A DNA stretch of 64,000 bases, taken from Burkholderiales bacterium. GTDB taxonomy: Bacteria > Pseudomonadota > Gammaproteobacteria > Burkholderiales > SG8-41. Location of the stretch: NCBI GenBank assembly GCA_019744975.1, contig JAIETP010000015.1, positions 56,929 to 120,928 of the forward strand. The letters run 5' to 3'. This document shows positions 1-64,000 of the stretch, piece after piece; within the stretch, counting starts at the first letter, position 1; each line of letters starts with the position of its first letter. The notes under the pieces are model-generated. The model was not told the DNA's origin. It worked only from the letters and a program-made list of their open reading frames with translations, and ran no database searches. The position numbers and the translations under genes are program-made.

Positions 1-2
1 TG

Positions 3-485
3 AAATGGGTGGCCGGCATCGAAGTGCTCAGTGCGCCGCTGAAGGGGCCGTACATGGATTCGAGTTACCGCATGCCCAGGCATCCGGTGGCGCCGGGCAG
101 CAAAATGCCGGAAGACGCGGTCAGCACCGAGGGCTGGCCGATCAAATCAATGATCACCAATCCGGCGCCGAATGCGAGATTCAAGATCGGCAAACCGGTG
201 CTGGTCGCCGGTCACGCCTGGGTTGCCGAGGCCGACATCGAGCGGGTCGAGTTGTCATTCGACGAGGGCCGTAGCTGGCAAAATGCACAACTCAATGCCA
301 AGGCGGCCAAATACGCCTGGCAGACTTTCAGTTACGCCTATACGCCGCGTGGCCCGGGTTATATGACCGTGCTGGCGCGCGCCACCGACAGCAAGGGCAA
401 CACCCAGCCCATCGTCACTCCCTGGAACCCGCTGGGTTATTACTGGAACGGCATCCATCGCGTCGGTTTCAGCGTCGAGTCATGA
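3..485 (+). CDS. Sulfite oxidase/dehydrogenase-family molybdoenzyme, C-terminal fragment (SorA-like); the 5' end lies outside the window
   Basis: The frame is open to the window edge. The C-terminal sequence (..SKGNTQPIVTPWNPLGYYWNGIHRV..) looks like a Moco-dimerisation domain. The ATGA stop/start overlap with the downstream cytochrome c matches sorAB-type operons. Confidence 0.7.
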   Translation, partial: KWVAGIEVLSAPLKGPYMDSSYRMPRHPVAPGSKMPEDAVSTEGWPIKSMITNPAPNARFKIGKPVLVAGHAWVAEADIERVELSFDEGRSWQNAQLNAKAAKYAWQTFSYAYTPRGPGYMTVLARATDSKGNTQPIVTPWNPLGYYWNGIHRVGFSVES

Positions 486-1108
486 CCTTGCGACAGCGAT
501 ACTGGCTGGCGGCTGGGGCCGCCATCTGCCTGTTGGGCGCGAGCGGCACAGCCATCGCGCCGCTCGCGGCGCAGGAACAGATTGCACCCTCAAAAACGCT
601 GACGCCGGGCAAAGGCTCCGAACTGACCACCGCGCGCTGCGTGATCTGCCACGACGCCACGCATATCACGCGTTCCAGGCTGTCGCGCGCCGAATGGGAA
701 GACAACATCCAGGTGATGATCAAGCGCGGCATGCCGATCGCGCCGGACGAAATCCCGGTGGTTGTCGAGTATCTTGCGACGTACTACAGCCATGCCGCGC
801 CTCCGGCGGCTGACAGCGCCCCTGTCGCAGCTTCAGCGCCAGCCGCAGCTGCCGAGGATCCGGTGCAGAAGCTGCTGACCACGAATGCCTGCATGGCCTG
901 TCATGCCCTTGACCGCAAACTGGTGGGGCCCGGATTCCGCGAGATTGCACAGCGTTACCAGGGTGACAATGCTGCGCCGGAAAAACTGGCGCGCAAGATC
1001 CGTGAAGGCGGGGTCGGTGCCTGGGGTGCCATTCCGATGCCGCCGCATCAGCAGCTCGGCAGTGCAGACCTGGCGTTGATCGTGACCTGGGTGATGCGCC
1101 AGAAGTAG
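482..1108 (+). CDS. Dihaem c-type cytochrome (SorB-like electron acceptor fused to a class I c551/c552-like domain)
   Basis: There is a signal-peptide-like N-terminus and two CxxCH motifs (CVICH and CMACH). The C-terminal half matches cytochrome c551/552 (..CHALDRKLVGPGFREIAQRY..GAIPMPP..). Confidence 0.8.
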   Translation: MTLRQRYWLAAGAAICLLGASGTAIAPLAAQEQIAPSKTLTPGKGSELTTARCVICHDATHITRSRLSRAEWEDNIQVMIKRGMPIAPDEIPVVVEYLATYYSHAAPPAADSAPVAASAPAAAAEDPVQKLLTTNACMACHALDRKLVGPGFREIAQRYQGDNAAPEKLARKIREGGVGAWGAIPMPPHQQLGSADLALIVTWVMRQK

Positions 1109-1152
1109 CCCGAGCTGATTTCTGCGTTAATCCTGCATCTCGTCATAATATT

Positions 1153-1180
1153 GTAAGTATTTGTTTTTATTAAATAATTT
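1153..1180 (+). repeat. AT-rich dispersed repeat, copy (variant)
   Basis: gtaagtatttgtttttattaaataattt. It shares tatttgtttttatt with the copies at 49235 and 54825. Confidence 0.7.
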
Positions 1181-1213
1181 GGCAATCCGCCGTTAATACC
1201 CACACGCCGCGCA

Positions 1214-1241
1214 TTGAAAACCGGCAATTCATGCCCCATTT
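1214..1241 (+). promoter_or_regulatory. Sigma32 (RpoH) heat-shock promoter of clpB
   Basis: TTGAAA (1214-1219), a 14-nt spacer, then CCCCATTT (1234-1241). This matches the consensus TTGAAA-N13/14-CCCCATNT and lies about 35 nt upstream of the clpB ATG. Confidence 0.65.
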
Positions 1242-1276
1242 CGTGAATATCCGTATTCACTGGCAATGGAATTCCA

Positions 1277-3877
<2,601 letters not shown>

Positions 3878-4240
3878 GTTTTACCGGGAATGTTTTACCC
3901 GAGATACGTGCGCTAAGTTTTTGTTTTTCCGAAGGCAATAAATCATGCTGCCTGCTGAATTCATTGCCGGATGATTCATGATGTTTACTGACGGAAAAAA
4001 AGGGCAAAAAATCCTTTGACGTCTGTCATTGACAGGCGTAGAAATGTAAACAGAGTTGCGCAGCACTGCGGATCCGGTACCGGGATGCGCAGAGTGCGAG
4101 ATTCCGGGCAACCGTCCGGGTATCGCCTGTCAAGGCGACAGCCGCAAGCTGCAGCCGGCGCAAATCCGGAGTGGTGTGATGCCATTCATCAAAGGACGCC
4201 GCTCTATGGTGGCGCCGCACCGGGCAACCGGTCGCAACAA

Positions 4241-4261
4241 AGCCCCGCTCAATGCGGGGCT
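4241..4261. terminator. GC-rich hairpin, most likely the terminator of the minus-strand hydrolase/OsmC gene (possibly bidirectional)
   Basis: AGCCCCGC-tcaat-GCGGGGCT. On the minus strand it is followed by TTTGTT; the plus-strand T-tract is only TTT. Confidence 0.55.
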
Positions 4262-4295
4262 TTCCATTGGGAGCGTGCTCCAGTTACGGCGGAAG

Positions 4296-5519
4296 TCACG
4301 GGGCCACTTGACGGGTTTTGATCGAAACCTCGGAATGCAGTGTCCGGTGTACCGGGCATTTGTCGGCGATCTCCATCAGCCGCGTGCGCTGCTCCGGGCT
4401 GAGCGCGCCAGCGAGGCTGATTTCGCGATCGATGTGGTCTATCCTGCCTTCCCGGGTTTCGCAGTCGGCGCAGTCGGCAGCATGGATTTTTTGGTGGCTG
4501 AGCCGTACGGTGACGCGTTCCAGCGGCCATTGCTTCTGCTCGGCGTACAGGCGCAGGGTCATCGAGGTGCAGGCACCGAGGCCGGCAAGCAGGAAATCAT
4601 AGGGGCCAGGGCCGCTGTCGGTGCCGCCGGATGCCACGGGTTCGTCTGCGCGCAGATGATGCCGGCCTGCTGTTACGGTCTGGGTGAATTTGGCTTCCCG
4701 CGTTTCGCGCACCACCACCACACCGGGTTCACCGCTCTCCACCTTGTCGGGCTGCGTCGCTGTTGCGATGTAGCGGCTGGCCCAGGCCGCGAGCACGGCG
4801 GCGACATAGACGGCATCAGCCTTGCGCGTCAACAGATGATCGGCGGTGTCCAGCGACACAAAACTCTTGGGATGTTTGGCCGCAACGAAGATTTTCGCGG
4901 CGTTGTCGATGTCGACCGTGGTGTCGTGTGGCGAATGAAACACCAGCAGGGCCTTGCGCAGGGCGGCAATACGTGAGGCATTGCTCTGGCTCGCAATATC
5001 GTCGAGAAACTGTTTTTTGATACGGAATCTGCGACCACCAAGATCGACTTCGGCCTCGCCTGCGGCTTCGATGTCCGGCGCCGCACCGTGAAGGAGGTGA
5101 CGCACATGGCCGGGGTCGAAAGGTGCACCTATGGTGGCTACGGCCGCCGCTTCCGGGACCTGTGCGGCGGCGGCGAGGACTGCTGCGCCGCCCAGGCTGT
5201 GCCCGATCATTACGCGGGGAGCCTGATGATGCTCGCGCAACCAGTTCGCGGCAGCAACCAGATCGGCAATGTTGGAGGTGAAATTGGTATTGGCGAACTC
5301 CCCCTCGCTGCCGCCGAGTCCCGTGAAATCGAAACGCAACACGCCAAAACCGTGCTCGACCAGGGCGGCGCTGATGCGCGTCGCCGCCAGCGTGTCCTTG
5401 GAGCAGGTGAAGCAATGCGCGAACAACGCATAGGCTGCTGCCGGTTGCTCCGGCAGATCAAGCCGTGCCGCCAACGGCGTTGCGAAAGCGCCGGGAAAAT
5501 GTACCGCATGTGTACTCAT
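4296..5519 (-). CDS. Bifunctional alpha/beta-hydrolase / OsmC-family peroxiredoxin-like fusion protein
   Basis: The N-terminal half has an alpha/beta-hydrolase nucleophile elbow (GHSLGG). The C-terminal roughly 140 aa are OsmC-like (..GPGPYDFLLAGLGACTSMTL..CPVHRTL). The start was moved to MSTHAVHF (5519); the 5' part of the ORF-track model looks like read-through. Confidence 0.8.
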   Translation of the reverse strand: MSTHAVHFPGAFATPLAARLDLPEQPAAAYALFAHCFTCSKDTLAATRISAALVEHGFGVLRFDFTGLGGSEGEFANTNFTSNIADLVAAANWLREHHQAPRVMIGHSLGGAAVLAAAAQVPEAAAVATIGAPFDPGHVRHLLHGAAPDIEAAGEAEVDLGGRRFRIKKQFLDDIASQSNASRIAALRKALLVFHSPHDTTVDIDNAAKIFVAAKHPKSFVSLDTADHLLTRKADAVYVAAVLAAWASRYIATATQPDKVESGEPGVVVVRETREAKFTQTVTAGRHHLRADEPVASGGTDSGPGPYDFLLAGLGACTSMTLRLYAEQKQWPLERVTVRLSHQKIHAADCADCETREGRIDHIDREISLAGALSPEQRTRLMEIADKCPVHRTLHSEVSIKTRQVAP

Positions 5520-5640
5520 GGCGCTGCTCCATGGTGGGTGTCGGGGAGTGTCATGGGTGCCGCCGCCGGGCATCGCGCGGCACGCATGGTGGTATCATTG
5601 CATGCCCGCAATCGTCACAGAGTATTCAGGAGAAAATAAT

Positions 5641-6621
5641 TTGAAATCAAATATTTATCTAACATCCCTGATGTGGGCTGCGGCCTGCGCCGCGATCCAT
5701 GCGGCACCGGCAGTTGCGCAGATTTATCCGGTAAAACCGGTACGCATGATCATCCCGTTTTCAGCCGGCGGCGCAGCCGACGTGCCGGGGCGCATCGTGA
5801 TGCAGCAGCTCTCCGCGGTGCTCAAGCAGCAGGTCATCGTTGAGAACCGGTCCGGCGCCGGTTCGACCATAGGCGCCGATATCGCGGCAAAATCCGCACC
5901 CGACGGTTATACCATTTTCATGATCAGCAACACGCACTTCGTCAGCGCGGCCCTGCATAAAAAACTGCCTTACGATTCGCTGAACGATTTCACTCCGGTC
6001 ACTCAGATCACCAGCGCACCGAATGTGCTGGTGGTGCACCCTTCATTGCCGGTGAAATCGGTAAAAGACCTGATCGCACTCGCAAAAGCCAGGCCCGGCC
6101 AGATCGACTATGCATCGTCGGGTAATGGCAGCACCCAGCATCTGACCGGAGCGCTGTTTGCCAGCATGGCCGGTATCAGGCTGACGCACATCCCGTATCG
6201 CGGCAGTGGTCCGGTGACGGCCGACCTGCTCGGCGGCCAGGTGATGGTGGCATTTCCCGGCATCGCCGGCATGCTGGCGCATATCAAGAGCGGCAAACTG
6301 CGTCCGCTGGGTGTCACCGGAGCGAAACGTTCGCCGGAACTGCCCAATGTGCCGACGATTGCCGAGGCCGGTGTCAAAGGTTATGAAATGGTGGCCTGGT
6401 TCGGCGTGGCCGGGCCCAAGGGCCTGCCGCGCGAAATCCAGATGAAGCTGCACGCCGATCTGCTGCGGGTGCTGAAAGCGCCGGAAATGGGCGGCAGCCT
6501 GCAGGCGGTCGGGCAGGAGCCGGCGTGGCAGGATACACCGGAGAAGTTTTTTGATTTCATGAAAGTCGAAGCCACGAAATGGGCCAAGGTGGTCAAGGCC
6601 AGCGGCGCGGAAATCAACTGA
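5641..6621 (+). CDS. Bug/TctC-family tripartite tricarboxylate transporter substrate-binding protein
   Basis: Typical Bug motifs (YPVKPVRMIIPFSAGGAADV.., ..DYASSGNGSTQHL..). A TTG start at 5641 lies 9 nt after AGGAG; an ATG at 5671 is the alternative. No tctA/tctB gene is adjacent. Confidence 0.85.
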   Translation: MKSNIYLTSLMWAAACAAIHAAPAVAQIYPVKPVRMIIPFSAGGAADVPGRIVMQQLSAVLKQQVIVENRSGAGSTIGADIAAKSAPDGYTIFMISNTHFVSAALHKKLPYDSLNDFTPVTQITSAPNVLVVHPSLPVKSVKDLIALAKARPGQIDYASSGNGSTQHLTGALFASMAGIRLTHIPYRGSGPVTADLLGGQVMVAFPGIAGMLAHIKSGKLRPLGVTGAKRSPELPNVPTIAEAGVKGYEMVAWFGVAGPKGLPREIQMKLHADLLRVLKAPEMGGSLQAVGQEPAWQDTPEKFFDFMKVEATKWAKVVKASGAEIN

Positions 6622-6651
6622 CATTGCGCCGCAACATCCCTGTTTTGCATT

Positions 6652-6680
6652 AAACGCCGCTTCTTGCGGCGTTTTTTTTG
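6652..6680 (+). terminator. Rho-independent terminator
   Basis: AAACGCCGC-ttctt-GCGGCGTTT followed by a T-run. Confidence 0.8.
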
Positions 6681-6740
6681 CACTTCACCAGCAAGTTGTT
6701 ACCATGTGACAGGAAATTCAAAATAAAACCGGAGGAGATT

Positions 6741-7709
6741 ATGGTTAAAGTAACCGCAGGAAATGTCGTGTTCATGGCAGTTGGCGTCATGCTCGGCTCC
6801 ACAGCCGCCGCGCAAAATTATCCCGAACGGCCGGTGCGGATGATCATTCCGTTCGCTGCGGGTGGCGCGACCGACGTGCCGACCCGGGTGATGTCAGCCA
6901 AGCTGGCGGAACGTCTGGGGCAACAGTTCGTGGTTGATAACCGGCCGGGACAGGGCGGCGCCCTGGGTACCGCAGTGGCGGCCAAGGCCGAACCCGATGG
7001 TTATACGATCCTGCAGGTCGCCACGCCCTTCGTGGTCAGCCCGCATGTTTACAGCAAGCTGAGCTACGACCCGCTGAAGGATTTTGTGCCGGTGACCCAG
7101 TTCGGCTCGGCGCCGAATGTGCTGGTGGTGCATCCTTCCTTGCCGGCCAAATCAGTCAAGGAACTGATCGCGCTGGCCAAAAGTCAGCCGGGCAAACTCG
7201 ACTGGGCATCATCCGGCACCGGCGGCGGTCAGCATTTGTTCGGCGAGCTGTTCATGTCCATGGCAGACATCAAGATCACCCATATTTCGTACAAGGGCAG
7301 CGGTGCTGCCGCCGCAGATTTGCTGGGTGGCCAGGTAAAAATCGGTTTTCCCGGCATTGCCATTGCCCTGCAGCACCACAAGTCGGGTCGCCTGCTCGCG
7401 TTGGCGGTGACTACTGCACAGCGTTCGCAGCAGATGCCCGACGTGCCGAGCGTGGCCGAAGCCGGTGTTCCGGGTTACGAGGCAACGTTCTGGATGGGTA
7501 TGGTAGTGCCGAAGGGTACGCCCAAAAACATCATCGACAAGCTGCAGCGCGAAACCACTGCACTGCTCAAATCACCCGAGGTCGTTGAGGGATTCAAACG
7601 TGCAGGCACCGATGCGGCGCCATCAAACCCCGAACAGTTCCGCAAGTTCATTCAATCGGAATATGACAAATGGGGCAAGGTCATCCGTACGGTGGGTATC
7701 AAGGCCTGA
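6741..7709 (+). CDS. Bug/TctC-family substrate-binding protein
   Basis: Start MVKVTAGN at 6741, preceded by GGAGGAG. The sequence carries Bug motifs (YPERPVRMIIPFAAGGATDV..). Confidence 0.88.
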   Translation: MVKVTAGNVVFMAVGVMLGSTAAAQNYPERPVRMIIPFAAGGATDVPTRVMSAKLAERLGQQFVVDNRPGQGGALGTAVAAKAEPDGYTILQVATPFVVSPHVYSKLSYDPLKDFVPVTQFGSAPNVLVVHPSLPAKSVKELIALAKSQPGKLDWASSGTGGGQHLFGELFMSMADIKITHISYKGSGAAAADLLGGQVKIGFPGIAIALQHHKSGRLLALAVTTAQRSQQMPDVPSVAEAGVPGYEATFWMGMVVPKGTPKNIIDKLQRETTALLKSPEVVEGFKRAGTDAAPSNPEQFRKFIQSEYDKWGKVIRTVGIKA

Positions 7710-7718
7710 TACCGCTGA

Positions 7719-7760
7719 CCCGATAAAAAACGCCGCCTGCGGGCGGCGTTTTTTATCGGG
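7719..7760. terminator. Bidirectional Rho-independent terminator
   Basis: Extended palindrome CCCGATAAAAAACGCCGCC-tgcg-GGCGGCGTTTTTTATCGGG lying between convergent genes. Confidence 0.85.
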
Positions 7761-7771
7761 CGGGGCCTGCG

Positions 7772-8653
7772 TCAAGCTGCGCTGCGCTCAGGCCACATTT
7801 CCGCCAGGCCGTCGGCATCCGTGGCGGAAATGGTGGTGCGGATCATGTGACGGGGTTCGGTGACCGACCATGGCCGCCCGCGGTGCATCGTGGCCCGGTT
7901 GTCCCACATGATGACGTCGCCGGGCTGCCAGCGGTGCTGGTAGATGTGTTCCGGCTGCGTGGCAAAAGCGGTCAGTTCATCAATCAGTTGCAGCGCTTCC
8001 TCGCGGCCCATGCCGTCAATGGCGCAGGTATGCGAGGCGATGTACAGCGCGTCACGGCCGTTCACCGGGTTGCGCCAGCGCATGCGCCAGGACACCGCGG
8101 GCATTGTTGAACGTTCACGTTCGGAGGCCAGGTGCGGCGCAATTTTTCCGCGCGAGTGCGCGTAGTCATGCCAGGCGTATGCGTTATCGAGTTTTTTGCG
8201 CATTTCACCCGGCAGCCGCTCCCAGGTCAGCCGCATCGAAGTGAATTCGGTTTCGCCGCCGGTTGTGGCCACAGTCCTGCCTGACAGCACCGACGCCAGT
8301 GCCGGCGGAATCTTGAAACAGCTGTCGGTGTGCCACAGCTGATTCGCCTTGGCGCGCAATTCCTCCTTGTGGCCGGGTGGCACCAGCGTGCCATCGGGTT
8401 CGACATTGGTCAGGATGCTGAACGGCGTGCCTTCACCGCGTGAAGCGGCTTTGGCGATTTCCAGCGGGCCGAATTTTCGTGAAAAAGCCATCTGCAGTTC
8501 ATTGGTGATCGGCTGCGCACGGAATACCAGCACCGAATGTTCTTCAAAAGCGGCGCGCACCGCGGCATAAATTTCATCGCTGGCCGCGACATCAGCCATG
8601 CCGGCGCCGCGTACTTCAGCGGCAAATCCCGGGCCCAGCGGTATCAGTTCCAT
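7772..8653 (-). CDS. TauD/TfdA-family Fe(II)/2-oxoglutarate-dependent dioxygenase
   Basis: TauD-like sequence (..WHTDSCF.., ..MWDNRATMHRG..). The start at MELIPLG (8653) has GAGGAG 9 nt upstream. Confidence 0.85.
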   Translation of the reverse strand: MELIPLGPGFAAEVRGAGMADVAASDEIYAAVRAAFEEHSVLVFRAQPITNELQMAFSRKFGPLEIAKAASRGEGTPFSILTNVEPDGTLVPPGHKEELRAKANQLWHTDSCFKIPPALASVLSGRTVATTGGETEFTSMRLTWERLPGEMRKKLDNAYAWHDYAHSRGKIAPHLASERERSTMPAVSWRMRWRNPVNGRDALYIASHTCAIDGMGREEALQLIDELTAFATQPEHIYQHRWQPGDVIMWDNRATMHRGRPWSVTEPRHMIRTTISATDADGLAEMWPERSAA

Positions 8654-8666
8654 CGGCGTCTTCTCC

Positions 8667-9128
8667 TCAGACTGCATGCGGCATGGTGCCGCCAGCAGAT
8701 TCTACGCCCCGGTGTGCCGTAAATTCCTCCGGAGTCACGATATGGAACGGCAGTGGCGGGCGGTGCCGCGCCAGCGCCAGCAGTGCCTGATCCCTGCTCA
8801 GCAGGTAATGGGCACCGGTGCCTGCGGCCAGCTCAAGAAATTTCTGGTCATCGCTGTCCGCGCATGCGGGCAGGGTGATGGTGCAGGGTGTTTCCACTGT
8901 GCGCGAGACAGCACGGCATCGGTCAATGCAGTTGATCTGCTGCCCGGCATCCAGTGTCCATTTCTGCAGCGGATAAGCGAGTACGCGCAGCAACTCGGCT
9001 TCGCAATCGGCGTTGATGACGACTTCAGCCTCGCCCGCATCAACAGCCACCTGCAGCGCTTTGATGCCCGGATCATCAAACACCAGCCAGTCCAGCCAGA
9101 CATTGGTGTCCAGCACCAGCCGCAGCAT
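8667..9128 (-). CDS. PIN-domain protein (putative toxin-antitoxin toxin component, PIN family)
   Basis: N-terminus MLRLVLDTNVWLDWL.. with acidic residues spaced as in the PIN fold. It is packed tightly between the thioesterase and TauD genes. Confidence 0.7.
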   Translation of the reverse strand: MLRLVLDTNVWLDWLVFDDPGIKALQVAVDAGEAEVVINADCEAELLRVLAYPLQKWTLDAGQQINCIDRCRAVSRTVETPCTITLPACADSDDQKFLELAAGTGAHYLLSRDQALLALARHRPPLPFHIVTPEEFTAHRGVESAGGTMPHAV

Positions 9129-9130
9129 GA

Positions 9131-9571
9131 TTACCCGGCCCTGGCCGTGGCCGGCTTCAGCGATTTCCAGGTGGAGGTCGCGCAGGCGATCATTTCACCC
9201 TGTTCATCCACAAGCTCCGAACGCAGGAATGAAATGCTGCGGCCGTGGCGGATGAAGCGTGCAACGCAGGTCAGGCGGCCGGCCTTTGCCGCCTTCAGAT
9301 ACTGCACCTTCATTTCCAGCGTTGCACCGGGGCCGCTCGTACGATGCAGCAGGTGGCCCATCGAAATGTCGAGCACAAAGGCGCTGATGCCGCCGTGCAG
9401 ACCGCCCTGGGGGTTGAACATGAAATCCTTCAGATCGAATGTGATGCGGCATTCTTCCGCGGTATAGGCCAACTCGAGGCCGAACAGGCGTGCAAGGAAA
9501 AATTTGCCGAAGTCCTGCTCGTAAGTGGCCAGGGCCTGTTCAAAGGCCTGGCGTGCTGCGGATTCATCCAT
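9131..9571 (-). CDS. PaaI-family (hotdog-fold) thioesterase
   Basis: 146 aa with ..NPQGGLHGGISAFVLDISMG.., typical of PaaI/YbgC-like thioesterases. Confidence 0.75.
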   Translation of the reverse strand: MDESAARQAFEQALATYEQDFGKFFLARLFGLELAYTAEECRITFDLKDFMFNPQGGLHGGISAFVLDISMGHLLHRTSGPGATLEMKVQYLKAAKAGRLTCVARFIRHGRSISFLRSELVDEQGEMIACATSTWKSLKPATARAG

Positions 9572-9684
9572 GGGTTATGACATCCAGTCAAGGTTTTCGA
9601 AAGCCGAATGCTAACACCGCAAGCCTTTGTTATATTGGCTGCAGTTGCCGTATCAAAAAATCAAACCAGCAGGAGGCGGGCAAT

Positions 9685-10692
9685 ATGCGAGTACTTGCGA
9701 TTCGTGCAAGTGCGGGATGGATGTGCGGATTATTGCTGTTGCTGTTCTTCGTCGGCAGCGTCCAGGCGCAACCCGCCGGCTGGAAGCCCGACCGTGTGAT
9801 TGAAATCATCGTTGGCACTGCGCCCGGCGCGGCTCCGGACAAAACGGCAAGGCTGATCCAGCGCCTGTGGCAGACGCGCGGCCTGTATGACGGCCCGGTA
9901 ACGGTGGTCAACAAACCGGGGGGCGGCAACCTGATTGCCTGGAACTATCTCAACCAGCACGCCGGCAACGGGCATTACCAGATGATCGGTAATTTCAATG
10001 TGCTGATCAGCAGGGCCATTGGCCAGAGTCCCTACGCGCACTCCGATTACACCTGGATCGCGATGCTGTTCGATGAATTTTTTGCGGTTTCGGTGCGCGC
10101 CGATTCGCCGATTGCGAGTGGCAGGGATTTAACCGCGCGCCTGCTGAAGGATGCCGGTTCGGTGGTGATCGGCGTATCGACGTCGATCGGTGGCGCCAAC
10201 CACCTGTCAGCGGCCCTGGCATTGCAGCGGGCCGGAGTGGATCCGCGACGGGTGAAATTTGTCGCCTTCAAAGGCAGCGCGGACTCGGTGACTGCATTGC
10301 TGGGCGGCCATATCGATGCGGTGGCAACCGCCGTTTCCGCGGTTGTACCGCATGTGCGTAACGGTCAGTTGCGCACGATTGCCGTATCTTCGCCACAACG
10401 CCTCGGCGGCGCGCTGGCTGCGGTGCCAACCTGGGCAGAGCAGGGCATCAAGGGCACGATGACCAATTTTCGTGCCGTGATCGCGCCCAAAGGCACTGAC
10501 GCCGGTGCCGTGAAATTCTGGGAAACGCGTTACGCCGAACTGGCGGCGCAGGATGAATGGAAAAAAGACCTGGAAGCCAATCTGTGGGCCTGGAATTTTC
10601 TCGATGCCGGCAAGACCGTGGCGGCGGTGGCTGAATACGCCGGTGATGTGGATGCGCTGGTCGGTATCCTGGGTTTACGCAAAACGCCTTGA
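9685..10692 (+). CDS. Bug/TctC-family substrate-binding protein
   Basis: Start MRVLAIRAS.. at 9685 after AGGAGG, followed by a signal peptide and a TctC-like body. The ORF-track 5' extension overlaps the divergent thioesterase gene and is unlikely. Confidence 0.8.
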   Translation: MRVLAIRASAGWMCGLLLLLFFVGSVQAQPAGWKPDRVIEIIVGTAPGAAPDKTARLIQRLWQTRGLYDGPVTVVNKPGGGNLIAWNYLNQHAGNGHYQMIGNFNVLISRAIGQSPYAHSDYTWIAMLFDEFFAVSVRADSPIASGRDLTARLLKDAGSVVIGVSTSIGGANHLSAALALQRAGVDPRRVKFVAFKGSADSVTALLGGHIDAVATAVSAVVPHVRNGQLRTIAVSSPQRLGGALAAVPTWAEQGIKGTMTNFRAVIAPKGTDAGAVKFWETRYAELAAQDEWKKDLEANLWAWNFLDAGKTVAAVAEYAGDVDALVGILGLRKTP

Positions 10693-10711
10693 TTGTCTCG
10701 TTCGGGTATCA

Positions 10712-10744
10712 ATATAAGTATTTGATTTTATTGATAATTTAAAT
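10712..10744 (+). repeat. AT-rich dispersed repeat, core copy
   Basis: atataagtatttgattttattgataatttaaat. It is 30/33 identical to the reverse complement of 40307..40339. Confidence 0.9.
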
Positions 10745-10749
10745 ACGGT

Positions 10750-12339
10750 TTATCCGTGCGCAGGCAAGCGAAAAACAGATTTGTCCTGCTCACCGAGTTG
10801 CGCCATCAGGCCGGTTTCCCAGGCCAGGTACTGCTTCATCGCGGCGCGGTTGCCGGCATGGCGGTCATGCACAAAAAACAGGTGATCAATACATTCGCGA
10901 TCCGCCGGAATGTCCGCTGATGCCGCAGTCGGCTTGCCGGCCTTGCTCCACGCCGCAGCGCCACCGGAAAACAGACGAATATCGCTGATTCCAGAATCGT
11001 GCAATTCGGTCGCGGCAAGTCGCGCGACATCCAGGTCTTCTGCCGTGAGCACAATGGGTGTTTTCACATCCCGGGCATCGTTGGCGATGCGGGTGCGTAT
11101 GCTCCAGCGGCTGCCGGGGATATGTGCCTTGCGATAGGCCATGCTGGCGCCGACATCGAACACGGTGCAGGTTTTGGCATTGACGAGTTTCTGCAGTTCA
11201 TCGGCGCCGATCAACGGCAATTCCGGCAGCGCCGGTTTGGCTGCTGGTGCAGCAGTGAGTGAGGCTTTGACACCACCTTCAAGCACAAAGGCATCGCAGC
11301 CCAGTTGCAGCAACCAGCTGGCGACCACCGGGGCGCGCACGTTTTCGCCCCCGTCGATCAGTACGATGCGGGCATTGCGTACACCCACCCACTGATCAGT
11401 GGCCTGGATCAGCTGGCCGCCGGGCGTGTGTTGCGCGCCGGGCAGGCTGCCTGCGGCGAATTCCTCCGGTGTGCGCACATCGCAGAGATAAGTCGTGCGA
11501 TCCGTTTCCCTGAGCCAGCCGGCGACGTCATTCGCAGCAACCATGCGCACCTTGAAGCGTTCGATCAATGCTTTGGCCGCCTGTTGCTGAGCCGGCAGCA
11601 CCGCGGGATCAATCCTGTCCGGATACTGCAGAGCTGAACCGTATTCCAGCTGCAGGTCGGACAGGTACCAGCCTTGTGTGCCGTTTTCCAGTGCATAAAC
11701 CGGGTTGGGTATGCCGAAATTGATCAGGGTCTGCGCGCCGAGGATGGAGCGGGTACGCCCGGCGCAGTTGACGATGATTTTGGTTTTGGGATTCTTCACC
11801 ATGCTGGTCACCCGGTACGGCAGTTCGGCGTTGGGGCAACAGGTGCTGCCGGGAATGGTCATTTTGTGATGTTCGTGCACCGGGCGGCCGTCAAACAACG
11901 CAAAATCCTCGCCCGACTCTTTCATTTTCACCAGATCCCGGGCGGAGATCCGTGGCGTGTTGTAGGCATGTTCGACCAGTTCGCCGAACAGTTTGCTGGG
12001 TACGTTGACACCTTTGAACAACACGTAGCCGGCGGCTTTCCAGCCGCGTGTGCCGCCGTCGAGCACGGCAAGATCGGTATAACCCAGTCCGGACAGGCGT
12101 GCCGCCGCACGTTTTGCAATACCGGATGCGCCGTCATCGCACAATACGATGCGTGCGTTTTTGCGCGGCACCAGCGCTGTTATGCCCAGTTCCAGCCGGC
12201 TGTACGGCAGGGGAGTGGCGAACAGCAGGTGATCTTCACCGAATTCGCCGTCTTCACGGACATCGAGCAGGGCGATTTCGCCGCCGTCGTGCAGTGCGTT
12301 CTGGAGTTCGACGGGGGCCATGGAGCGGGTCTGTGTCAT
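10750..12339 (-). CDS. Multi-domain rhodanese-like sulfurtransferase
   Basis: 529 aa with several rhodanese modules, including a CAGRTRS active-site loop. Confidence 0.75.
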   Translation of the reverse strand: MTQTRSMAPVELQNALHDGGEIALLDVREDGEFGEDHLLFATPLPYSRLELGITALVPRKNARIVLCDDGASGIAKRAAARLSGLGYTDLAVLDGGTRGWKAAGYVLFKGVNVPSKLFGELVEHAYNTPRISARDLVKMKESGEDFALFDGRPVHEHHKMTIPGSTCCPNAELPYRVTSMVKNPKTKIIVNCAGRTRSILGAQTLINFGIPNPVYALENGTQGWYLSDLQLEYGSALQYPDRIDPAVLPAQQQAAKALIERFKVRMVAANDVAGWLRETDRTTYLCDVRTPEEFAAGSLPGAQHTPGGQLIQATDQWVGVRNARIVLIDGGENVRAPVVASWLLQLGCDAFVLEGGVKASLTAAPAAKPALPELPLIGADELQKLVNAKTCTVFDVGASMAYRKAHIPGSRWSIRTRIANDARDVKTPIVLTAEDLDVARLAATELHDSGISDIRLFSGGAAAWSKAGKPTAASADIPADRECIDHLFFVHDRHAGNRAAMKQYLAWETGLMAQLGEQDKSVFRLPAHG

Positions 12340-12391
12340 ACGTACACCCTGGATGCAAAAATGAACGGGGATTATAGCCGCGGTGCAATGC

Positions 12392-13132
12392 TCACCTGAT
12401 CAGCAGGGGCAGGCCGCTGATGATGAGGATCACCGCCACCAGGCGCTTGAATGCAACATCGTTCAGATTGGCGTGGATGCGGTTGCCGATAAAAATGCCC
12501 AGCCCCATCATTGGCAGCGCAACGGCGCAGGCAATCATCACGTCCCGGGTGAATTCGCCGGCTGCCATATAGGCGCCACCGCGCAGGATGCCCAGCGCGA
12601 ACAGGACGGCTGCCACTGTCGCACGGAACGCGTCACGGCTGTGGCGGAGGATGTCGAGGTAGATGGCGAAAAACATGCCGGCCATGGAGCCGAACATGGT
12701 GCCGACAAAACCGGCGAAGGTGCCGGCCACCGGTGTAATGGCGTACATCGGCAGGTTCACCTTGCCCGGCGGCCGCCAGGTGGCGAGCAGTGCATGAGCA
12801 CCGTAAGCCAGCACCACGCCGCCGAGGATGCGGGCCAGCGTGGCGGCATCCAGTATTTTGAAAAAATACACGCCGATCGCGACGCCCAGTGCGATCCATG
12901 GCAGCAGGCGCCACAGGTCGCGCCAGACGACATGACGGTGGTCTGTGCGCAGAATTGCAATCGAGGAGATCACGCCGAGAAAGGTCACCATCGGTATCAC
13001 GGTTTTCAGCGACAGCACCCAGGCCAGCAGCGGTACCGTCACGCCGCCGAAACCCGCGCTGCCGCGGATGGCATAGGAAATAATGATGATGAAGCAGAAA
13101 TACAGCAGTTCCGCGGTGGTCAGCGCTTCCAC
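12392..13132 (-). CDS. TauE/SafE (TSUP) family sulfite/anion exporter
   Basis: 246 aa polytopic membrane protein with a TSUP-like repeat architecture. Confidence 0.75.
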   Translation of the reverse strand: MEALTTAELLYFCFIIIISYAIRGSAGFGGVTVPLLAWVLSLKTVIPMVTFLGVISSIAILRTDHRHVVWRDLWRLLPWIALGVAIGVYFFKILDAATLARILGGVVLAYGAHALLATWRPPGKVNLPMYAITPVAGTFAGFVGTMFGSMAGMFFAIYLDILRHSRDAFRATVAAVLFALGILRGGAYMAAGEFTRDVMIACAVALPMMGLGIFIGNRIHANLNDVAFKRLVAVILIISGLPLLIR

Positions 13133-13148
13133 GGATCAGCGCAACGGC

Positions 13149-14582
13149 TTATTTCTTGTCTTTGACGGCAAGGCCACCGAGCAGGGCTGCTGCCGGGCGG
13201 CGGGTTCTTCCTTGCGATACCGGCGGCTTCTGCGCAACGGGACTGCCTGCGCTTGCGGGTTGGTAAGGTTTGCTGAAGTCGAAACCATCGCTGGCGCGTT
13301 GCGGTTTGGGCGGCGATGGTGAATGTGCCGGTGTCTGGGCTTGCGCTGCAGGGCGTGGTGTCGCCGGCGCGGTCTGCTGTGGTTCGCGGCGCGGCGCCTC
13401 GTTGCGCGTCTCACGGCGCGGACGCTGTTCGCGACCACGATCGAGGTCAAAATTGTCCGGAGTTTTACGCGGTATCGCCCGTTTCAGCAGTTTTTCGATT
13501 TCGGTCAGCAGCCGTTCTTCGTCCGGGCTCATCAGCGATATCGCTTCACCCGGCAGGCCCGCGCGTCCGGTGCGACCGATGCGGTGCACATAGTCTTCCG
13601 GCGTGTATGGCAGTTCGTAATTGATGACGAAAGGCAATTCGGCGATGTCGATGCCGCGGGCTGCGATGTCCGTGGCGACCAGCGCCGTGGTGCGGCCTTC
13701 CTTGAAGTCCGCCAGTGCCAGTTCGCGTTCGGCCTGGGTGCGATCGCTGTGGATGGCGGTGGCATTGATGCCGTCACGCACCAGTTCGCGGGCCAGCTTG
13801 TTGCAATCCTTTTTCATGCGTAAAAACACCAGGACCTGTTTCATGTCCCGGGAACGGATCAGGTGCGCCAGCAGCGCGCGTTTACTGGCGGCAGGTGTTT
13901 CGTAAACCTGATGTTCAACCAGGTCGGCCGGTGCGTTGCGTCGCGCGACCTCGATCAGCAGCGGATTGCGCAGCAGCTGGTTGGCCAGTTTTTTGATGTC
14001 CTCGGAAAAAGTGGCCGAGAACAGCAGACTTTGGCGTTGAGTCGGAATCAAGCCCATGATGCGGCGGATATCGGGCAGGAAGCCCATGTCGAGCATGCGG
14101 TCGGCTTCGTCGAGGATCAGGATTTCGACCTGGCCCAGCGAAACGCTTTTCTGCTGCACATGGTCGAGCAGGCGGCCGGGCGTGGCAATCAGGATGTCGA
14201 CGCCTTCACGCAGGGCCTTGGTCTGGGGTGTCATGTCGACGCCGCCGTAAACAACGGTCGAACGCAATTTCAGGTGTTTGCTGTAAGTGCGGACGCTGTC
14301 GCTGACCTGGGCTGCCAGTTCGCGGGTCGGTGTCAGGATCAGCGCGCGCACCGGATGTCTCGCAGGCGAGGGGCTGGAGTTCGCATACGGCGCGAGCAGC
14401 TGCAACATCGGCAATGTGAAGCCGGCGGTTTTGCCGGTGCCGGTCTGGGCGCAGCCCATGATGTCGCGACGTTCAAGCACGGCCGGTATCGCCTTGGCCT
14501 GGATCGGCGTCGGCTCGGTATAACCTTCATCAGCGACGGCGCGCTGGAGTTCGGGAATCAGATTGAGATCGGCAAAGGACAT
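13149..14582 (-). CDS. rhlE: DEAD-box ATP-dependent RNA helicase (RhlE-like)
   Basis: Q-motif, [15 protein letters not shown] and [10 protein letters not shown] motifs plus a basic low-complexity C-terminal tail. The start at MSFADLNL (14582) matches orthologue N-termini. Confidence 0.92.
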
Positions 14583-14585
14583 GTC

Positions 14586-14621
14586 AGTAAAGTGCGCAGT
14601 GAAGTGCGCATGAAAGTGCGC
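14586..14621 (-). repeat. 3 x 12-nt tandem repeat immediately upstream of the rhlE start
   Basis: In gene sense: GCGCACTTTCAT GCGCACTTCACT GCGCACTTTACT gac ATG. Confidence 0.9.
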
Positions 14622-14865
14622 GGCAAAATGCAAGCAGGCGCTGCCCGGTAAAAAAACCTGCGGGGCCGGGCGATCATGGCGCGCGGCGCGGGCGCGCAAA
14701 GCCGCAAGGCTGGATCGACGGCGACGCCGGATGTGGATTCGAGCCGGGATGTGAACCGGAATATGAAACGGGGTAAATCACGCTGGCGGAGTATATCGCG
14801 ACCCTTGCCTGGCGGCCAGCCGGAGGTCAAAAACTTCCAAATATTCAAAAATCTGGTAAATTGTT

Positions 14866-15540
14866 GTGGCATTTCAACATGCGTCATTTCTGGATGATTT
14901 TTTGGATAAAAATCTGCCCGCAATGGATGGCTATCACCCGACATTGAATGATCCGGCGGTCACCCCTCCGTTTCCGCTGATCCTGACGCTGGACACGCAT
15001 GGCGTGCCGCATCGCTGGATCAGCTGGCAGCACGCCTGCTACTACTACGCCAAAGACCAGGTGGCCTGGAGCATGGGTAATGAGGCGTTTACCGTGCACG
15101 GCGGCATGAATCGCATTACCGGTGAACGTTCGATGATCAGCGGTTCCAGCATCATCGCCATCAAGGGCAAGGCGATGGCGATGAAGTCCTTCAATCAGGT
15201 GCCGCCGCTCAATAATCGTGAACTCTTCCATCGCGACCGCCAGATCTGCGCCTATTGCGCGACCAGTTTTACCGGTGCACGCCTGACCCGCGACCATATC
15301 GTGCCGTTCTCCAAGGGGGGGCGGGACACCTGGATGAATGTGGTCACTGCCTGCCGCGCCTGCAATGAGCGCAAAAGCGACCGCACCCCGGAAGGCGCAG
15401 GAATGGAGCTGGTGTACCTGCCGTATGTGCCGAACCGCGCCGAGTACCTGATTCTCACCAACCGGCGCATCCTCGCCGACCAGATGGAGTTTCTTGCGCA
15501 ACATGTTCCAGCGCAAAGCCGGCTGCACCAGCCGCGTTAG
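14866..15540 (+). CDS. HNH endonuclease
   Basis: HNH/zinc motifs CAYC..RLTRDHIVPFSKGG..NVVTACRACNERK. The start is ambiguous (GTG at 14866 or ATG at 14923). Confidence 0.85.
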   Translation: MAFQHASFLDDFLDKNLPAMDGYHPTLNDPAVTPPFPLILTLDTHGVPHRWISWQHACYYYAKDQVAWSMGNEAFTVHGGMNRITGERSMISGSSIIAIKGKAMAMKSFNQVPPLNNRELFHRDRQICAYCATSFTGARLTRDHIVPFSKGGRDTWMNVVTACRACNERKSDRTPEGAGMELVYLPYVPNRAEYLILTNRRILADQMEFLAQHVPAQSRLHQPR

Positions 15541-15560
15541 TTTGGTTATTGATGGCGATC

Positions 15561-15588
15561 GACAACGGCGCCGGCAGGCGCCGTTGTC
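15561..15588. terminator. Bidirectional hairpin terminator
   Basis: Perfect 12-bp stem GACAACGGCGCC-ggca-GGCGCCGTTGTC between convergent genes. It overlaps the stop codon of the minus-strand gene. Confidence 0.7.
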
Positions 15589-16153
15589 ATTTGCGCGCGA
15601 GTTGCTGCATCGCCGCCCGCATTTCCTCGTCCGAAGGCGGGTTTTTGTCACGGAAAATCAGCCACAGCAGCGCGCCGTTGACCAGAATGAACATGACTTC
15701 CAGGTAGAGCAGGGTTTCGACGATCACGTGCGCCGGCTTTTGCGAAAAAATGAAATAGAAGCCCTCGAACGTCGGGATCGCTGCCTTGGTCAGCGCAAAC
15801 ACGGATTCCATTGGCGGAAACAGCAGCATCAACACCAGATTGATGCCGGTAAAAAGCAGAGAGGCTTTCTGCAGGCTCATGTTGCGGGTTTTTATGCCCG
15901 CGGATTTGTCGCTCAGCAGCAGCCAGGCAATTGCCAGGTTGATCAATACCACGGTGATTTCAATTGCCAGCAAATCAGTATTGACAACGCTCATCGGTGG
16001 TTTGCCGGCGATGAAATAAAAACCGGCGAATACCGGTACGGCGGATGAAACGACGGAATACTGGTCAATCGGCGGGAACAGCGTGATCAGCAGCAGATTG
16101 GCCACGGCGACAGCCAGCGCAATGCTTTGATTTCTGTTCATGCCGGTGGGCAT
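15587..16153 (-). CDS. Hypothetical inner-membrane protein with an internal tandem duplication
   Basis: Hydrophobic protein with two homologous halves (LFPPIDQYS..FAGFYFIAGKPP.. and LFPPMESVF..FEGFYFIFSQKP..). The start is uncertain (16189, 16153 or 16141). Confidence 0.6.
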   Translation of the reverse strand: MPTGMNRNQSIALAVAVANLLLITLFPPIDQYSVVSSAVPVFAGFYFIAGKPPMSVVNTDLLAIEITVVLINLAIAWLLLSDKSAGIKTRNMSLQKASLLFTGINLVLMLLFPPMESVFALTKAAIPTFEGFYFIFSQKPAHVIVETLLYLEVMFILVNGALLWLIFRDKNPPSDEEMRAAMQQLARK

Positions 16154-16231
16154 CTCCCTCAATTTTTCGGAGTATAGCTCAACCGTCAATCGGCGGGTAC
16201 TGGTAAGCCGTTGTTTTTAAAGCGGCCTTGA

Positions 16232-17002
16232 TTAGCCGGTGCCACACCACGGCAGGGTCAGCGCCTGCAGAGCGGCGCCGGTTCGGGTGTCCTGGACAAA
16301 AACAGCAATATGAAGATCGGCCGTTTTCCATTCCCGATCCTTGCGGATGATCTGCTCCAGATTCAGCGGAGCGTCGGCGGTCACCGTAAACGGACCATAC
16401 AGTTGACGCACGACAAAATCGTGACGCAGACGTTTGCCACGGTTTTCACCCGCGGACACTTCAGTAACGAGATTGTTTTCGTAAATCGCAGCGTAAACCT
16501 GCGCCGAATTGGCCACGGTTTTGATCCTTGCGCGTAACCGCGGTTGTGCGTCCCCGGCCTCGATACGCATGCTGATTTGCGCACCCGCCGCTTTATTGGC
16601 GGCGATGCGCTGCCCGAGATCATCGCCAAATACGCCGCGCCGGTAGTCGGCCCCATCCAGCAGCAGTTGCGGTGTGTAAACTACCCGTGCCTTGTTGCGG
16701 CGACTGGCGTCACGTTGTCGGGCGCTGAATTGTGCCTGTGCGTACGGATCTTTCCAGCCGAGGTAATTCCAGTAGTCGACGTGAAAAGCCAGTGCCAGCA
16801 CCTGTTGGGGTGTGTAGCCGCGCTGCGGCAACTTGCTGAACCACAGATCGGCGGGCGGGCAGCTGTCGCAACCTTCGGAGGTGTACAGCTCGAGCAGGGC
16901 CACCCGGGATTTGCCCGATTCGGCGCTGCAGGTACTGGCCGCAGCGGGATGGGTGAGCATCAGTGCCAGCACAGTGATGATGAGCGTGTGTGATATGGGC
17001 AT
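16232..17002 (-). CDS. DUF1223 family secreted thioredoxin-fold protein
   Basis: Signal peptide followed by ..LELYTSEGCDSCPPAD.., characteristic of DUF1223. Confidence 0.75.
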   Translation of the reverse strand: MPISHTLIITVLALMLTHPAAASTCSAESGKSRVALLELYTSEGCDSCPPADLWFSKLPQRGYTPQQVLALAFHVDYWNYLGWKDPYAQAQFSARQRDASRRNKARVVYTPQLLLDGADYRRGVFGDDLGQRIAANKAAGAQISMRIEAGDAQPRLRARIKTVANSAQVYAAIYENNLVTEVSAGENRGKRLRHDFVVRQLYGPFTVTADAPLNLEQIIRKDREWKTADLHIAVFVQDTRTGAALQALTLPWCGTG

Positions 17003-17091
17003 GCGAGATAGTCGCGGCAGGCGGCTATTACTTACCAGACCTGCATCTGCGCGATTCCGGTGAAGTTTGGTATGATGCCGGCGATAATTCT

Positions 17092-17118
17092 CTAATTATT
17101 TGATTTTATTGAAATTTC
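17092..17118 (+). repeat. AT-rich dispersed repeat, core copy, abutting the trpH start
   Basis: ctaattatttgattttattgaaatttc, followed by tATG. Confidence 0.85.
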
Positions 17119-17119
17119 T

Positions 17120-17947
17120 ATGAAAGTTGACCTGCACAGTCATTCCACCTGTTCCGACGGCCTGCTGAGTCCGGCCGAACTGGTGGAGCGCGCCGTTTTG
17201 CGCGGCGTGGACATGCTGGCGCTGACCGATCACGATGAACTCGCCGGCCTCGCGCCTGCGCGTGTTGCCGCCGGGCAGTGGGGCCTGCGACTGATTGATG
17301 GTGTGGAAATATCGGTGCAGTGGGAAGAAATCACGCTGCACATCGTCGGGCTCAACGTGGATCCCGGACATGTACCGCTGCTGGATGGGCTTGCCGCAAT
17401 CCGCGGCGGCAGGGGACAACGTGCACAGCGCATGGCGGACAGTCTCGCTGCAGCAGGCATAACCGGCAGCCTGGAAGGCGCCCGCCGTTACGCCAAAAAT
17501 CCGGAGTTGCTCAGTCGTTCGCATTTTGCGCGCTATCTGGTGGAAGCAGGGCATGCACGCGATACCAATGCGGTGTTCCGCAGTTACCTGACCCCCGGCA
17601 AGCCCGGCTATGTACCGCATCAATGGGCCGCGTTGAGGGATGCACTGGGCTGGATTACCGGGAGTGGCGGACTGGCCGTGCTGGCACATCCCGGACGTTA
17701 CCCCTTGAACCAGCAGCAGTCCGAGCGCCTGCTCGGCGAATTTGTCGAACTGGGCGGTGCCGCCGTTGAGGTGGTCACGGGTTCGCACACGCCCGACGAG
17801 TTCGTGACCTGGGCGCGCTACGCCAAACGTTTCGGATTACGCGCTTCAGCGGGCTCGGATTTTCACGGCCCCGGCGAAGGTTATCGCGACGTCGGCAATG
17901 TGCCGGTGCTGCCCGCGGGTTGCGATCCGGTCTGGTCCGGGTTTTAA
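17120..17947 (+). CDS. trpH: PHP-domain phosphoesterase (TrpH/YciV, RNase AM-like)
   Basis: The sequence MKVDLHSHSTCSDG.. is a PHP-domain signature, and the gene is followed by yciO as in enterobacteria. Confidence 0.85.
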   Translation: MKVDLHSHSTCSDGLLSPAELVERAVLRGVDMLALTDHDELAGLAPARVAAGQWGLRLIDGVEISVQWEEITLHIVGLNVDPGHVPLLDGLAAIRGGRGQRAQRMADSLAAAGITGSLEGARRYAKNPELLSRSHFARYLVEAGHARDTNAVFRSYLTPGKPGYVPHQWAALRDALGWITGSGGLAVLAHPGRYPLNQQQSERLLGEFVELGGAAVEVVTGSHTPDEFVTWARYAKRFGLRASAGSDFHGPGEGYRDVGNVPVLPAGCDPVWSGF

Positions 17948-17979
17948 ACGGCCACCCTTGGCAGGATTGCCAGCTCGCC

Positions 17980-18603
17980 GTGTCGCAGTTTTTTTCCATT
18001 CATCCGGACAATCCGCAGCCGCGTCTGATCAAGCGCGCGGCGGAAATCATCCGTGCCGGGGGCATCATCGTTTATCCGACCGATTCCTGTTATGCATTGG
18101 GTTGCCATATCGGCGACAAGACTGCGATGGAGCGTATTCGCACGATCCGCGGTGTCGATGCCCGGCATCATTTCGCGCTGGTCTGCCGCGACCTGTCGGA
18201 ACTGGCCACGTATGCGCGGGTCGACAACCGGCAGTTCCGGTTGTTGAAGGCGATCACGCCGGGCAGTTATGTCTTCATTCTTGAGGCAACCCGCGAATTG
18301 CCGAAAAGGCTGCAGCATCCGAAGCGGCGCACCATCGGACTGCGCATCCCGGACCACCCGGTGGTGGATGCCTTGCTGGCCGAACTCGGTGAACCCCTGC
18401 TGTCTTCGACATTGCTGCTGCCCGGTGATCAGCAACCGCATACCGATGCCGGGGAAATCCGCGAACGTCTCGAGCATCAGGTTGACCTGATCCTGGATGG
18501 CGGTTCCTGCGGCATCGAGCCGACCACAGTAGTCGATCTGACCGGCGCAGCGCCGCTGGTGACCCGGGCGGGGAAGGGTAGCCTGGCGCCGTTCGGATTG
18601 TAA
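17980..18603 (+). CDS. yciO: L-threonylcarbamoyladenylate synthase-like protein (YrdC/Sua5 family, YciO type)
   Basis: ..GGIIVYPTDSCYALGC.. motif. A GTG start at 17980 gives 207 aa; the ORF track opens at 17920. Confidence 0.8.
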   Translation: MSQFFSIHPDNPQPRLIKRAAEIIRAGGIIVYPTDSCYALGCHIGDKTAMERIRTIRGVDARHHFALVCRDLSELATYARVDNRQFRLLKAITPGSYVFILEATRELPKRLQHPKRRTIGLRIPDHPVVDALLAELGEPLLSSTLLLPGDQQPHTDAGEIRERLEHQVDLILDGGSCGIEPTTVVDLTGAAPLVTRAGKGSLAPFGL

Positions 18604-18693
18604 AAATCCCGAAAAATCAGGTCTTTGCGCTGCAATTTGGGGCTTAAGTTAAAATTGGTTCCGACCTGGTGCGGTATCTACCCAACTGAAATT

Positions 18694-18721
18694 CATAACT
18701 TATTGTTTTTATTGATATTTT
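18694..18721 (+). repeat. AT-rich dispersed repeat, core copy, upstream of trpS
   Basis: cataacttattgtttttattgatatttt, followed by cATG (start of the uORF). Confidence 0.85.
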
Positions 18722-18798
18722 CATGCGACATGGACTCGAACACAGGATTTCCATGCCCCGCATCCGACCAGTCTCGATGGTAATTTCCGGAACCCTAC

Positions 18799-20001
18799 AT
18801 GTTTGAAAACCGCGTTTTATCCGGCATGCGCCCGACCGGCGCATTACATTTTGGCCATTACCACGGCGTGCTCAAAAACTGGATCAAGCTCCAGCATGAA
18901 CACCAGTGCCTGTTCTTTGTCGCCGACTGGCATGCGCTGACCACGCATTACGACGATCCGGCGACGATCGAGAATCACGCCTGGGACATGGTGGTGGACT
19001 GGCTGGCTGCGGGTGTGGATCCGGCACAAGCCGTGTTGTTCATCCAGTCAAAGGTGCCGGAGCACGCGGAACTGCATCTGCTGCTGTCGATGATCACGCC
19101 ATTGTCGTGGCTGGAGCGGGTGCCAACCTATAAAGACCAGCAGGAAAAACTCGCGGAAAAGGATCTGGCGACCTACGGTTTTCTCGGTTATCCGCTGCTG
19201 CAAAGCGCGGACATCCTGATTTATCGTGCGAACCTGGTGCCGGTCGGCGAAGACCAGGTGCCGCATGTCGAAATCACCCGTGAAATCGCCCGTCGCTTCA
19301 ATCACGTATTCGGCCGCGAACCCGGTTTCGAAGCCAAGGCCGAAACCGCGATCAAAAAACTTGGCGCGCGCCGCGCCAAACTCTACCGCAAATTGCGCAC
19401 CGATTATCTGGAGCAGGGTGATGCCGAGGCGTTGGCCGCTGCACGGGCGCTGCTCGTGGAAACACAGAACCTGCCGCTGGGCGACCGTGAACGCCTGTTC
19501 GGTTATATCGAGGGCGGCGGCAAGGTCATCCTCACCGAACCCAAGGCACTGCTGACCGAGGCCTCCAAGATGCCGGGACTGGACGGCCAGAAGATGTCCA
19601 AGTCCTACAACAACACGATCGGTTTGCGCGAAAGTCCGGAGAATGTGTCAAAAAAAGTGAAAACCATGCCCACCGATCCGGCGCGCATCAAGCGCACCGA
19701 TCCGGGTGACCCGGAGAAATGCCCGGTATGGCAATTGCATCTGGTGTACTCGGACGACGCGAAGAAAAAATGGGTGCAGGAGGGCTGTCGCAGCGCGGGC
19801 ATCGGCTGCATCGAATGCAAACAGCCGGTGATCGACGCCATTATTGCGGAGCAGAAGCCGATGCGCGAACGTGCTGAACGTTATCTTGATGATCCGACGC
19901 TGGTGCGCAACATCATTGCTGATGGTTGCGAGAAAGCACGCAAACTGGCGCAAGAAACGCTGCGCGATGTGCGTGAGGTGATGGGGCTCGACTACTCCTG
20001 A
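18799..20001 (+). CDS. trpS: Tryptophan--tRNA ligase (long form)
   Basis: HFGHYHG (HIGH-type) and KMSKS motifs; 400 aa. Confidence 0.95.
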   Translation: MFENRVLSGMRPTGALHFGHYHGVLKNWIKLQHEHQCLFFVADWHALTTHYDDPATIENHAWDMVVDWLAAGVDPAQAVLFIQSKVPEHAELHLLLSMITPLSWLERVPTYKDQQEKLAEKDLATYGFLGYPLLQSADILIYRANLVPVGEDQVPHVEITREIARRFNHVFGREPGFEAKAETAIKKLGARRAKLYRKLRTDYLEQGDAEALAAARALLVETQNLPLGDRERLFGYIEGGGKVILTEPKALLTEASKMPGLDGQKMSKSYNNTIGLRESPENVSKKVKTMPTDPARIKRTDPGDPEKCPVWQLHLVYSDDAKKKWVQEGCRSAGIGCIECKQPVIDAIIAEQKPMRERAERYLDDPTLVRNIIADGCEKARKLAQETLRDVREVMGLDYS

Positions 20002-20069
20002 ATTGCCGGGTAGCAGTCAGGAGGAATGAAGTGAGAAATGCTGTGGGCGGCGCCGTCCTGGCGCCGCGC

Positions 20070-20738
20070 TCAGAACCACTTGCCGTTGCGAATAACGCCG
20101 ACGGCGATACCTTCGATTTCCAGGGGATCCCGTTTCAGGTCCACCACGATTGGTTTGAAATCCGGATTTTCGGCAATCAGCTCAACCGTATTGCGATTGC
20201 GCTGGATGCGTTTGACGGTGACTTCGTCATGCAGGCGGGCAACAACGATCTGCCCCGATTTGAAATGCGGAGTGCGGTGTATTGCCAGCAGGTCGCCCTC
20301 GAGGATTCCGGCATCGCGCATGCTCATGCCGCGTACCCGCAGCAGGTAATCGGCGGCCGGTTCAAACATGGCGGGATCGACGCGGTAGCGCTGCTCGACG
20401 TTTTGTTCCGCGAGCATCGGGCTGCCGGCGGCGACTCGTCCAACCACGGGCAGGCTGTCCTGTTGCTGGGTCAGGCGGATGCCGCGTGATGCGCCGGAAG
20501 TCATGACAATGACGCCTTTGCGTTCCAGTGCCCGCAGGTGGGTCTCGGCGGCATTCGGTGAACTGAAACCCATGGCGCTGCAGATTTCTGCGCGCGTTGG
20601 CGGGAATCCCGACTCTTCAACATGGGCCTCGATCAGGCGCAGGATTTCTGTCTGACGGGAGGTCAGCGGCCTTTGATTATCGGCCAGAGGTTCGGTCAGG
20701 TTTCCGGCTTGGTTTCCGGTTTGGTTTTCATTATCCAT
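20070..20738 (-). CDS. lexA: LexA repressor (S24 peptidase) with an N-terminal extension of about 25 aa
   Basis: ..[12 protein letters not shown].. winged-helix region plus a C-terminal S24 domain (..[23 protein letters not shown]). An SOS box lies upstream. Confidence 0.95.
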
Positions 20739-20740
20739 GA

Positions 20741-20756
20741 CTGTAATTATATACAG
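20741..20756 (-). promoter_or_regulatory. SOS box (LexA operator) with an embedded -10 hexamer
   Basis: In gene sense, CTGTATATAATTACAG (CTGT-N8-ACAG) contains TATAAT and lies 2 nt upstream of the lexA ATG. Confidence 0.85.
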
Positions 20757-20880
20757 TCATTTGCAATGCGCAATAGAGCGCATGCGCAAAACCGGAATTT
20801 ATTGCATTTTAATCGATTAACTTATTGTATTAAAAGAATATTATTGATCCTGAGCTTAATGCCGAAGTCAAGTCAGGTTA

Positions 20881-20909
20881 TTGGACGAATTCCGTTTTAT
20901 TGTTATACT
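20881..20909 (+). promoter_or_regulatory. Sigma70-type promoter of the rimP-nusA-infB operon
   Basis: TTGGAC, a 17-nt spacer, then TATACT. Confidence 0.55.
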
Positions 20910-20944
20910 TCATAGTTCTGTGAAACGGATTGGGCAGCGCACAC

Positions 20945-20974
20945 GGATGGGCGGATCGCCCATTTTTTGTTTGT
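20945..20974 (+). terminator. Intrinsic terminator/attenuator in the rimP-nusA leader
   Basis: ATGGGCG-gat-CGCCCAT followed by TTTTTTGTTTG. It ends 14 nt before the rimP ATG. Confidence 0.6.
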
Positions 20975-20988
20975 GCGGCTGATTTTGC

Positions 20989-21417
20989 ATGGATTTGCAG
21001 GGTTTGCTTGAAAAAACGCTGGCCGGACTCGGCTACGAACTGGTGGAACTTGAGCGTTCGACCAAGGGCGGGCTGTTGCGTGTTTTTATCGACAAATCCG
21101 GCGGCATCAATGTTGATGACTGCGCCCTGGTGAGCAATCATCTGGGCCGGTGGCTTGCAGTGGAGAATGTCGGTTACGAACGTCTGGAAGTATCGTCGCC
21201 GGGACTGGACAGGCCGCTGCGCACGGCAAAGGATTTTGCGCGATTCAGCGGGCAAAAGGCACGGTTGAAGTTGCGTGTTCCGCTGGCAGGACAACGTAAT
21301 TTTGTCGGTGTGCTGCGTGATACCGAAGCAGGCAAAGTGGGTCTGGAAGTCGACGGGCAGCTGCTGTCGCTGGATCTGGGCAATGTGGATAAGGCGCGGC
21401 TGGTGCCGGTGCTTTGA
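20989..21417 (+). CDS. rimP: Ribosome maturation factor RimP
   Basis: ..[25 protein letters not shown].. motif, and the position upstream of nusA. Confidence 0.92.
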
Positions 21418-21430
21418 GCGGGAGACGGAA

Positions 21431-22915
21431 ATGAATCGTGAAATTCTGTTGTTGGTTGACGCGCTGGCGCGCGAAAAGAACGTCGACAAGGAAATCGTGT
21501 TCGGCGCGCTTGAACTCGCCCTGGCTTCGGCGGCCAAAAAGAAGTTCACCGAGGACGTCGATGTCCGCGCTTCGGTAGACCGCACCACGGGTGAGTTTTC
21601 CTTTTTCCGCCGCTGGGAAGTGGTGAAAAACGAGGAAATCGAGGTCCCGTCGCGCCAGTACAAGCTGCACGAGGCGCAGGAAGAAGATCCGGAATTCGAA
21701 GTCGGTGAATTTGTCGAAGAACCGCTCGACGGCATGGAAGTCGGCCGCATCGGCGCGCAGACGGCAAAACAGGTCATCGTGCAAAAAATCCGCGACGCTG
21801 AACGCGAACAGATCCTCAACGATTTCCTCGCGCGCAAGGAACATCTGGTCACCGGAGTCATCAAACGCATGGAACGCGGCAATGCCATCGTTGAATCCGG
21901 ACGCCTGGAAGCCATGTTGCCGCGCGACCAGATGATCCCCAAGGAAAATCTGCGTCTGGGCGACCGTGTACGTGCTTACGTCTGGAAAGTCGACCGGCTG
22001 GCGCGAGGCCCGCACCTGATCCTGTCGCGGACCGCACCGGAATTCATCGCCAAACTGTTCGAACTCGAAGTACCGGAAATCGAAGAAGGCTTGCTCGAGA
22101 TCAAGGGCGCCGCGCGCGATCCCGGCTCGCGGGCCAAGATTGCCGTGCATTCCAAGGATGCGCGCATCGATCCGATCGGCACCTGCGTCGGCATGCGCGG
22201 TTCGCGCGTGCAGGCGGTGACCGCCGAACTGGCGCAGGAGCGTGTCGACATCGTGCTGTGGAATCCGGATCCGGCGCAGTTTGTGATCAATGCCCTGGCG
22301 CCGGCGGAAGTCAGCAGCATTGTCGTCGATGAAGAAAAACACAGCATGGACATCGTTGTTGACGAGGAAAACCTGGCGCAGGCGATCGGCCGCAGCGGGC
22401 AGAATGTCCGGCTGGCGGGCGAGTTGACCGGCTGGGAACTGAACCTGATGACCGAGGTTGACGCGAAGAAAAAGAGCGAGGAAGAAACCTCGCGTACACG
22501 CGCGGAATTCATGGAAAAGCTGGACGTTGACGAGGAAGTGGCTGAGATCCTGGTGCAGGAGGGTTTTGCAACGCTGGAAGAAGTCGCTTATGTGCCGCTC
22601 ACCGAGATGCTGGAAATCGAGTCATTTGACGAAGCCACTGTCAATGAACTGCGCAGCCGCGCCCGCAATGCGCTGCTGACACAAGCCATCGCCAGCGAGG
22701 AAAAAGTCGAGCATGACATCGAAGACCTGCTGAAGGTCGAGGGCATGGATAACGATACGGCGCGGTTGCTGGCTTCGAAAGGCATCGCTACGCAGGAAGA
22801 TCTCGCTGACTACGCGACGGACGATCTTGTGGAACTGACCGCGCTCGATACAGAGCGCGCCAAAACGCTCATCATGGCGGCTCGTGCGCCTTGGTTCGCT
22901 GAAACCAGCGCTTGA
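21431..22915 (+). CDS. nusA: Transcription termination/antitermination factor NusA
   Basis: Start [18 protein letters not shown] at 21431 after GGAGA. S1, KH and C-terminal acidic repeat domains are present. Confidence 0.97.
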
Positions 22916-22943
22916 GATCATAAAAGTCAAAAAGTAATCATCA

Positions 22944-25493
22944 ATGGCCCAGATTAAAGTCAAAGAGTTTGCCCAGGAATTGGGGCTGCAGCCGGAACTG
23001 CTCCTTGAGCAGTTGCGCGCTGCCGGCGTGAAAAAGGCGCTGACTGACGACGCCGCACTGACCGAAAAAGACAAGACCCAGCTGCTCGACTATCTGCGCG
23101 AGGCGCATGGTGCCAAGGAAGGCAAGCAGAAGATCACGTTGACTCGCCGGCAAACGACTGAAATCAAGAAGGCTGATGCAACAACTGGCAAGGCCCGGAC
23201 GATTCAGGTCGAGGTGCGCAAGAAGCGCGTGTTGATCAAGCGTGATGCAGTGGAACCGGAAAAGGTCGAGGAACAGCCGCAAGCGGTCAAACCCATCATT
23301 GATGCCGCAGAAATTGCCGCCCGCGAAGCCGAAGCCAAACAGCACGCAGAACTTGCCTCGCGTCAGGCCGAAGACGCCGCAAAGAAGCAGGAAAAACGCA
23401 AAAAAGCCCAGGTTGTCGCCGAAGCTGCCGTAGAAACGCCCAAGGCTCCGCCCGTTGCGGTTCCGGCAACCGCGACTGCGGAAACAGAAGCGGTGGTCGA
23501 AGGCACGATACACAAACCCGCCGTGCCGGCCAGCGATGCTGCCAGCAAAGCGAAAAAGGGCGCCAAAAAACCGGTCAAGCAGGTTGTCTGGCAGGACCCG
23601 ACGGCGCGCAAGCGCAGCATCAAAACGCGTGGCGACGCCACCGGCGGTCTCGGCTGGCGCGAACGCAAGGTGCATCGCACCACTCACAAGCAGGATGGCG
23701 ACCAACAGCACGGTTTTATGGCGCCGACCGAGCCGGTGGTGCGCGACGTCATGGTGCCGGAAACCATTACCGTCGGAGAACTCGCACACAAAATGTCGCT
23801 CAAGGCCGCCGAGTTGATCAAGACGCTGATGAAGCTGGGCACGATGGCGACCATCAACCAGGTTCTCGACCAGGACACCGCGATCATTCTCGTCGAAGAA
23901 ATGGGCCACACCGCCAAACGCGCCAAACTCGATGAACCCGATGCCTTCCTTGCGGAATCAGCCGGACAGTCCGAGGTCAAGTCTGAGTCACGCGCGCCCG
24001 TGGTAACCGTGATGGGCCATGTTGACCACGGCAAGACCTCTTTGCTCGATTACATCCGGCGTACACGGGTCGCCAGTGGCGAGGCTGGCGGCATTACCCA
24101 GCACATTGGTGCGTACCACGTGGAAACGCCGCGCGGGATGATTACTTTTCTCGATACGCCCGGGCACGAAGCATTCACGGCCATGCGCGCCCGCGGTGCA
24201 AAAGTGACCGATCTGGTCATTCTGGTGGTGGCGGCCGATGACGGCGTGATGCCCCAGACCGCGGAAGCCATTCATCACGCAAAAGCCGGGAACGTGCCGA
24301 TCATTGTCGCGCTGAACAAGATCGACAAGCCGGAAGCCAACGCGGAGCGCGTCAAGCAGGATCTCGCCTCGCGCGAAGTGGTTCCCGAAGAGTGGGGCGG
24401 CGATACCATGTTCGTTGAAGTGTCGGCCAAGACCGGGCAGGGCATCGACAGCCTGCTCGAACGAATTCTGCTGCAGGCTGAAGTGCTGGAATTAAAAGCG
24501 CCGCGCGATGCGCCGGCAAAAGGCATCGTCGTCGAATCACGCCTGGACAAGGGGCGGGGCCCGGTGGCAACCGTGCTGATCCAGTCAGGCACTCTGAAAC
24601 GGGGTGATATCGTGCTCGCCGGTTCGGTATTCGGCCGCGTACGGGCCTTGCTGGACGAAGCCGGAAAAACCATCGAGTCCGCGGGCCCGTCCATTCCGGT
24701 GGAAGTGCTCGGGTTATCTGAGGTGCCGGCAGCCGGCGCCGAAGTCATGGTGCTCGGAGACGAGCGCAAGGCACGAGAAATCGCGCTGTTCCGCCAGGGC
24801 AAATTCCGTGACGTGAAACTGGCCAAGCAGCATGCCGCAAAACTCGAAAACATGTTCGAGCAGATGGGCGAGGGAGAAGTCAAAACCCTGTCGCTGATCA
24901 TCAAGGCGGATGTGCAGGGTTCCTTCGAGGGGCTGGCGCATGCACTGGGTAAACTTTCTACCGAAGAAGTAAAAGTGAATATCGTGCACTCTGCCGTCGG
25001 CGGCATCACCGAATCCGACGTCAATCTCGCGCTTGCCTCGAAGGCGGTGATCATCGGCTTCAATGCCCGTGCCGACGGCATGGCGCGCAAACTGGCCGAG
25101 AGCAGTGGCGTCGATATCCGTTATTACAACGTGATTTACGACGCTGTTGATGAAATCAAGGCGGCACTGACCGGCATGCTTTCACCGGAGCGCAAGGAAA
25201 GCGCAGTCGGCCTGGTCGAAATCCGCCAGGTTTTCCGCATTTCAAAAGTGGGTGCTGTCGCCGGCTGTTATGTGCTTGAAGGTATGATTCGCCGAGGTTC
25301 AAAAGTGCGGCTGCTCCGCGACAACGTCGTGATCCACGAAGGCGAACTCGATTCGTTGAAACGTTTCAAAGACGATGCGCGCGAGGTCAAGGCCGGATTC
25401 GAATGCGGCCTGTCCCTCAAGAACTTCAATGACATCAAGGAAGGCGACCAACTGGAAGTCTTCGAGGTTGTCGAAGTCGCGAGGACTTTGTAA
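22944..25493 (+). CDS. infB: Translation initiation factor IF-2
   Basis: 849 aa with a GTPase domain ([24 protein letters not shown]). Confidence 0.98.
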
Positions 25494-25553
25494 CGCAGCA
25501 CCGGATTATTGTCCGGACCGGCGGCATGCCGCTGGTTGCAGATCGGGTATCAC

Positions 25554-25928
25554 ATGCCTAAAGATTTTTCCCGCGGACGGCGCATCGCCGATCAGATCCA
25601 GCGCGAGTTGTCCGAAATCATCCGGCTCGAACTCAAGGATCCGCGCGTCGATCTGATCACCATCACCGATGTCGAGGTCACGCAGGACAACGCGCACGCC
25701 AAGATATTTTTTACCGCGCTCGGCGAGCCTGTGCAGCAGGAAGCCGCCACCAAGGCGCTTAATCATGCCGCAGGTTTTTTGCGCAGCGCGCTGGCAAAAA
25801 GCATCAAGTTGCGCACCGTTCCCCAACTGCATTTTCACTACGACATTTCGGTGGAGCGCGGCGTACGGCTGTCGAAACTCATCGACGACGCGGTCTCTGG
25901 AACAGGCGCGGACAAAAAGCGGCCGTGA
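25554..25928 (+). CDS. rbfA: Ribosome-binding factor A
   Basis: MPKDFSRGRRIADQIQREL.., the canonical RbfA N-terminus. Confidence 0.93.
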   Translation: MPKDFSRGRRIADQIQRELSEIIRLELKDPRVDLITITDVEVTQDNAHAKIFFTALGEPVQQEAATKALNHAAGFLRSALAKSIKLRTVPQLHFHYDISVERGVRLSKLIDDAVSGTGADKKRP

Positions 25929-26878
25929 TGGCAGCCGTCCCCAACCGTGCCGTGGTTGACGGCGTGTTGCTGCTCAACAAACCCCGGGGACTGACTTCCC
26001 AGCAGGCCGTATCACGTGCCAAACGGCTTTTTCAGGCGCGCAAAGCAGGCCATACCGGGACGCTGGATCCACTGGCGGACGGGTTGCTGCCGATCGGCCT
26101 GGGCGAGGCCACCAAATTCTCGCAATTTTTGCTGGACGCGGACAAACGTTATCGGGCAACGCTGCGCTTGGGCATCGTCACCACAACCGGCGATGCCGAA
26201 GGCGACATCATCAGCGAGCAGCCAGTGGCCGTGACCCTGCCACAAGTCACCGCGGTGTTGCGGCGTTTTGTCGGGTCGTTACAGCAGGTTCCGCCCATGC
26301 ATGCCGCCATCAAAGTGGCGGGTAAGCCCCTGTATGCCTACGCGCGGGCCGGTCAAACCTTAACGCGCGAGCCTCGGTCCATTGTTATAAATGATATACA
26401 AATACTTGATTTTATTGATAAAAATTTGATTCTGCGGGTATCCTGCAGCAAAGGTACTTACATCCGGGTGCTGGCCGAGGACATAGGCGCCGCCTTGGGC
26501 TGTGGTGCCCACCTGACTGCGCTGACGCGGGAAGGTGCCGGCCCCCTGGATCTGGCAAATAGCGTATCCATAGCCGACCTGGAAGGCATGACCATGGCGC
26601 ATCGGCTGGAACGGCTGCTGCCGCTGGAGACGTTTGCAGCTGGTTTGCGCCGCCAGGATGTCACGGCAGACGATGAGCGCCGGATATTCAGCGGGCAGCG
26701 CGTGGATTTCGGGGGAGGCGCAGTGCCGGGCCTGTGCCGCTTATACGGGGCTGCAGGCGTGTTTTTTGGCATTGGAGAGGTGGCGGCAGGAATCCTGACG
26801 GCGCGACGCCTGGTCACCCAGCCAGCGCCAACGGTTCCGGGTCAAAACGGCTTGAGTAATCCGGTAGTTACGGGGTAA
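25925..26878 (+). CDS. truB: tRNA pseudouridine(55) synthase TruB
   Basis: ..GHTGTLDPLADGLLPI.. and ..CSKGTYIR.. motifs. Its start overlaps the rbfA stop. Confidence 0.95.
   Translation: MMAAVPNRAVVDGVLLLNKPRGLTSQQAVSRAKRLFQARKAGHTGTLDPLADGLLPIGLGEATKFSQFLLDADKRYRATLRLGIVTTTGDAEGDIISEQPVAVTLPQVTAVLRRFVGSLQQVPPMHAAIKVAGKPLYAYARAGQTLTREPRSIVINDIQILDFIDKNLILRVSCSKGTYIRVLAEDIGAALGCGAHLTALTREGAGPLDLANSVSIADLEGMTMAHRLERLLPLETFAAGLRRQDVTADDERRIFSGQRVDFGGGAVPGLCRLYGAAGVFFGIGEVAAGILTARRLVTQPAPTVPGQNGLSNPVVTG
26396..26427 (+). repeat. AT-rich dispersed repeat, core copy, inside the truB coding sequence
   Basis: atacaaatacttgattttattgataaaaattt. It encodes ..IQILDFIDKNL.. Confidence 0.85.
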
Positions 26879-26910
26879 AATAACGCGATTTTTCGTCGGA
26901 GATAGAAGAC

Positions 26911-27180
26911 ATGGCTGTAACCACTGCCCAGAAGGCGCAGGTTCTGCAGGATTTCCAGCGTGCCAAGGGCGACACGGGTTCGCCCGAAGTCCAGATCGCG
27001 CTGCTGACCGCACGCATCACGGATCTGACCGAGCATTTCAAAGCGCACAGCAAGGATCACCATTCCCGCCGCGGTTTGCTGCGGATGGTCAGCACGCGCC
27101 GTAAACTGCTGGATTATCTGAAAAGAACCAAAGCCGAACAGTACAAGGCGCTGATCGAGCGTCTTGGCCTGCGCAAGTAA
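26911..27180 (+). CDS. rpsO: 30S ribosomal protein S15
   Basis: 89 aa; ..[23 protein letters not shown]... Confidence 0.97.
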
Positions 27181-27303
27181 TCTTGGCAAATAAGCAGGCG
27201 CATGCAGGTCTGTAATGCCAGCGTCCGTGCGTATTCCGCACGGCGCATGGTCGGCAAGCCGGCGCTGGGGAGCGTCGGCGTCTAGACTTTATTGATCCTC
27301 CGG

Positions 27304-27333
27304 AAGACCGCGTGTGCGGTCTTTTTGTTTTTG
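27304..27333 (+). terminator. rpsO terminator / hairpin in the pnp leader
   Basis: AAGACCGC-gtgt-GCGGTCTT followed by TTTGTTTTTG. Confidence 0.75.
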
Positions 27334-27375
27334 AGCACAGAAAATTAAAGCAATACAGAGAAAAGGAAATTCATA

Positions 27376-29490
27376 GTGAATCCCGTTAAAAAAACATTGA
27401 TGTGGGGTCGCCACCAGCTGACGCTGGAGACCGGCGAAATCGCGCGCCAGGCTTCCGGCGCGGTCATGGTCACCATGGAAGACACGGTAGTGCTGGTCAC
27501 CGTTGTCGGTGCACGCAACGCAAAACCGGGGCAGGATTTTTTCCCGCTGACCGTCGATTACCAGGAACGCACTTACGCCGCGGGCAAGATTCCCGGCGGA
27601 TTTTTCCGTCGCGAAGGCCGCCCGTCAGAGAAGGAAATCCTGACCAGCCGGCTGATTGATCGCCCGATCCGCCCGTTGTTCCCCGAAGGTTTTTACAATG
27701 AAGTTCAGATCATCGCCACGGTGATGTCCTCGAACAACGAAATCGATTCTGACATTCCGGCCATGGTCGGCGCATCCGCAGCACTGGCGCTCTCCGGCAT
27801 GCCGTTTGACGGCCCGATCGGCGCCGCGCGGGTGGGTTACAGCGATGGCCAGTACATCCTCAATCCGACTGCCACCGAGCTGAAGACTTCGCAGATGGAT
27901 CTGGTGGTTGCCGGCACACAACAGGCGGTGCTGATGGTCGAATCCGAAGCCCAGCAACTGTCGGAAGACATCATGCTGGGTGCAGTCGTGTTCGGTCACG
28001 AACAACTGCGCACCGTCATCAACGCGATCAACGAAATGGTCGATGAAATTGGTGTGCCGGAGTACAACTGGGCGCCGCCGCAGAAAGACGAGCAGCTGAT
28101 TGCACGCATGGCACAGATCGCCGAGGCCGAACTGCGTCAGGCTTATCAAATCAAGCAGAAGCAGGCCCGCACCGTTCGCGTCAAGGAAATCAGCGCGAAG
28201 GTCATCGCTGAACTGCTGCCGGCGGATGCTTCGCCTGACCTGATCAATGCCGTCAAAAACGAACTGGGCAATCTCGAGGCGAAAATCGTCCGCAACCAGA
28301 TCCTCGACGGCGAACCGCGTATCGACGGCCGCGATACTCGTACCGTGCGTCCGATCACCATCCGCACCGGTGTATTGCCGCGCACCCATGGCTCGGCGCT
28401 GTTCACCCGTGGTGAAACCCAGGCCATCGTGGTCGCCACGCTGGGCACATCACGCGACGAGCAGATTGTCGACGCCCTGCAAGGCACCTACCGCGAACGT
28501 TTCATGCTGCACTACAACTTCCCCCCGTATTCGACCGGTGAAACCGGCCGTGTCGGCACACCGAAACGCCGCGAAATCGGCCATGGCCGTCTTGCCAAAC
28601 GCGCGCTGGTGGCGGTGTTGCCGTCGGCCGAGGAATTCGCCTATTCCATCCGTGTTGTTTCGGAAATCACCGAATCCAACGGTTCCAGCTCGATGGCATC
28701 GGTCTGCGGCGGCTGCCTGTCGCTGATGGACGCCGGTGTGCCGCTGAAGGCGCAGGTGGCTGGCATCGCAATGGGCCTGATCAAGGAAGGCAACCGTTTT
28801 GCAGTGTTGTCCGACATCCTCGGCGACGAGGATCATCTCGGCGACATGGATTTCAAGGTGGCCGGCACCGAGAACGGCGTTACGGCACTGCAGATGGACA
28901 TCAAGATCAACGGCATCACCAAGGAAATCATGCACGCCGCGCTGAGCCAGGCGCGTGAAGGCCGCCTGCACATCCTGGAGAAGATGGCCAGCGCGATCAA
29001 CGCTCCGCGAACAGAACTCTCAGCCTGGGCGCCGCGCATGATCACCATGAAAATCAAACCGGAAAAAATCCGCGACGTCATCGGCAAGGGCGGGGCAGTC
29101 ATCCGTGCCATTACCGAAGAGACCGGCACCACCATCGACATCCAGGACGACGGCACCGTGGTCATTGCCTGCGTATCTTCCGAAGGCGGCGAAAATGCCC
29201 GCAAACGCATCGAGGAGCTGACCGCTGATGTTGAAGTCGGCCGTATCTACGAAGGCACCGTGTTGAAGCTGCTGGATTTCGGCGCGATCGTCAGCGTACT
29301 GCCCGGTCGCGATGGCCTGCTGCATATCTCGCAGATCGCCAATGAGCGCGTCAACAGCGTGGCCGACCACCTCAAGGAAGGCCAGGCGGTGCGCGTCAAA
29401 GTCCTCGAAGCCGATGAAAAAGGACGTTTGCGTCTGTCGATGAAGGCAGTCGGTGCGCCGGCGGAAGCGCAGCCTGCGCAAGTGCAGTGA
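27376..29490 (+). CDS. pnp: Polyribonucleotide nucleotidyltransferase (PNPase)
   Basis: 704 aa with a GTG start, two RNase PH domains, and KH and S1 domains. Confidence 0.98.
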
Positions 29491-29528
29491 GTGGTTCAGG
29501 CCCGCGCCGGAGTTGATCCCGGCGCAAG

Positions 29529-29568
29529 GCAATAAAAAAAGGGAGCCCTTGGCTCCCTTTTTTATTGC
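29529..29568. terminator. Bidirectional Rho-independent terminator (pnp / dksA)
   Basis: GCAATAAAAAAAGGGAGCC-ctt-GGCTCCCTTTTTTATTGC. Confidence 0.88.
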
Positions 29569-29577
29569 TGCTGTTCT

Positions 29578-30003
29578 TTATTTGGCGACTTGGCGCTCGC
29601 GTAATTCATCCAGCGTCTTGCAGTCGATGCACAGGGTGGCGGTTGGCCGCGCTTCCAGCCGTTTGATGCCGATTTCCACACCGCATGAATTGCAGTAGCC
29701 GTAATCCTTGGCAATGATGAGGTTTATGGTTTCGTCGATTTTTTTGATCAATTTGCGTTCACGGTCGCGATTGCGCAATTCCAGCGACATGTCGGATTCC
29801 TGGCTGGCGCGGTCATTGGGGTCCGCAAAAATGGTGGCCTCGTCCTGCATCGTGTGGACGGTGCGGTCAATGTCCTGGGACAACTCCCGTTTCATTTCCT
29901 CAAGCATCTTGCGGAAATGCGCCAACTGCCGCGCATTCATGTATTCCTCTTTTGCCTTGGCAGGCTTGTATGCGGGGTAATTCTTGAGTATTTCAGTGGC
30001 CAT
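29578..30003 (-). CDS. dksA: RNA polymerase-binding transcription factor DksA
   Basis: Coiled-coil region with a DxxDxA tip and a C4 zinc finger (CNSCG..CIDC). Confidence 0.95.
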   Translation of the reverse strand: MATEILKNYPAYKPAKAKEEYMNARQLAHFRKMLEEMKRELSQDIDRTVHTMQDEATIFADPNDRASQESDMSLELRNRDRERKLIKKIDETINLIIAKDYGYCNSCGVEIGIKRLEARPTATLCIDCKTLDELRERQVAK

Positions 30004-30118
30004 GAGAGCGATTATGCGCTTAAAAAAAGAGCTTTAATAACAGAATTCGATACCCGTCGCAAGCAGACCAGCGGCGGTGTAACGGGCCGGGTGCGGACTT
30101 GGTTCAGGGTTCGCGGAA

Positions 30119-30148
30119 TTGACGCTTACGTCAGGGGCGGAGTATATT
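30119..30148 (+). promoter_or_regulatory. Candidate sigma70 promoter for the tRNA-Arg/tRNA-His pair
   Basis: TTGACG, a 17/18-nt spacer, then (G)TATATT, followed by a GC-rich discriminator (ACGCGCC). Confidence 0.45.
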
Positions 30149-30196
30149 ACGCGCCTTCGGTTCCGGCGGAACATTTTCCGGCATACCCGCTCGTTT

Positions 30197-30273
30197 GTGC
30201 CCGTAGCTCAATCGGATAGAGCACCGGCCTTCTAAGCCGGGGGTTGTGGGTTCGAGTCCCGCCGGGCGCGCCA
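30197..30273 (+). tRNA. tRNA-Arg (anticodon UCU)
   Basis: The cloverleaf was folded by hand: acceptor GTGCCCG/CGGGCGC, anticodon loop CTTCTAA, T-loop TTCGAGT, encoded CCA. Confidence 0.9.
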
Positions 30274-30302
30274 CAAATCAGCGTGTTTTAGTTTGCTTCG
30301 GT

Positions 30303-30379
30303 GGTGGCTGTAGCTCAGCTGGTAGAGTCCCGGATTGTGATTCCGGTTGTCGCGGGTTCGAGTCCCGTCAGCCACCCCA
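30303..30379 (+). tRNA. tRNA-His (anticodon GUG)
   Basis: Has the extra G at position -1, acceptor GTGGCTG/CAGCCAC, anticodon loop TTGTGAT, T-loop TTCGAGT and encoded CCA. Confidence 0.9.
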
Positions 30380-30422
30380 CACCATAGCTGTTTGGCGGCA
30401 TACCCGCAAAACCTGCAGTTCA

Positions 30423-30866
30423 CTATTTTGCACGTATCAGCCGCTGCTGTTCACGCTGCCACTCCCGGTCTTTTTCCGTATCCCGTTTATCGTGCTGTTT
30501 TTTGCCTTTGGCGAGCCCGATTTCCAGTTTGATCCTGCCTTTTGCGTAATGCAGGTTCAAGGGCACCAGGGTGTATCCCGCACGTTCCACGCTGCCGATC
30601 AGGCGGTTGATTTCCTCGGCATGCAGCAGCAGCTTGCGGGTCCGGGTGGGATCCGGCTGGACATGGGTGGAGGCGGCTGGCAAGGGGCTGATATGGCAGC
30701 CAATCAGGAACAATTCGGAGTTGCCGACGATTACGTATGCCTCTTTCAACTGCGCGCGCCCGGCCCGGATGGCTTTTACTTCCCAACCCTCCAAGGCAAT
30801 ACCCGCCTCAAAGCGCTGTTCGATAAAATAGTCGTAAAACGCCTTTTTGTTCTCAACGATACTCAT
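30423..30866 (-). CDS. smpB: SsrA-binding protein SmpB
   Basis: ..[26 protein letters not shown].. Confidence 0.96.
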
Positions 30867-30930
30867 TGCGCAGCCAAGTCATGACAAACCGTATTTTAAC
30901 CGGGCCGGACACGGCGCTGCCGATTCCCGT

Positions 30931-31362
30931 ATGAAAGTATCCCGCTCGGCACTGGTCAACTTCAGCGCGGCGCAGATGTTCGACCTGGTGGATGACATCG
31001 AGCGATATCCTGAATTTCTGCCGTGGTGCAGCGGCACGGCGGTGACTTTGCGCAACCCGGCGACCACCTGCGCGACCATAAACATCAGCTACCGCGGCAT
31101 TCGACAGCAGTTTTCGACTGAAAATCACAAGCGGTTTCCGGATCGGATGACCATGCAGCTCGTCGAAGGCCCCTTCAGGGCGCTGGATGGTGAATGGCGG
31201 TTTACGCCGCTCGACGAGCAGGCCTGCAGGATTGACTTCCAGCTGCATTATGAGTTTTCCAGCATTTTGCTGGAAAAACTGCTGGGCCCTGTTTTCGGCT
31301 ATATCACCGGCACCATGGTGGATGCTTTCCTGAAGCGGGCAGAGCAGTTGCACAAAGCGTGA
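30931..31362 (+). CDS. ratA: SRPBCC-family RatA / ubiquinone-binding (COQ10-like) protein
   Basis: ..YPEFLPWC.. motif; smpB-ratA-rnfH synteny. Confidence 0.85.
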   Translation: MKVSRSALVNFSAAQMFDLVDDIERYPEFLPWCSGTAVTLRNPATTCATINISYRGIRQQFSTENHKRFPDRMTMQLVEGPFRALDGEWRFTPLDEQACRIDFQLHYEFSSILLEKLLGPVFGYITGTMVDAFLKRAEQLHKA

Positions 31363-31367
31363 GCTGG

Positions 31368-31637
31368 ATGAAAATCTCTGTCGTTTACGCATTACCCGAT
31401 CGGCAAATCGTTCGGGAATTGGAGTTGCCCATCGGCGCGACCGCCGGTTTTGCGTTGCGGGAATCAGGATTGTTGCGGGAGTTTCCGGGAATTGATCCGG
31501 ACGCGACACCGCTTGGAATATACGGGATCGTTGTATCCGGTGATGCCGTGCTGCGGCACGGGGATCGGCTGGAAATCTATCGGCCGCTGAATGTCGAACC
31601 CAAGGCGGCGCGAAGGCTGCGCAGCAAAAAACGCTGA
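31368..31637 (+). CDS. rnfH: RnfH-family ubiquitin-like protein
   Basis: MKISVVYALPDRQ.. and ..GDRLEIYRPL.. Confidence 0.85.
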   Translation: MKISVVYALPDRQIVRELELPIGATAGFALRESGLLREFPGIDPDATPLGIYGIVVSGDAVLRHGDRLEIYRPLNVEPKAARRLRSKKR

Positions 31638-31639
31638 GG

Positions 31640-31698
31640 GGTTATTTGCGGTTGCTTGTTTGCAACGGCTTATTTACAACTGCTTATTTGCAATTGCT
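31640..31698 (+). repeat. 4 (+1 partial) x 14-bp tandem repeat, unit GCTTATTTGCAAYN
   Basis: ggttatttgcggtt / gcttgtttgcaacg / gcttatttacaact / gcttatttgcaatt / gctttcc. The last copies overlap the stop codon and final codons of the minus-strand gene. Confidence 0.9.
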
Positions 31699-32139
31699 TT
31701 CCACTGCGCGCTGAGCCCGCGCTGTTTCCGAGGCGCGCTCGCCGTCTTCCATGAATACGCGCTCACCGGTCACTGGATCGGTTTTTCCGATCCGGTTTCC
31801 GGATTGCAGGCTGGTCAGGTAAGACTTCGCCGCTTCGCAGTTCTGCTTTTGATCAGCAGTTTGCTGGTTCTTTTCCTCGCTTTTTTTGGCCGCTTCCTGC
31901 TGCTCGGTGGCGCGTTTACGGAAATCGGCCTCACGTTCGGCCAGGGATTTTTGCGGGCTTGCCGGGGCTGCCGCCGGATTGTTGCGGATGCCGGTGTTCT
32001 CCGCCTTGGTGCCGGGAGGGCAGACGGCGGCAAATTCAACCCGGCCACCGGCGCCGATGCACTTCATGATCTGGGCATGTACCGTAAACGGCAGGGAAGC
32101 AACAGCCAGAATTGCGACAAGACTTTTCATGGTCAACAC
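31684..32139 (-). CDS. Secreted DUF4124-like protein
   Basis: Signal peptide, a Cys-containing N-terminal module, and a charged coiled-coil middle region. Confidence 0.55.
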   Translation of the reverse strand: MLTMKSLVAILAVASLPFTVHAQIMKCIGAGGRVEFAAVCPPGTKAENTGIRNNPAAAPASPQKSLAEREADFRKRATEQQEAAKKSEEKNQQTADQKQNCEAAKSYLTSLQSGNRIGKTDPVTGERVFMEDGERASETARAQRAVESNCK

Positions 32140-32305
32140 CTGCTTAATTTTGGGGGGTGTAGCCGTAATGCCTGTAATGCCGATCGGAGCGAGACTGCCC
32201 AGAAAATAGCCAGTTTGCGCACTGCCGTCAATGGAATAACGCCGCAGTCAGTTTACCGTTTACGCCTCAGCGCCTATAATCCGCGCTTTGCGAAGGACGC
32301 AACCC

Positions 32306-33772
32306 ATGCGCGTGGTGCAGAAAGCCCTGACTTTCGACGATGTGCTGCTGATTCCGGCACATTCCTCAATCCTGCCGCGTGAAGTCAGCCTCAAAACCAA
32401 GCTTACCCGCGGCATCTCCCTGAACATACCGCTGCTGTCGGCGGCGATGGATACCGTGACGGAATCCCGCCTCGCGATCGCCATTGCCCAGGAAGGCGGC
32501 ATCGGCATCGTCCACAAGAACATGACACCGAAGGCGCAGGCCGTCGAGGTCACCAAGGTCAAACGGTTCGAGAGCGGCATCGTCAAGGATCCGATCACCA
32601 TCACGCAGGACATGACGGTGAAGGACGTGCTGGCACTGACCCGGCAGCACCGTATCTCCGGCCTGCCGGTGGTCGGCGCCGACGGCAAGGTGGTCGGCAT
32701 CGTGACCAACCGCGACCTGCGTTTTGAAAGCAAGCTGAACCAGCCGGTCAAAAACATCATGACGCCACGCGCCAGGCTGATCACAGTGCGCGAAGGTTCG
32801 GGCCGGGAAGAGGCCAGGATGCTGATGCATAAACACCGGCTGGAGCGCGTGCTGGTGGTCAACAAGAATTTCGAGTTGCGCGGCCTGATCACGGTCAAGG
32901 ACATCCTCAAATCCTCCGAGCATCCGAACGCCTGCAAGGACAAGCTGGGCCGCTTGCGTGTCGGTGCGGCGGTGGGCGTCGGCGAAGGCACTGAAGAGCG
33001 TGCCGAGGCACTGGTCGAAGCCGGGGTTGATGTCATCATCGTCGATACCGCGCACGGCCATTCGGAAGGCGTGCTGAAACGCGTGCGCTGGCTGAAACGC
33101 ACATACCCGAAACTGCAGGTCATCGGCGGCAATATCGCCACCGCTTCCGCGGCCAAAGCACTGGTCGACCATGGTGTCGATGGCGTCAAGGTCGGCATCG
33201 GTCCGGGTTCGATCTGCACCACGCGCATCGTTGCCGGTATCGGTGTGCCGCAAATCACCGCCGTGGACAATGTTGCAAAGGCGTTGGCAAAAACCGATGT
33301 GCCGCTGATCGCCGACGGCGGCATCCGTTATTCCGGCGATATTGCCAAGGCCATTGCCGCCGGCGCCCATTCGGTGATGGTCGGCAGCCTGTTTGCCGGC
33401 ACCGAAGAATCCCCGGGCGAAATCGAACTGTTTCAGGGCCGCTCCTACAAGTCTTACCGCGGCATGGGCTCTCTGGGCGCGATGCAGCAAGGTTCCGCCG
33501 ATCGCTATTTCCAGGAACTCGACGAACTCGATACTGAAAAACTGGTGCCCGAGGGCGTTGAAGGCCGTGTGCCGTACAAGGGCGGGGTGGCGCCGCTGAT
33601 CCATCAACTGATGGGCGGTCTGCGTGCAAGCATGGGTTATATGGGTTGCGGCAGCGTCGATGCCATCCGCCGTGAAGCCGAGTTCGTCGAGATCACCTCG
33701 GCAGGCATCCGCGAATCCCATGTGCATGACGTGCAAATCGTCAAGGAAGCACCGAACTATCGTGTCGAATAA
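32306..33772 (+). CDS. guaB: IMP dehydrogenase
   Basis: [20 protein letters not shown].., a CBS pair, and the catalytic loop ..[11 protein letters not shown].. Confidence 0.98.
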
Positions 33773-33844
33773 TTCGCGTTGAATGATCGCTCCGCCGGCG
33801 CCCTGTGCGCCGGCGCCTGAAAACCAGACGTAACGGTCCCGTCC

Positions 33845-35410
33845 GTGCACCACGAAAAAATCCTGATTCTCGATTTCGGTTCGCAATACACCCAGTTGAT
33901 TGCGCGCCGGGTGCGCGAACTTCATGTTTACTGCGAACTGCACCCGCATGACGTCACGGAAGATTTCATCCGGACGTTCAAACCAGACGGGGTGATCCTG
34001 TCCGGCGGCCCGGCTTCCGTATGGGAAGACAGCACGCCGCGCGCCCCGGCCCTGGTGTACGAACTGGGCGTGCCGGTATTGGGTATTTGTTACGGCATGC
34101 AAACCATGGCGGAGCAGCTGGGCGGCAAGGTCGAGATGGGCAAGGTGCGCGAATTCGGTTATGCCGAAGTGCGCGCACGCGGCCATACCGCGTTGCTGAG
34201 GGACATTCAGGACCGGACCACAACCGACGGCCACGGCATGCTCGACGTGTGGATGAGCCACGGCGATAAGGTCATCGACCTGCCGCCGGGCTTCAAGCTG
34301 ATGGCCAGCAACGCGACCTGTCCGATCGCCGGCATGGCCGACGAGGCGCGCAAATTCTACGCCGTGCAGTTCCACCCCGAAGTCACGCACACGCTGCAGG
34401 GCAGGGCATTGATCGAACGCTTCGTGCTGGGGATCTGTGGATTGGCCGGCGACTGGAGCATGCCCAATTACGTCGAAGAAGCCGTTGCGCGCATCCGTCG
34501 CGATGTCGGTGACGAAGAGGTCATCCTCGGTCTGTCGGGCGGTGTTGACTCTTCAGTGGCTGCAGCGCTGATCCACCGTGCCATTGGTAAACAACTGACC
34601 TGTGTATTCGTTGATAACGGCCTGCTGCGCCTGAACGAAGCGGAGCAGGTGATGGCGACTTTTGCGCAGAATCTCGGCGTCCGGGTGATTCACGTCAACG
34701 CCCGCGACCAGTTCATGGGCCATCTGGCGGGCGTCACCGATCCGGAACAAAAACGCAAAATCATCGGCCGCGAGTTCATCGAGATTTTCCAAGCCGAGTC
34801 GGCAAAATTGCCCAAAGCCAAGTGGCTGGCGCAGGGCACGATCTACCCGGACGTCATCGAGTCAGCCGGCGCCAAAACCAAAAAAGCGCACACCATTAAA
34901 TCGCACCACAATGTCGGCGGCCTGCCGGACACACTGCACCTGAAACTGCTGGAACCGCTGCGCGAACTGTTCAAGGACGAAGTGCGCGATCTGGGCCTGG
35001 CCCTTGGCCTGCCCCGCGACATGGTGTTCCGCCATCCTTTTCCGGGCCCCGGCCTGGGTGTGCGCATCCTCGGCGAGGTCAAGGCGCAATACGCCGACCT
35101 GCTGCGCGAAGCCGACGCGATTTTTATAGAAGAACTGCGTGCCGCTGACTGGTATGAAAAAACCGCGCAGGCTTTTGCCGTGTTTCTGCCGGTCAAATCG
35201 GTGGGCGTGATGGGCGACGGCCGCACTTATGAATATGTGGTCGCGTTGCGTGCGGTGCAGACCACGGACTTCATGACCGCGCACTGGGCCGAACTGCCGT
35301 ACAGCCTGCTGGCCAAGGTATCGAACCGCATTATCAACGAGGTGCGCGGCATCAATCGCGTGGTGTACGACATCTCGGGCAAGCCGCCGGCGACTATCGA
35401 GTGGGAATAA
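33845..35410 (+). CDS. guaA: Glutamine-hydrolysing GMP synthase
   Basis: GATase domain, ATP-PPase motif (SGGVDSS) and the C-terminus ..PPATIEWE; GTG start. Confidence 0.98.
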
Positions 35411-35507
35411 CGTTTAGCAGGGTGGAACAGGGGCGCCGCAAAGCTGGGATTCGCCCCGGAGGAAAACCCCCTTGGGCCTGAGCGACCCGCAATAAAAAGG
35501 ATTCCGA

Positions 35508-35861
35508 ATGACTATTGCCCTGCATGGCATTCGCAATTGCGACACCATGAAAAAAGCGCGTGCATGGCTGGACACGCATCAAGTGGATTACGTTTTCCAC
35601 GATTACAAAACAGCAGGCATTGACGCCGATCGCCTGCAGCGCTGGTGCAGGGAACTGGGCTGGGAAACTTTGCTCAACCGCGCCGGCACCACCTTCCGCA
35701 AACTGCCCGACGCGGACAAACAGGGTCTCACTGAACGCAAGGCCATCGCACTGATGCTGGCGCAGCCGTCGATGATCAAGCGCCCGGTGCTGGACCTCGG
35801 CAAACAACGGTTGGTTGGTTTCAATCCGGAACTCTACGAGCGCGCATTACGCGCAAACTGA
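35508..35861 (+). CDS. ArsC/Spx-family reductase-like protein (YffB type)
   Basis: MTIALHGIRNCDTMKKARAWL.. Confidence 0.8.
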   Translation: MTIALHGIRNCDTMKKARAWLDTHQVDYVFHDYKTAGIDADRLQRWCRELGWETLLNRAGTTFRKLPDADKQGLTERKAIALMLAQPSMIKRPVLDLGKQRLVGFNPELYERALRAN

Positions 35862-36799
<938 letters not shown>

Positions 36800-37003
36800 A
36801 CAAATAGTTAGCCAATTTTGCCGTTTTGCACGCAGCGCGTCATGGGCTGATCTGCTCTCGGTCAAGCCTCTTTTTAGTGCAAAATAACTATTTAAAATCA
36901 ATACTCTGATGCTTTCATGCGCAATCATTGTGCATCGCGCCAGAATGGGCTAAATTGTGCGCCGCAACTGCCGAGCACCGGCGGTCAATACTAAAGGTAA
37001 TAC

Positions 37004-37744
37004 ATGCGACTCAAAGACAAGGTGGCCATCATCACTGGCGCCGGCAGGGGAATCGGGCAGGCCACGGCAGTCAAATTTGCGCGCGAAGGCGCCAAAGTCA
37101 TGGTTTGTGACATCAAGCAGGACTGGATCGACGATACCGTCCAGCAGTGCAAGGCAGCAGGCAGCGACGCCATCGGCCAGATCGCCGATGTGCGCGACAT
37201 GAAATCGCTGGAAGCCATGGTCAAGACCACTGTGGATAAATGGGGCCGGGTGGACTGCCTGGTCAACAACGCCGGCATCGTTGCCGATGCGCAAATGAAA
37301 AACATGACGGAAGAGCAGTTCGACAACGTGATCGGCATCAACCTCAAGGGTGTCTATAACTGCACCAAGGCGGTAGTGAACAAGATGCTCGAACAGCAGT
37401 CCGGCGTGATCCTCAACTCCTCCTCCATCGTCGGCCTTCATGGCAATTTCGGCCAGACCAACTATGCCGCGGCCAAATTCGGTGTCATCGGCATGGCCAA
37501 GACCTGGGCGCGCGAACTGGGCCGCAAGGGCATCCGCTCCAATGCCGTTTGCCCTGGATTCATCTCAACGCCGATCATCAGCACGGTCCCGGAAAAAGTC
37601 ATCCATGCGCTGGAAGAGCGCGTACCGATGGGCCGTCTCGGCAAACCGGAAGAAATCGCCAATACCTTTGCCTTTCTCGCTTCCGACGAGGCCAGCTACA
37701 TCAACGGCGCCGTCATCGAAGTCAGCGGTGGCCTGACGATCTGA
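37004..37744 (+). CDS. Short-chain dehydrogenase/reductase (FabG-like 3-oxoacyl reductase)
   Basis: TGAGRGIG cofactor motif, the NNAG motif and the YxxxK (YAAAK) catalytic motif. Confidence 0.85.
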   Translation: MRLKDKVAIITGAGRGIGQATAVKFAREGAKVMVCDIKQDWIDDTVQQCKAAGSDAIGQIADVRDMKSLEAMVKTTVDKWGRVDCLVNNAGIVADAQMKNMTEEQFDNVIGINLKGVYNCTKAVVNKMLEQQSGVILNSSSIVGLHGNFGQTNYAAAKFGVIGMAKTWARELGRKGIRSNAVCPGFISTPIISTVPEKVIHALEERVPMGRLGKPEEIANTFAFLASDEASYINGAVIEVSGGLTI

Positions 37745-37818
37745 TTGAACAAGCGCCGCCTGGCGCCTGGTTTTGATGCGGTTTTTGCAGGGAACACCGC
37801 GCTGACTATAATCAGCGC

Positions 37819-38253
37819 ATGCATCCGCCCCCGAAATTCACCGTCCGCGCCGCCTCATGGCGCGATGACATCGCGCCGTTGCAGGATTTGCGGCGCTGGG
37901 TGTTCATCATCGAACAGCAGGTGCCGGAGGAACTGGAATGGGATGAAGCCGATCCCACGGCGGTCCATGCCCTGGCGCTGGATGCGGAGGGATGCCCGAT
38001 CGGCACCGGCCGCTTGCTGGACGACGGCCATATCGGCCGCATTGCCGTTGTCCGCGAATGGCGCCGCCGCGGCGTTGGCAGTGCAATCCTCGAATGGCTG
38101 ATTGCCCGCGCCCGGGAGCAGGGCGCCAATTCGGTGCGCCTCCATGCCCAGACCCATGCGCTGGGTTTTTATGCCAGGCACGGCTTCATTGCCCATGGCG
38201 AGGTATTCACCGAGGCCGGTATCCTGCACCGGGCCATGTCGCTCAGCTGGTAA
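37819..38253 (+). CDS. GNAT-family N-acetyltransferase
   Basis: ..REWRRRGVGSAILEWL.. acetyl-CoA binding motif. Confidence 0.8.
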   Translation: MHPPPKFTVRAASWRDDIAPLQDLRRWVFIIEQQVPEELEWDEADPTAVHALALDAEGCPIGTGRLLDDGHIGRIAVVREWRRRGVGSAILEWLIARAREQGANSVRLHAQTHALGFYARHGFIAHGEVFTEAGILHRAMSLSW

Positions 38254-39034
38254 TGGCGGGGGCGCGTTCCAGGCGGAAGGCGCGGGCATCAGCGCCCAGT
38301 GGTGCGCCGTGGGGGCCAAAACGTTTTTCGTGGACGAATACGTCACCCGATGCATGAACCAGCAGCACGGTGGATGTGCGTGTGCCGTAATGCTCGCCGC
38401 TGATGAACGGCGGCGACAGTTCGCGTTCGCGCTGGCGGTCGATGCCGGTGTCGGGCAATGACGCATCCTGCGCGATACCGCGGTCGGCAAGCACCGCAAA
38501 CAGCGTTGCGCTGATGGCATCTGCATCTTCGAGATTCCGGGTGGCGGCGACTGCAGCGCATCCGACGGTAACCTTGGGCCAGGGCGTATCCAGCAGATGG
38601 TTGCTCAGGCCGTGTATGCCGGGCGTTACCAGATTGATGCCAGTGCCGCGATTGGAATAAAAAACCAGATGATCCAGATCACCCGCGATCATGCTGAACG
38701 GGTTGTAGTCATGGACGGACTGCGCCGCCTTGCCGAAATAGTCGGCAGCGGCGGCGTCGCCGGCGAGAAACCCGCTGACCAGTTCACCGCGCGAACGCGG
38801 CGCCACGGCGCCGGGCCGGCCTTCGCGGTAATTGGTGATTGCGGCAAAACGGCCATGGGTATGGATGCCCATCCAGGTGCCACCTTTTTCCAGATCGCGG
38901 CCGCCGTAAATATCGGGATGGTCATCCCAGAATCCGGCTGCCGCGGCAGGGCGGCTGTAATGCTCGTCGCGGTTGGCGGCAACCACCAACGGAAAGTGGC
39001 GATGCGCACGGAAACTGAACAGGATCAGGCACAT
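38243..39034 (-). CDS. NRDE-family (TANGO2-like, DUF833) protein
   Basis: MCLILF.. N-terminal Cys and ..AANRDE.. motif. Confidence 0.8.
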   Translation of the reverse strand: MCLILFSFRAHRHFPLVVAANRDEHYSRPAAAAGFWDDHPDIYGGRDLEKGGTWMGIHTHGRFAAITNYREGRPGAVAPRSRGELVSGFLAGDAAAADYFGKAAQSVHDYNPFSMIAGDLDHLVFYSNRGTGINLVTPGIHGLSNHLLDTPWPKVTVGCAAVAATRNLEDADAISATLFAVLADRGIAQDASLPDTGIDRQRERELSPPFISGEHYGTRTSTVLLVHASGDVFVHEKRFGPHGAPLGADARAFRLERAPAITS

Positions 39035-39038
39035 TGCT

Positions 39039-39338
39039 TTATTCCGCGAAACATTCGGTATGCCGCGCGCTGCCGGCCTGGAGCAGGGCGTTGATCCCGG
39101 ACACAGCCACGGCTTCGGCGAGTTCCCATTCGAACTTCGCCTCGTCGCTTACCGGTTCGTAGATTTCCATCCACAACAGCGGCTCATTGCGCTTTTTCAG
39201 TACGCGACCCTGGACACCGGTACGATTTCGCATGATTGCCAGCAATTTCTGAACGGCAGCGGCGCAGGCCTCAGCCTGCGCGGCATCGACGCGGTAATAG
39301 ATGTAATACGACCAGGACATGCTCAATCCGTCTTTCAA
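39039..39338 (-). CDS. DUF4936-family small protein
   Basis: ..YYIYYRV.. N-terminus; 99 aa; conserved partner position next to ygfZ. Confidence 0.6.
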   Translation of the reverse strand: MKDGLSMSWSYYIYYRVDAAQAEACAAAVQKLLAIMRNRTGVQGRVLKKRNEPLLWMEIYEPVSDEAKFEWELAEAVAVSGINALLQAGSARHTECFAE

Positions 39339-40234
39339 CCTGTTTTGTAGGGCAGGGGCAGCAGTTCCAGCAGGGGGCCCTGCAATGAACCCAGATGATA
39401 CGGCGCGGATAGTGCATGCGCCGTCTGCATCACCGCCAACACCTCATGCCGGCCATCTGTGGCGGGTGCCACCGTGACGACCATGCCGGCGGACTGGTCG
39501 CCGAGTTCCGCGCAGTACAGCTTGTCACCGGGCACCGCGAGGGCGGCAACACTGGCGCGGTACATGCGCTGCTTCAGCCTGCCGAGATAATGGGTGCGGG
39601 CGACGATCTCCTGGCCGGGATAACAACCCTTGCTGTAACTCAGTCCGCCGATCAGGTCGAGGTTGACCATCTGCGGCACAAATTCCTCCTGGGTCGCCGG
39701 CGTGATGAACGGAATGCCGGCCGCGATATCGAGTCCGCTCCAGGCATCATTGCCATCGGCCAGGTTCGCCTGTGTCCTCGGCATGACGGTCAGATACCGT
39801 GCCACAGGCAAAGAAATAACGGTCACGCCGTCACGTTCGACGACGCCATGCAGACGGTCGGGCGCTGCAGCGAGCCCTTGTGCGGCATCCACGCCATGGA
39901 CACCGACGCAGGCATGATCCGCTGTGATGTCTTCGACTTTCACCTTGGCGCGCAGCACGTACATCATCAGCCGTTTGCGGATCGGTTCCGCCAGTACTGA
40001 GGGCAGCAGCATCGTATAAGTCCCGCCGGCAGACCACAGCAGGAAGGTCGCCAGCAGCCGGCCTTTGGGCGTGCAATAGCCGCCGTAAGTACTGTTACCC
40101 GGTTGCAGCGCCGCCACATCACAGGTCAGCTGGCCCTGCAGAAACGATTGCGCATCCGCACCGGAAAAACGCAGCAGGGAATACTGCGGCAGATATTGGG
40201 AGACGACTGATTGAGTTGGGATTGCGGCGGTCAC
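39335..40234 (-). CDS. ygfZ: Folate-binding Fe-S cluster repair / tRNA-modifying protein YgfZ
   Basis: Aminomethyltransferase-like fold with ..KGCYPGQEIVARTHYLG.. motif. Confidence 0.88.
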   Translation of the reverse strand: MTAAIPTQSVVSQYLPQYSLLRFSGADAQSFLQGQLTCDVAALQPGNSTYGGYCTPKGRLLATFLLWSAGGTYTMLLPSVLAEPIRKRLMMYVLRAKVKVEDITADHACVGVHGVDAAQGLAAAPDRLHGVVERDGVTVISLPVARYLTVMPRTQANLADGNDAWSGLDIAAGIPFITPATQEEFVPQMVNLDLIGGLSYSKGCYPGQEIVARTHYLGRLKQRMYRASVAALAVPGDKLYCAELGDQSAGMVVTVAPATDGRHEVLAVMQTAHALSAPYHLGSLQGPLLELLPLPYKTG

Positions 40235-40306
40235 GGCTGATACCTGGAAAGATTGCTGACAGGACGAAATGACGAGTGCGGATGATAACGCATCTCGCGG
40301 AGCGTG

Positions 40307-40339
40307 AATTAAATTATCAATAAAATCAATTAGTTATAT
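40307..40339 (-). repeat. AT-rich dispersed repeat, core copy (ygfZ / ygfX-like divergent region)
   Basis: Its reverse complement reads atataactaattgattttattgataatttaatt. Confidence 0.9.
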
Positions 40340-40355
40340 AAACCCACTGGCGCGT

Positions 40356-40862
40356 TTGCATTCACCTTCTGAATCGGCTGCAATGGTTGCAATGAATGAT
40401 CACCGGATCCCGCGCATCGCGTCTTTGACGCTGCGGCCTTCCCGTCGCCTGGCTGCCATCCTGATTCTTGCGCATGCGGCAACCGGCGGCTTGCTGCTGG
40501 CGCTGCCATTGTCATCATGGCTGACGGCCGCTGCCAGCCTGATGCTGCTGGCCAGTGCAGCCTGGTGCGTACATCGATACGCAATGCTGCGTGGCCCGGG
40601 GGCGATCACCGCATTGGCCTTCAGTGATCGTGAAACCATACGCCTGACCCTGCGCGACGGCAGCACACAGGCCGGCCATGTGCTGGGCAGCAGCACGGTC
40701 GGCACAACGCTGGCGATACTGAACATCGCGCTCGCCGGAAAACGCCTGCCCGTGCATGTGGTGTTGCTGGGTGACAGTCTGGCTGCCGAAGATTTCCGCC
40801 GGCTGCGGGTATGGCTGCGCTGGGGGCCGCGACCGCAGGACGAAGAGCCGGCTGCCCCATGA
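40356..40862 (+). CDS. Hypothetical two-TM inner-membrane protein (YgfX/CptA-like)
   Basis: Two adjacent hydrophobic helices followed by a soluble tail ending ..FRRLRVWLRWG. The start is uncertain and no sdhE-like partner is seen. Confidence 0.4.
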   Translation: MHSPSESAAMVAMNDHRIPRIASLTLRPSRRLAAILILAHAATGGLLLALPLSSWLTAAASLMLLASAAWCVHRYAMLRGPGAITALAFSDRETIRLTLRDGSTQAGHVLGSSTVGTTLAILNIALAGKRLPVHVVLLGDSLAAEDFRRLRVWLRWGPRPQDEEPAAP

Positions 40863-40879
40863 ACTCTCATGAACTCATT

Positions 40880-42112
40880 TCAGCGCCCGGATTCCTCCGG
40901 CGGCTTCACCGCGCTGAACATTTTCAGCAGCGTCAGGTCGTAAACGATTTTCAATGCACCGCAGATCACCAGCGGCCAGCCAAAAGCGCTGATGGTCAGC
41001 AGCGCACCGGCGAGCGAGGGGCTCAGCGCGCTGGCCAGACTGCGCGGCACTGCCGTCACACTTGCCGCGGCCGGACGTTCTCCGGGCGACACCACGGCCA
41101 TGACATAGGACGTACGCGCCGGCACATCCATCGATGACAGGGCGCTGCGCAGGAATAAAAACAGCAGCGCCAGTTCCAGCGTGGGCATGAACGGGACCAG
41201 GATCAGAAACACGTTGGCCGGCAGGTGGGTGAACACCATGGTGTTGATCAAACCGAAGCGGGCGGCAATACGTGCCGCGGCCAGATGCGAAAAAGCGGTC
41301 AACAGTCCGGTCCAGAAAAATATCGTGCCGGCTGCCGTCACCGACAGATCGAAACGCTGGAACAGCCACAAGGCCAGCAGCGATTGCACCGCAAACCCGC
41401 CGGCAAAGGCATCAATGCTGAACAGAGCCGCCAGCGTGTAGACCATGCGTTTGGATTTGCCGAGAGGAACCGGCTGTTCATGGCGCTCCGGCTCCAGCGC
41501 CGGCGAAATGCGCAGGTAGAGCACAAAAGTGCTTGCACCCAGCAGCGCGTACAGCACAAACATCGCCTGGATCGCGGGCAGCAGATCACCACCCCGACCG
41601 GCATACAAATCCGGCAAGCCGGCGGCCTGCGCTCCCAGTGCCGCAATCAGGGCGCCGATCAGGCTGTAACGTGCAAACAACGCCGTGCGCGATTGTGCCG
41701 GCGCCGCGCGTGTCAGCAGCGTCTGTTCAAGAGGGGAAAACAGAGTCACATCACTTGCGGCAGGATTCAGCGTGCCGACCACGGCCACCACCAGCAGTGG
41801 CCAGAAATCGGTCAGCAAGGATGCGCCGAGACCGGTGGCCACCATCAGCAGGCTGGCGCCCAGCAGCAAATGACGGGTGGAATGGCGATGGGCAATAAAC
41901 CCGGTGGCCAGCGTCAGAAGGCCCGAACCGAGCAGCGTGGCTGTCACCAGAAGGCCGATCTGCAGCGCGCTGTAGCCGAGCAGGGTCAGGTAATAGGGCA
42001 GCAGCAGGCTGACAAAACCGTCGCCGAAAGCGCGCAGGGCGCGGGCGGCGAGCAGGGCGCGCGCATCGGGCAGGGTGCCCGGCGGCAACAGTGCATTACG
42101 GAAGGAAATCAT
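40880..42112 (-). CDS. MFS transporter
   Basis: About 12 predicted TM segments. The start at MISFRN (42112) avoids the overlap with the divergent GST gene. Confidence 0.8.
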   Translation of the reverse strand: MISFRNALLPPGTLPDARALLAARALRAFGDGFVSLLLPYYLTLLGYSALQIGLLVTATLLGSGLLTLATGFIAHRHSTRHLLLGASLLMVATGLGASLLTDFWPLLVVAVVGTLNPAASDVTLFSPLEQTLLTRAAPAQSRTALFARYSLIGALIAALGAQAAGLPDLYAGRGGDLLPAIQAMFVLYALLGASTFVLYLRISPALEPERHEQPVPLGKSKRMVYTLAALFSIDAFAGGFAVQSLLALWLFQRFDLSVTAAGTIFFWTGLLTAFSHLAAARIAARFGLINTMVFTHLPANVFLILVPFMPTLELALLFLFLRSALSSMDVPARTSYVMAVVSPGERPAAASVTAVPRSLASALSPSLAGALLTISAFGWPLVICGALKIVYDLTLLKMFSAVKPPEESGR

Positions 42113-42209
42113 GGCGAACCGCCGCAAGAGTAGCAGCAAATCCATGGCGAAAGCCGGAATGGCGCCTGCGTTATACTTCGCGCTTCCCTGATCCGCACCT
42201 GCCGGAGGC

Positions 42210-42908
42210 ATGATGATCGAGCTGTACAGCTGGGCAACGCCCAATGGCCACAAAATTCATATCATGCTGGAAGAAACCGGATTGCCGTACCGGGTGCATG
42301 GCGTGAACATCCGTACCGGCGAACAGTTCAAGCCCGAGTTTCTCGGGATCAGTCCGAACAACCGTATCCCGGCCATCGTCGATCCCGAAGGCCCCAACGG
42401 CAAACCGCTGACATTGATGGAGTCCGGCGCGATCCTGCTCTATCTCGCATCGAAGTCCGGCAAATTTTTGCCCGAAGACATCAACCGGCGCTGGACCTGC
42501 GTGCAGTGGCTGATGTGGCAGATGGGTGGTGTCGGCCCGATGTTCGGACAGGCCAATCACTTCCGCCGTTATGCCAAGGACAAGATCGAATACGCGGTCG
42601 AGCGTTATACCAACGAAGCCAACCGTCTGACGCATGTGCTGGACAAACAACTGGCGCAGAACAAATTCGTCGCCGGCGGCGAATACACCATCGCCGACAT
42701 GGCGATTTTTCCCTGGATGCGCGGCGCCGAAAGCCGCGGTATCGACATGAAGGAATATCCCAACGCCAAACGCTGGTTTGACGCGATTGATGCCCGTCCT
42801 GCGGTGCAGCGTGCGCTGAAGGTATTGTCGGGGGAATCGACCAGCAACCCGGTCGACGACAAGGCGCGTGAAGTGATGTTCGGCAAGACCCAGTTCCAGA
42901 AACGCTGA
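42210..42908 (+). CDS. Nu-class glutathione S-transferase / GSH-dependent disulfide reductase (YfcG-like)
   Basis: Near-collinear with E. coli YfcG (..TPNGHKI..FKPEFLGISPNNRIPAIVD..ESGAILLYLA..WLMWQMGGVGPMFGQ..). Confidence 0.85.
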   Translation: MMIELYSWATPNGHKIHIMLEETGLPYRVHGVNIRTGEQFKPEFLGISPNNRIPAIVDPEGPNGKPLTLMESGAILLYLASKSGKFLPEDINRRWTCVQWLMWQMGGVGPMFGQANHFRRYAKDKIEYAVERYTNEANRLTHVLDKQLAQNKFVAGGEYTIADMAIFPWMRGAESRGIDMKEYPNAKRWFDAIDARPAVQRALKVLSGESTSNPVDDKAREVMFGKTQFQKR

Positions 42909-42936
42909 CACGCCCTCAAACCTGGAGCATCTTTCA

Positions 42937-44109
42937 TTGACTGCTGAAAAGAAAAACGTCGCGCTGCTGTGCGCGGCGCAGGCATTGTTGTTCACCAACA
43001 ACACCATCCTGATTGCCATCAACGGTCTGGCCGGTTATGCGCTTGCCGCCGATAAATCCCTGGCGACGCTGCCGGTCACCTCGTACGTGATTGGCGCCGC
43101 ACTGACCACGCTGCCGGTCTCGCACCTGATGCGCCGCGTCGGGCGCATCAACGGCTTTACCATCGGCACGCTGATCGGCATTCTCGGCGCATTAATCTGC
43201 GGGTTTGCGGTCTACAGCCACAGTTTCTGGACGCTGTGTTTCGGCACCCTGGTCATGGGCATCTACAACGCGTCGGGCCAGTATTACCGATTTGCCGCCG
43301 CAGACGTCGCCAGTGCCGACTTCAAGAGCAAGGCGATTTCGCTGGTGATGGCGGGAGGGCTGGTGGGTGGCATACTCGGGCCGCAAACCAGCAAATGGAC
43401 CAAGGATCTGCTGCCCGGCGAATTCCTCGGCAGCTACCTGGCGTTGATCGGTTTCTGCGTGGTGGCGCTGGTCCTGCAACGTCTGATGAGCATTCCCCGC
43501 TTGACTGCGGCCGAGCAGAAGGATCAGGGCCGGCCGCTGCGCGAAATCGCCCGCCAGCCGGCATTTCTGGTTGCCGTAATGTCCGGCATGATCGGTTACG
43601 GCGTGATGAACCTGCTGATGACCGCGACACCGCTGGCGATGAAATCCTGCGCTCATCCGTTCAGTGATGCCGCTTTTGTCATCCAGTGGCATGTCATCGC
43701 GATGTTCGCGCCGTCGTTTGTCACGGGTTCGCTGATCAAACGGTTCGGCGTGCGCAACATCCTGCTCACCGGCGTGCTGCTCAGCCTGTCCTGCGTCGCC
43801 ATCGCGCTCTCCGGCGTCGAGGTCATGCATTTCTGGCTGGCACTGGTGCTGATCGGGGTCGGCTGGAACTTCATGTACCTGGGCGGCACCACGCTGCTGA
43901 CCGAAACCCATACCCCGGCTGAAAAAGCCAAGGTGCAGGGCGCCAATGACATGGCTATTTTTATCACCATGGCGATCAGTTCGGCCTCGTCAGGCTGGCT
44001 GTTTTCGGCACGCGGCTGGGAGATCATGAACTATGGCGCGATCCCGTTCCTGTTGGTTACAGGCCTCGCCATTCTGCTGTTTGGCGGGGGCCGCAGGGCC
44101 GTCGCCTGA
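42937..44109 (+). CDS. MFS transporter
   Basis: 390 aa polytopic protein; TTG start after CTGGAG. Confidence 0.8.
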   Translation: MTAEKKNVALLCAAQALLFTNNTILIAINGLAGYALAADKSLATLPVTSYVIGAALTTLPVSHLMRRVGRINGFTIGTLIGILGALICGFAVYSHSFWTLCFGTLVMGIYNASGQYYRFAAADVASADFKSKAISLVMAGGLVGGILGPQTSKWTKDLLPGEFLGSYLALIGFCVVALVLQRLMSIPRLTAAEQKDQGRPLREIARQPAFLVAVMSGMIGYGVMNLLMTATPLAMKSCAHPFSDAAFVIQWHVIAMFAPSFVTGSLIKRFGVRNILLTGVLLSLSCVAIALSGVEVMHFWLALVLIGVGWNFMYLGGTTLLTETHTPAEKAKVQGANDMAIFITMAISSASSGWLFSARGWEIMNYGAIPFLLVTGLAILLFGGGRRAVA

Positions 44110-44226
44110 CCCGATTTTTGACGATTTGAGGTAAAATCCGGGGCGTCCGGCAGAGCGGAATCCACACATTTCGCTTTGCCTTTGTTTTTTCATAAAAATC
44201 AACGTGTTCCGCAAGAGGAGCTTCTG

Positions 44227-46065
44227 ATGAACCAGCCAGCGACCAAGGCGCAAGTCACGCCTGCGATGGATAGTCCCTCCCACGTCACCCATGCAAAACT
44301 GCTGGCCTGGGTCGCCGAAACGGCACTGCTGACCAAGCCCGAGCGCATTGTCTGGTGTGATGGTTCGCAGGAAGAATACGACCGGCTGTGCAATGAAATG
44401 GTCGCCGCCGGCACGCTGATCCGCCTCAACCAGGAAAAACGCCCGGGTTGTTTTCTCGCCCGCTCGGATCCCGACGACGTGGCGCGGATGGAAGACCGCA
44501 CCTTCGTCTGCAGCAAAAACAAGGACGACGCCGGCCCCAACAACAACTGGTTGCCGCCTGAAGAAATGAAGGCGACCATGCGCAAGCTGTACGACGGCTG
44601 CATGCGCGGCCGCACCATGTACGTGATTCCGTTCAGCATGGGCCCGCTGGGTTCGCATATCGCGCACATCGGCGTGGAATTGACGGACTCCCCATATGTC
44701 GTAGTCAGCATGCGCATCATGACCCGCATCGGCCGCAAGGTGCTGGACATCCTCGGCGCCAAGGGCGAATTCGTGCCCTGCCTGCATTCCGTGGGCATGC
44801 CGCTTGCGGCAGGGCAGAAAGACATCGCCTGGCCGAGCAACAAGGAACACAAGTTCATCACCCATTTCCCGGAAGAAAAACTGATCTGGTCTTTCGGCAG
44901 CGGCTACGGCGGCAACGCGCTGCTCGGCAAAAAATGTTTTGCGCTGCGCATCGCCTCGATCATGGCCAAAGAGCAGGGCTGGCTGGCCGAACACATGCTG
45001 ATCCTCGGCATCCAGCCCCCGGGCGGCAAAAAACATTACATCGCGGCGGCATTCCCCAGTGCCTGCGGCAAAACCAATCTGGCGATGCTGATTCCGCCGA
45101 AATCGCTGGAAGGCTGGAAGGTCACGACCATCGGTGAGGACATCGCCTGGATCAAGCCCGGTCCGGACGGCCGGCTGTATGCGATCAACCCGGAATACGG
45201 CGCCTTTGGTGTCGCGCCCGGCACCTCTGAAGAAACCAACGCCAACTGCCTGGCCGCACTGAAGAAAAACACCATTTTCACCAACGTTGCGCTGACCGAT
45301 GACGGCGACGTGTGGTGGGAGGGCTTGAGCAAGGAAGCACCGAAACACCTGACCGACTGGACCGGCAAGTCCTGGACCCCGGACAGCGGCCGCCTGGCTG
45401 CGCACCCGAACTCGCGATTCACGGTGCTGGCTTCGCAGATTCCGTCGATGGATGCTGACTGGGAAAACCCGGCCGGCGTACCGATCAGTGCCTTCCTGTT
45501 CGGCGGCCGCCGCACCACCATCGTGCCGCTGGTCACCGAAGCCAAGGACTGGAATCACGGCGTGTATCTCGCCGCGACCATGGCCTCCGAAACCACCGCG
45601 GCCATCGTCGGCAAGGTCGGTGTGGTGCGCCGCGATCCGTTTGCGATGTTGCCGTTCTGCGGTTACCACTTTGGTGATTACTTCAAACACTGGCTCAACG
45701 TCGGCACCAAAGTCAAGGTGCCGCCGAAGATTTTCGCCGTCAACTGGTTCCGCCGCGATGCCAAGGGCAAATTCATGTGGCCGGGTTTTGGCGACAACAT
45801 GCGTGTGCTGAAATGGGTGATCGAGCGTTGCGAAGGAAAATCCGGTGCCACCGAAACCCCGATCGGCAACATGCCGCGTTACGAAGACATGGAGTGGCAG
45901 GGCCTGACCGGTTTCAGCCGCGAAATGTTTGACACGCTGACCCATGTCGACCACGATGCTTGGCGTGCCGAGTTGAAGGACCACGACGAACTGTTCGCCA
46001 AACTCAAATCACGGTTGCCCGCGGAAATGACCGCGCAACGGCAGGGTCTGGAGAAGGCGCTATAA
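44227..46065 (+). CDS. pckG: Phosphoenolpyruvate carboxykinase (GTP)
   Basis: ..[13 protein letters not shown].. kinase-1a motif and GTP-type PEPCK sequence throughout. Start MNQPATK at 44227 after AGAGGAG. Confidence 0.95.
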
Positions 46066-46094
46066 GCCGCCTTTCCGCATCTTCGGTTGCAACA

Positions 46095-46136
46095 ACGGCG
46101 ACAGCGCTGCAGCGCTGCCGCCGTTTTATTTTTATC
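46095..46136 (+). terminator. Rho-independent terminator after pckG
   Basis: ACGGCGACAGCGC-tgca-GCGCTGCCGCCGT (one A.C mismatch) followed by TTTATTTTTAT. Confidence 0.8.
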
Positions 46137-46151
46137 TAAGGAGAAATATCC

Positions 46152-46316
46152 ATGGCACAACCGAACTACGGGTTTGCAAAACGGCAGCGCGAATTGGCGA
46201 AGAAGCAGAAAAAAGAGGAAAAAAAGCGGCGCAAGGAAGCCGAAAATGCACCGCCGGCGGGTGAGGGTGCGGCAGAACAACCCGGCGAACCGGCGAAGGA
46301 TTCGTCGCAGGGCTGA
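46152..46316 (+). CDS. Small lysine-rich hypothetical protein (54 aa), below the ORF-track length cutoff
   Basis: AAGGAG lies 8 nt upstream of the ATG. Product: MAQPNYGFAKRQRELAKKQKKEEKKRRKEAENAPPAGEGAAEQPGEPAKDSSQG. It is followed by the hairpin AAAGGGCGC-tccg-GCGCCCTTT. Confidence 0.5.
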   Translation: MAQPNYGFAKRQRELAKKQKKEEKKRRKEAENAPPAGEGAAEQPGEPAKDSSQG

Positions 46317-46454
46317 TGTGACGTCATCATTGAATCTGATGCAAAGGGCGCTCCGGCGCCCTTTGTCATTGAATTTCCGGCTCACCAGGAAACACATGAA
46401 GTCATTCACCGGGCGGCCCGCAAGGAAATCCCTGTTCATGCCGGAGCATGCATT

Positions 46455-47729
46455 TCAGGCCGATGCGATTGCGAGTTCGCGCCAGGATGTGGTGCATCGC
46501 GGGGATCGGCGCATGGATTTCATGCGCCATGGCTGTTCGATGCCGGCGCCGGCAAAGGTTGCGGTGTTCATGCCGTATGTTTTGTTGATCGCATCCATGG
46601 CTGCCATCAGGCGGGCGGCGCGTGATGGCTGGCCGGCGGTAAAAAGGCCCGCCTGTGCTGCGGCCATCGGTTGCAGCCCCCCCAGCATGACCCCGGCTTT
46701 TTTATAGCGATAACCCGGACGGTAAATCCGTTCGAGTCCGTGCAGTGCGGCGGCGCACAGGCGCCGGGTGTCATCCGAAGGCGCTGCCAGCGGCACCAGG
46801 GTGGCAGGACTGTGGCAGGGCGTTCCCGGCCGGTGTTTTCCGGTTTGAATGAACACGGAAACCCGGGTGCAGACGGAATGTTGCCCGCGCAACCGTTCCG
46901 CAGCGCGGATGACATAAGTCGTCACGGCTTCGCGAAGCTCTCCCAGTTCCGTCACCGGGCGGCCGAAACTCCGCGTGGCCTGGATATGGGCTTTGGCTGC
47001 CATGACATCCTCCAGCGCCAGGCAGGATTCGCCATTGAGTTCGGCAACCGTGCGCTCCAGGACCACGCTGAAATTTCTGCGAATCCGCGCAGCGCCGGCA
47101 CCCCGCAGATCGAGAACCGTATGGATATCCATGCGCTTCAGTTGCGCGGCGAGTTTTCGGCCCACACCCCAGACCCTGCCCGCCGGGATATTGCCCATCA
47201 ATGCGGTTTGTCCGGCCGCAGGCAATTCCGCCCAGTCGAACACGCCCTTGCATTCATTGCGGGTCTTGGCGACATGGTTGGCAAGTTTGGCCAGTGTTTT
47301 GGAACTGCCGATGCCGGTGCAGGTGGTGATACCCAGATACTGGTGGATGCGCCGGCGGATTTCACGGCCGTGGGTGCTCGGGCTCCCGGGCACGCCGCTG
47401 AAATCAAGAAAACACTCATCGATGGAATAAATTTCCTGGCGCGGCGTGCATTCGCCAAGCAGCGCCATCATCCTCCTGCTCATGTCGCCATAAAGCGCGT
47501 AATTGGAACTGAGCCAGACCAGGCCGTGGCTGCCGACCAGCGGACGAATTTCAAAAAACGGCACGCCCATGCGGATGCCCAGCGCCTTCGCCTCATCACT
47601 GCGCGACACCACGCAGCCGTCATTGTTGGACAGCACCACCACGGGCCGGCGTTCAAGCGCGGGATTGAACACCCGTTCGCAGGATACGTAGAAATTATTG
47701 CCGTCGACCAGCGCAATGACCCGGCTCAT
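46455..47729 (-). CDS. umuC: Y-family translesion DNA polymerase (UmuC, Pol V catalytic subunit)
   Basis: [21 protein letters not shown].. and ..SIDECFLD.. motifs. Confidence 0.92.
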
Positions 47730-48208
47730 GGCGTATGCACCACATGCGCCACCACGCCCCAGATCTGCAGTTCATGATCGTCGGCGACGGCAATATCGGG
47801 GTAGGCGGGATTTTCAGCGCGCAGCGTAATCCGGCCGCGGGCGCGATGCAGGCGTTTGACCGTGAGTCCGCCGTTCAGCACAGCCACGACCACACGGCCG
47901 GATGCAGCTTCAAGCGACCGGTCAACGACCAGCAGATCGCCGTGGTGGATGCCGGCGCCGGTCATTGAATCGCCTTTGACGCGCAGGAAAAAAGTGGCCT
48001 CCGGATGCGGCGCCAGATACTCGTTCAGATCCAGGCACTGCTCAACGTGATCGGTCGCCGGCGAGGGGAAACCTGCTTCAGCCTTGCCGGCGCACAGGGG
48101 CAGCAATCGTGCCGCGGCGCCTGTGACGGCGCCCATTGGAACACTGAAGGGTAATTGGCGCGATGGCCCTGCTCGTGGTGGAAGTCGTGGTGGAAGATTC
48201 GTCGGCAT
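47726..48208 (-). CDS. umuD: UmuD-like S24 peptidase (Pol V accessory subunit)
   Basis: ..[28 protein letters not shown].. aligns with UmuD. The stop overlaps the umuC start. The start is ambiguous (48208, or 48244 if the SOS box is coding). Confidence 0.85.
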
Positions 48209-48209
48209 A

Positions 48210-48225
48210 CTGTAATTATATACAG
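48210..48225 (-). promoter_or_regulatory. SOS box with an embedded TATAAT, identical to the lexA operator
   Basis: The plus strand reads CTGTAATTATATACAG, 16/16 identical to 20741..20756. It lies 1 nt from the ATG at 48208. Confidence 0.85.
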
Positions 48226-48265
48226 CATTTGTTGCCGGCGTCATTCAGCGCTTCCGCGCTTGAAC

Positions 48266-49234
48266 CTAGAGCTTGACCGTATTGCCCTTCGCAATTGACT
48301 GGATTACCGCCTCGAACGAGGCAATCGTGTTCACCATCTCGTCGGTGGTGATCGGATAAGGCGCCACACCCGCCACTGCATCAGCGAACGCATCCATCTC
48401 CGCCAGCACCGAATCGATTTTCGGAAAATCCCGGACCTCGGTCCTGCCGCCTTTGAGGCGGATGATGGTCCGCGTTTCATCAAGCGCTTCGACCGAACCT
48501 TCGTCACCGAAGGCATGTACGCGGAAGTAGAGCGGGGATGCGCGCACCGCGCCGAGAAAACCGCTGATGCCGTTCCTGAATTTGAACAGCACCGACACCG
48601 TGTCGCGCGGGTCGGCGCCGGTACGGTGGGCGATGAACTGCGCGGTGAGTTGTTCGGCCGGGCCGGCGATGTTGGCGAAGGCATCGAGGATGTGGATGCC
48701 GGTACCGGTCATGCCAGCCCCCGGGGTTTCGGCCGGCAGGTCGCGCCAGGGTGCGAAAAACTTGCTGGAGTGTTCGTTGCTGTAGTGTCCCTCGACATGC
48801 ATGACGCGGCCCAACGCGCCGCTGGCGATGACACGGCGCAACTCGACCATCGATGGCCAGAAGCGTTTGTTCTGGCCGACACCCAGCGGAACCTTGGCGG
48901 CCTTGCAGGCTGCGACTGCACGTTCGGCGTCGGCGCGGATCAGTGACAGCGGTTTTTCGCAGAACACCGCTTTGCCGGCACGGGCAACCTGCACCACCTG
49001 GTCGGCATGCAGCGAATGTGGCGTAGCCAGCACCACCGCCTGCACCATAGGGTCGGCCAGCGCTTCGTCCAGGCTTGCCGACAGTTTGAATCCTTTTGCC
49101 TTCGCGTACTCGCGCGTGGCCTCGAGCTCCTGGGTCACGCCATGCACAAAGTGCAATTTGGTGCTTTTACCCTGCACGGCGTCGGCGATGTTTTTGCCCC
49201 ACCAGCCGAGACCGACAATAGCCGCATTGATCAT
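48266..49234 (-). CDS. Gfo/Idh/MocA-family NAD(P)-dependent oxidoreductase
   Basis: MINAAIVGLGWWGKN.. Rossmann N-terminus and ..EKPL.. motif. Confidence 0.85.
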   Translation of the reverse strand: MINAAIVGLGWWGKNIADAVQGKSTKLHFVHGVTQELEATREYAKAKGFKLSASLDEALADPMVQAVVLATPHSLHADQVVQVARAGKAVFCEKPLSLIRADAERAVAACKAAKVPLGVGQNKRFWPSMVELRRVIASGALGRVMHVEGHYSNEHSSKFFAPWRDLPAETPGAGMTGTGIHILDAFANIAGPAEQLTAQFIAHRTGADPRDTVSVLFKFRNGISGFLGAVRASPLYFRVHAFGDEGSVEALDETRTIIRLKGGRTEVRDFPKIDSVLAEMDAFADAVAGVAPYPITTDEMVNTIASFEAVIQSIAKGNTVKL

Positions 49235-49266
49235 AAATTTATCAATAAAAACAAATAGTTATAATC
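49235..49266 (-). repeat. AT-rich dispersed repeat, core copy, abutting the start of the Gfo gene
   Basis: In gene sense, gattataactatttgtttttattgataaattt is followed directly by the ATG. Confidence 0.9.
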
Positions 49267-49905
49267 TTAATCATGCCTTGCCGCGCAAATCCTGCAGGCA
49301 TATTCCTCGAGCGTCGCGCGGGTCACGCCGACCGCGCCATGCTGACGGCGGTTGTATTCCTCGCTTTCGAGTTCGGTGCGAAAGGAATCGTTGAGCCGGT
49401 TGATCATGTTGAACATGCCGGTGATCAGCGAGATTTCGACGATTTCCGCATCGCTGAAATGTTTTTTGAGATCGTTCCAGACCTTGTTGTCGCTTTTGGC
49501 GGTGTTCAGCGTCATCGCTTCCGCCCAGGCCATCACGGCTTTTTCTTTTTCATTGAACAGCGGGCTGTCGCGGTAATCATCAGCCTGCAATGCATCGAAC
49601 TCGGTGTCTTTCAGTCCCAGTGCTTGACCAAGCACGTAGTTGTGTTCCGTTCAGTATTTGCAGCCGTTCACCGTTGAGGTCTTGAGCACGGCGAGATTGC
49701 GCAAGCGCACATCGGAAACGGCGCCGGCGTTGGGCTGACGCACCGCGGCAATGAAGGGCAGGGTCCAGCGCGCAAGGTAGGGACTGTGTGCAAGGATGCG
49801 CATCAGGTTGGCGGTGCGGCCGAGCATCCGGTTGGAGGCTTCAAACAGTTCTTTTGCAGGACCGGTGGCCTCCTCGTCGCTGATGCCGCGGATACGCTGG
49901 GTCAT
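49267..49905 (-). CDS. AhpD/carboxymuconolactone-decarboxylase-family protein with an in-frame UGA (candidate selenocysteine) at 49651..49653; alternatively a pseudogene
   Basis: The two ORF-track pieces share one frame. Read-through gives ..VNGCKY-U-TEHNY.., so the UGA replaces the second Cys of the family CxxC motif. The hairpin GUGCUU-GGUC-AAGCAC starts 15 nt downstream. Confidence 0.6.
49620..49635 (-). promoter_or_regulatory. Candidate bacterial SECIS apical hairpin
   Basis: The mRNA reads GUGCUU GGUC AAGCAC: a 6-bp stem with a GGUC loop. The loop begins 21 nt after the UGA. Confidence 0.5.
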
Positions 49906-49926
49906 AGCCTTGCCTTTCAGGTGAAT

Positions 49927-50448
49927 TCAGGAACTTTCGGGAACGGGTTCGATGCTGACATAACGTCCGCGGCAATAACCCAGCGGCGCGCGGTCGGCAT
50001 AACTGTAGTGCAGCACATGACCGATAAAAATCACGTGGTCGCCGCTGTAATGGCGCGCTTCGGTACGGCATTCAAATTGTGCCGCGGCGCCGTCGAGCAG
50101 CGGCATGCCGTGCGCACCGAAACCGTGGGCGACGCCGTCAAATTTGCGCGGCAACGGTTTTGCGAAACGCTGCGACAGCGCAATCTGGTCATGGGCCAGC
50201 ACATTGACGGCGAAGTGCGTGGCCTGCAGGAAATTCGGCAGATTGGGGGAGCGCAGCGACAGGCTCCACAACACCAGCGGCGGCGACAACGAGACCGAAC
50301 TGAACGAATTCGCCGTCAGACCGATGGGTTCTCCGGCGGAGGTCCTGGTGGTGACGATGGTGACGCCGGTGGCAAACAGGCCCAGCGCGTTGCGGAAGTC
50401 GCGCGGGTCGAGGTCCGGGCTGGCCGGTGCGGTCGGCGTATCGGCCAC
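49927..50448 (-). CDS. Flavin reductase (HpaC/NADH:flavin oxidoreductase family)
   Basis: ..FRNALGLFATGVTIVTT..GLTANSFSSVSLSPPLVLW.. The GTG start at 50448 lies 5 nt after the upstream stop. Confidence 0.85.
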   Translation of the reverse strand: MADTPTAPASPDLDPRDFRNALGLFATGVTIVTTRTSAGEPIGLTANSFSSVSLSPPLVLWSLSLRSPNLPNFLQATHFAVNVLAHDQIALSQRFAKPLPRKFDGVAHGFGAHGMPLLDGAAAQFECRTEARHYSGDHVIFIGHVLHYSYADRAPLGYCRGRYVSIEPVPESS

Positions 50449-50452
50449 AGTG

Positions 50453-51646
50453 CTACAGCGTCGGCAGGTCGGCGGCGATGCCGAGCAGGGACTTGCCGGC
50501 CATCGTGGTGGCGATATCCCAGGCCAGCGCGTAATGGCTGTTCGCGGCGTGGATATCACGGAAAGAACGTTGTATAACTTGTTGATTATAAAGAAATTCT
50601 CCGCCGCCGGCGCCGAACAGCAGGTCGACACCTTCGGTGCACAGGTGGGCGGCATAAGCACCATCGCGACGCATGCGGATTTTAAGGTCACGCGCAGGCA
50701 CCGCGTTGGTCGCGGCCAGGGCCATGGCTTCCCGGCAATTGCCGATCAGGATGCGCTCCGCGGCCGAGATCGCTGAGGCAGCATGGCCGAGCCGCGCCTG
50801 TGTGGTCGCGTAATCGGCGAGCAGGGTCGTGGCATAGGCGGTAATGCGATGACGAATATCGGCGCTGAATTCCTCGACGGCCCCCTGGGCAATGCCCAGG
50901 GCGGCGCCGGCCACGACATAGGGAAACATGTCGAACACCGGTAGTCGATACAGCGCGGCAGTTTCGCCGCCCGGCGCAACACCGCCTTTCATCTCCTCGA
51001 CCGTCAGTGCGCGGTGCGCCGGCACGAAGATTTCGCTGACTTCGACATCCTTGCTGCCGGTGCCGCGCAGACCCGCGACATGCCAGGTATCGATGATTTT
51101 GTAATCGGCCTTGGGCACCAGGAACACATAATATTGCGGCAGTTCACCTTCGGCGCTGCTGGTGATGCCGCCCAACATGCACCAATCGCAGGCGTCTATG
51201 CCGCTGGAGAATTTCCAATGGCCGGACAAACGAAAACCCTTGCCGTCGCGCTCGGCATGTCCCGCCGGAAACATCAGTGCTGAACCGATTAATGCGTCTG
51301 GAGAAGCGGCGCCGGGCGACGGGCCCCAGATTTCATCCTGCGCGACACGCGGCCACAGCGCGAGCATCCAGTGATGGTTGGCCAGATTGGCCAGCACCCA
51401 GGCGGTTGAACCGCAGCCGCGGCCGATGATGGCGGTCAGCTCAACGATGGCTTCATAGGACAATTCACTGCCGCCAACCCGTTTTGGCTGCAGCATGCGA
51501 AACAGGCCGCTGGCGTGCAGGTCATTGATGGTGTCGTCGGGGATGCGCCGCAGTTCTTCCGTATGAGGCGCCCGTTCGCGCAGCACCGGCACCAGTGCCT
51601 GCGCACGTTTGGCAAGTTCAGCGTGTGACGGCGCAGTTTTTGTCAT
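50453..51646 (-). CDS. Acyl-CoA-dehydrogenase-fold flavin-dependent monooxygenase, oxygenase component (HsaA/HpaH-C2-like)
   Basis: Start MTKTAPSHAELAKRAQALVPVLRERAPHTEELRRIPDD.. at 51646, with an ATGA overlap with the upstream gene. It is paired with the flavin reductase. Confidence 0.78.
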   Translation of the reverse strand: MTKTAPSHAELAKRAQALVPVLRERAPHTEELRRIPDDTINDLHASGLFRMLQPKRVGGSELSYEAIVELTAIIGRGCGSTAWVLANLANHHWMLALWPRVAQDEIWGPSPGAASPDALIGSALMFPAGHAERDGKGFRLSGHWKFSSGIDACDWCMLGGITSSAEGELPQYYVFLVPKADYKIIDTWHVAGLRGTGSKDVEVSEIFVPAHRALTVEEMKGGVAPGGETAALYRLPVFDMFPYVVAGAALGIAQGAVEEFSADIRHRITAYATTLLADYATTQARLGHAASAISAAERILIGNCREAMALAATNAVPARDLKIRMRRDGAYAAHLCTEGVDLLFGAGGGEFLYNQQVIQRSFRDIHAANSHYALAWDIATTMAGKSLLGIAADLPTL

Positions 51647-52644
51647 CAGGACTCGACGTTGACGATGGCGCCACTGGCAGCTGATTTGAAAATGGCTTCC
51701 AGCGCGGAGATATTGGCAATCATCTGCGATTGCGGCACCGGGTAGGGCGCGCGGCCCTCGGCGGCATCGGCGAAGGCCTCGAGGTTGGCCAGCACATTGG
51801 GGGCGGGTGGAAACTCGCGGACTTCCTTTTTCCCGCCGCGCAGGGTCTTGGTCAGCACCCAGCCTTCGGGCGCTTCCGGGTGCGTCTTGTCGCGGACTTC
51901 GATCCAGCCCTTGTTGCAATACACCGCGAAGCGGCCCTCAAAGGGCGTGGCGAGTATCGCGCTGATCAATGCATGGCCGCCATTTTTGAATGACACCAGG
52001 ATCGCCAGCGTATCGCCGTTGACCAGCTGGCTGCCGAGCTGTTTGACGCTGGCGAACACGCGTTCGGCTTCACCGAAAACACCCACGGACAAATCGAGCA
52101 GATGGATGCCGGTGGCCGTCATCGGACCTGCCGGGGCTTCCTTGCCTGACAACCGCCAGTTGTCGGCGGCGAGCGTCAGGAATTTGTCCTGACTGAAATT
52201 AGCCTCGACCTGCAACGGTGTGCCGAGTTCTCCCGACTGGATGATGCGCATGGCTTCAAGCACCGGCGGTTCGAAACGCCGCTCATGGCCCACGGCCAGC
52301 GCCACCTTGTTGTCATTGACGGCCTTGATCGCGCGCAGCACATCAGCACGGGTCATCGACAGCGGTTTTTCGCAAAACACATGTTTGCCGGCGTTGGCGG
52401 CGGCGATGATCTGTTCGGTGTGCTGGGTGTGCGGCGTGCACAGCACGACACCCTGGATCGCCGGGTCTTTCAATACGGCGTTGAAGTCGCTGACCACCCT
52501 GATCTTGTGCTGTTGCGCGAAGTCCGCGATGGCTGCTGCATTGACTTCAACAACTGTGCTGACGCTGATTTTTTTGCTGGTCTTGAGCAGTGGAACAATG
52601 ATCTTGCCCCACCAACCCATGCCGACGACTGCGACGTTAAACAA
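51646..52644 (-). CDS. Gfo/Idh/MocA-family oxidoreductase (paralogue of 48266..49234)
   Basis: MFNVAVVGMGWWGK.. and ..EKPL.. motifs. Confidence 0.85.
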   Translation of the reverse strand: MFNVAVVGMGWWGKIIVPLLKTSKKISVSTVVEVNAAAIADFAQQHKIRVVSDFNAVLKDPAIQGVVLCTPHTQHTEQIIAAANAGKHVFCEKPLSMTRADVLRAIKAVNDNKVALAVGHERRFEPPVLEAMRIIQSGELGTPLQVEANFSQDKFLTLAADNWRLSGKEAPAGPMTATGIHLLDLSVGVFGEAERVFASVKQLGSQLVNGDTLAILVSFKNGGHALISAILATPFEGRFAVYCNKGWIEVRDKTHPEAPEGWVLTKTLRGGKKEVREFPPAPNVLANLEAFADAAEGRAPYPVPQSQMIANISALEAIFKSAASGAIVNVES

Positions 52645-52679
52645 CGTGTTGCTCCTTCGCGTATTACTTTGAAGATTGA

Positions 52680-53789
52680 TCAGGCGGCCTTGCTGCTTTT
52701 TTTTGCGATGGCGGCATTGACCGCCGGCATCACTTTTTCAGCCATCAGCTCCATCGAACGTTTGGCCAGTTTGGGATCCATCCAGTCATGGCAGGCATAG
52801 ACCAGCATGCCGAAATCACCGACCTGCTCACGAAAGGCGAGGATCTGGTCGACCACGCTGTTGACGGTGCCGGCGATGACCAGCTTGTCGGTGACGTATT
52901 CCGGCGTGATCGCCGAGTCCGGCATGTTCTGGTCAACCTTGAACAGGTTGCCGCGGCCGCTGAAACCGACCAGCTTGCGCACCAGCTGCTTGAAATAGAA
53001 GTGGTAGGGACCTTCCGCGGTCTTGCCGTAACGCTGCGCGGTGGCTTCGTCATCGGCAACAAAAATACTTTTGGCAATGCGCCAGTCGGCGGGGTTGGCG
53101 ACCTGGCCGATGTTCTTCTTGCCCTCGGCGTAGTTCGGCCAGTGTGTCTTGACCCATTCCGGCATCAGGAAGTTGGCGGAGATCGGCTGCCAGCCGCGTT
53201 CGGCCATCGCAATCACGCCCTTGGAGAAGGGCGCGACCACGGTGCCGACAATCAGCGGATGCGGTTTCTGGAAGGGTTTCAGGATGATGCCCTGGCCGAT
53301 TTCCGGGATCATGGTTTTCTGGGTGGTGACTTTCCAGAATTTACCTTCCAGGTTGTACGGAGGCTCGGATTCCCAGATTTTCAGCACCATGTTGATGCCC
53401 TCGACGAACATCGCATTGCGGTCGCGTTCGAGGTTGCCAAAGACTTCCGCGTCGGAAGCCAGTCCACCGGGGCTGATACCCATGATGAAACGGCCTTCGA
53501 GCAAATTGTCCATCATCGCGACCTGCGCGGCGATGGCGGCGGGATGGGAACACGGAATGTTGATGGTGCCGGTGCCGAGTTTGATGCGTTTGGTTTCCGA
53601 AATCAGGCTGGCGAGGAAAGTCATGCAGTGCGTGACTGTTTCCGCGGCATCGGTGACATGTTCGCCGACGTAGGCTTCTTCGAAGCCCAGCTTGTCGGCG
53701 AGAATGATCGCCTCGCGGTCCTCGCGCAGCGATTGCGGATAACTCTTCCCGGGCGGGTGGAGCGGCATCATGAACGTTCCGAGTTTCAT
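52680..53789 (-). CDS. LLM-class (luciferase-like) flavin-dependent monooxygenase
   Basis: MKLGTFMMPLHPPG..GFEEAYVGEH.. is typical of LimB-like LLM enzymes. Confidence 0.8.
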   Translation of the reverse strand: MKLGTFMMPLHPPGKSYPQSLREDREAIILADKLGFEEAYVGEHVTDAAETVTHCMTFLASLISETKRIKLGTGTINIPCSHPAAIAAQVAMMDNLLEGRFIMGISPGGLASDAEVFGNLERDRNAMFVEGINMVLKIWESEPPYNLEGKFWKVTTQKTMIPEIGQGIILKPFQKPHPLIVGTVVAPFSKGVIAMAERGWQPISANFLMPEWVKTHWPNYAEGKKNIGQVANPADWRIAKSIFVADDEATAQRYGKTAEGPYHFYFKQLVRKLVGFSGRGNLFKVDQNMPDSAITPEYVTDKLVIAGTVNSVVDQILAFREQVGDFGMLVYACHDWMDPKLAKRSMELMAEKVMPAVNAAIAKKSSKAA

Positions 53790-53825
53790 CCTTGCGTCCT
53801 TCGGTGGTTTATATGGCTGCAGTTG

Positions 53826-54803
53826 TCATTCGGTCTTGATGTTGTTGTCACGGATCGCCTTGTCGAAGCGGTCGGTCTCGCTTTTCACGAAAGCCCTGAA
53901 GTCCGCCGGGCTTTTGCTGGTGATTATCTCAACGCCGCTGTCGCCGAGTTTCTTGACGACCCCCGGATCTTTCATCGCGGCCTGACCGACCTTGTACAGC
54001 GTGCTGACCACATTGGCCGGGGTGCCCTTGGGCACAAACAGGCCTTGCCACGAGCCCACCACCATGTTGAAACCCTGCTCGCGCATCGTCGGGGCCTCCG
54101 GCATCGCGGAACTGCGTTCGGGCGCAATGATGCCCAGCATGCGCAAGCGGCCCTGTTTGGCAAAATTCACCGTTGAACTGAAAGTCGCCATCAGCCACTG
54201 CACTTCATTGCCGAGCAGGCCGACGGTGGCGGGACCGGCGCCGCCCTTGTACGGAATCATCGTGGCCTGGGTGCCTGACAGGTTCAGGAACATCAGCGCC
54301 TCCAGCGTATTGGCGCTGCTGGGTGCGGCGGCGCCGTAGTTCAGTTTGCCGGGATTGGCCTTCATGTGGGCCACCAGTTCCTTGACGGTCTTTGCCGGCA
54401 CGGACGGATGGGACACCAGGCTGCCGGGTACATCAACCACCTGGGTGATCGGGATCAGGTCGGTCAGCGGCTTGAACTGGAACTTGGTGTAGTACACCGG
54501 GTTGATCGCCATCGTGCCGACATTGCCGAGCAGGAAGGTGTAACCGTCGGAACTGGCACGTGCAGCGGTTTCGACGCCGATGTTGCCCGAAGCACCGGGG
54601 CGGTTGTCAACGACGACGGTTTGCTTCATCAGCTCGGCCATCGCCGGCTGGATGATGCGCCCGACGAAGTCGGAAGCGCCGCCCGGTGCAAAAGGCACGA
54701 TCATGCGTACGGGACGATCGGGATAGGTCTCCGCGCTGAGAGCGGTGCCGCAGGCAAACATCGACAACGCAGCGGCCAAGGCAGTACGTTTGAAGCAGAT
54801 CAT
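53826..54803 (-). CDS. Bug/TctC-family substrate-binding protein
   Basis: Start MICFKRT.. at 54803 after AAAGGAG; ..YPDRPVRMIVPFAPGGASDF.. Confidence 0.88.
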   Translation of the reverse strand: MICFKRTALAAALSMFACGTALSAETYPDRPVRMIVPFAPGGASDFVGRIIQPAMAELMKQTVVVDNRPGASGNIGVETAARASSDGYTFLLGNVGTMAINPVYYTKFQFKPLTDLIPITQVVDVPGSLVSHPSVPAKTVKELVAHMKANPGKLNYGAAAPSSANTLEALMFLNLSGTQATMIPYKGGAGPATVGLLGNEVQWLMATFSSTVNFAKQGRLRMLGIIAPERSSAMPEAPTMREQGFNMVVGSWQGLFVPKGTPANVVSTLYKVGQAAMKDPGVVKKLGDSGVEIITSKSPADFRAFVKSETDRFDKAIRDNNIKTE

Positions 54804-54824
54804 GGTTTTCTCCTTTGGTTTATA

Positions 54825-54853
54825 TTTAAGCATTTGTTTTTATTGATATTTTT
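54825..54853 (+). repeat. AT-rich dispersed repeat, core copy (between the Gfo stop and the TctC start)
   Basis: tttaagcatttgtttttattgatattttt. It shares the 17-mer atttgtttttattgata with the copy at 49235. Confidence 0.9.
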
Positions 54854-54854
54854 A

Positions 54855-55964
54855 TTATATTTTTTCATCGCCTGGAGCGATCGGCAGTTTCACCGGACGC
54901 TTCAGTTTTGCCGACAGGTCGATGGCTTTGGTCAGCATCAACCGATTATGGCCCTCCGCAGCCGTCGCGTGTTGCGTGGGCACACCCAGCGACACCCGAT
55001 TCAACCATGAATTGGTTTCCTCGCGCATCGGTCCGCGCAGTTCACCCAAAGCCATGTCGCCCACCGGATAACTGGTGAGGAAATCGACGTGACGGCGTTT
55101 GTCCGGCGCATAACCTTCACTCTGGATCAGGTTGGTGGCGAGCACGATGTCGCGGTGGGTGTCGTCGATGGTCAGCACACCTTCAGTGCCCACTGCGCCG
55201 ACTTCGAGGCTGTACACCGCGCCCGGCCAGACTTCGGGCAGGGCCCAGGAAATGACGCCGTGGTAAATCGCGCCATCATCAAACGAAATCGTGTAACCGG
55301 TGCCGTCCACGCCCTGCCAGGTCGGGCCCAGGGCCTTGTTCACCGAGCGTGCATAAACCTCGACCGGTTTTTTCGCTTCCATCAGCCACATCACCACATC
55401 CAGCGCGTGGGTGCCGGAAATCACCATCGGCGTCACTTCGGCGCGATTGTCGCTGCGTTTGTAGTTGTCGATGGCGACCAGGCGGTTCATGAAAGCGCGC
55501 GATGTCACCATCGTCACATCGCCTAGCGAACCGGTGCGCACTTTTTCCTTGGCCACCAGCCAGCGGCGGCGGAAACGTTGCGTGTATCCGATCACCGCAT
55601 CAACGCCGGATTTTTCGATCGCGGCCAGTGTCTGCGCGGACTCGCCGAGATCGGTCGCCAGCGGTTTTTCGATCAGCATCGGCAGCTTGCGTTCTGCGGC
55701 CATGATCACCGGATCGACATGCAGGTGTTCGTCGGTGCAGACCGCGACCGCATTCACTTCGGGACGTGACAGCAGTTCCTTGTAATCAGTGGTGACAAAA
55801 TCACCGCCGCATTTTTCGCGGACGATTTCGCCACGCTCCGGATTCAGTTCGGCGATGCCGATCCAGCCCACGGAAGGATGGCGCGCCGCGAGTTCAGCGC
55901 GAATCAGGCCGACACGGCCGGCACCGATGATGGCGAGGCCGATTTTTTTCGGGTCTTTTTTCAT
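54855..55964 (-). CDS. Gfo/Idh/MocA-family oxidoreductase
   Basis: ..IGLAIIGAGRVG.. and ..EKPL.. motifs; 369 aa. Confidence 0.85.
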   Translation of the reverse strand: MKKDPKKIGLAIIGAGRVGLIRAELAARHPSVGWIGIAELNPERGEIVREKCGGDFVTTDYKELLSRPEVNAVAVCTDEHLHVDPVIMAAERKLPMLIEKPLATDLGESAQTLAAIEKSGVDAVIGYTQRFRRRWLVAKEKVRTGSLGDVTMVTSRAFMNRLVAIDNYKRSDNRAEVTPMVISGTHALDVVMWLMEAKKPVEVYARSVNKALGPTWQGVDGTGYTISFDDGAIYHGVISWALPEVWPGAVYSLEVGAVGTEGVLTIDDTHRDIVLATNLIQSEGYAPDKRRHVDFLTSYPVGDMALGELRGPMREETNSWLNRVSLGVPTQHATAAEGHNRLMLTKAIDLSAKLKRPVKLPIAPGDEKI

Positions 55965-55990
55965 TGTTGAATCCAGTTCAAAAGCAATTT

Positions 55991-56064
55991 ACAGGATGGA
56001 CAGGATGATCAGGATAAAACCTGCCAGGGGATTGTTTTTATCCTGCAAATCCTGTCCATCCTGT
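55991..56064. repeat. 74-bp imperfect palindrome built from 9-bp-phased CAGGAT/ATCCTG hexamers
   Basis: The arms, acaggatggacaggat-gat-caggataaaa and tttttatcctg-caa-atcctgtccatcctgt, pair as 16 bp, a 3-nt mismatch, then 10 bp, with a loop of about 14 nt. It lies between two co-directional Gfo genes. Confidence 0.9.
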
Positions 56065-56075
56065 TAAGTAGTTTT

Positions 56076-57146
56076 TCAGCGTCCCACCGCGGCCACAGCC
56101 GGCCGCGACTCAGGCAGCGGCAGGTTGACCGGTTCATTGCGCTCGGCGGAGATGTCGGCGGCGACGTAGAGTTCCATCACGTTGCGCGCTTCCTCCGCGG
56201 TGACCAGCACCGGGCGGTCGCAGCACACGGCCTCGATGAAATGCACGGTTTCGGCGTGCATCGGGCCGGCAAAGGCGTGATCGACCCGTTCACCCGGCAT
56301 CGACGACATCGGCAGCTGCATGCCGCTTTTCATGGTGTTGAGAATCACATCGCGATGGGTATCGTCAACCATCAGCGCGCCATCGGTGCCGATCATTTCG
56401 ATCCAGGTCGAGCAGGCATTCGGGTAGCCCGGCGGCAGGCTCCAGCCGGCGCCGATGACAAAGGACATGCCGCTGTCCATGGTCACGGTGATCCACTGCG
56501 TATCCGGCACGTCCTTGCCGCTGTTCGCACGCATCACGCCGTAGTTGGTCTGTGAATAGACCCGGATCGGTTTGGCGGGCGCCAGGCACCACAGGATAAA
56601 GTCGAGGTCATGCGTGGCTTCCATTGCCGCCGGCGACAGTTTGCTGCGGCCGGTGATCTTGGCGCCGAGGCTGCGCTGGATGTGACGGCTGACCATGGCG
56701 CTGACGGGTTTGCCGATGGCGCCGCTGTCCAGGCATTTTTTGACGTAGGCGTATTTGGGATTGAAGCGCTGCGAATAACCGATGGTGAACTTGACGCCCT
56801 TGCGCCTGGCGATGGCGATCAGGTCATCAGCCTCGTGCAATTCGACGGCGATCGGTTTTTCCATGAACACGTGCAGGCCGGCTTCGAGGCAGTCGCGCGC
56901 CATCGGGTAGTGCAGGGCTTCCGGCGTCGCGGAAATCATCACCGCATCAAGATCCTTAACCTCGAGCATTTTGCGGTAATCGTCACTCGCGGTTTTGGCG
57001 CCGGTGGCCTTGGCCACTTCCGCCAGGCGCTCCGGTCTGGTTTCGACGATGTGCAGGTCTTTCACTGCCGGATTGATGGCGCAGGTGTCGGCGCGGATGC
57101 CGCCGCACCAGCCGGTGCCGATGATGCCCATGTTGATCTGCTTCAC
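56076..57146 (-). CDS. Gfo/Idh/MocA-family oxidoreductase
   Basis: MKQINMGIIGTGWCG.. and ..EKPI.. motifs; 356 aa. Confidence 0.85.
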   Translation of the reverse strand: MKQINMGIIGTGWCGGIRADTCAINPAVKDLHIVETRPERLAEVAKATGAKTASDDYRKMLEVKDLDAVMISATPEALHYPMARDCLEAGLHVFMEKPIAVELHEADDLIAIARRKGVKFTIGYSQRFNPKYAYVKKCLDSGAIGKPVSAMVSRHIQRSLGAKITGRSKLSPAAMEATHDLDFILWCLAPAKPIRVYSQTNYGVMRANSGKDVPDTQWITVTMDSGMSFVIGAGWSLPPGYPNACSTWIEMIGTDGALMVDDTHRDVILNTMKSGMQLPMSSMPGERVDHAFAGPMHAETVHFIEAVCCDRPVLVTAEEARNVMELYVAADISAERNEPVNLPLPESRPAVAAVGR

Positions 57147-57400
57147 TGCCCGATTCTCCTTGAAGGGTAAGTCTGCTTTCAGCGATGCACCATGTTAACG
57201 ACGGCGGGGGGTCGGGACAAATACCGAATCACATGCCGTGACATAACAAATCAGCATGGATAGACTAGGCGCATGGGGAGATCATTTATTCCGCAATGCA
57301 GCATGTTTGGCATTGAAAAACCGCTGCCCGCGGACAATCCGGGAGCTCCGCTGCCGATACGGCCAAACATGCCGCTTTGTTATCTCAGCAGGAACAAAAC

Positions 57401-58375
57401 ATGAGCATGGATCTGCGCGGCATCCGCTATTTCGTGCAGATTGCCGAACTGGGCAGCATCACCCGTGCCGCCCAGCACCTGCGTGTGGCGCAGCCGGCGC
57501 TGTCCCGCCATATCCATGCGCTGGAGGAGGAACTCGGCGTGCCGCTGCTGGTGCGGCTGCCGCGCGGCGTACGCCTGACCACCGCGGGGCGGCAATTTCT
57601 CGATCATTGCCAGCGCATCCTGCGCGAACTGGGGCGGGCCCAGGACGAGCTGCGCAGTGGCGGCGCAGCGGCGCAGGGGCGGGTGATCCTTGGTGTGTCG
57701 CCGACCACCGGACCGTTGCTGCTGCCGGGCGTGGTCGAACGCATGCGTCGGCAATGTCCGCAAATCAGCCTGAAAGTGGTGGACGGATTCAGCAACCAGC
57801 TCTACGACTGGCTGCAGACGGGCCGCGCCGACGTTGCGGTGCTGACCAATCCGGTGAATTCACGGGTGGTCAAGGTCACGCCGCTGATATCCGAACCCAT
57901 TGTCGTATTCGCGCGGTCGCAGGCACGCGCCGCCAAACGGTTTTTTACCTCGGCGGAGCTGGCACGCACTCCGGTGGTCAGCACCGAAGCCATCCGCATC
58001 ATTGCCGACGAGCAGCTGCAGCGGCACAAGGCGCGTGTCAGCGTCGAGGCCGAGATCGATTCAGTCGAAGCAATCCGCCGGCTGGTGCTGCGCGGCGTCA
58101 GCATGGCGCTGATGCCGGTATCCACTTTTCATGAAGACACCGGCAGCGGCAAACTGTCGGCCTCGCCGATTGCCGATGCAAACATCCATCGTATACTCAC
58201 GCTCGGCCAGCAGGCGGACCGGCGGCCATCCGCGGCAGTCGACGAGGTGGCGCAGATCATGACCGCCGAAGTGCGGGCGCTGGCGGAAGAGGGCGTGTTC
58301 AGCCTGCCGGGCCATGCCAATAAAATAACGCGGACAGCGCGCCAGAAAAAAACCCGTAACCAGGAGCAGGCATGA
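57401..58375 (+). CDS. LysR-family transcriptional regulator
   Basis: MSMDLRGIRYFVQIAELGSITRAAQHLRVAQPALSRHI.. is an HTH region, followed by a LysR substrate-binding domain. Confidence 0.92.
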   Translation: MSMDLRGIRYFVQIAELGSITRAAQHLRVAQPALSRHIHALEEELGVPLLVRLPRGVRLTTAGRQFLDHCQRILRELGRAQDELRSGGAAAQGRVILGVSPTTGPLLLPGVVERMRRQCPQISLKVVDGFSNQLYDWLQTGRADVAVLTNPVNSRVVKVTPLISEPIVVFARSQARAAKRFFTSAELARTPVVSTEAIRIIADEQLQRHKARVSVEAEIDSVEAIRRLVLRGVSMALMPVSTFHEDTGSGKLSASPIADANIHRILTLGQQADRRPSAAVDEVAQIMTAEVRALAEEGVFSLPGHANKITRTARQKKTRNQEQA

Positions 58376-59361
58376 AGCGTATCGACGTTCACAACCACGT
58401 GATCCCCGAGACCATCGTCAAGGCGATGCAGGCGAATCCCGTTTACAACACGAAAATCGAGGGTGAAGGCCACAACCGCGTGTTCATCCGCGGCAAGGTG
58501 CGTTTTCCGTTTGAGGCGGAGTTCTACGACGCCGATGCCAAGCTGGAGTCGATGGATCGCAAAAAAATCGACATCGCGTTCATCTCTCCCGGTCCACAGA
58601 CGTTTTTCTACAATCTGAAGGATGAGCTCGCGATCCAGACCGCGCGCATCGTCAATGAAGGCATTGCGCAAATGGTTGCCGCCAAACCGGACCGGCTGCG
58701 CGGCATGGCGACGCTGCCGATGCAGCACCCGGAGGCGGCCATCGCCGAACTGGAACGCGTGGTCAAAGAATATGGCTTCAAGGGTGTGGAGCTCGGTACC
58801 GCGATCGGTGAGGAGGAACTGGCGGATCCGAAATTCCGTCCCGTGCTGAAACGCATTGAAGAGTTGAAAGTCATGATTTTTGCCCATCCCAATACCCAGG
58901 GCGCGGCGGGGCGGCTCGACTGTTATTACCTGATGAACCTGATCGGCAATCCGCTGGACACCACGATCATGGTCGGCAAACTCATGTTCAGCGGCGCGCT
59001 GGATGAACTGAAAGACCTGAAAATCCTGCTCGCCCACGGCGGCGGTTTCCTGCCGTACCAGATCGGCCGTTTTGTACACGGCCACAAGGTGCGTCCGGAT
59101 ACCGCCGAGTTCACCCGATCAGACCCCATGCGGATGCTGAAACGTTTCTGGTTCGATGCGCTGACCCACAGCCCGCAGGCGATCCGCCACCTGATCGACG
59201 TCGTCGGCTCGGAGAACGTGGTGCTGGGTACTGATGCGCCCTTCGACATGGGTGAGATGGCGCCGGTCGACCGTGTGGAACTGGTGCCGGGGCTGACACA
59301 GCAGGAACGCGAAAACATTTACTGCAAGGCGGCCACGGCGCTGTTCAACGGCAGGATTTGA
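58372..59361 (+). CDS. Amidohydrolase_2 (ACMSD / non-oxidative decarboxylase-hydratase) family metalloenzyme
   Basis: MKRIDVHNHVIP.. metal-binding HxH motif and ..ILLAHGGG.. Its ATG overlaps the lysR stop (ATGA). Confidence 0.8.
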   Translation: MKRIDVHNHVIPETIVKAMQANPVYNTKIEGEGHNRVFIRGKVRFPFEAEFYDADAKLESMDRKKIDIAFISPGPQTFFYNLKDELAIQTARIVNEGIAQMVAAKPDRLRGMATLPMQHPEAAIAELERVVKEYGFKGVELGTAIGEEELADPKFRPVLKRIEELKVMIFAHPNTQGAAGRLDCYYLMNLIGNPLDTTIMVGKLMFSGALDELKDLKILLAHGGGFLPYQIGRFVHGHKVRPDTAEFTRSDPMRMLKRFWFDALTHSPQAIRHLIDVVGSENVVLGTDAPFDMGEMAPVDRVELVPGLTQQERENIYCKAATALFNGRI

Positions 59362-59430
59362 TACTGCACATCGTGGACGAGACACCCGGCATGCGGCGCG
59401 TCGCATGCTAGGATAAAACCAGACTATTCA

Positions 59431-60291
59431 TTGTTTGCGGGGCATGCCGTGCCTTTTCATCGTTTTGAGGATTTCGAAAGCAATTACCTGACGCCACACC
59501 TGTCCACCGGCAAGGCGCCGGTGATCGACGGGCGTTACATGTACTTCTGTATGTTGCATAAAAACGCAGGCACCGGATCGGAACTGCACTATCACCCGAA
59601 CGAACTGCTGATTTTTCCGGTGCGCGGCAGGATCAATGGCATCGTCGGCAAGGACCGACGTGTGGTGTCTCCCGGCACCTTTGTCCATGCCCCGGCGTAT
59701 GCGCGTCATTCAATGAAGGCCACCGAGGATGGCAATCTGCAATACCTCTATATCAAGGACAAGACCTGGACCGTGGTCGGCCTTGCCGAGGACGAAGCAG
59801 TACCCGATCAGGCGATGACCATCGCCGAGGTCAACAAAAAATACAGGGTCGGGGACAAAGACAAACACCAGAAAACCCAGGGCAAATCGCAGGCCATCAT
59901 CGAAGGCCTGCCGGTGTGTTTTCATCCCATTCTTGACAGCCTTGATGCGCCGCGGCGTTCCGGGCGTTGCGTGAACTGGATTGAGGGTGAGCGCCTGGCC
60001 TTCGGCCTGTTTGAAGTCCCGGCAGGTTATGACGAACCTGAGGCGGTTTCGGCACGGGAAATGTTTATTTATGTACTCAGCGGCAAAATCGACGCCCAGG
60101 CCGGCAAAGATAAAAAATCCATCAGCAGCGGCGACATCGTCCATGTGCCGCGTGGTGAACGTTACCGGCTGCAGGTGCGCAGCCATGCACGTTATGCCAT
60201 GGTCTGTTCAACACCCTATCTCGAAGGCCGCATCGACAACATGACGCCGGAACAGGCCGAGCAGGCCCGCATCAACATGAAACCGAATTAG
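59431..60291 (+). CDS. Bicupin-domain protein
   Basis: Two cupin barrels (..HYHPNELLIFPVRG.. and ..FIYVLSGKIDAQAG..VHVPRGERY..). The start is uncertain (TTG at 59431 or a downstream GTG). Confidence 0.65.
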   Translation: MFAGHAVPFHRFEDFESNYLTPHLSTGKAPVIDGRYMYFCMLHKNAGTGSELHYHPNELLIFPVRGRINGIVGKDRRVVSPGTFVHAPAYARHSMKATEDGNLQYLYIKDKTWTVVGLAEDEAVPDQAMTIAEVNKKYRVGDKDKHQKTQGKSQAIIEGLPVCFHPILDSLDAPRRSGRCVNWIEGERLAFGLFEVPAGYDEPEAVSAREMFIYVLSGKIDAQAGKDKKSISSGDIVHVPRGERYRLQVRSHARYAMVCSTPYLEGRIDNMTPEQAEQARINMKPN

Positions 60292-60315
60292 CCAGCCCAC
60301 AAAATTCAGCGCCAC

Positions 60316-60347
60316 ATAAATATTTATTTAAAATCAATAACTTACAG
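60316..60347 (-). repeat. AT-rich dispersed repeat, variant copy
   Basis: Its reverse complement reads ctgtaagttattgattttaaataaatatttat. Confidence 0.7.
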
Positions 60348-60392
60348 TAATTTTCTGATTAACTGCATAAAATGCCACGGCATTCGCCGACC

Positions 60393-61346
60393 ATGACCAA
60401 AAGATCAGTCATCAAACAAACCATAGGCAGCATCGGCCTCGGCATCATGGGTGGCGCATTCGCGCGCCACCTGCTGTCCGAGGGATTCGCGGTAACCGGT
60501 TTTGATATTGATGCAAAACGCCGCGCGGCGTTGAAAAAACTCGGTGGCACTCCCGCGGCGACCGCAACGGCTGTCAGCCGTCAGTGCGCCATCCTCGTCA
60601 CCTCGCTGCCAAGCATCGCCGCCGTCAACGCGGCGTTTTTCAGCAAAGGCGGCATTGTCGACAGCGCCAGACGCGGCACGGTGGTCATCGAGACCAGTAC
60701 GCTGCCGCTGGCGATCAAACACGACATCCGCGACCGCTGCGCCCAACGCGGCATCGCGGTGCTCGACTGCCCGGTCAGCGGCACCGGGGCGCAGGCCGCC
60801 AATCGCGACATTGCCATCTATGCCAGCGGTGACCACAAGGCCTATGTGAAGGCGGAAGCCGCGCTGAAAGGATTCTCGCGCAGCGTCTATTACTGTGGCG
60901 AGTTCGGCAACGGCTCCAAACTCAAGTATGTCGCCAATCTGCTGGTCACCATCCACAATGTGTCGACTGCCGAAGCCATGGTCATGGGCATGAAATCGGG
61001 CCTCGACCTGGAACTGCTGTACAAGGTGATCAAGGACGGAGCGGGGACCTCGCGCATGTTCGAGGTCCGCGGCCCGCTGATGATCGCCGGCGACTACAGC
61101 AAGGCGACCATGAAAGTGGACGTTTACAAGAAAGATATTGATATCATTGAGCAGTTCGCGGCCGACCTGCATTGCCCGGTGCCGCTGTTCGAGGCTTCAA
61201 AACCGTTTTATGCCGCGGCTCATGCGCAGGGCCGTGCGCTGGAAGACACCGCTGCCGTCTGCGCAGTACTTGAGCAGATGGCCGGTGTGCAGCGCAAGAA
61301 ACGCAGTATTTCAAAATCCAAAACCCGAAAGAGAAAGACCCGATGA
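60393..61346 (+). CDS. NAD(P)-dependent oxidoreductase of the 3-hydroxyisobutyrate/6-phosphogluconate dehydrogenase family
   Basis: ..IGSIGLGIMGGAFARHL.. Rossmann motif, a HIBADH-like body and an unusual basic C-terminal tail (KKRSISKSKTRKRKTR). Confidence 0.8.
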   Translation: MTKRSVIKQTIGSIGLGIMGGAFARHLLSEGFAVTGFDIDAKRRAALKKLGGTPAATATAVSRQCAILVTSLPSIAAVNAAFFSKGGIVDSARRGTVVIETSTLPLAIKHDIRDRCAQRGIAVLDCPVSGTGAQAANRDIAIYASGDHKAYVKAEAALKGFSRSVYYCGEFGNGSKLKYVANLLVTIHNVSTAEAMVMGMKSGLDLELLYKVIKDGAGTSRMFEVRGPLMIAGDYSKATMKVDVYKKDIDIIEQFAADLHCPVPLFEASKPFYAAAHAQGRALEDTAAVCAVLEQMAGVQRKKRSISKSKTRKRKTR

Positions 61347-62587
61347 AACCGACCATGTCACCGCAGGCCCAGGCCGCACAGACCATCTCCCGCAACATGA
61401 AGCTGATTTCCCACAATGAGCTCGCCGGTTTCGGCGGCGTGGGCGAGGGTATCAACATGCAGGTGACCAAGAATGGTCGCCGCATCCTGTGGCTGGCGCA
61501 CGAGTCCGCGCCGAAGAACTTTACCGGTGTTGACGTCACCGATGTCAAAAACCCGAAAGTGATCGTGCAGACCGATCTGCCGCATGAGCGGGTGCGTTCA
61601 AACTCCCTGGATGTGGTCGGTGACATCATGGCCGTGGCCTACCAGACCAAAAAAACCGGCGACAAACCGGCCGGCATGGACCTGTTCGACATCAGCACCC
61701 CGGAAAAGCCGAAACTGATTTCGCATTTCGATGCTTCAGGCCCGCACTCGCGCGGCGCGCACTGTGTGTGGTTTGCCGACGGTGAATACGTGCATCTGAC
61801 TTCCGGGTCGGAGGATTTCGAGCCGACGCACCCCAACGACTTCCAGTTTTACCGCATCATCGACGTGCGCAATCCGTCGAAGCCGGTGGAAGTGGGCCGC
61901 TGGCACTATCCCGGCACACACAAGGGGGACAAGGAAGCGCCGCCACCGCGCCATCCCAAATTCGACGGCGGCTACCGTCCGCACAACATCAACGTCTACC
62001 CGGAGCATCCGGACCGCGCCTATGTCGCCTACCTCGACGGCGGCGCACTGATCCTCGACATTTCGGACAAATCCAAACCCAGGGTCATCACCAACTGGAA
62101 ATACTCGCCGCCGTACAACGGCTTCTGCCACACGGTGATGCCGCTGATCGGGCGCGACCTGCTGATTGTCACCGACGAATGCACCAAGGATGACGGCATC
62201 GACTGGCCGAAACTCGGCTGGGTCGTCAATGCCGCGACGGAAACCAACCTGGTGCCGATGTCCACATTGCCGCTGCCGCCGGTGGAGAATTTTGCAAAAC
62301 GCGGTGGTCGATATGGCGCGCACAACCTGCATGAGAACCTGCCAGGCCCGGCTTCCTTCCGCTCCAACACCATCGTTTTCGGCACTTTTTTCAACGGCGG
62401 TGTGCGTGCATTCGACACTTCGAACCCGTACCAGCCGCAGGAGATCGCCTATTACGTCCCGGGCAAACCGGCGATGTCGCCAAAAAGCGCCGTGCAGATC
62501 AACGACGTCTGGGTCGATGAAAACGGACTGGTCTATGCCGTGGATCGTTTCGGCGGCGGTCTCTATGCCATCGAAATGACGGCCTGA
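61343..62587 (+). CDS. LVIVD-repeat-like beta-propeller protein of unknown function
   Basis: Recurring D(V/I)(S/T)xPxxP(x)(V/I) blade motif (VDVTDVKNPKVI, LFDISTPEKPKLI, IIDVRNPSKPVEV, ILDISDKSKPRVI, AFDTSNPYQPQEI). ATGA overlap with the upstream gene. Confidence 0.6.
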   Translation: MKPTMSPQAQAAQTISRNMKLISHNELAGFGGVGEGINMQVTKNGRRILWLAHESAPKNFTGVDVTDVKNPKVIVQTDLPHERVRSNSLDVVGDIMAVAYQTKKTGDKPAGMDLFDISTPEKPKLISHFDASGPHSRGAHCVWFADGEYVHLTSGSEDFEPTHPNDFQFYRIIDVRNPSKPVEVGRWHYPGTHKGDKEAPPPRHPKFDGGYRPHNINVYPEHPDRAYVAYLDGGALILDISDKSKPRVITNWKYSPPYNGFCHTVMPLIGRDLLIVTDECTKDDGIDWPKLGWVVNAATETNLVPMSTLPLPPVENFAKRGGRYGAHNLHENLPGPASFRSNTIVFGTFFNGGVRAFDTSNPYQPQEIAYYVPGKPAMSPKSAVQINDVWVDENGLVYAVDRFGGGLYAIEMTA

Positions 62588-62630
62588 TTTTGACGATACT
62601 TTGAAGATATAAACGGGGAGCCCATCAGCA

Positions 62631-63647
<1,017 letters not shown>

Positions 63648-63672
63648 GCACGGTTACCGGAAACAGCAAGGC

Positions 63673-64000
63673 ATGGGCATCATCCTCGATCGCATCCATG
63701 CACTGGGCCTTGAACTGCCGCCGGTGCATCCCCATGCCAACCCGAACCGCAGGGCCTGTGTGCAATCGGGAAATGTGCTCTTCCTGTCCGGACACAGCTC
63801 GGGCAGGCATGACATGCCTTTGGGTGTTATCACCGCCGGCAAAGTAGGCACCGAAGTGTCCGAGGCGGAAGCCTATAAAACAGCCCGATCGGTTGCGTTG
63901 GTCATCATGGCAACGCTGCAGGCTTATACCGGCAACCTTGACCGCGTCACCCGCATCATCCGGCTGTTCGGCATGATCAATTCAGCGCCGGGCTTTGAAC
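63673..64000 (+). CDS. RidA/YjgF-family reactive-intermediate deaminase; the 3' end lies outside the window
   Basis: The frame is open to the window edge. Product: MGIILDRIHALGLELPP..GNVLFLSGH.. Confidence 0.7.
   Translation, partial: MGIILDRIHALGLELPPVHPHANPNRRACVQSGNVLFLSGHSSGRHDMPLGVITAGKVGTEVSEAEAYKTARSVALVIMATLQAYTGNLDRVTRIIRLFGMINSAPGFE

Follow-up and report, generated by a model that had tools for sequence, protein, structure and literature searches.

The closest described relatives of the gene reported here are the AhpD-like selenoproteins with a CxxU motif (COG2128/TIGR01926), whose first descriptions came from metagenomes of the Sargasso Sea and GOS (PMC1088965, PMC2398784) and which are also listed in PMC13188914. 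An AhpD-like family using selenium has been known since 2005, and the preliminary description of this locus had rightly pointed to such proteins in selenoproteome surveys. Because CxxU AhpD-like selenoproteins are already a known family, catalogued since that year, the gene is best seen as a new, currently mis-annotated candidate member, which leaves the knowledge of selenoproteins unchanged. The described proteins and the predicted product share an AhpD/CMD fold, Sec at the second Cys of a CxxC (here C82-K-Y-U85), Cys homologues that are far commoner, and a SECIS in the coding region right after the UGA; JGI gives the homologues found here COG2128 and TIGR01926 names. They differ in the motif, which here reads C-x-Y-U-T-E-H-N and is accompanied by a clade-specific C-terminal CxxC, and in their hosts, which here are soil, groundwater and freshwater Burkholderiales and not marine plankton.

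The reading frame across the UGA

The window (the whole stretch of DNA analysed, 64,000 nt) carries a locus that GenBank annotates as two hypothetical proteins (MBX9904794.1 and MBX9904793.1). IMG likewise lists the gene in two pieces, and the same division runs through hundreds of related database entries. The features of the coding region are:

49267..49905, minus strand: complete candidate selenoprotein gene, 212 codons including Sec85, plus TAA (translation; Pfam and NCBIfam matches spanning the UGA)
49913..49918, minus strand: Shine-Dalgarno-like GAAAGG, 7 nt 5' of the ATG (read from the sequence)
49660..49662, minus strand: Cys82 codon TGC, first residue of C-x-Y-U, an invariant Cys in Sec and Cys forms
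49651..49653, minus strand: UGA codon 85, predicted to be read as Sec (TGA in 123/123 related loci, Cys in 119/119 Cys-form homologues with the motif)
49642..49644, minus strand: His88 codon of C-x-Y-U-T-E-H, between the UGA and the supposed GTG restart, an invariant His with CAC/CAT variation
49285..49296, minus strand: C-terminal CxxC, Cys204-Arg-Ile-Cys207, specific to the Sec clade

Reading begins at an ATG (49905..49903), meets the in-frame TGA at codon 85 (49653..49651) and ends at a TAA (49269..49267), all on the minus strand, so that the earlier proposal of one 212-codon gene across the TGA proved right in coordinates, frame and product. The 212-residue read-through product contains NGCKY[U]TEHNYVLGQALGL and is of the AhpD/CMD superfamily, as a COG2128-type 'alkylhydroperoxidase family enzyme'. 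The Pfam CMD match covers residues 65-129 and NCBIfam models match residues 3-176, across the UGA; together with 225-aa Cys homologues, these matches bear out the collinearity with the AhpD/CMD family that had been claimed for the product on both sides of the break. We put the probability at about 92% that the two annotated ORFs belong to one gene, encoding a 212-residue AhpD-like (COG2128-type) thiol/selenol oxidoreductase, in which the UGA specifies Sec and the hairpin after it is a SECIS. As far as sequence comparison can tell, the apparent stop splitting the gene almost certainly encodes selenocysteine, and merging the two annotated fragments would restore a complete redox enzyme.

The comparison set consisted of 45 species-representative MAG loci and 78 metagenome loci covering the TGA site, 123 in all, from Burkholderiales/Betaproteobacteria, with 69-95% amino-acid identity to the window protein. 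TGA was found at the identical column in all 45 MAG loci and all 78 metagenome loci, with TAA or TAG in none, and a second sample (5 SNPs in 18.8 kb) has TGA too. At the column of the UGA, 27 aligned homologues had the invariant second Cys of C-x-Y-C, as did 119 of 119 best Cys-form matches having the motif, and the alignment of homologues contained invariant residues on both flanks (N80, C82, Y84, H88, G93, G97). Alignment with CMD-family homologues thus agrees with the preliminary description, which had placed the UGA at the second redox Cys of the family motif, C-K-Y-U-T-E-H. Pairwise differences at codon positions 1, 2 and 3 were 0.134, 0.120 and 0.417 downstream of the TGA and 0.150, 0.084 and 0.458 upstream, and as judged from these values purifying selection is equal on either side.

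These data bear directly on the possibility of a pseudogene or sequencing error, that is, a nonsense change of TGC/TGT to TGA in an ordinary Cys-type AhpD-like gene. Such a change takes one base (Cys to opal), would agree with the public annotation as two hypothetical proteins, and exists nearby, where a GFO/IDH/MocA gene has TGC changed to TGA in the second sample. It is, however, effectively refuted by a TGA shared by 123/123 orthologous loci across dozens of species and samples, by the intact purifying selection downstream and by a hairpin conserved specifically at synonymous sites, and we give it a vanishingly small chance. The divergence range of 69-95% and the differing neighbourhoods of the related loci exclude contamination by one sequence. 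Close relatives with TGC and no hairpin, combined with decay of the present copy, had been named as the outcome that would speak against a selenoprotein; the comparison with relatives contradicts it.

A split gene, in which translation would stop at the UGA and restart at a GTG 15 nt further on, the 84- and 122-aa polypeptides would assemble and the hairpin would act as a coupling or re-initiation signal, is likewise highly improbable. This GTG (Val91) is near the stop and kept in 117/117 genes, and the output of gene callers is precisely this pair of ORFs, in at least 160 and at least 85 database members. It is, however, the sole 'start' of the downstream piece, lies at the 5' end of the hairpin stem and has no SD-like sequence before it, just as first reported. 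The five codons from the UGA to the GTG (T-E-H-N-Y/R) keep the T-E-H-N peptide with synonymous variation beneath, and because this variation is combined with conserved residues, including the family-invariant His88, these codons are translated in frame. A split gene would also lose the second redox residue, which is invariant in every homologue. The codon comparison shows translation in one continuous frame across the UGA.

The hairpin after the UGA

Two further features follow the UGA within the coding region:

49617..49639, minus strand: candidate SECIS hairpin, 23 nt, with a 3-bp lower stem, a 1-nt 5' bulge (49636) and a 6-bp upper stem (RNAalifold consensus)
49626..49629, minus strand: GGUC apical tetraloop (GGUC in 117/117 unique genes)

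The minus strand reads GTGCTT-GGTC-AAGCAC (49635..49620), with the upper stem formed by 49635..49630 paired with 49625..49620. The stem begins 15 nt and the loop 21 nt after the UGA, exactly the geometry first described (6-bp stem, GGUC loop), and the spacing lies inside the published range. According to the bSECIS model, the loop has 3-9 nt with a G in its first two positions, the upper stem has 4-16 bp, the UGA-loop distance is 16-37 nt and the MFE is at most -7.5 kcal/mol (PMC13188914). The hairpin agrees with this model throughout, with a 4-nt loop, G at positions 1-2, a 6-bp upper stem, 21 nt from UGA to loop and an MFE of -8.4 kcal/mol, as the check proposed in the preliminary description called for. 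The alignment consensus structure had -7.96 kcal/mol (RNAalifold), and folding from the UGA onward contained the hairpin with pairing probabilities of 0.68-0.88.

The hairpin of one sequence taken alone is weak evidence. The single-sequence fold in a 71-nt context with upstream codons was no better than shuffles (z = -0.83), with an MFE structure without the hairpin, and by chance a loosely SECIS-like hairpin follows 20% of TGA triplets in the window, or 4% with a tetraloop. Its significance comes from comparison with relatives, because TGA stands at the same column in 123/123 loci and the hairpin codons are the least variable of 110 columns. Among unique genes these codons were GTG in 117/117, CTT in 116/117, GGT in 117/117, CAA in 116/116, GCA in 116/117 and CTG in 115/117; they are the six lowest codon-entropy columns of the 110 conserved-residue columns (mean elsewhere 1.08 bits), and they are codons that are minor in the rest of the gene. 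Paired cells made up 99.1% of the hairpin alignment compared to 22-55% in slid controls. The lower stem alternates between C-G and U-G, C-G and U-G, and G-U and A-U, remaining canonical in 114-117 of 117 genes, and the bulged base is G in 74, C in 29, A in 13 and U in 1. One related gene (L118) changes U-A to A-U and U-A to U-G with pairing preserved, and another (L028) changes U-A to U-G; the double-sided covariation rests on one sequence because the hairpin is nearly invariant. This pattern of codon use shows that the hairpin is under nucleotide-level selection.

The closest described element is the SECIS of E. coli fdhF (NC_000913.3), where the UGA is codon 140 and the loop, GGUC, starts 18 nt after it, in the structure (((.(((GGUC)))))); the loop that had been named for fdhF was therefore the correct one. 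Both hairpins have a GGUC tetraloop, a 1-nt 5' bulge directly under the upper stem and a 3-bp lower stem, and both are placed within the ORF soon after the UGA. They differ in the upper stem (3 bp in fdhF and 6 bp here), in the start of the loop (18 nt and 21 nt after the UGA) and in the bulge, which is a conserved U in fdhF and G, C or A here. The present hairpin is also without a further lower helix, and over 45 nt it reaches -8.4 kcal/mol compared to -14.9 kcal/mol for fdhF. Rfam contained no family for the hairpin: a gathering search of the whole window returned only two tRNAs, and a permissive search of 49560..49700 only a chance snoRNA match (E = 0.89). Elsewhere in the window and all loci, split ORFs that have a hairpin of GGUC-loop or bSECIS-like type, and might thereby mark other selenoprotein genes, were only spurious off-frame or adjacent-gene cases. 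This frozen 23-nt candidate SECIS with an fdhF-type GGUC loop lends itself to testing, as E. coli SelB may be able to read it, so that direct expression and assay of the protein may be possible.

By analogy with E. coli fdhF, when the ribosome reaches codon 85 the mRNA 15-37 nt downstream would fold into the SECIS hairpin, which would tether SelB-GTP-Sec-tRNA(Sec) and outcompete release factor 2, so that selenium would be inserted at codon 85. An alternative with a very low probability, although somewhat higher than those above, is that the hairpin stimulates read-through with a standard amino acid (Cys, Trp or Arg, by a near-cognate or suppressor tRNA), without Sec machinery. ARAGORN detected no tRNA-Sec in the window and 47 loci, tblastn with the E. 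coli proteins (NC_000913.3) detected no SelA, SelB or SelD in 1.12 Mb comprising the window and the local flanks of the related loci, and 10 kb of the contig past one window end contained no Sec machinery. The sole SelB-like match was IF2 (22944..25493) in a nusA-infB operon and was rejected. The inserted residue is, in addition, not identifiable from sequence alone. Against read-through with a standard amino acid, the hairpin fits the SelB-type bSECIS model and has a loop identical to that of fdhF, and the site is a catalytic Cys position, a classic place of Cys/Sec exchange. For Cys, TGC would do, as in all other homologues. TGA is also the main terminator in this genome, being the stop of 39 of 61 long ORFs and of the gene immediately upstream, whose flavin-reductase frame ends in TGA at 49929..49927 on the minus strand. 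Earlier genome surveys reported the Sec-decoding trait to be common in Betaproteobacteria (PMC1794560). Insertion of Sec at codon 85 would imply Sec decoding across a broad group of uncultured Burkholderiales living in soil, groundwater and freshwater.

Family membership and active site

The same subfamily includes Cys-form sister proteins (P0001-P0120, mostly 218-232 aa, e.g., from the Rhizobiales MAG GEU91_03295). They have 60-69% identity to the predicted product, are collinear over the full length and share the same invariant residues. They differ in having TGC or TGT for TGA, no hairpin, and C-[AST]-[AT]-H-T at the site compared to U-T-E-H-N in the Sec form. At the nucleotide level, five Cys-form loci (L130, L131, L132, L134 and L139) have TGC or TGT; L130-L134 form 1-3 of the 6 equivalent pairs, and the codons of L139 also encode no hairpin. 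The C-terminal CxxC was present in 117/117 unique Sec-form genes compared to 1/119 Cys-form homologues, the exception being P0002.

Against Pfam CMD and against every selenoprotein-aware NCBIfam model, the score of the protein stayed under the curated cut-off. TIGR01926, compared with a sequence having Cys in place of Sec, gave 66.1 bits against a cut-off of 81.8; NF053654 (GroundWater_YciW, YciW-related (seleno)protein) gave 72.4 bits against an equivalog cut-off of 310; and Pfam PF02627 (CMD) gave 21.5 bits against a gathering threshold of 23, a narrow miss, with many homologues having a precomputed PF02627 match. The protein falls outside the curated models because its scores are under the TIGR01926 and NF053654 cut-offs, and on these scores it is a sister subfamily in the broader COG2128 group and not a TIGR01926 member.

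Sequence matches in the PDB were to AhpD-family proteins (2gmy, 2.8e-14; 7xw1; 6k40). An AF2 model was built for P0002, the closest Cys-form homologue that shares both the TEHN motif and the C-terminal CxxC (63-65% identical); it had a pLDDT of 82, placed the CxxC at a helix N-terminus and matched the same AhpD structures, with target-based TM values of up to 0.88. Based on these PDB matches and the model of the Cys homologue, the protein has the all-alpha AhpD/CMD fold. The Cys-type structures (Atu0492, 2gmy; PA0269/AhpD, 2ijc/2o4d/7xw1; D. radiodurans AhpD, 6k40) share this fold and N-G-C-x-x-C at a helix N-terminus. They differ in carrying Cys and not Sec, in an identity of only 25-29% and in length, most having ~145 residues compared to 212 here, where there are additional N-terminal helices and a C-terminal tail. 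The His of 2gmy is offset by one (CxxCxxxH compared to CxxUxxH here). The active-site spacing of M. tuberculosis-type AhpD is CxxCxxxH; the present protein departs from this canonical type in its CxxUxxH spacing, and Foldseek matched 1knc/1gu9 only with an E of about 1.

In the proposed mechanism, the active-site motif would be Cys82-Lys-Tyr-Sec85-Thr-Glu-His88. Sec85 and Cys82, at the helix N-terminus, would cycle between selenol/thiol and selenenylsulfide and reduce an oxidised substrate or partner, such as a peroxide, a chemistry that we infer from family membership only, and the clade-specific C-terminal CxxC may recycle the Sec/Cys centre. A more specific proposal, which we consider unlikely at present, is that the genes form a distinct Burkholderiales AhpD-like selenoprotein subfamily, so far outside every curated model, in which C-x-Y-U works with the C-terminal CxxC. 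The latter could then be an intramolecular relay re-reducing the selenenylsulfide, or part of a four-ligand Cys3Sec metal site with C82 and U85. In Betaproteobacteria, a 2006 genome survey found FdhA as the only selenoprotein (PMC1794560); a distinct subfamily, if real, would add a widespread second selenoprotein family for this group.

Gene neighbourhood and possible function

The gene lies between the following neighbours:

49927..51646, minus strand: upstream operon neighbours, a flavin reductase (49927..50448) and an acyl-CoA-dehydrogenase-type oxygenase component (50453..51646) (Pfam on called genes of an identical contig)
48266..49234, minus strand: downstream GFO/IDH/MocA oxidoreductase, separated from the candidate selenoprotein gene by a 32-nt spacer of 12.5% GC

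The operon in the window contains the flavin reductase, the ACAD-type oxygenase, a luciferase-like monooxygenase, four GFO/IDH/MocA oxidoreductases and TctC, with a LysR regulator. Only the subclade of ~87% identity or more has retained the adjacency to the flavin reductase/oxygenase pair; other clade members adjoin PPDK_N/PEP-utilizer, M24, 2-hydroxyacid dehydrogenase, CoA-transferase III or Iso_dh genes. No conserved gene partner hinting at function was present across the clade, and the neighbourhood was rejected as a functional clue since gene context varies. The suggestion made from this placement, that the protein is a safeguard for uncoupled flavin chemistry, found no support, because the neighbourhood changes across the clade and the flavin neighbours are confined to the closest subclade.

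The same observations bear on whether the protein might be something other than a peroxide-detoxifying AhpD analogue, namely a substrate reductase of a catabolic island (for instance, a dehalogenase of the reductive type or an enzyme of deprotection similar to the debrominase Bmp8) or a protector of the adjacent flavin monooxygenase. Bmp8, an AhpD-fold debrominase, is among the PDB relatives (6ohi at 1.7e-8) and was also matched by Foldseek, and the window gene is inside an operon with a flavin reductase, oxygenases, GFO/IDH/MocA oxidoreductases and TctC. However, the restriction of the flavin-enzyme neighbours to the closest subclade and the nearest structures, which are AhpD-type antioxidant proteins, make such a role doubtful.

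A second Sec site might be suspected where the neighbouring GFO/IDH/MocA gene of the second sample has its TGC to TGA SNP, but this reading was rejected, as the Cys there is unconserved, being C, S or A in orthologues.

Reading frame and annotation of the gene

The gene is encoded on the minus strand downstream of a flavin-reductase gene, with its ATG located 21 nt beyond the TGA stop of that gene. The following features were read from the sequence:

49905, minus strand: start codon ATG, preceded by GAAAGG
49653..49651, minus strand: in-frame TGA (codon 85)
49635..49620, minus strand: hairpin GTGCTT-GGTC-AAGCAC
49296..49285, minus strand: C-terminal Y-[A/G]-C-x-x-C motif (Cys204/Cys207), absent from the preliminary description
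49269..49267, minus strand: terminal TAA

Read-through gives a product of 212 residues with the motif N-G-C82-K-Y-[UGA85]-T-E-H88-N. From the UGA it is 15 nt to the stem and 21 nt to the loop. What looks like a start codon for the downstream ORF is the GTG of Val91, the 5' end of the hairpin stem. The frame, UGA, hairpin and spacings in the preliminary description matched the window sequence, and the collinearity with the CMD/AhpD family that it proposed was borne out by profile matches that cross the UGA, though all scored below curated cut-offs: Pfam CMD (residues 65-129, 21.5 bits; gathering cut-off 23), TIGR01926 'peroxidase-related enzyme' (residues 3-176, 66.1 bits; cut-off 81.8) and NCBIfam NF053654 'YciW-related (seleno)protein' (residues 3-176, 72.4 bits; cut-off 310). 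As it falls below the latter two cut-offs, the selenoprotein is captured by no current annotation model. In GenBank the gene is stored as two hypothetical proteins of a Burkholderiales MAG, MBX9904794.1 and MBX9904793.1 (K2Y31_10595/10590), which belong to 90%-identity clusters with 160 and 85 likewise truncated members, respectively. The window sequence is identical to part of a JGI metagenome contig (Ga0438479_0047; 171,662 bp), and a contig from another sample differed by 5 SNPs over 18.8 kb with the TGA kept.

Conservation of the UGA codon and translation beyond it

A search of 5.8 billion sequences for full-length proteins returned homologues with a top identity of only 69%, closer relatives being absent because gene callers split their genes. 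Cysteine occupied the UGA column in all 27 aligned full-length homologues and in 119/119 motif-bearing proteins among the best 120, placing the UGA at the family's second redox Cys as first proposed. A scan of one genome per GTDB species gave 47 loci from different Burkholderiales/Betaproteobacteria MAGs (69-95% identity), and TGA was present at the exact codon in 45/45 that covered the site, with TAA or TAG in none. A metagenome scan added 80 loci (76-95% identity), of which the 78 spanning the site all carried TGA. The scenario in which close relatives have TGC and no hairpin while this strain shows other decay was therefore not what was found, as relatives at 69-95% identity were all TGA. 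One genome locus, L047 (MEQT01000063.1, 10001..10447), retained the TGA with an in-frame internal deletion (...HNRV|IVEISL...) that removes the SECIS and ~60 codons, leaving 150; either decay of this copy or an assembly error is the probable cause.

The 117 unique complete genes with TGA at this codon (Sec form) differed pairwise, on average, by 0.150/0.084/0.458 at codon positions 1/2/3 upstream of the UGA and by 0.134/0.120/0.417 downstream of it, a pattern indicating that the downstream part is translated. Within the five codons between UGA and GTG, Thr-Glu-His-Asn was conserved with synonymous variation (ACG/ACC/ACA/ACT, GAG/GAA, CAC/CAT, AAT/AAC), which excludes termination with re-initiation at the GTG and, together with the retained codon-position pattern, a decaying pseudogene. 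An alternative genetic code is ruled out since TGA is otherwise the main stop in the window, ending 39/61 long ORFs. Sequence comparison thus gives good support to a real selenoprotein gene.

A further in-frame TGA was considered in the GFO/IDH/MocA oxidoreductase gene at 56076..57146 (minus), where the near-identical contig from the second sample (L002) has TGC to TGA at position 865 (window 56733), hitting Cys138 and leaving 137 and 206 aa pieces. A second Sec site was rejected here because the residue is C/S/A in orthologues, and the change looks like a plain nonsense SNP.

The hairpin downstream of the UGA

Taken alone, the hairpin is not significant. Its 71-nt context folded no better than shuffles (z = -0.83), the MFE structure lacked it, and a hairpin loosely following bacterial SECIS (bSECIS) rules followed 20% of all window TGA triplets (4% for the tetraloop version). 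It is therefore the comparison with relatives that carries the case. Codons 91-96 were frozen (GTG 117/117, CTT 116/117, GGT 117/117, CAA 116/116, GCA 116/117, CTG 115/117) and formed the six lowest-entropy of 110 conserved-residue columns (mean elsewhere 1.08 bits), using codons that are minor choices in the rest of the gene (usually Leu CTC/CTG, Gln CAG, Ala GCG/GCC, Gly GGC). In the RNAalifold consensus, the GGUC loop caps a 6-bp upper stem, and a single 5' bulge separates this from a lower stem of 3 bp; 99.1% of pair cells were canonical, compared to 22-55% with slid partners. Lower-stem pairs switched C-G/U-G, C-G/U-G and G-U/A-U as residue 90 was Tyr, Arg or Trp. In L118 (JACCDS010755341.1, 1465..1514), the sole variant with a double compensatory change, the hairpin reads GUGCUA-GGUC-UGGCAC (U-A to A-U and U-A to U-G; Leu CTT to CTA), so that the stem is preserved at the price of an amino-acid change (Gln to Leu CTG), while L028 kept pairing through U-A to U-G. 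All five Cys-form genes compared had TGC or TGT and no hairpin, and four retained 1-3 of 6 pairs at equivalent sites despite a similar G-Q-A-L-G-L peptide. This evidence supports the hairpin as a functional RNA element.

The published bSECIS model specifies a loop of 3-9 nt with G at positions 1-2, a stem of 4-16 bp, a spacing of 16-37 nt and MFE <= -7.5 kcal/mol (PMC13188914), and the hairpin agrees throughout (4-nt loop with GG, 6-bp stem, 21 nt, -8.4 kcal/mol), as the preliminary description had anticipated for the spacing. The GGUC loop it gave for E. coli fdhF was verified on the K-12 genome (UGA at codon 140, loop 18 nt downstream), and the order of lower stem, one-nucleotide bulge and upper stem is likewise shared.

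Family, chemistry and genomic neighbourhood

AhpD-like CxxU proteins (COG2128, later tied to TIGR01926) have been a recognised selenoprotein family since 2005 and are among the most abundant in GOS data, with a second AhpD-like group commoner in non-marine GOS samples (PMC1088965, PMC2398784, PMC13188914). The window gene belongs to the same broad group with the same working, and adds to a known kind a member that is new or at least not yet annotated. In a 2006 genome survey, Sec decoding was a common trait of Betaproteobacteria, and FdhA was their sole selenoprotein (PMC1794560). No tRNA-Sec, SelA, SelB or SelD was found in the window, 10 kb past one end or the related-locus flanks, a local search that is silent on whole genomes; E. 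coli SelB (tblastn, window and related-locus flanks) matched only IF2 (22944..25493). That gene lies within a nusA-infB-rbfA-truB-pnp-like order (21275..29490, plus) inferred from ORF sizes and positions, and the cluster is followed by:

30197..30379: tRNA-Arg(TCT) and tRNA-His(GTG)

By sequence, the selenoprotein matched solved AhpD-family structures (Atu0492 2gmy, 2.8e-14; PA0269/AhpD 2ijc/7xw1; D. radiodurans AhpD 6k40; debrominase Bmp8 6ohi). A model of P0002, a Cys-form homologue (63-65% identical) sharing the TEHN motif, was all-alpha with the CxxC at a helix N-terminus (pLDDT 82, pTM 0.79) and retrieved the same structures. Given these matches, the most likely chemistry is a Cys82/Sec85 selenol/thiol redox couple, which would reduce peroxide or an oxidised partner. 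The C-terminal Y-[A/G]-C-x-x-C was present in 117/117 unique Sec-form genes (loci within L003-L129), co-occurring with the Sec codon and U-T-E-H-N motif, and in 1/119 Cys-form homologues, namely P0002. Speculatively, the motif could serve the CxxU centre as a redox relay or contribute to a metal site.

The gene lies inside a LysR-controlled operon with four GFO/IDH/MocA oxidoreductases, TctC, a luciferase-like monooxygenase, an ACAD-type oxygenase and the flavin reductase. Only in a subclade sharing at least about 87% identity was the gene adjacent to flavin enzymes; Sec-form genes of lower identity adjoin PPDK_N/PEP-utilizer, M24 peptidase, 2-hydroxyacid dehydrogenase or CoA-transferase III genes, and others have isopropylmalate/tartrate-dehydrogenase-type neighbours. 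The suggested protection against uncoupled flavin chemistry may therefore apply locally, but is unsupported as a conserved role. P0001, the nearest ordinary homologue of the Cys form (69% identity; L130, Ga0394879_0031314, 968..4353), lies directly 3' of TctA transporter and GFO/IDH/MocA genes, echoing the TctC and GFO/IDH/MocA association of many Sec-form loci.

The 32-nt spacer to the downstream GFO/IDH/MocA gene (49235..49266; GATTATAACTATTTGTTTTTATTGATAAATTT) has 12.5% GC against 59.6% for the window, with no obvious SD before the downstream ATG, and close relatives look AT-rich too. Directly downstream of the operon (46455..48136, minus) is a umuD-like (Peptidase_S24) and umuC-like (IMS) pair, found in the same place in the related locus L009. 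In a Cys-form genome, L134 (5368..6045 and 8001..8678; L135 likewise) carries two 225-aa genes ~2 kb apart, with an integrase fragment and small ORFs between them; one is the Cys-form homologue, the equal-length other lacked the KTS..N.C.Y motif on scan, and the pair may reflect duplication or mobile-element association.
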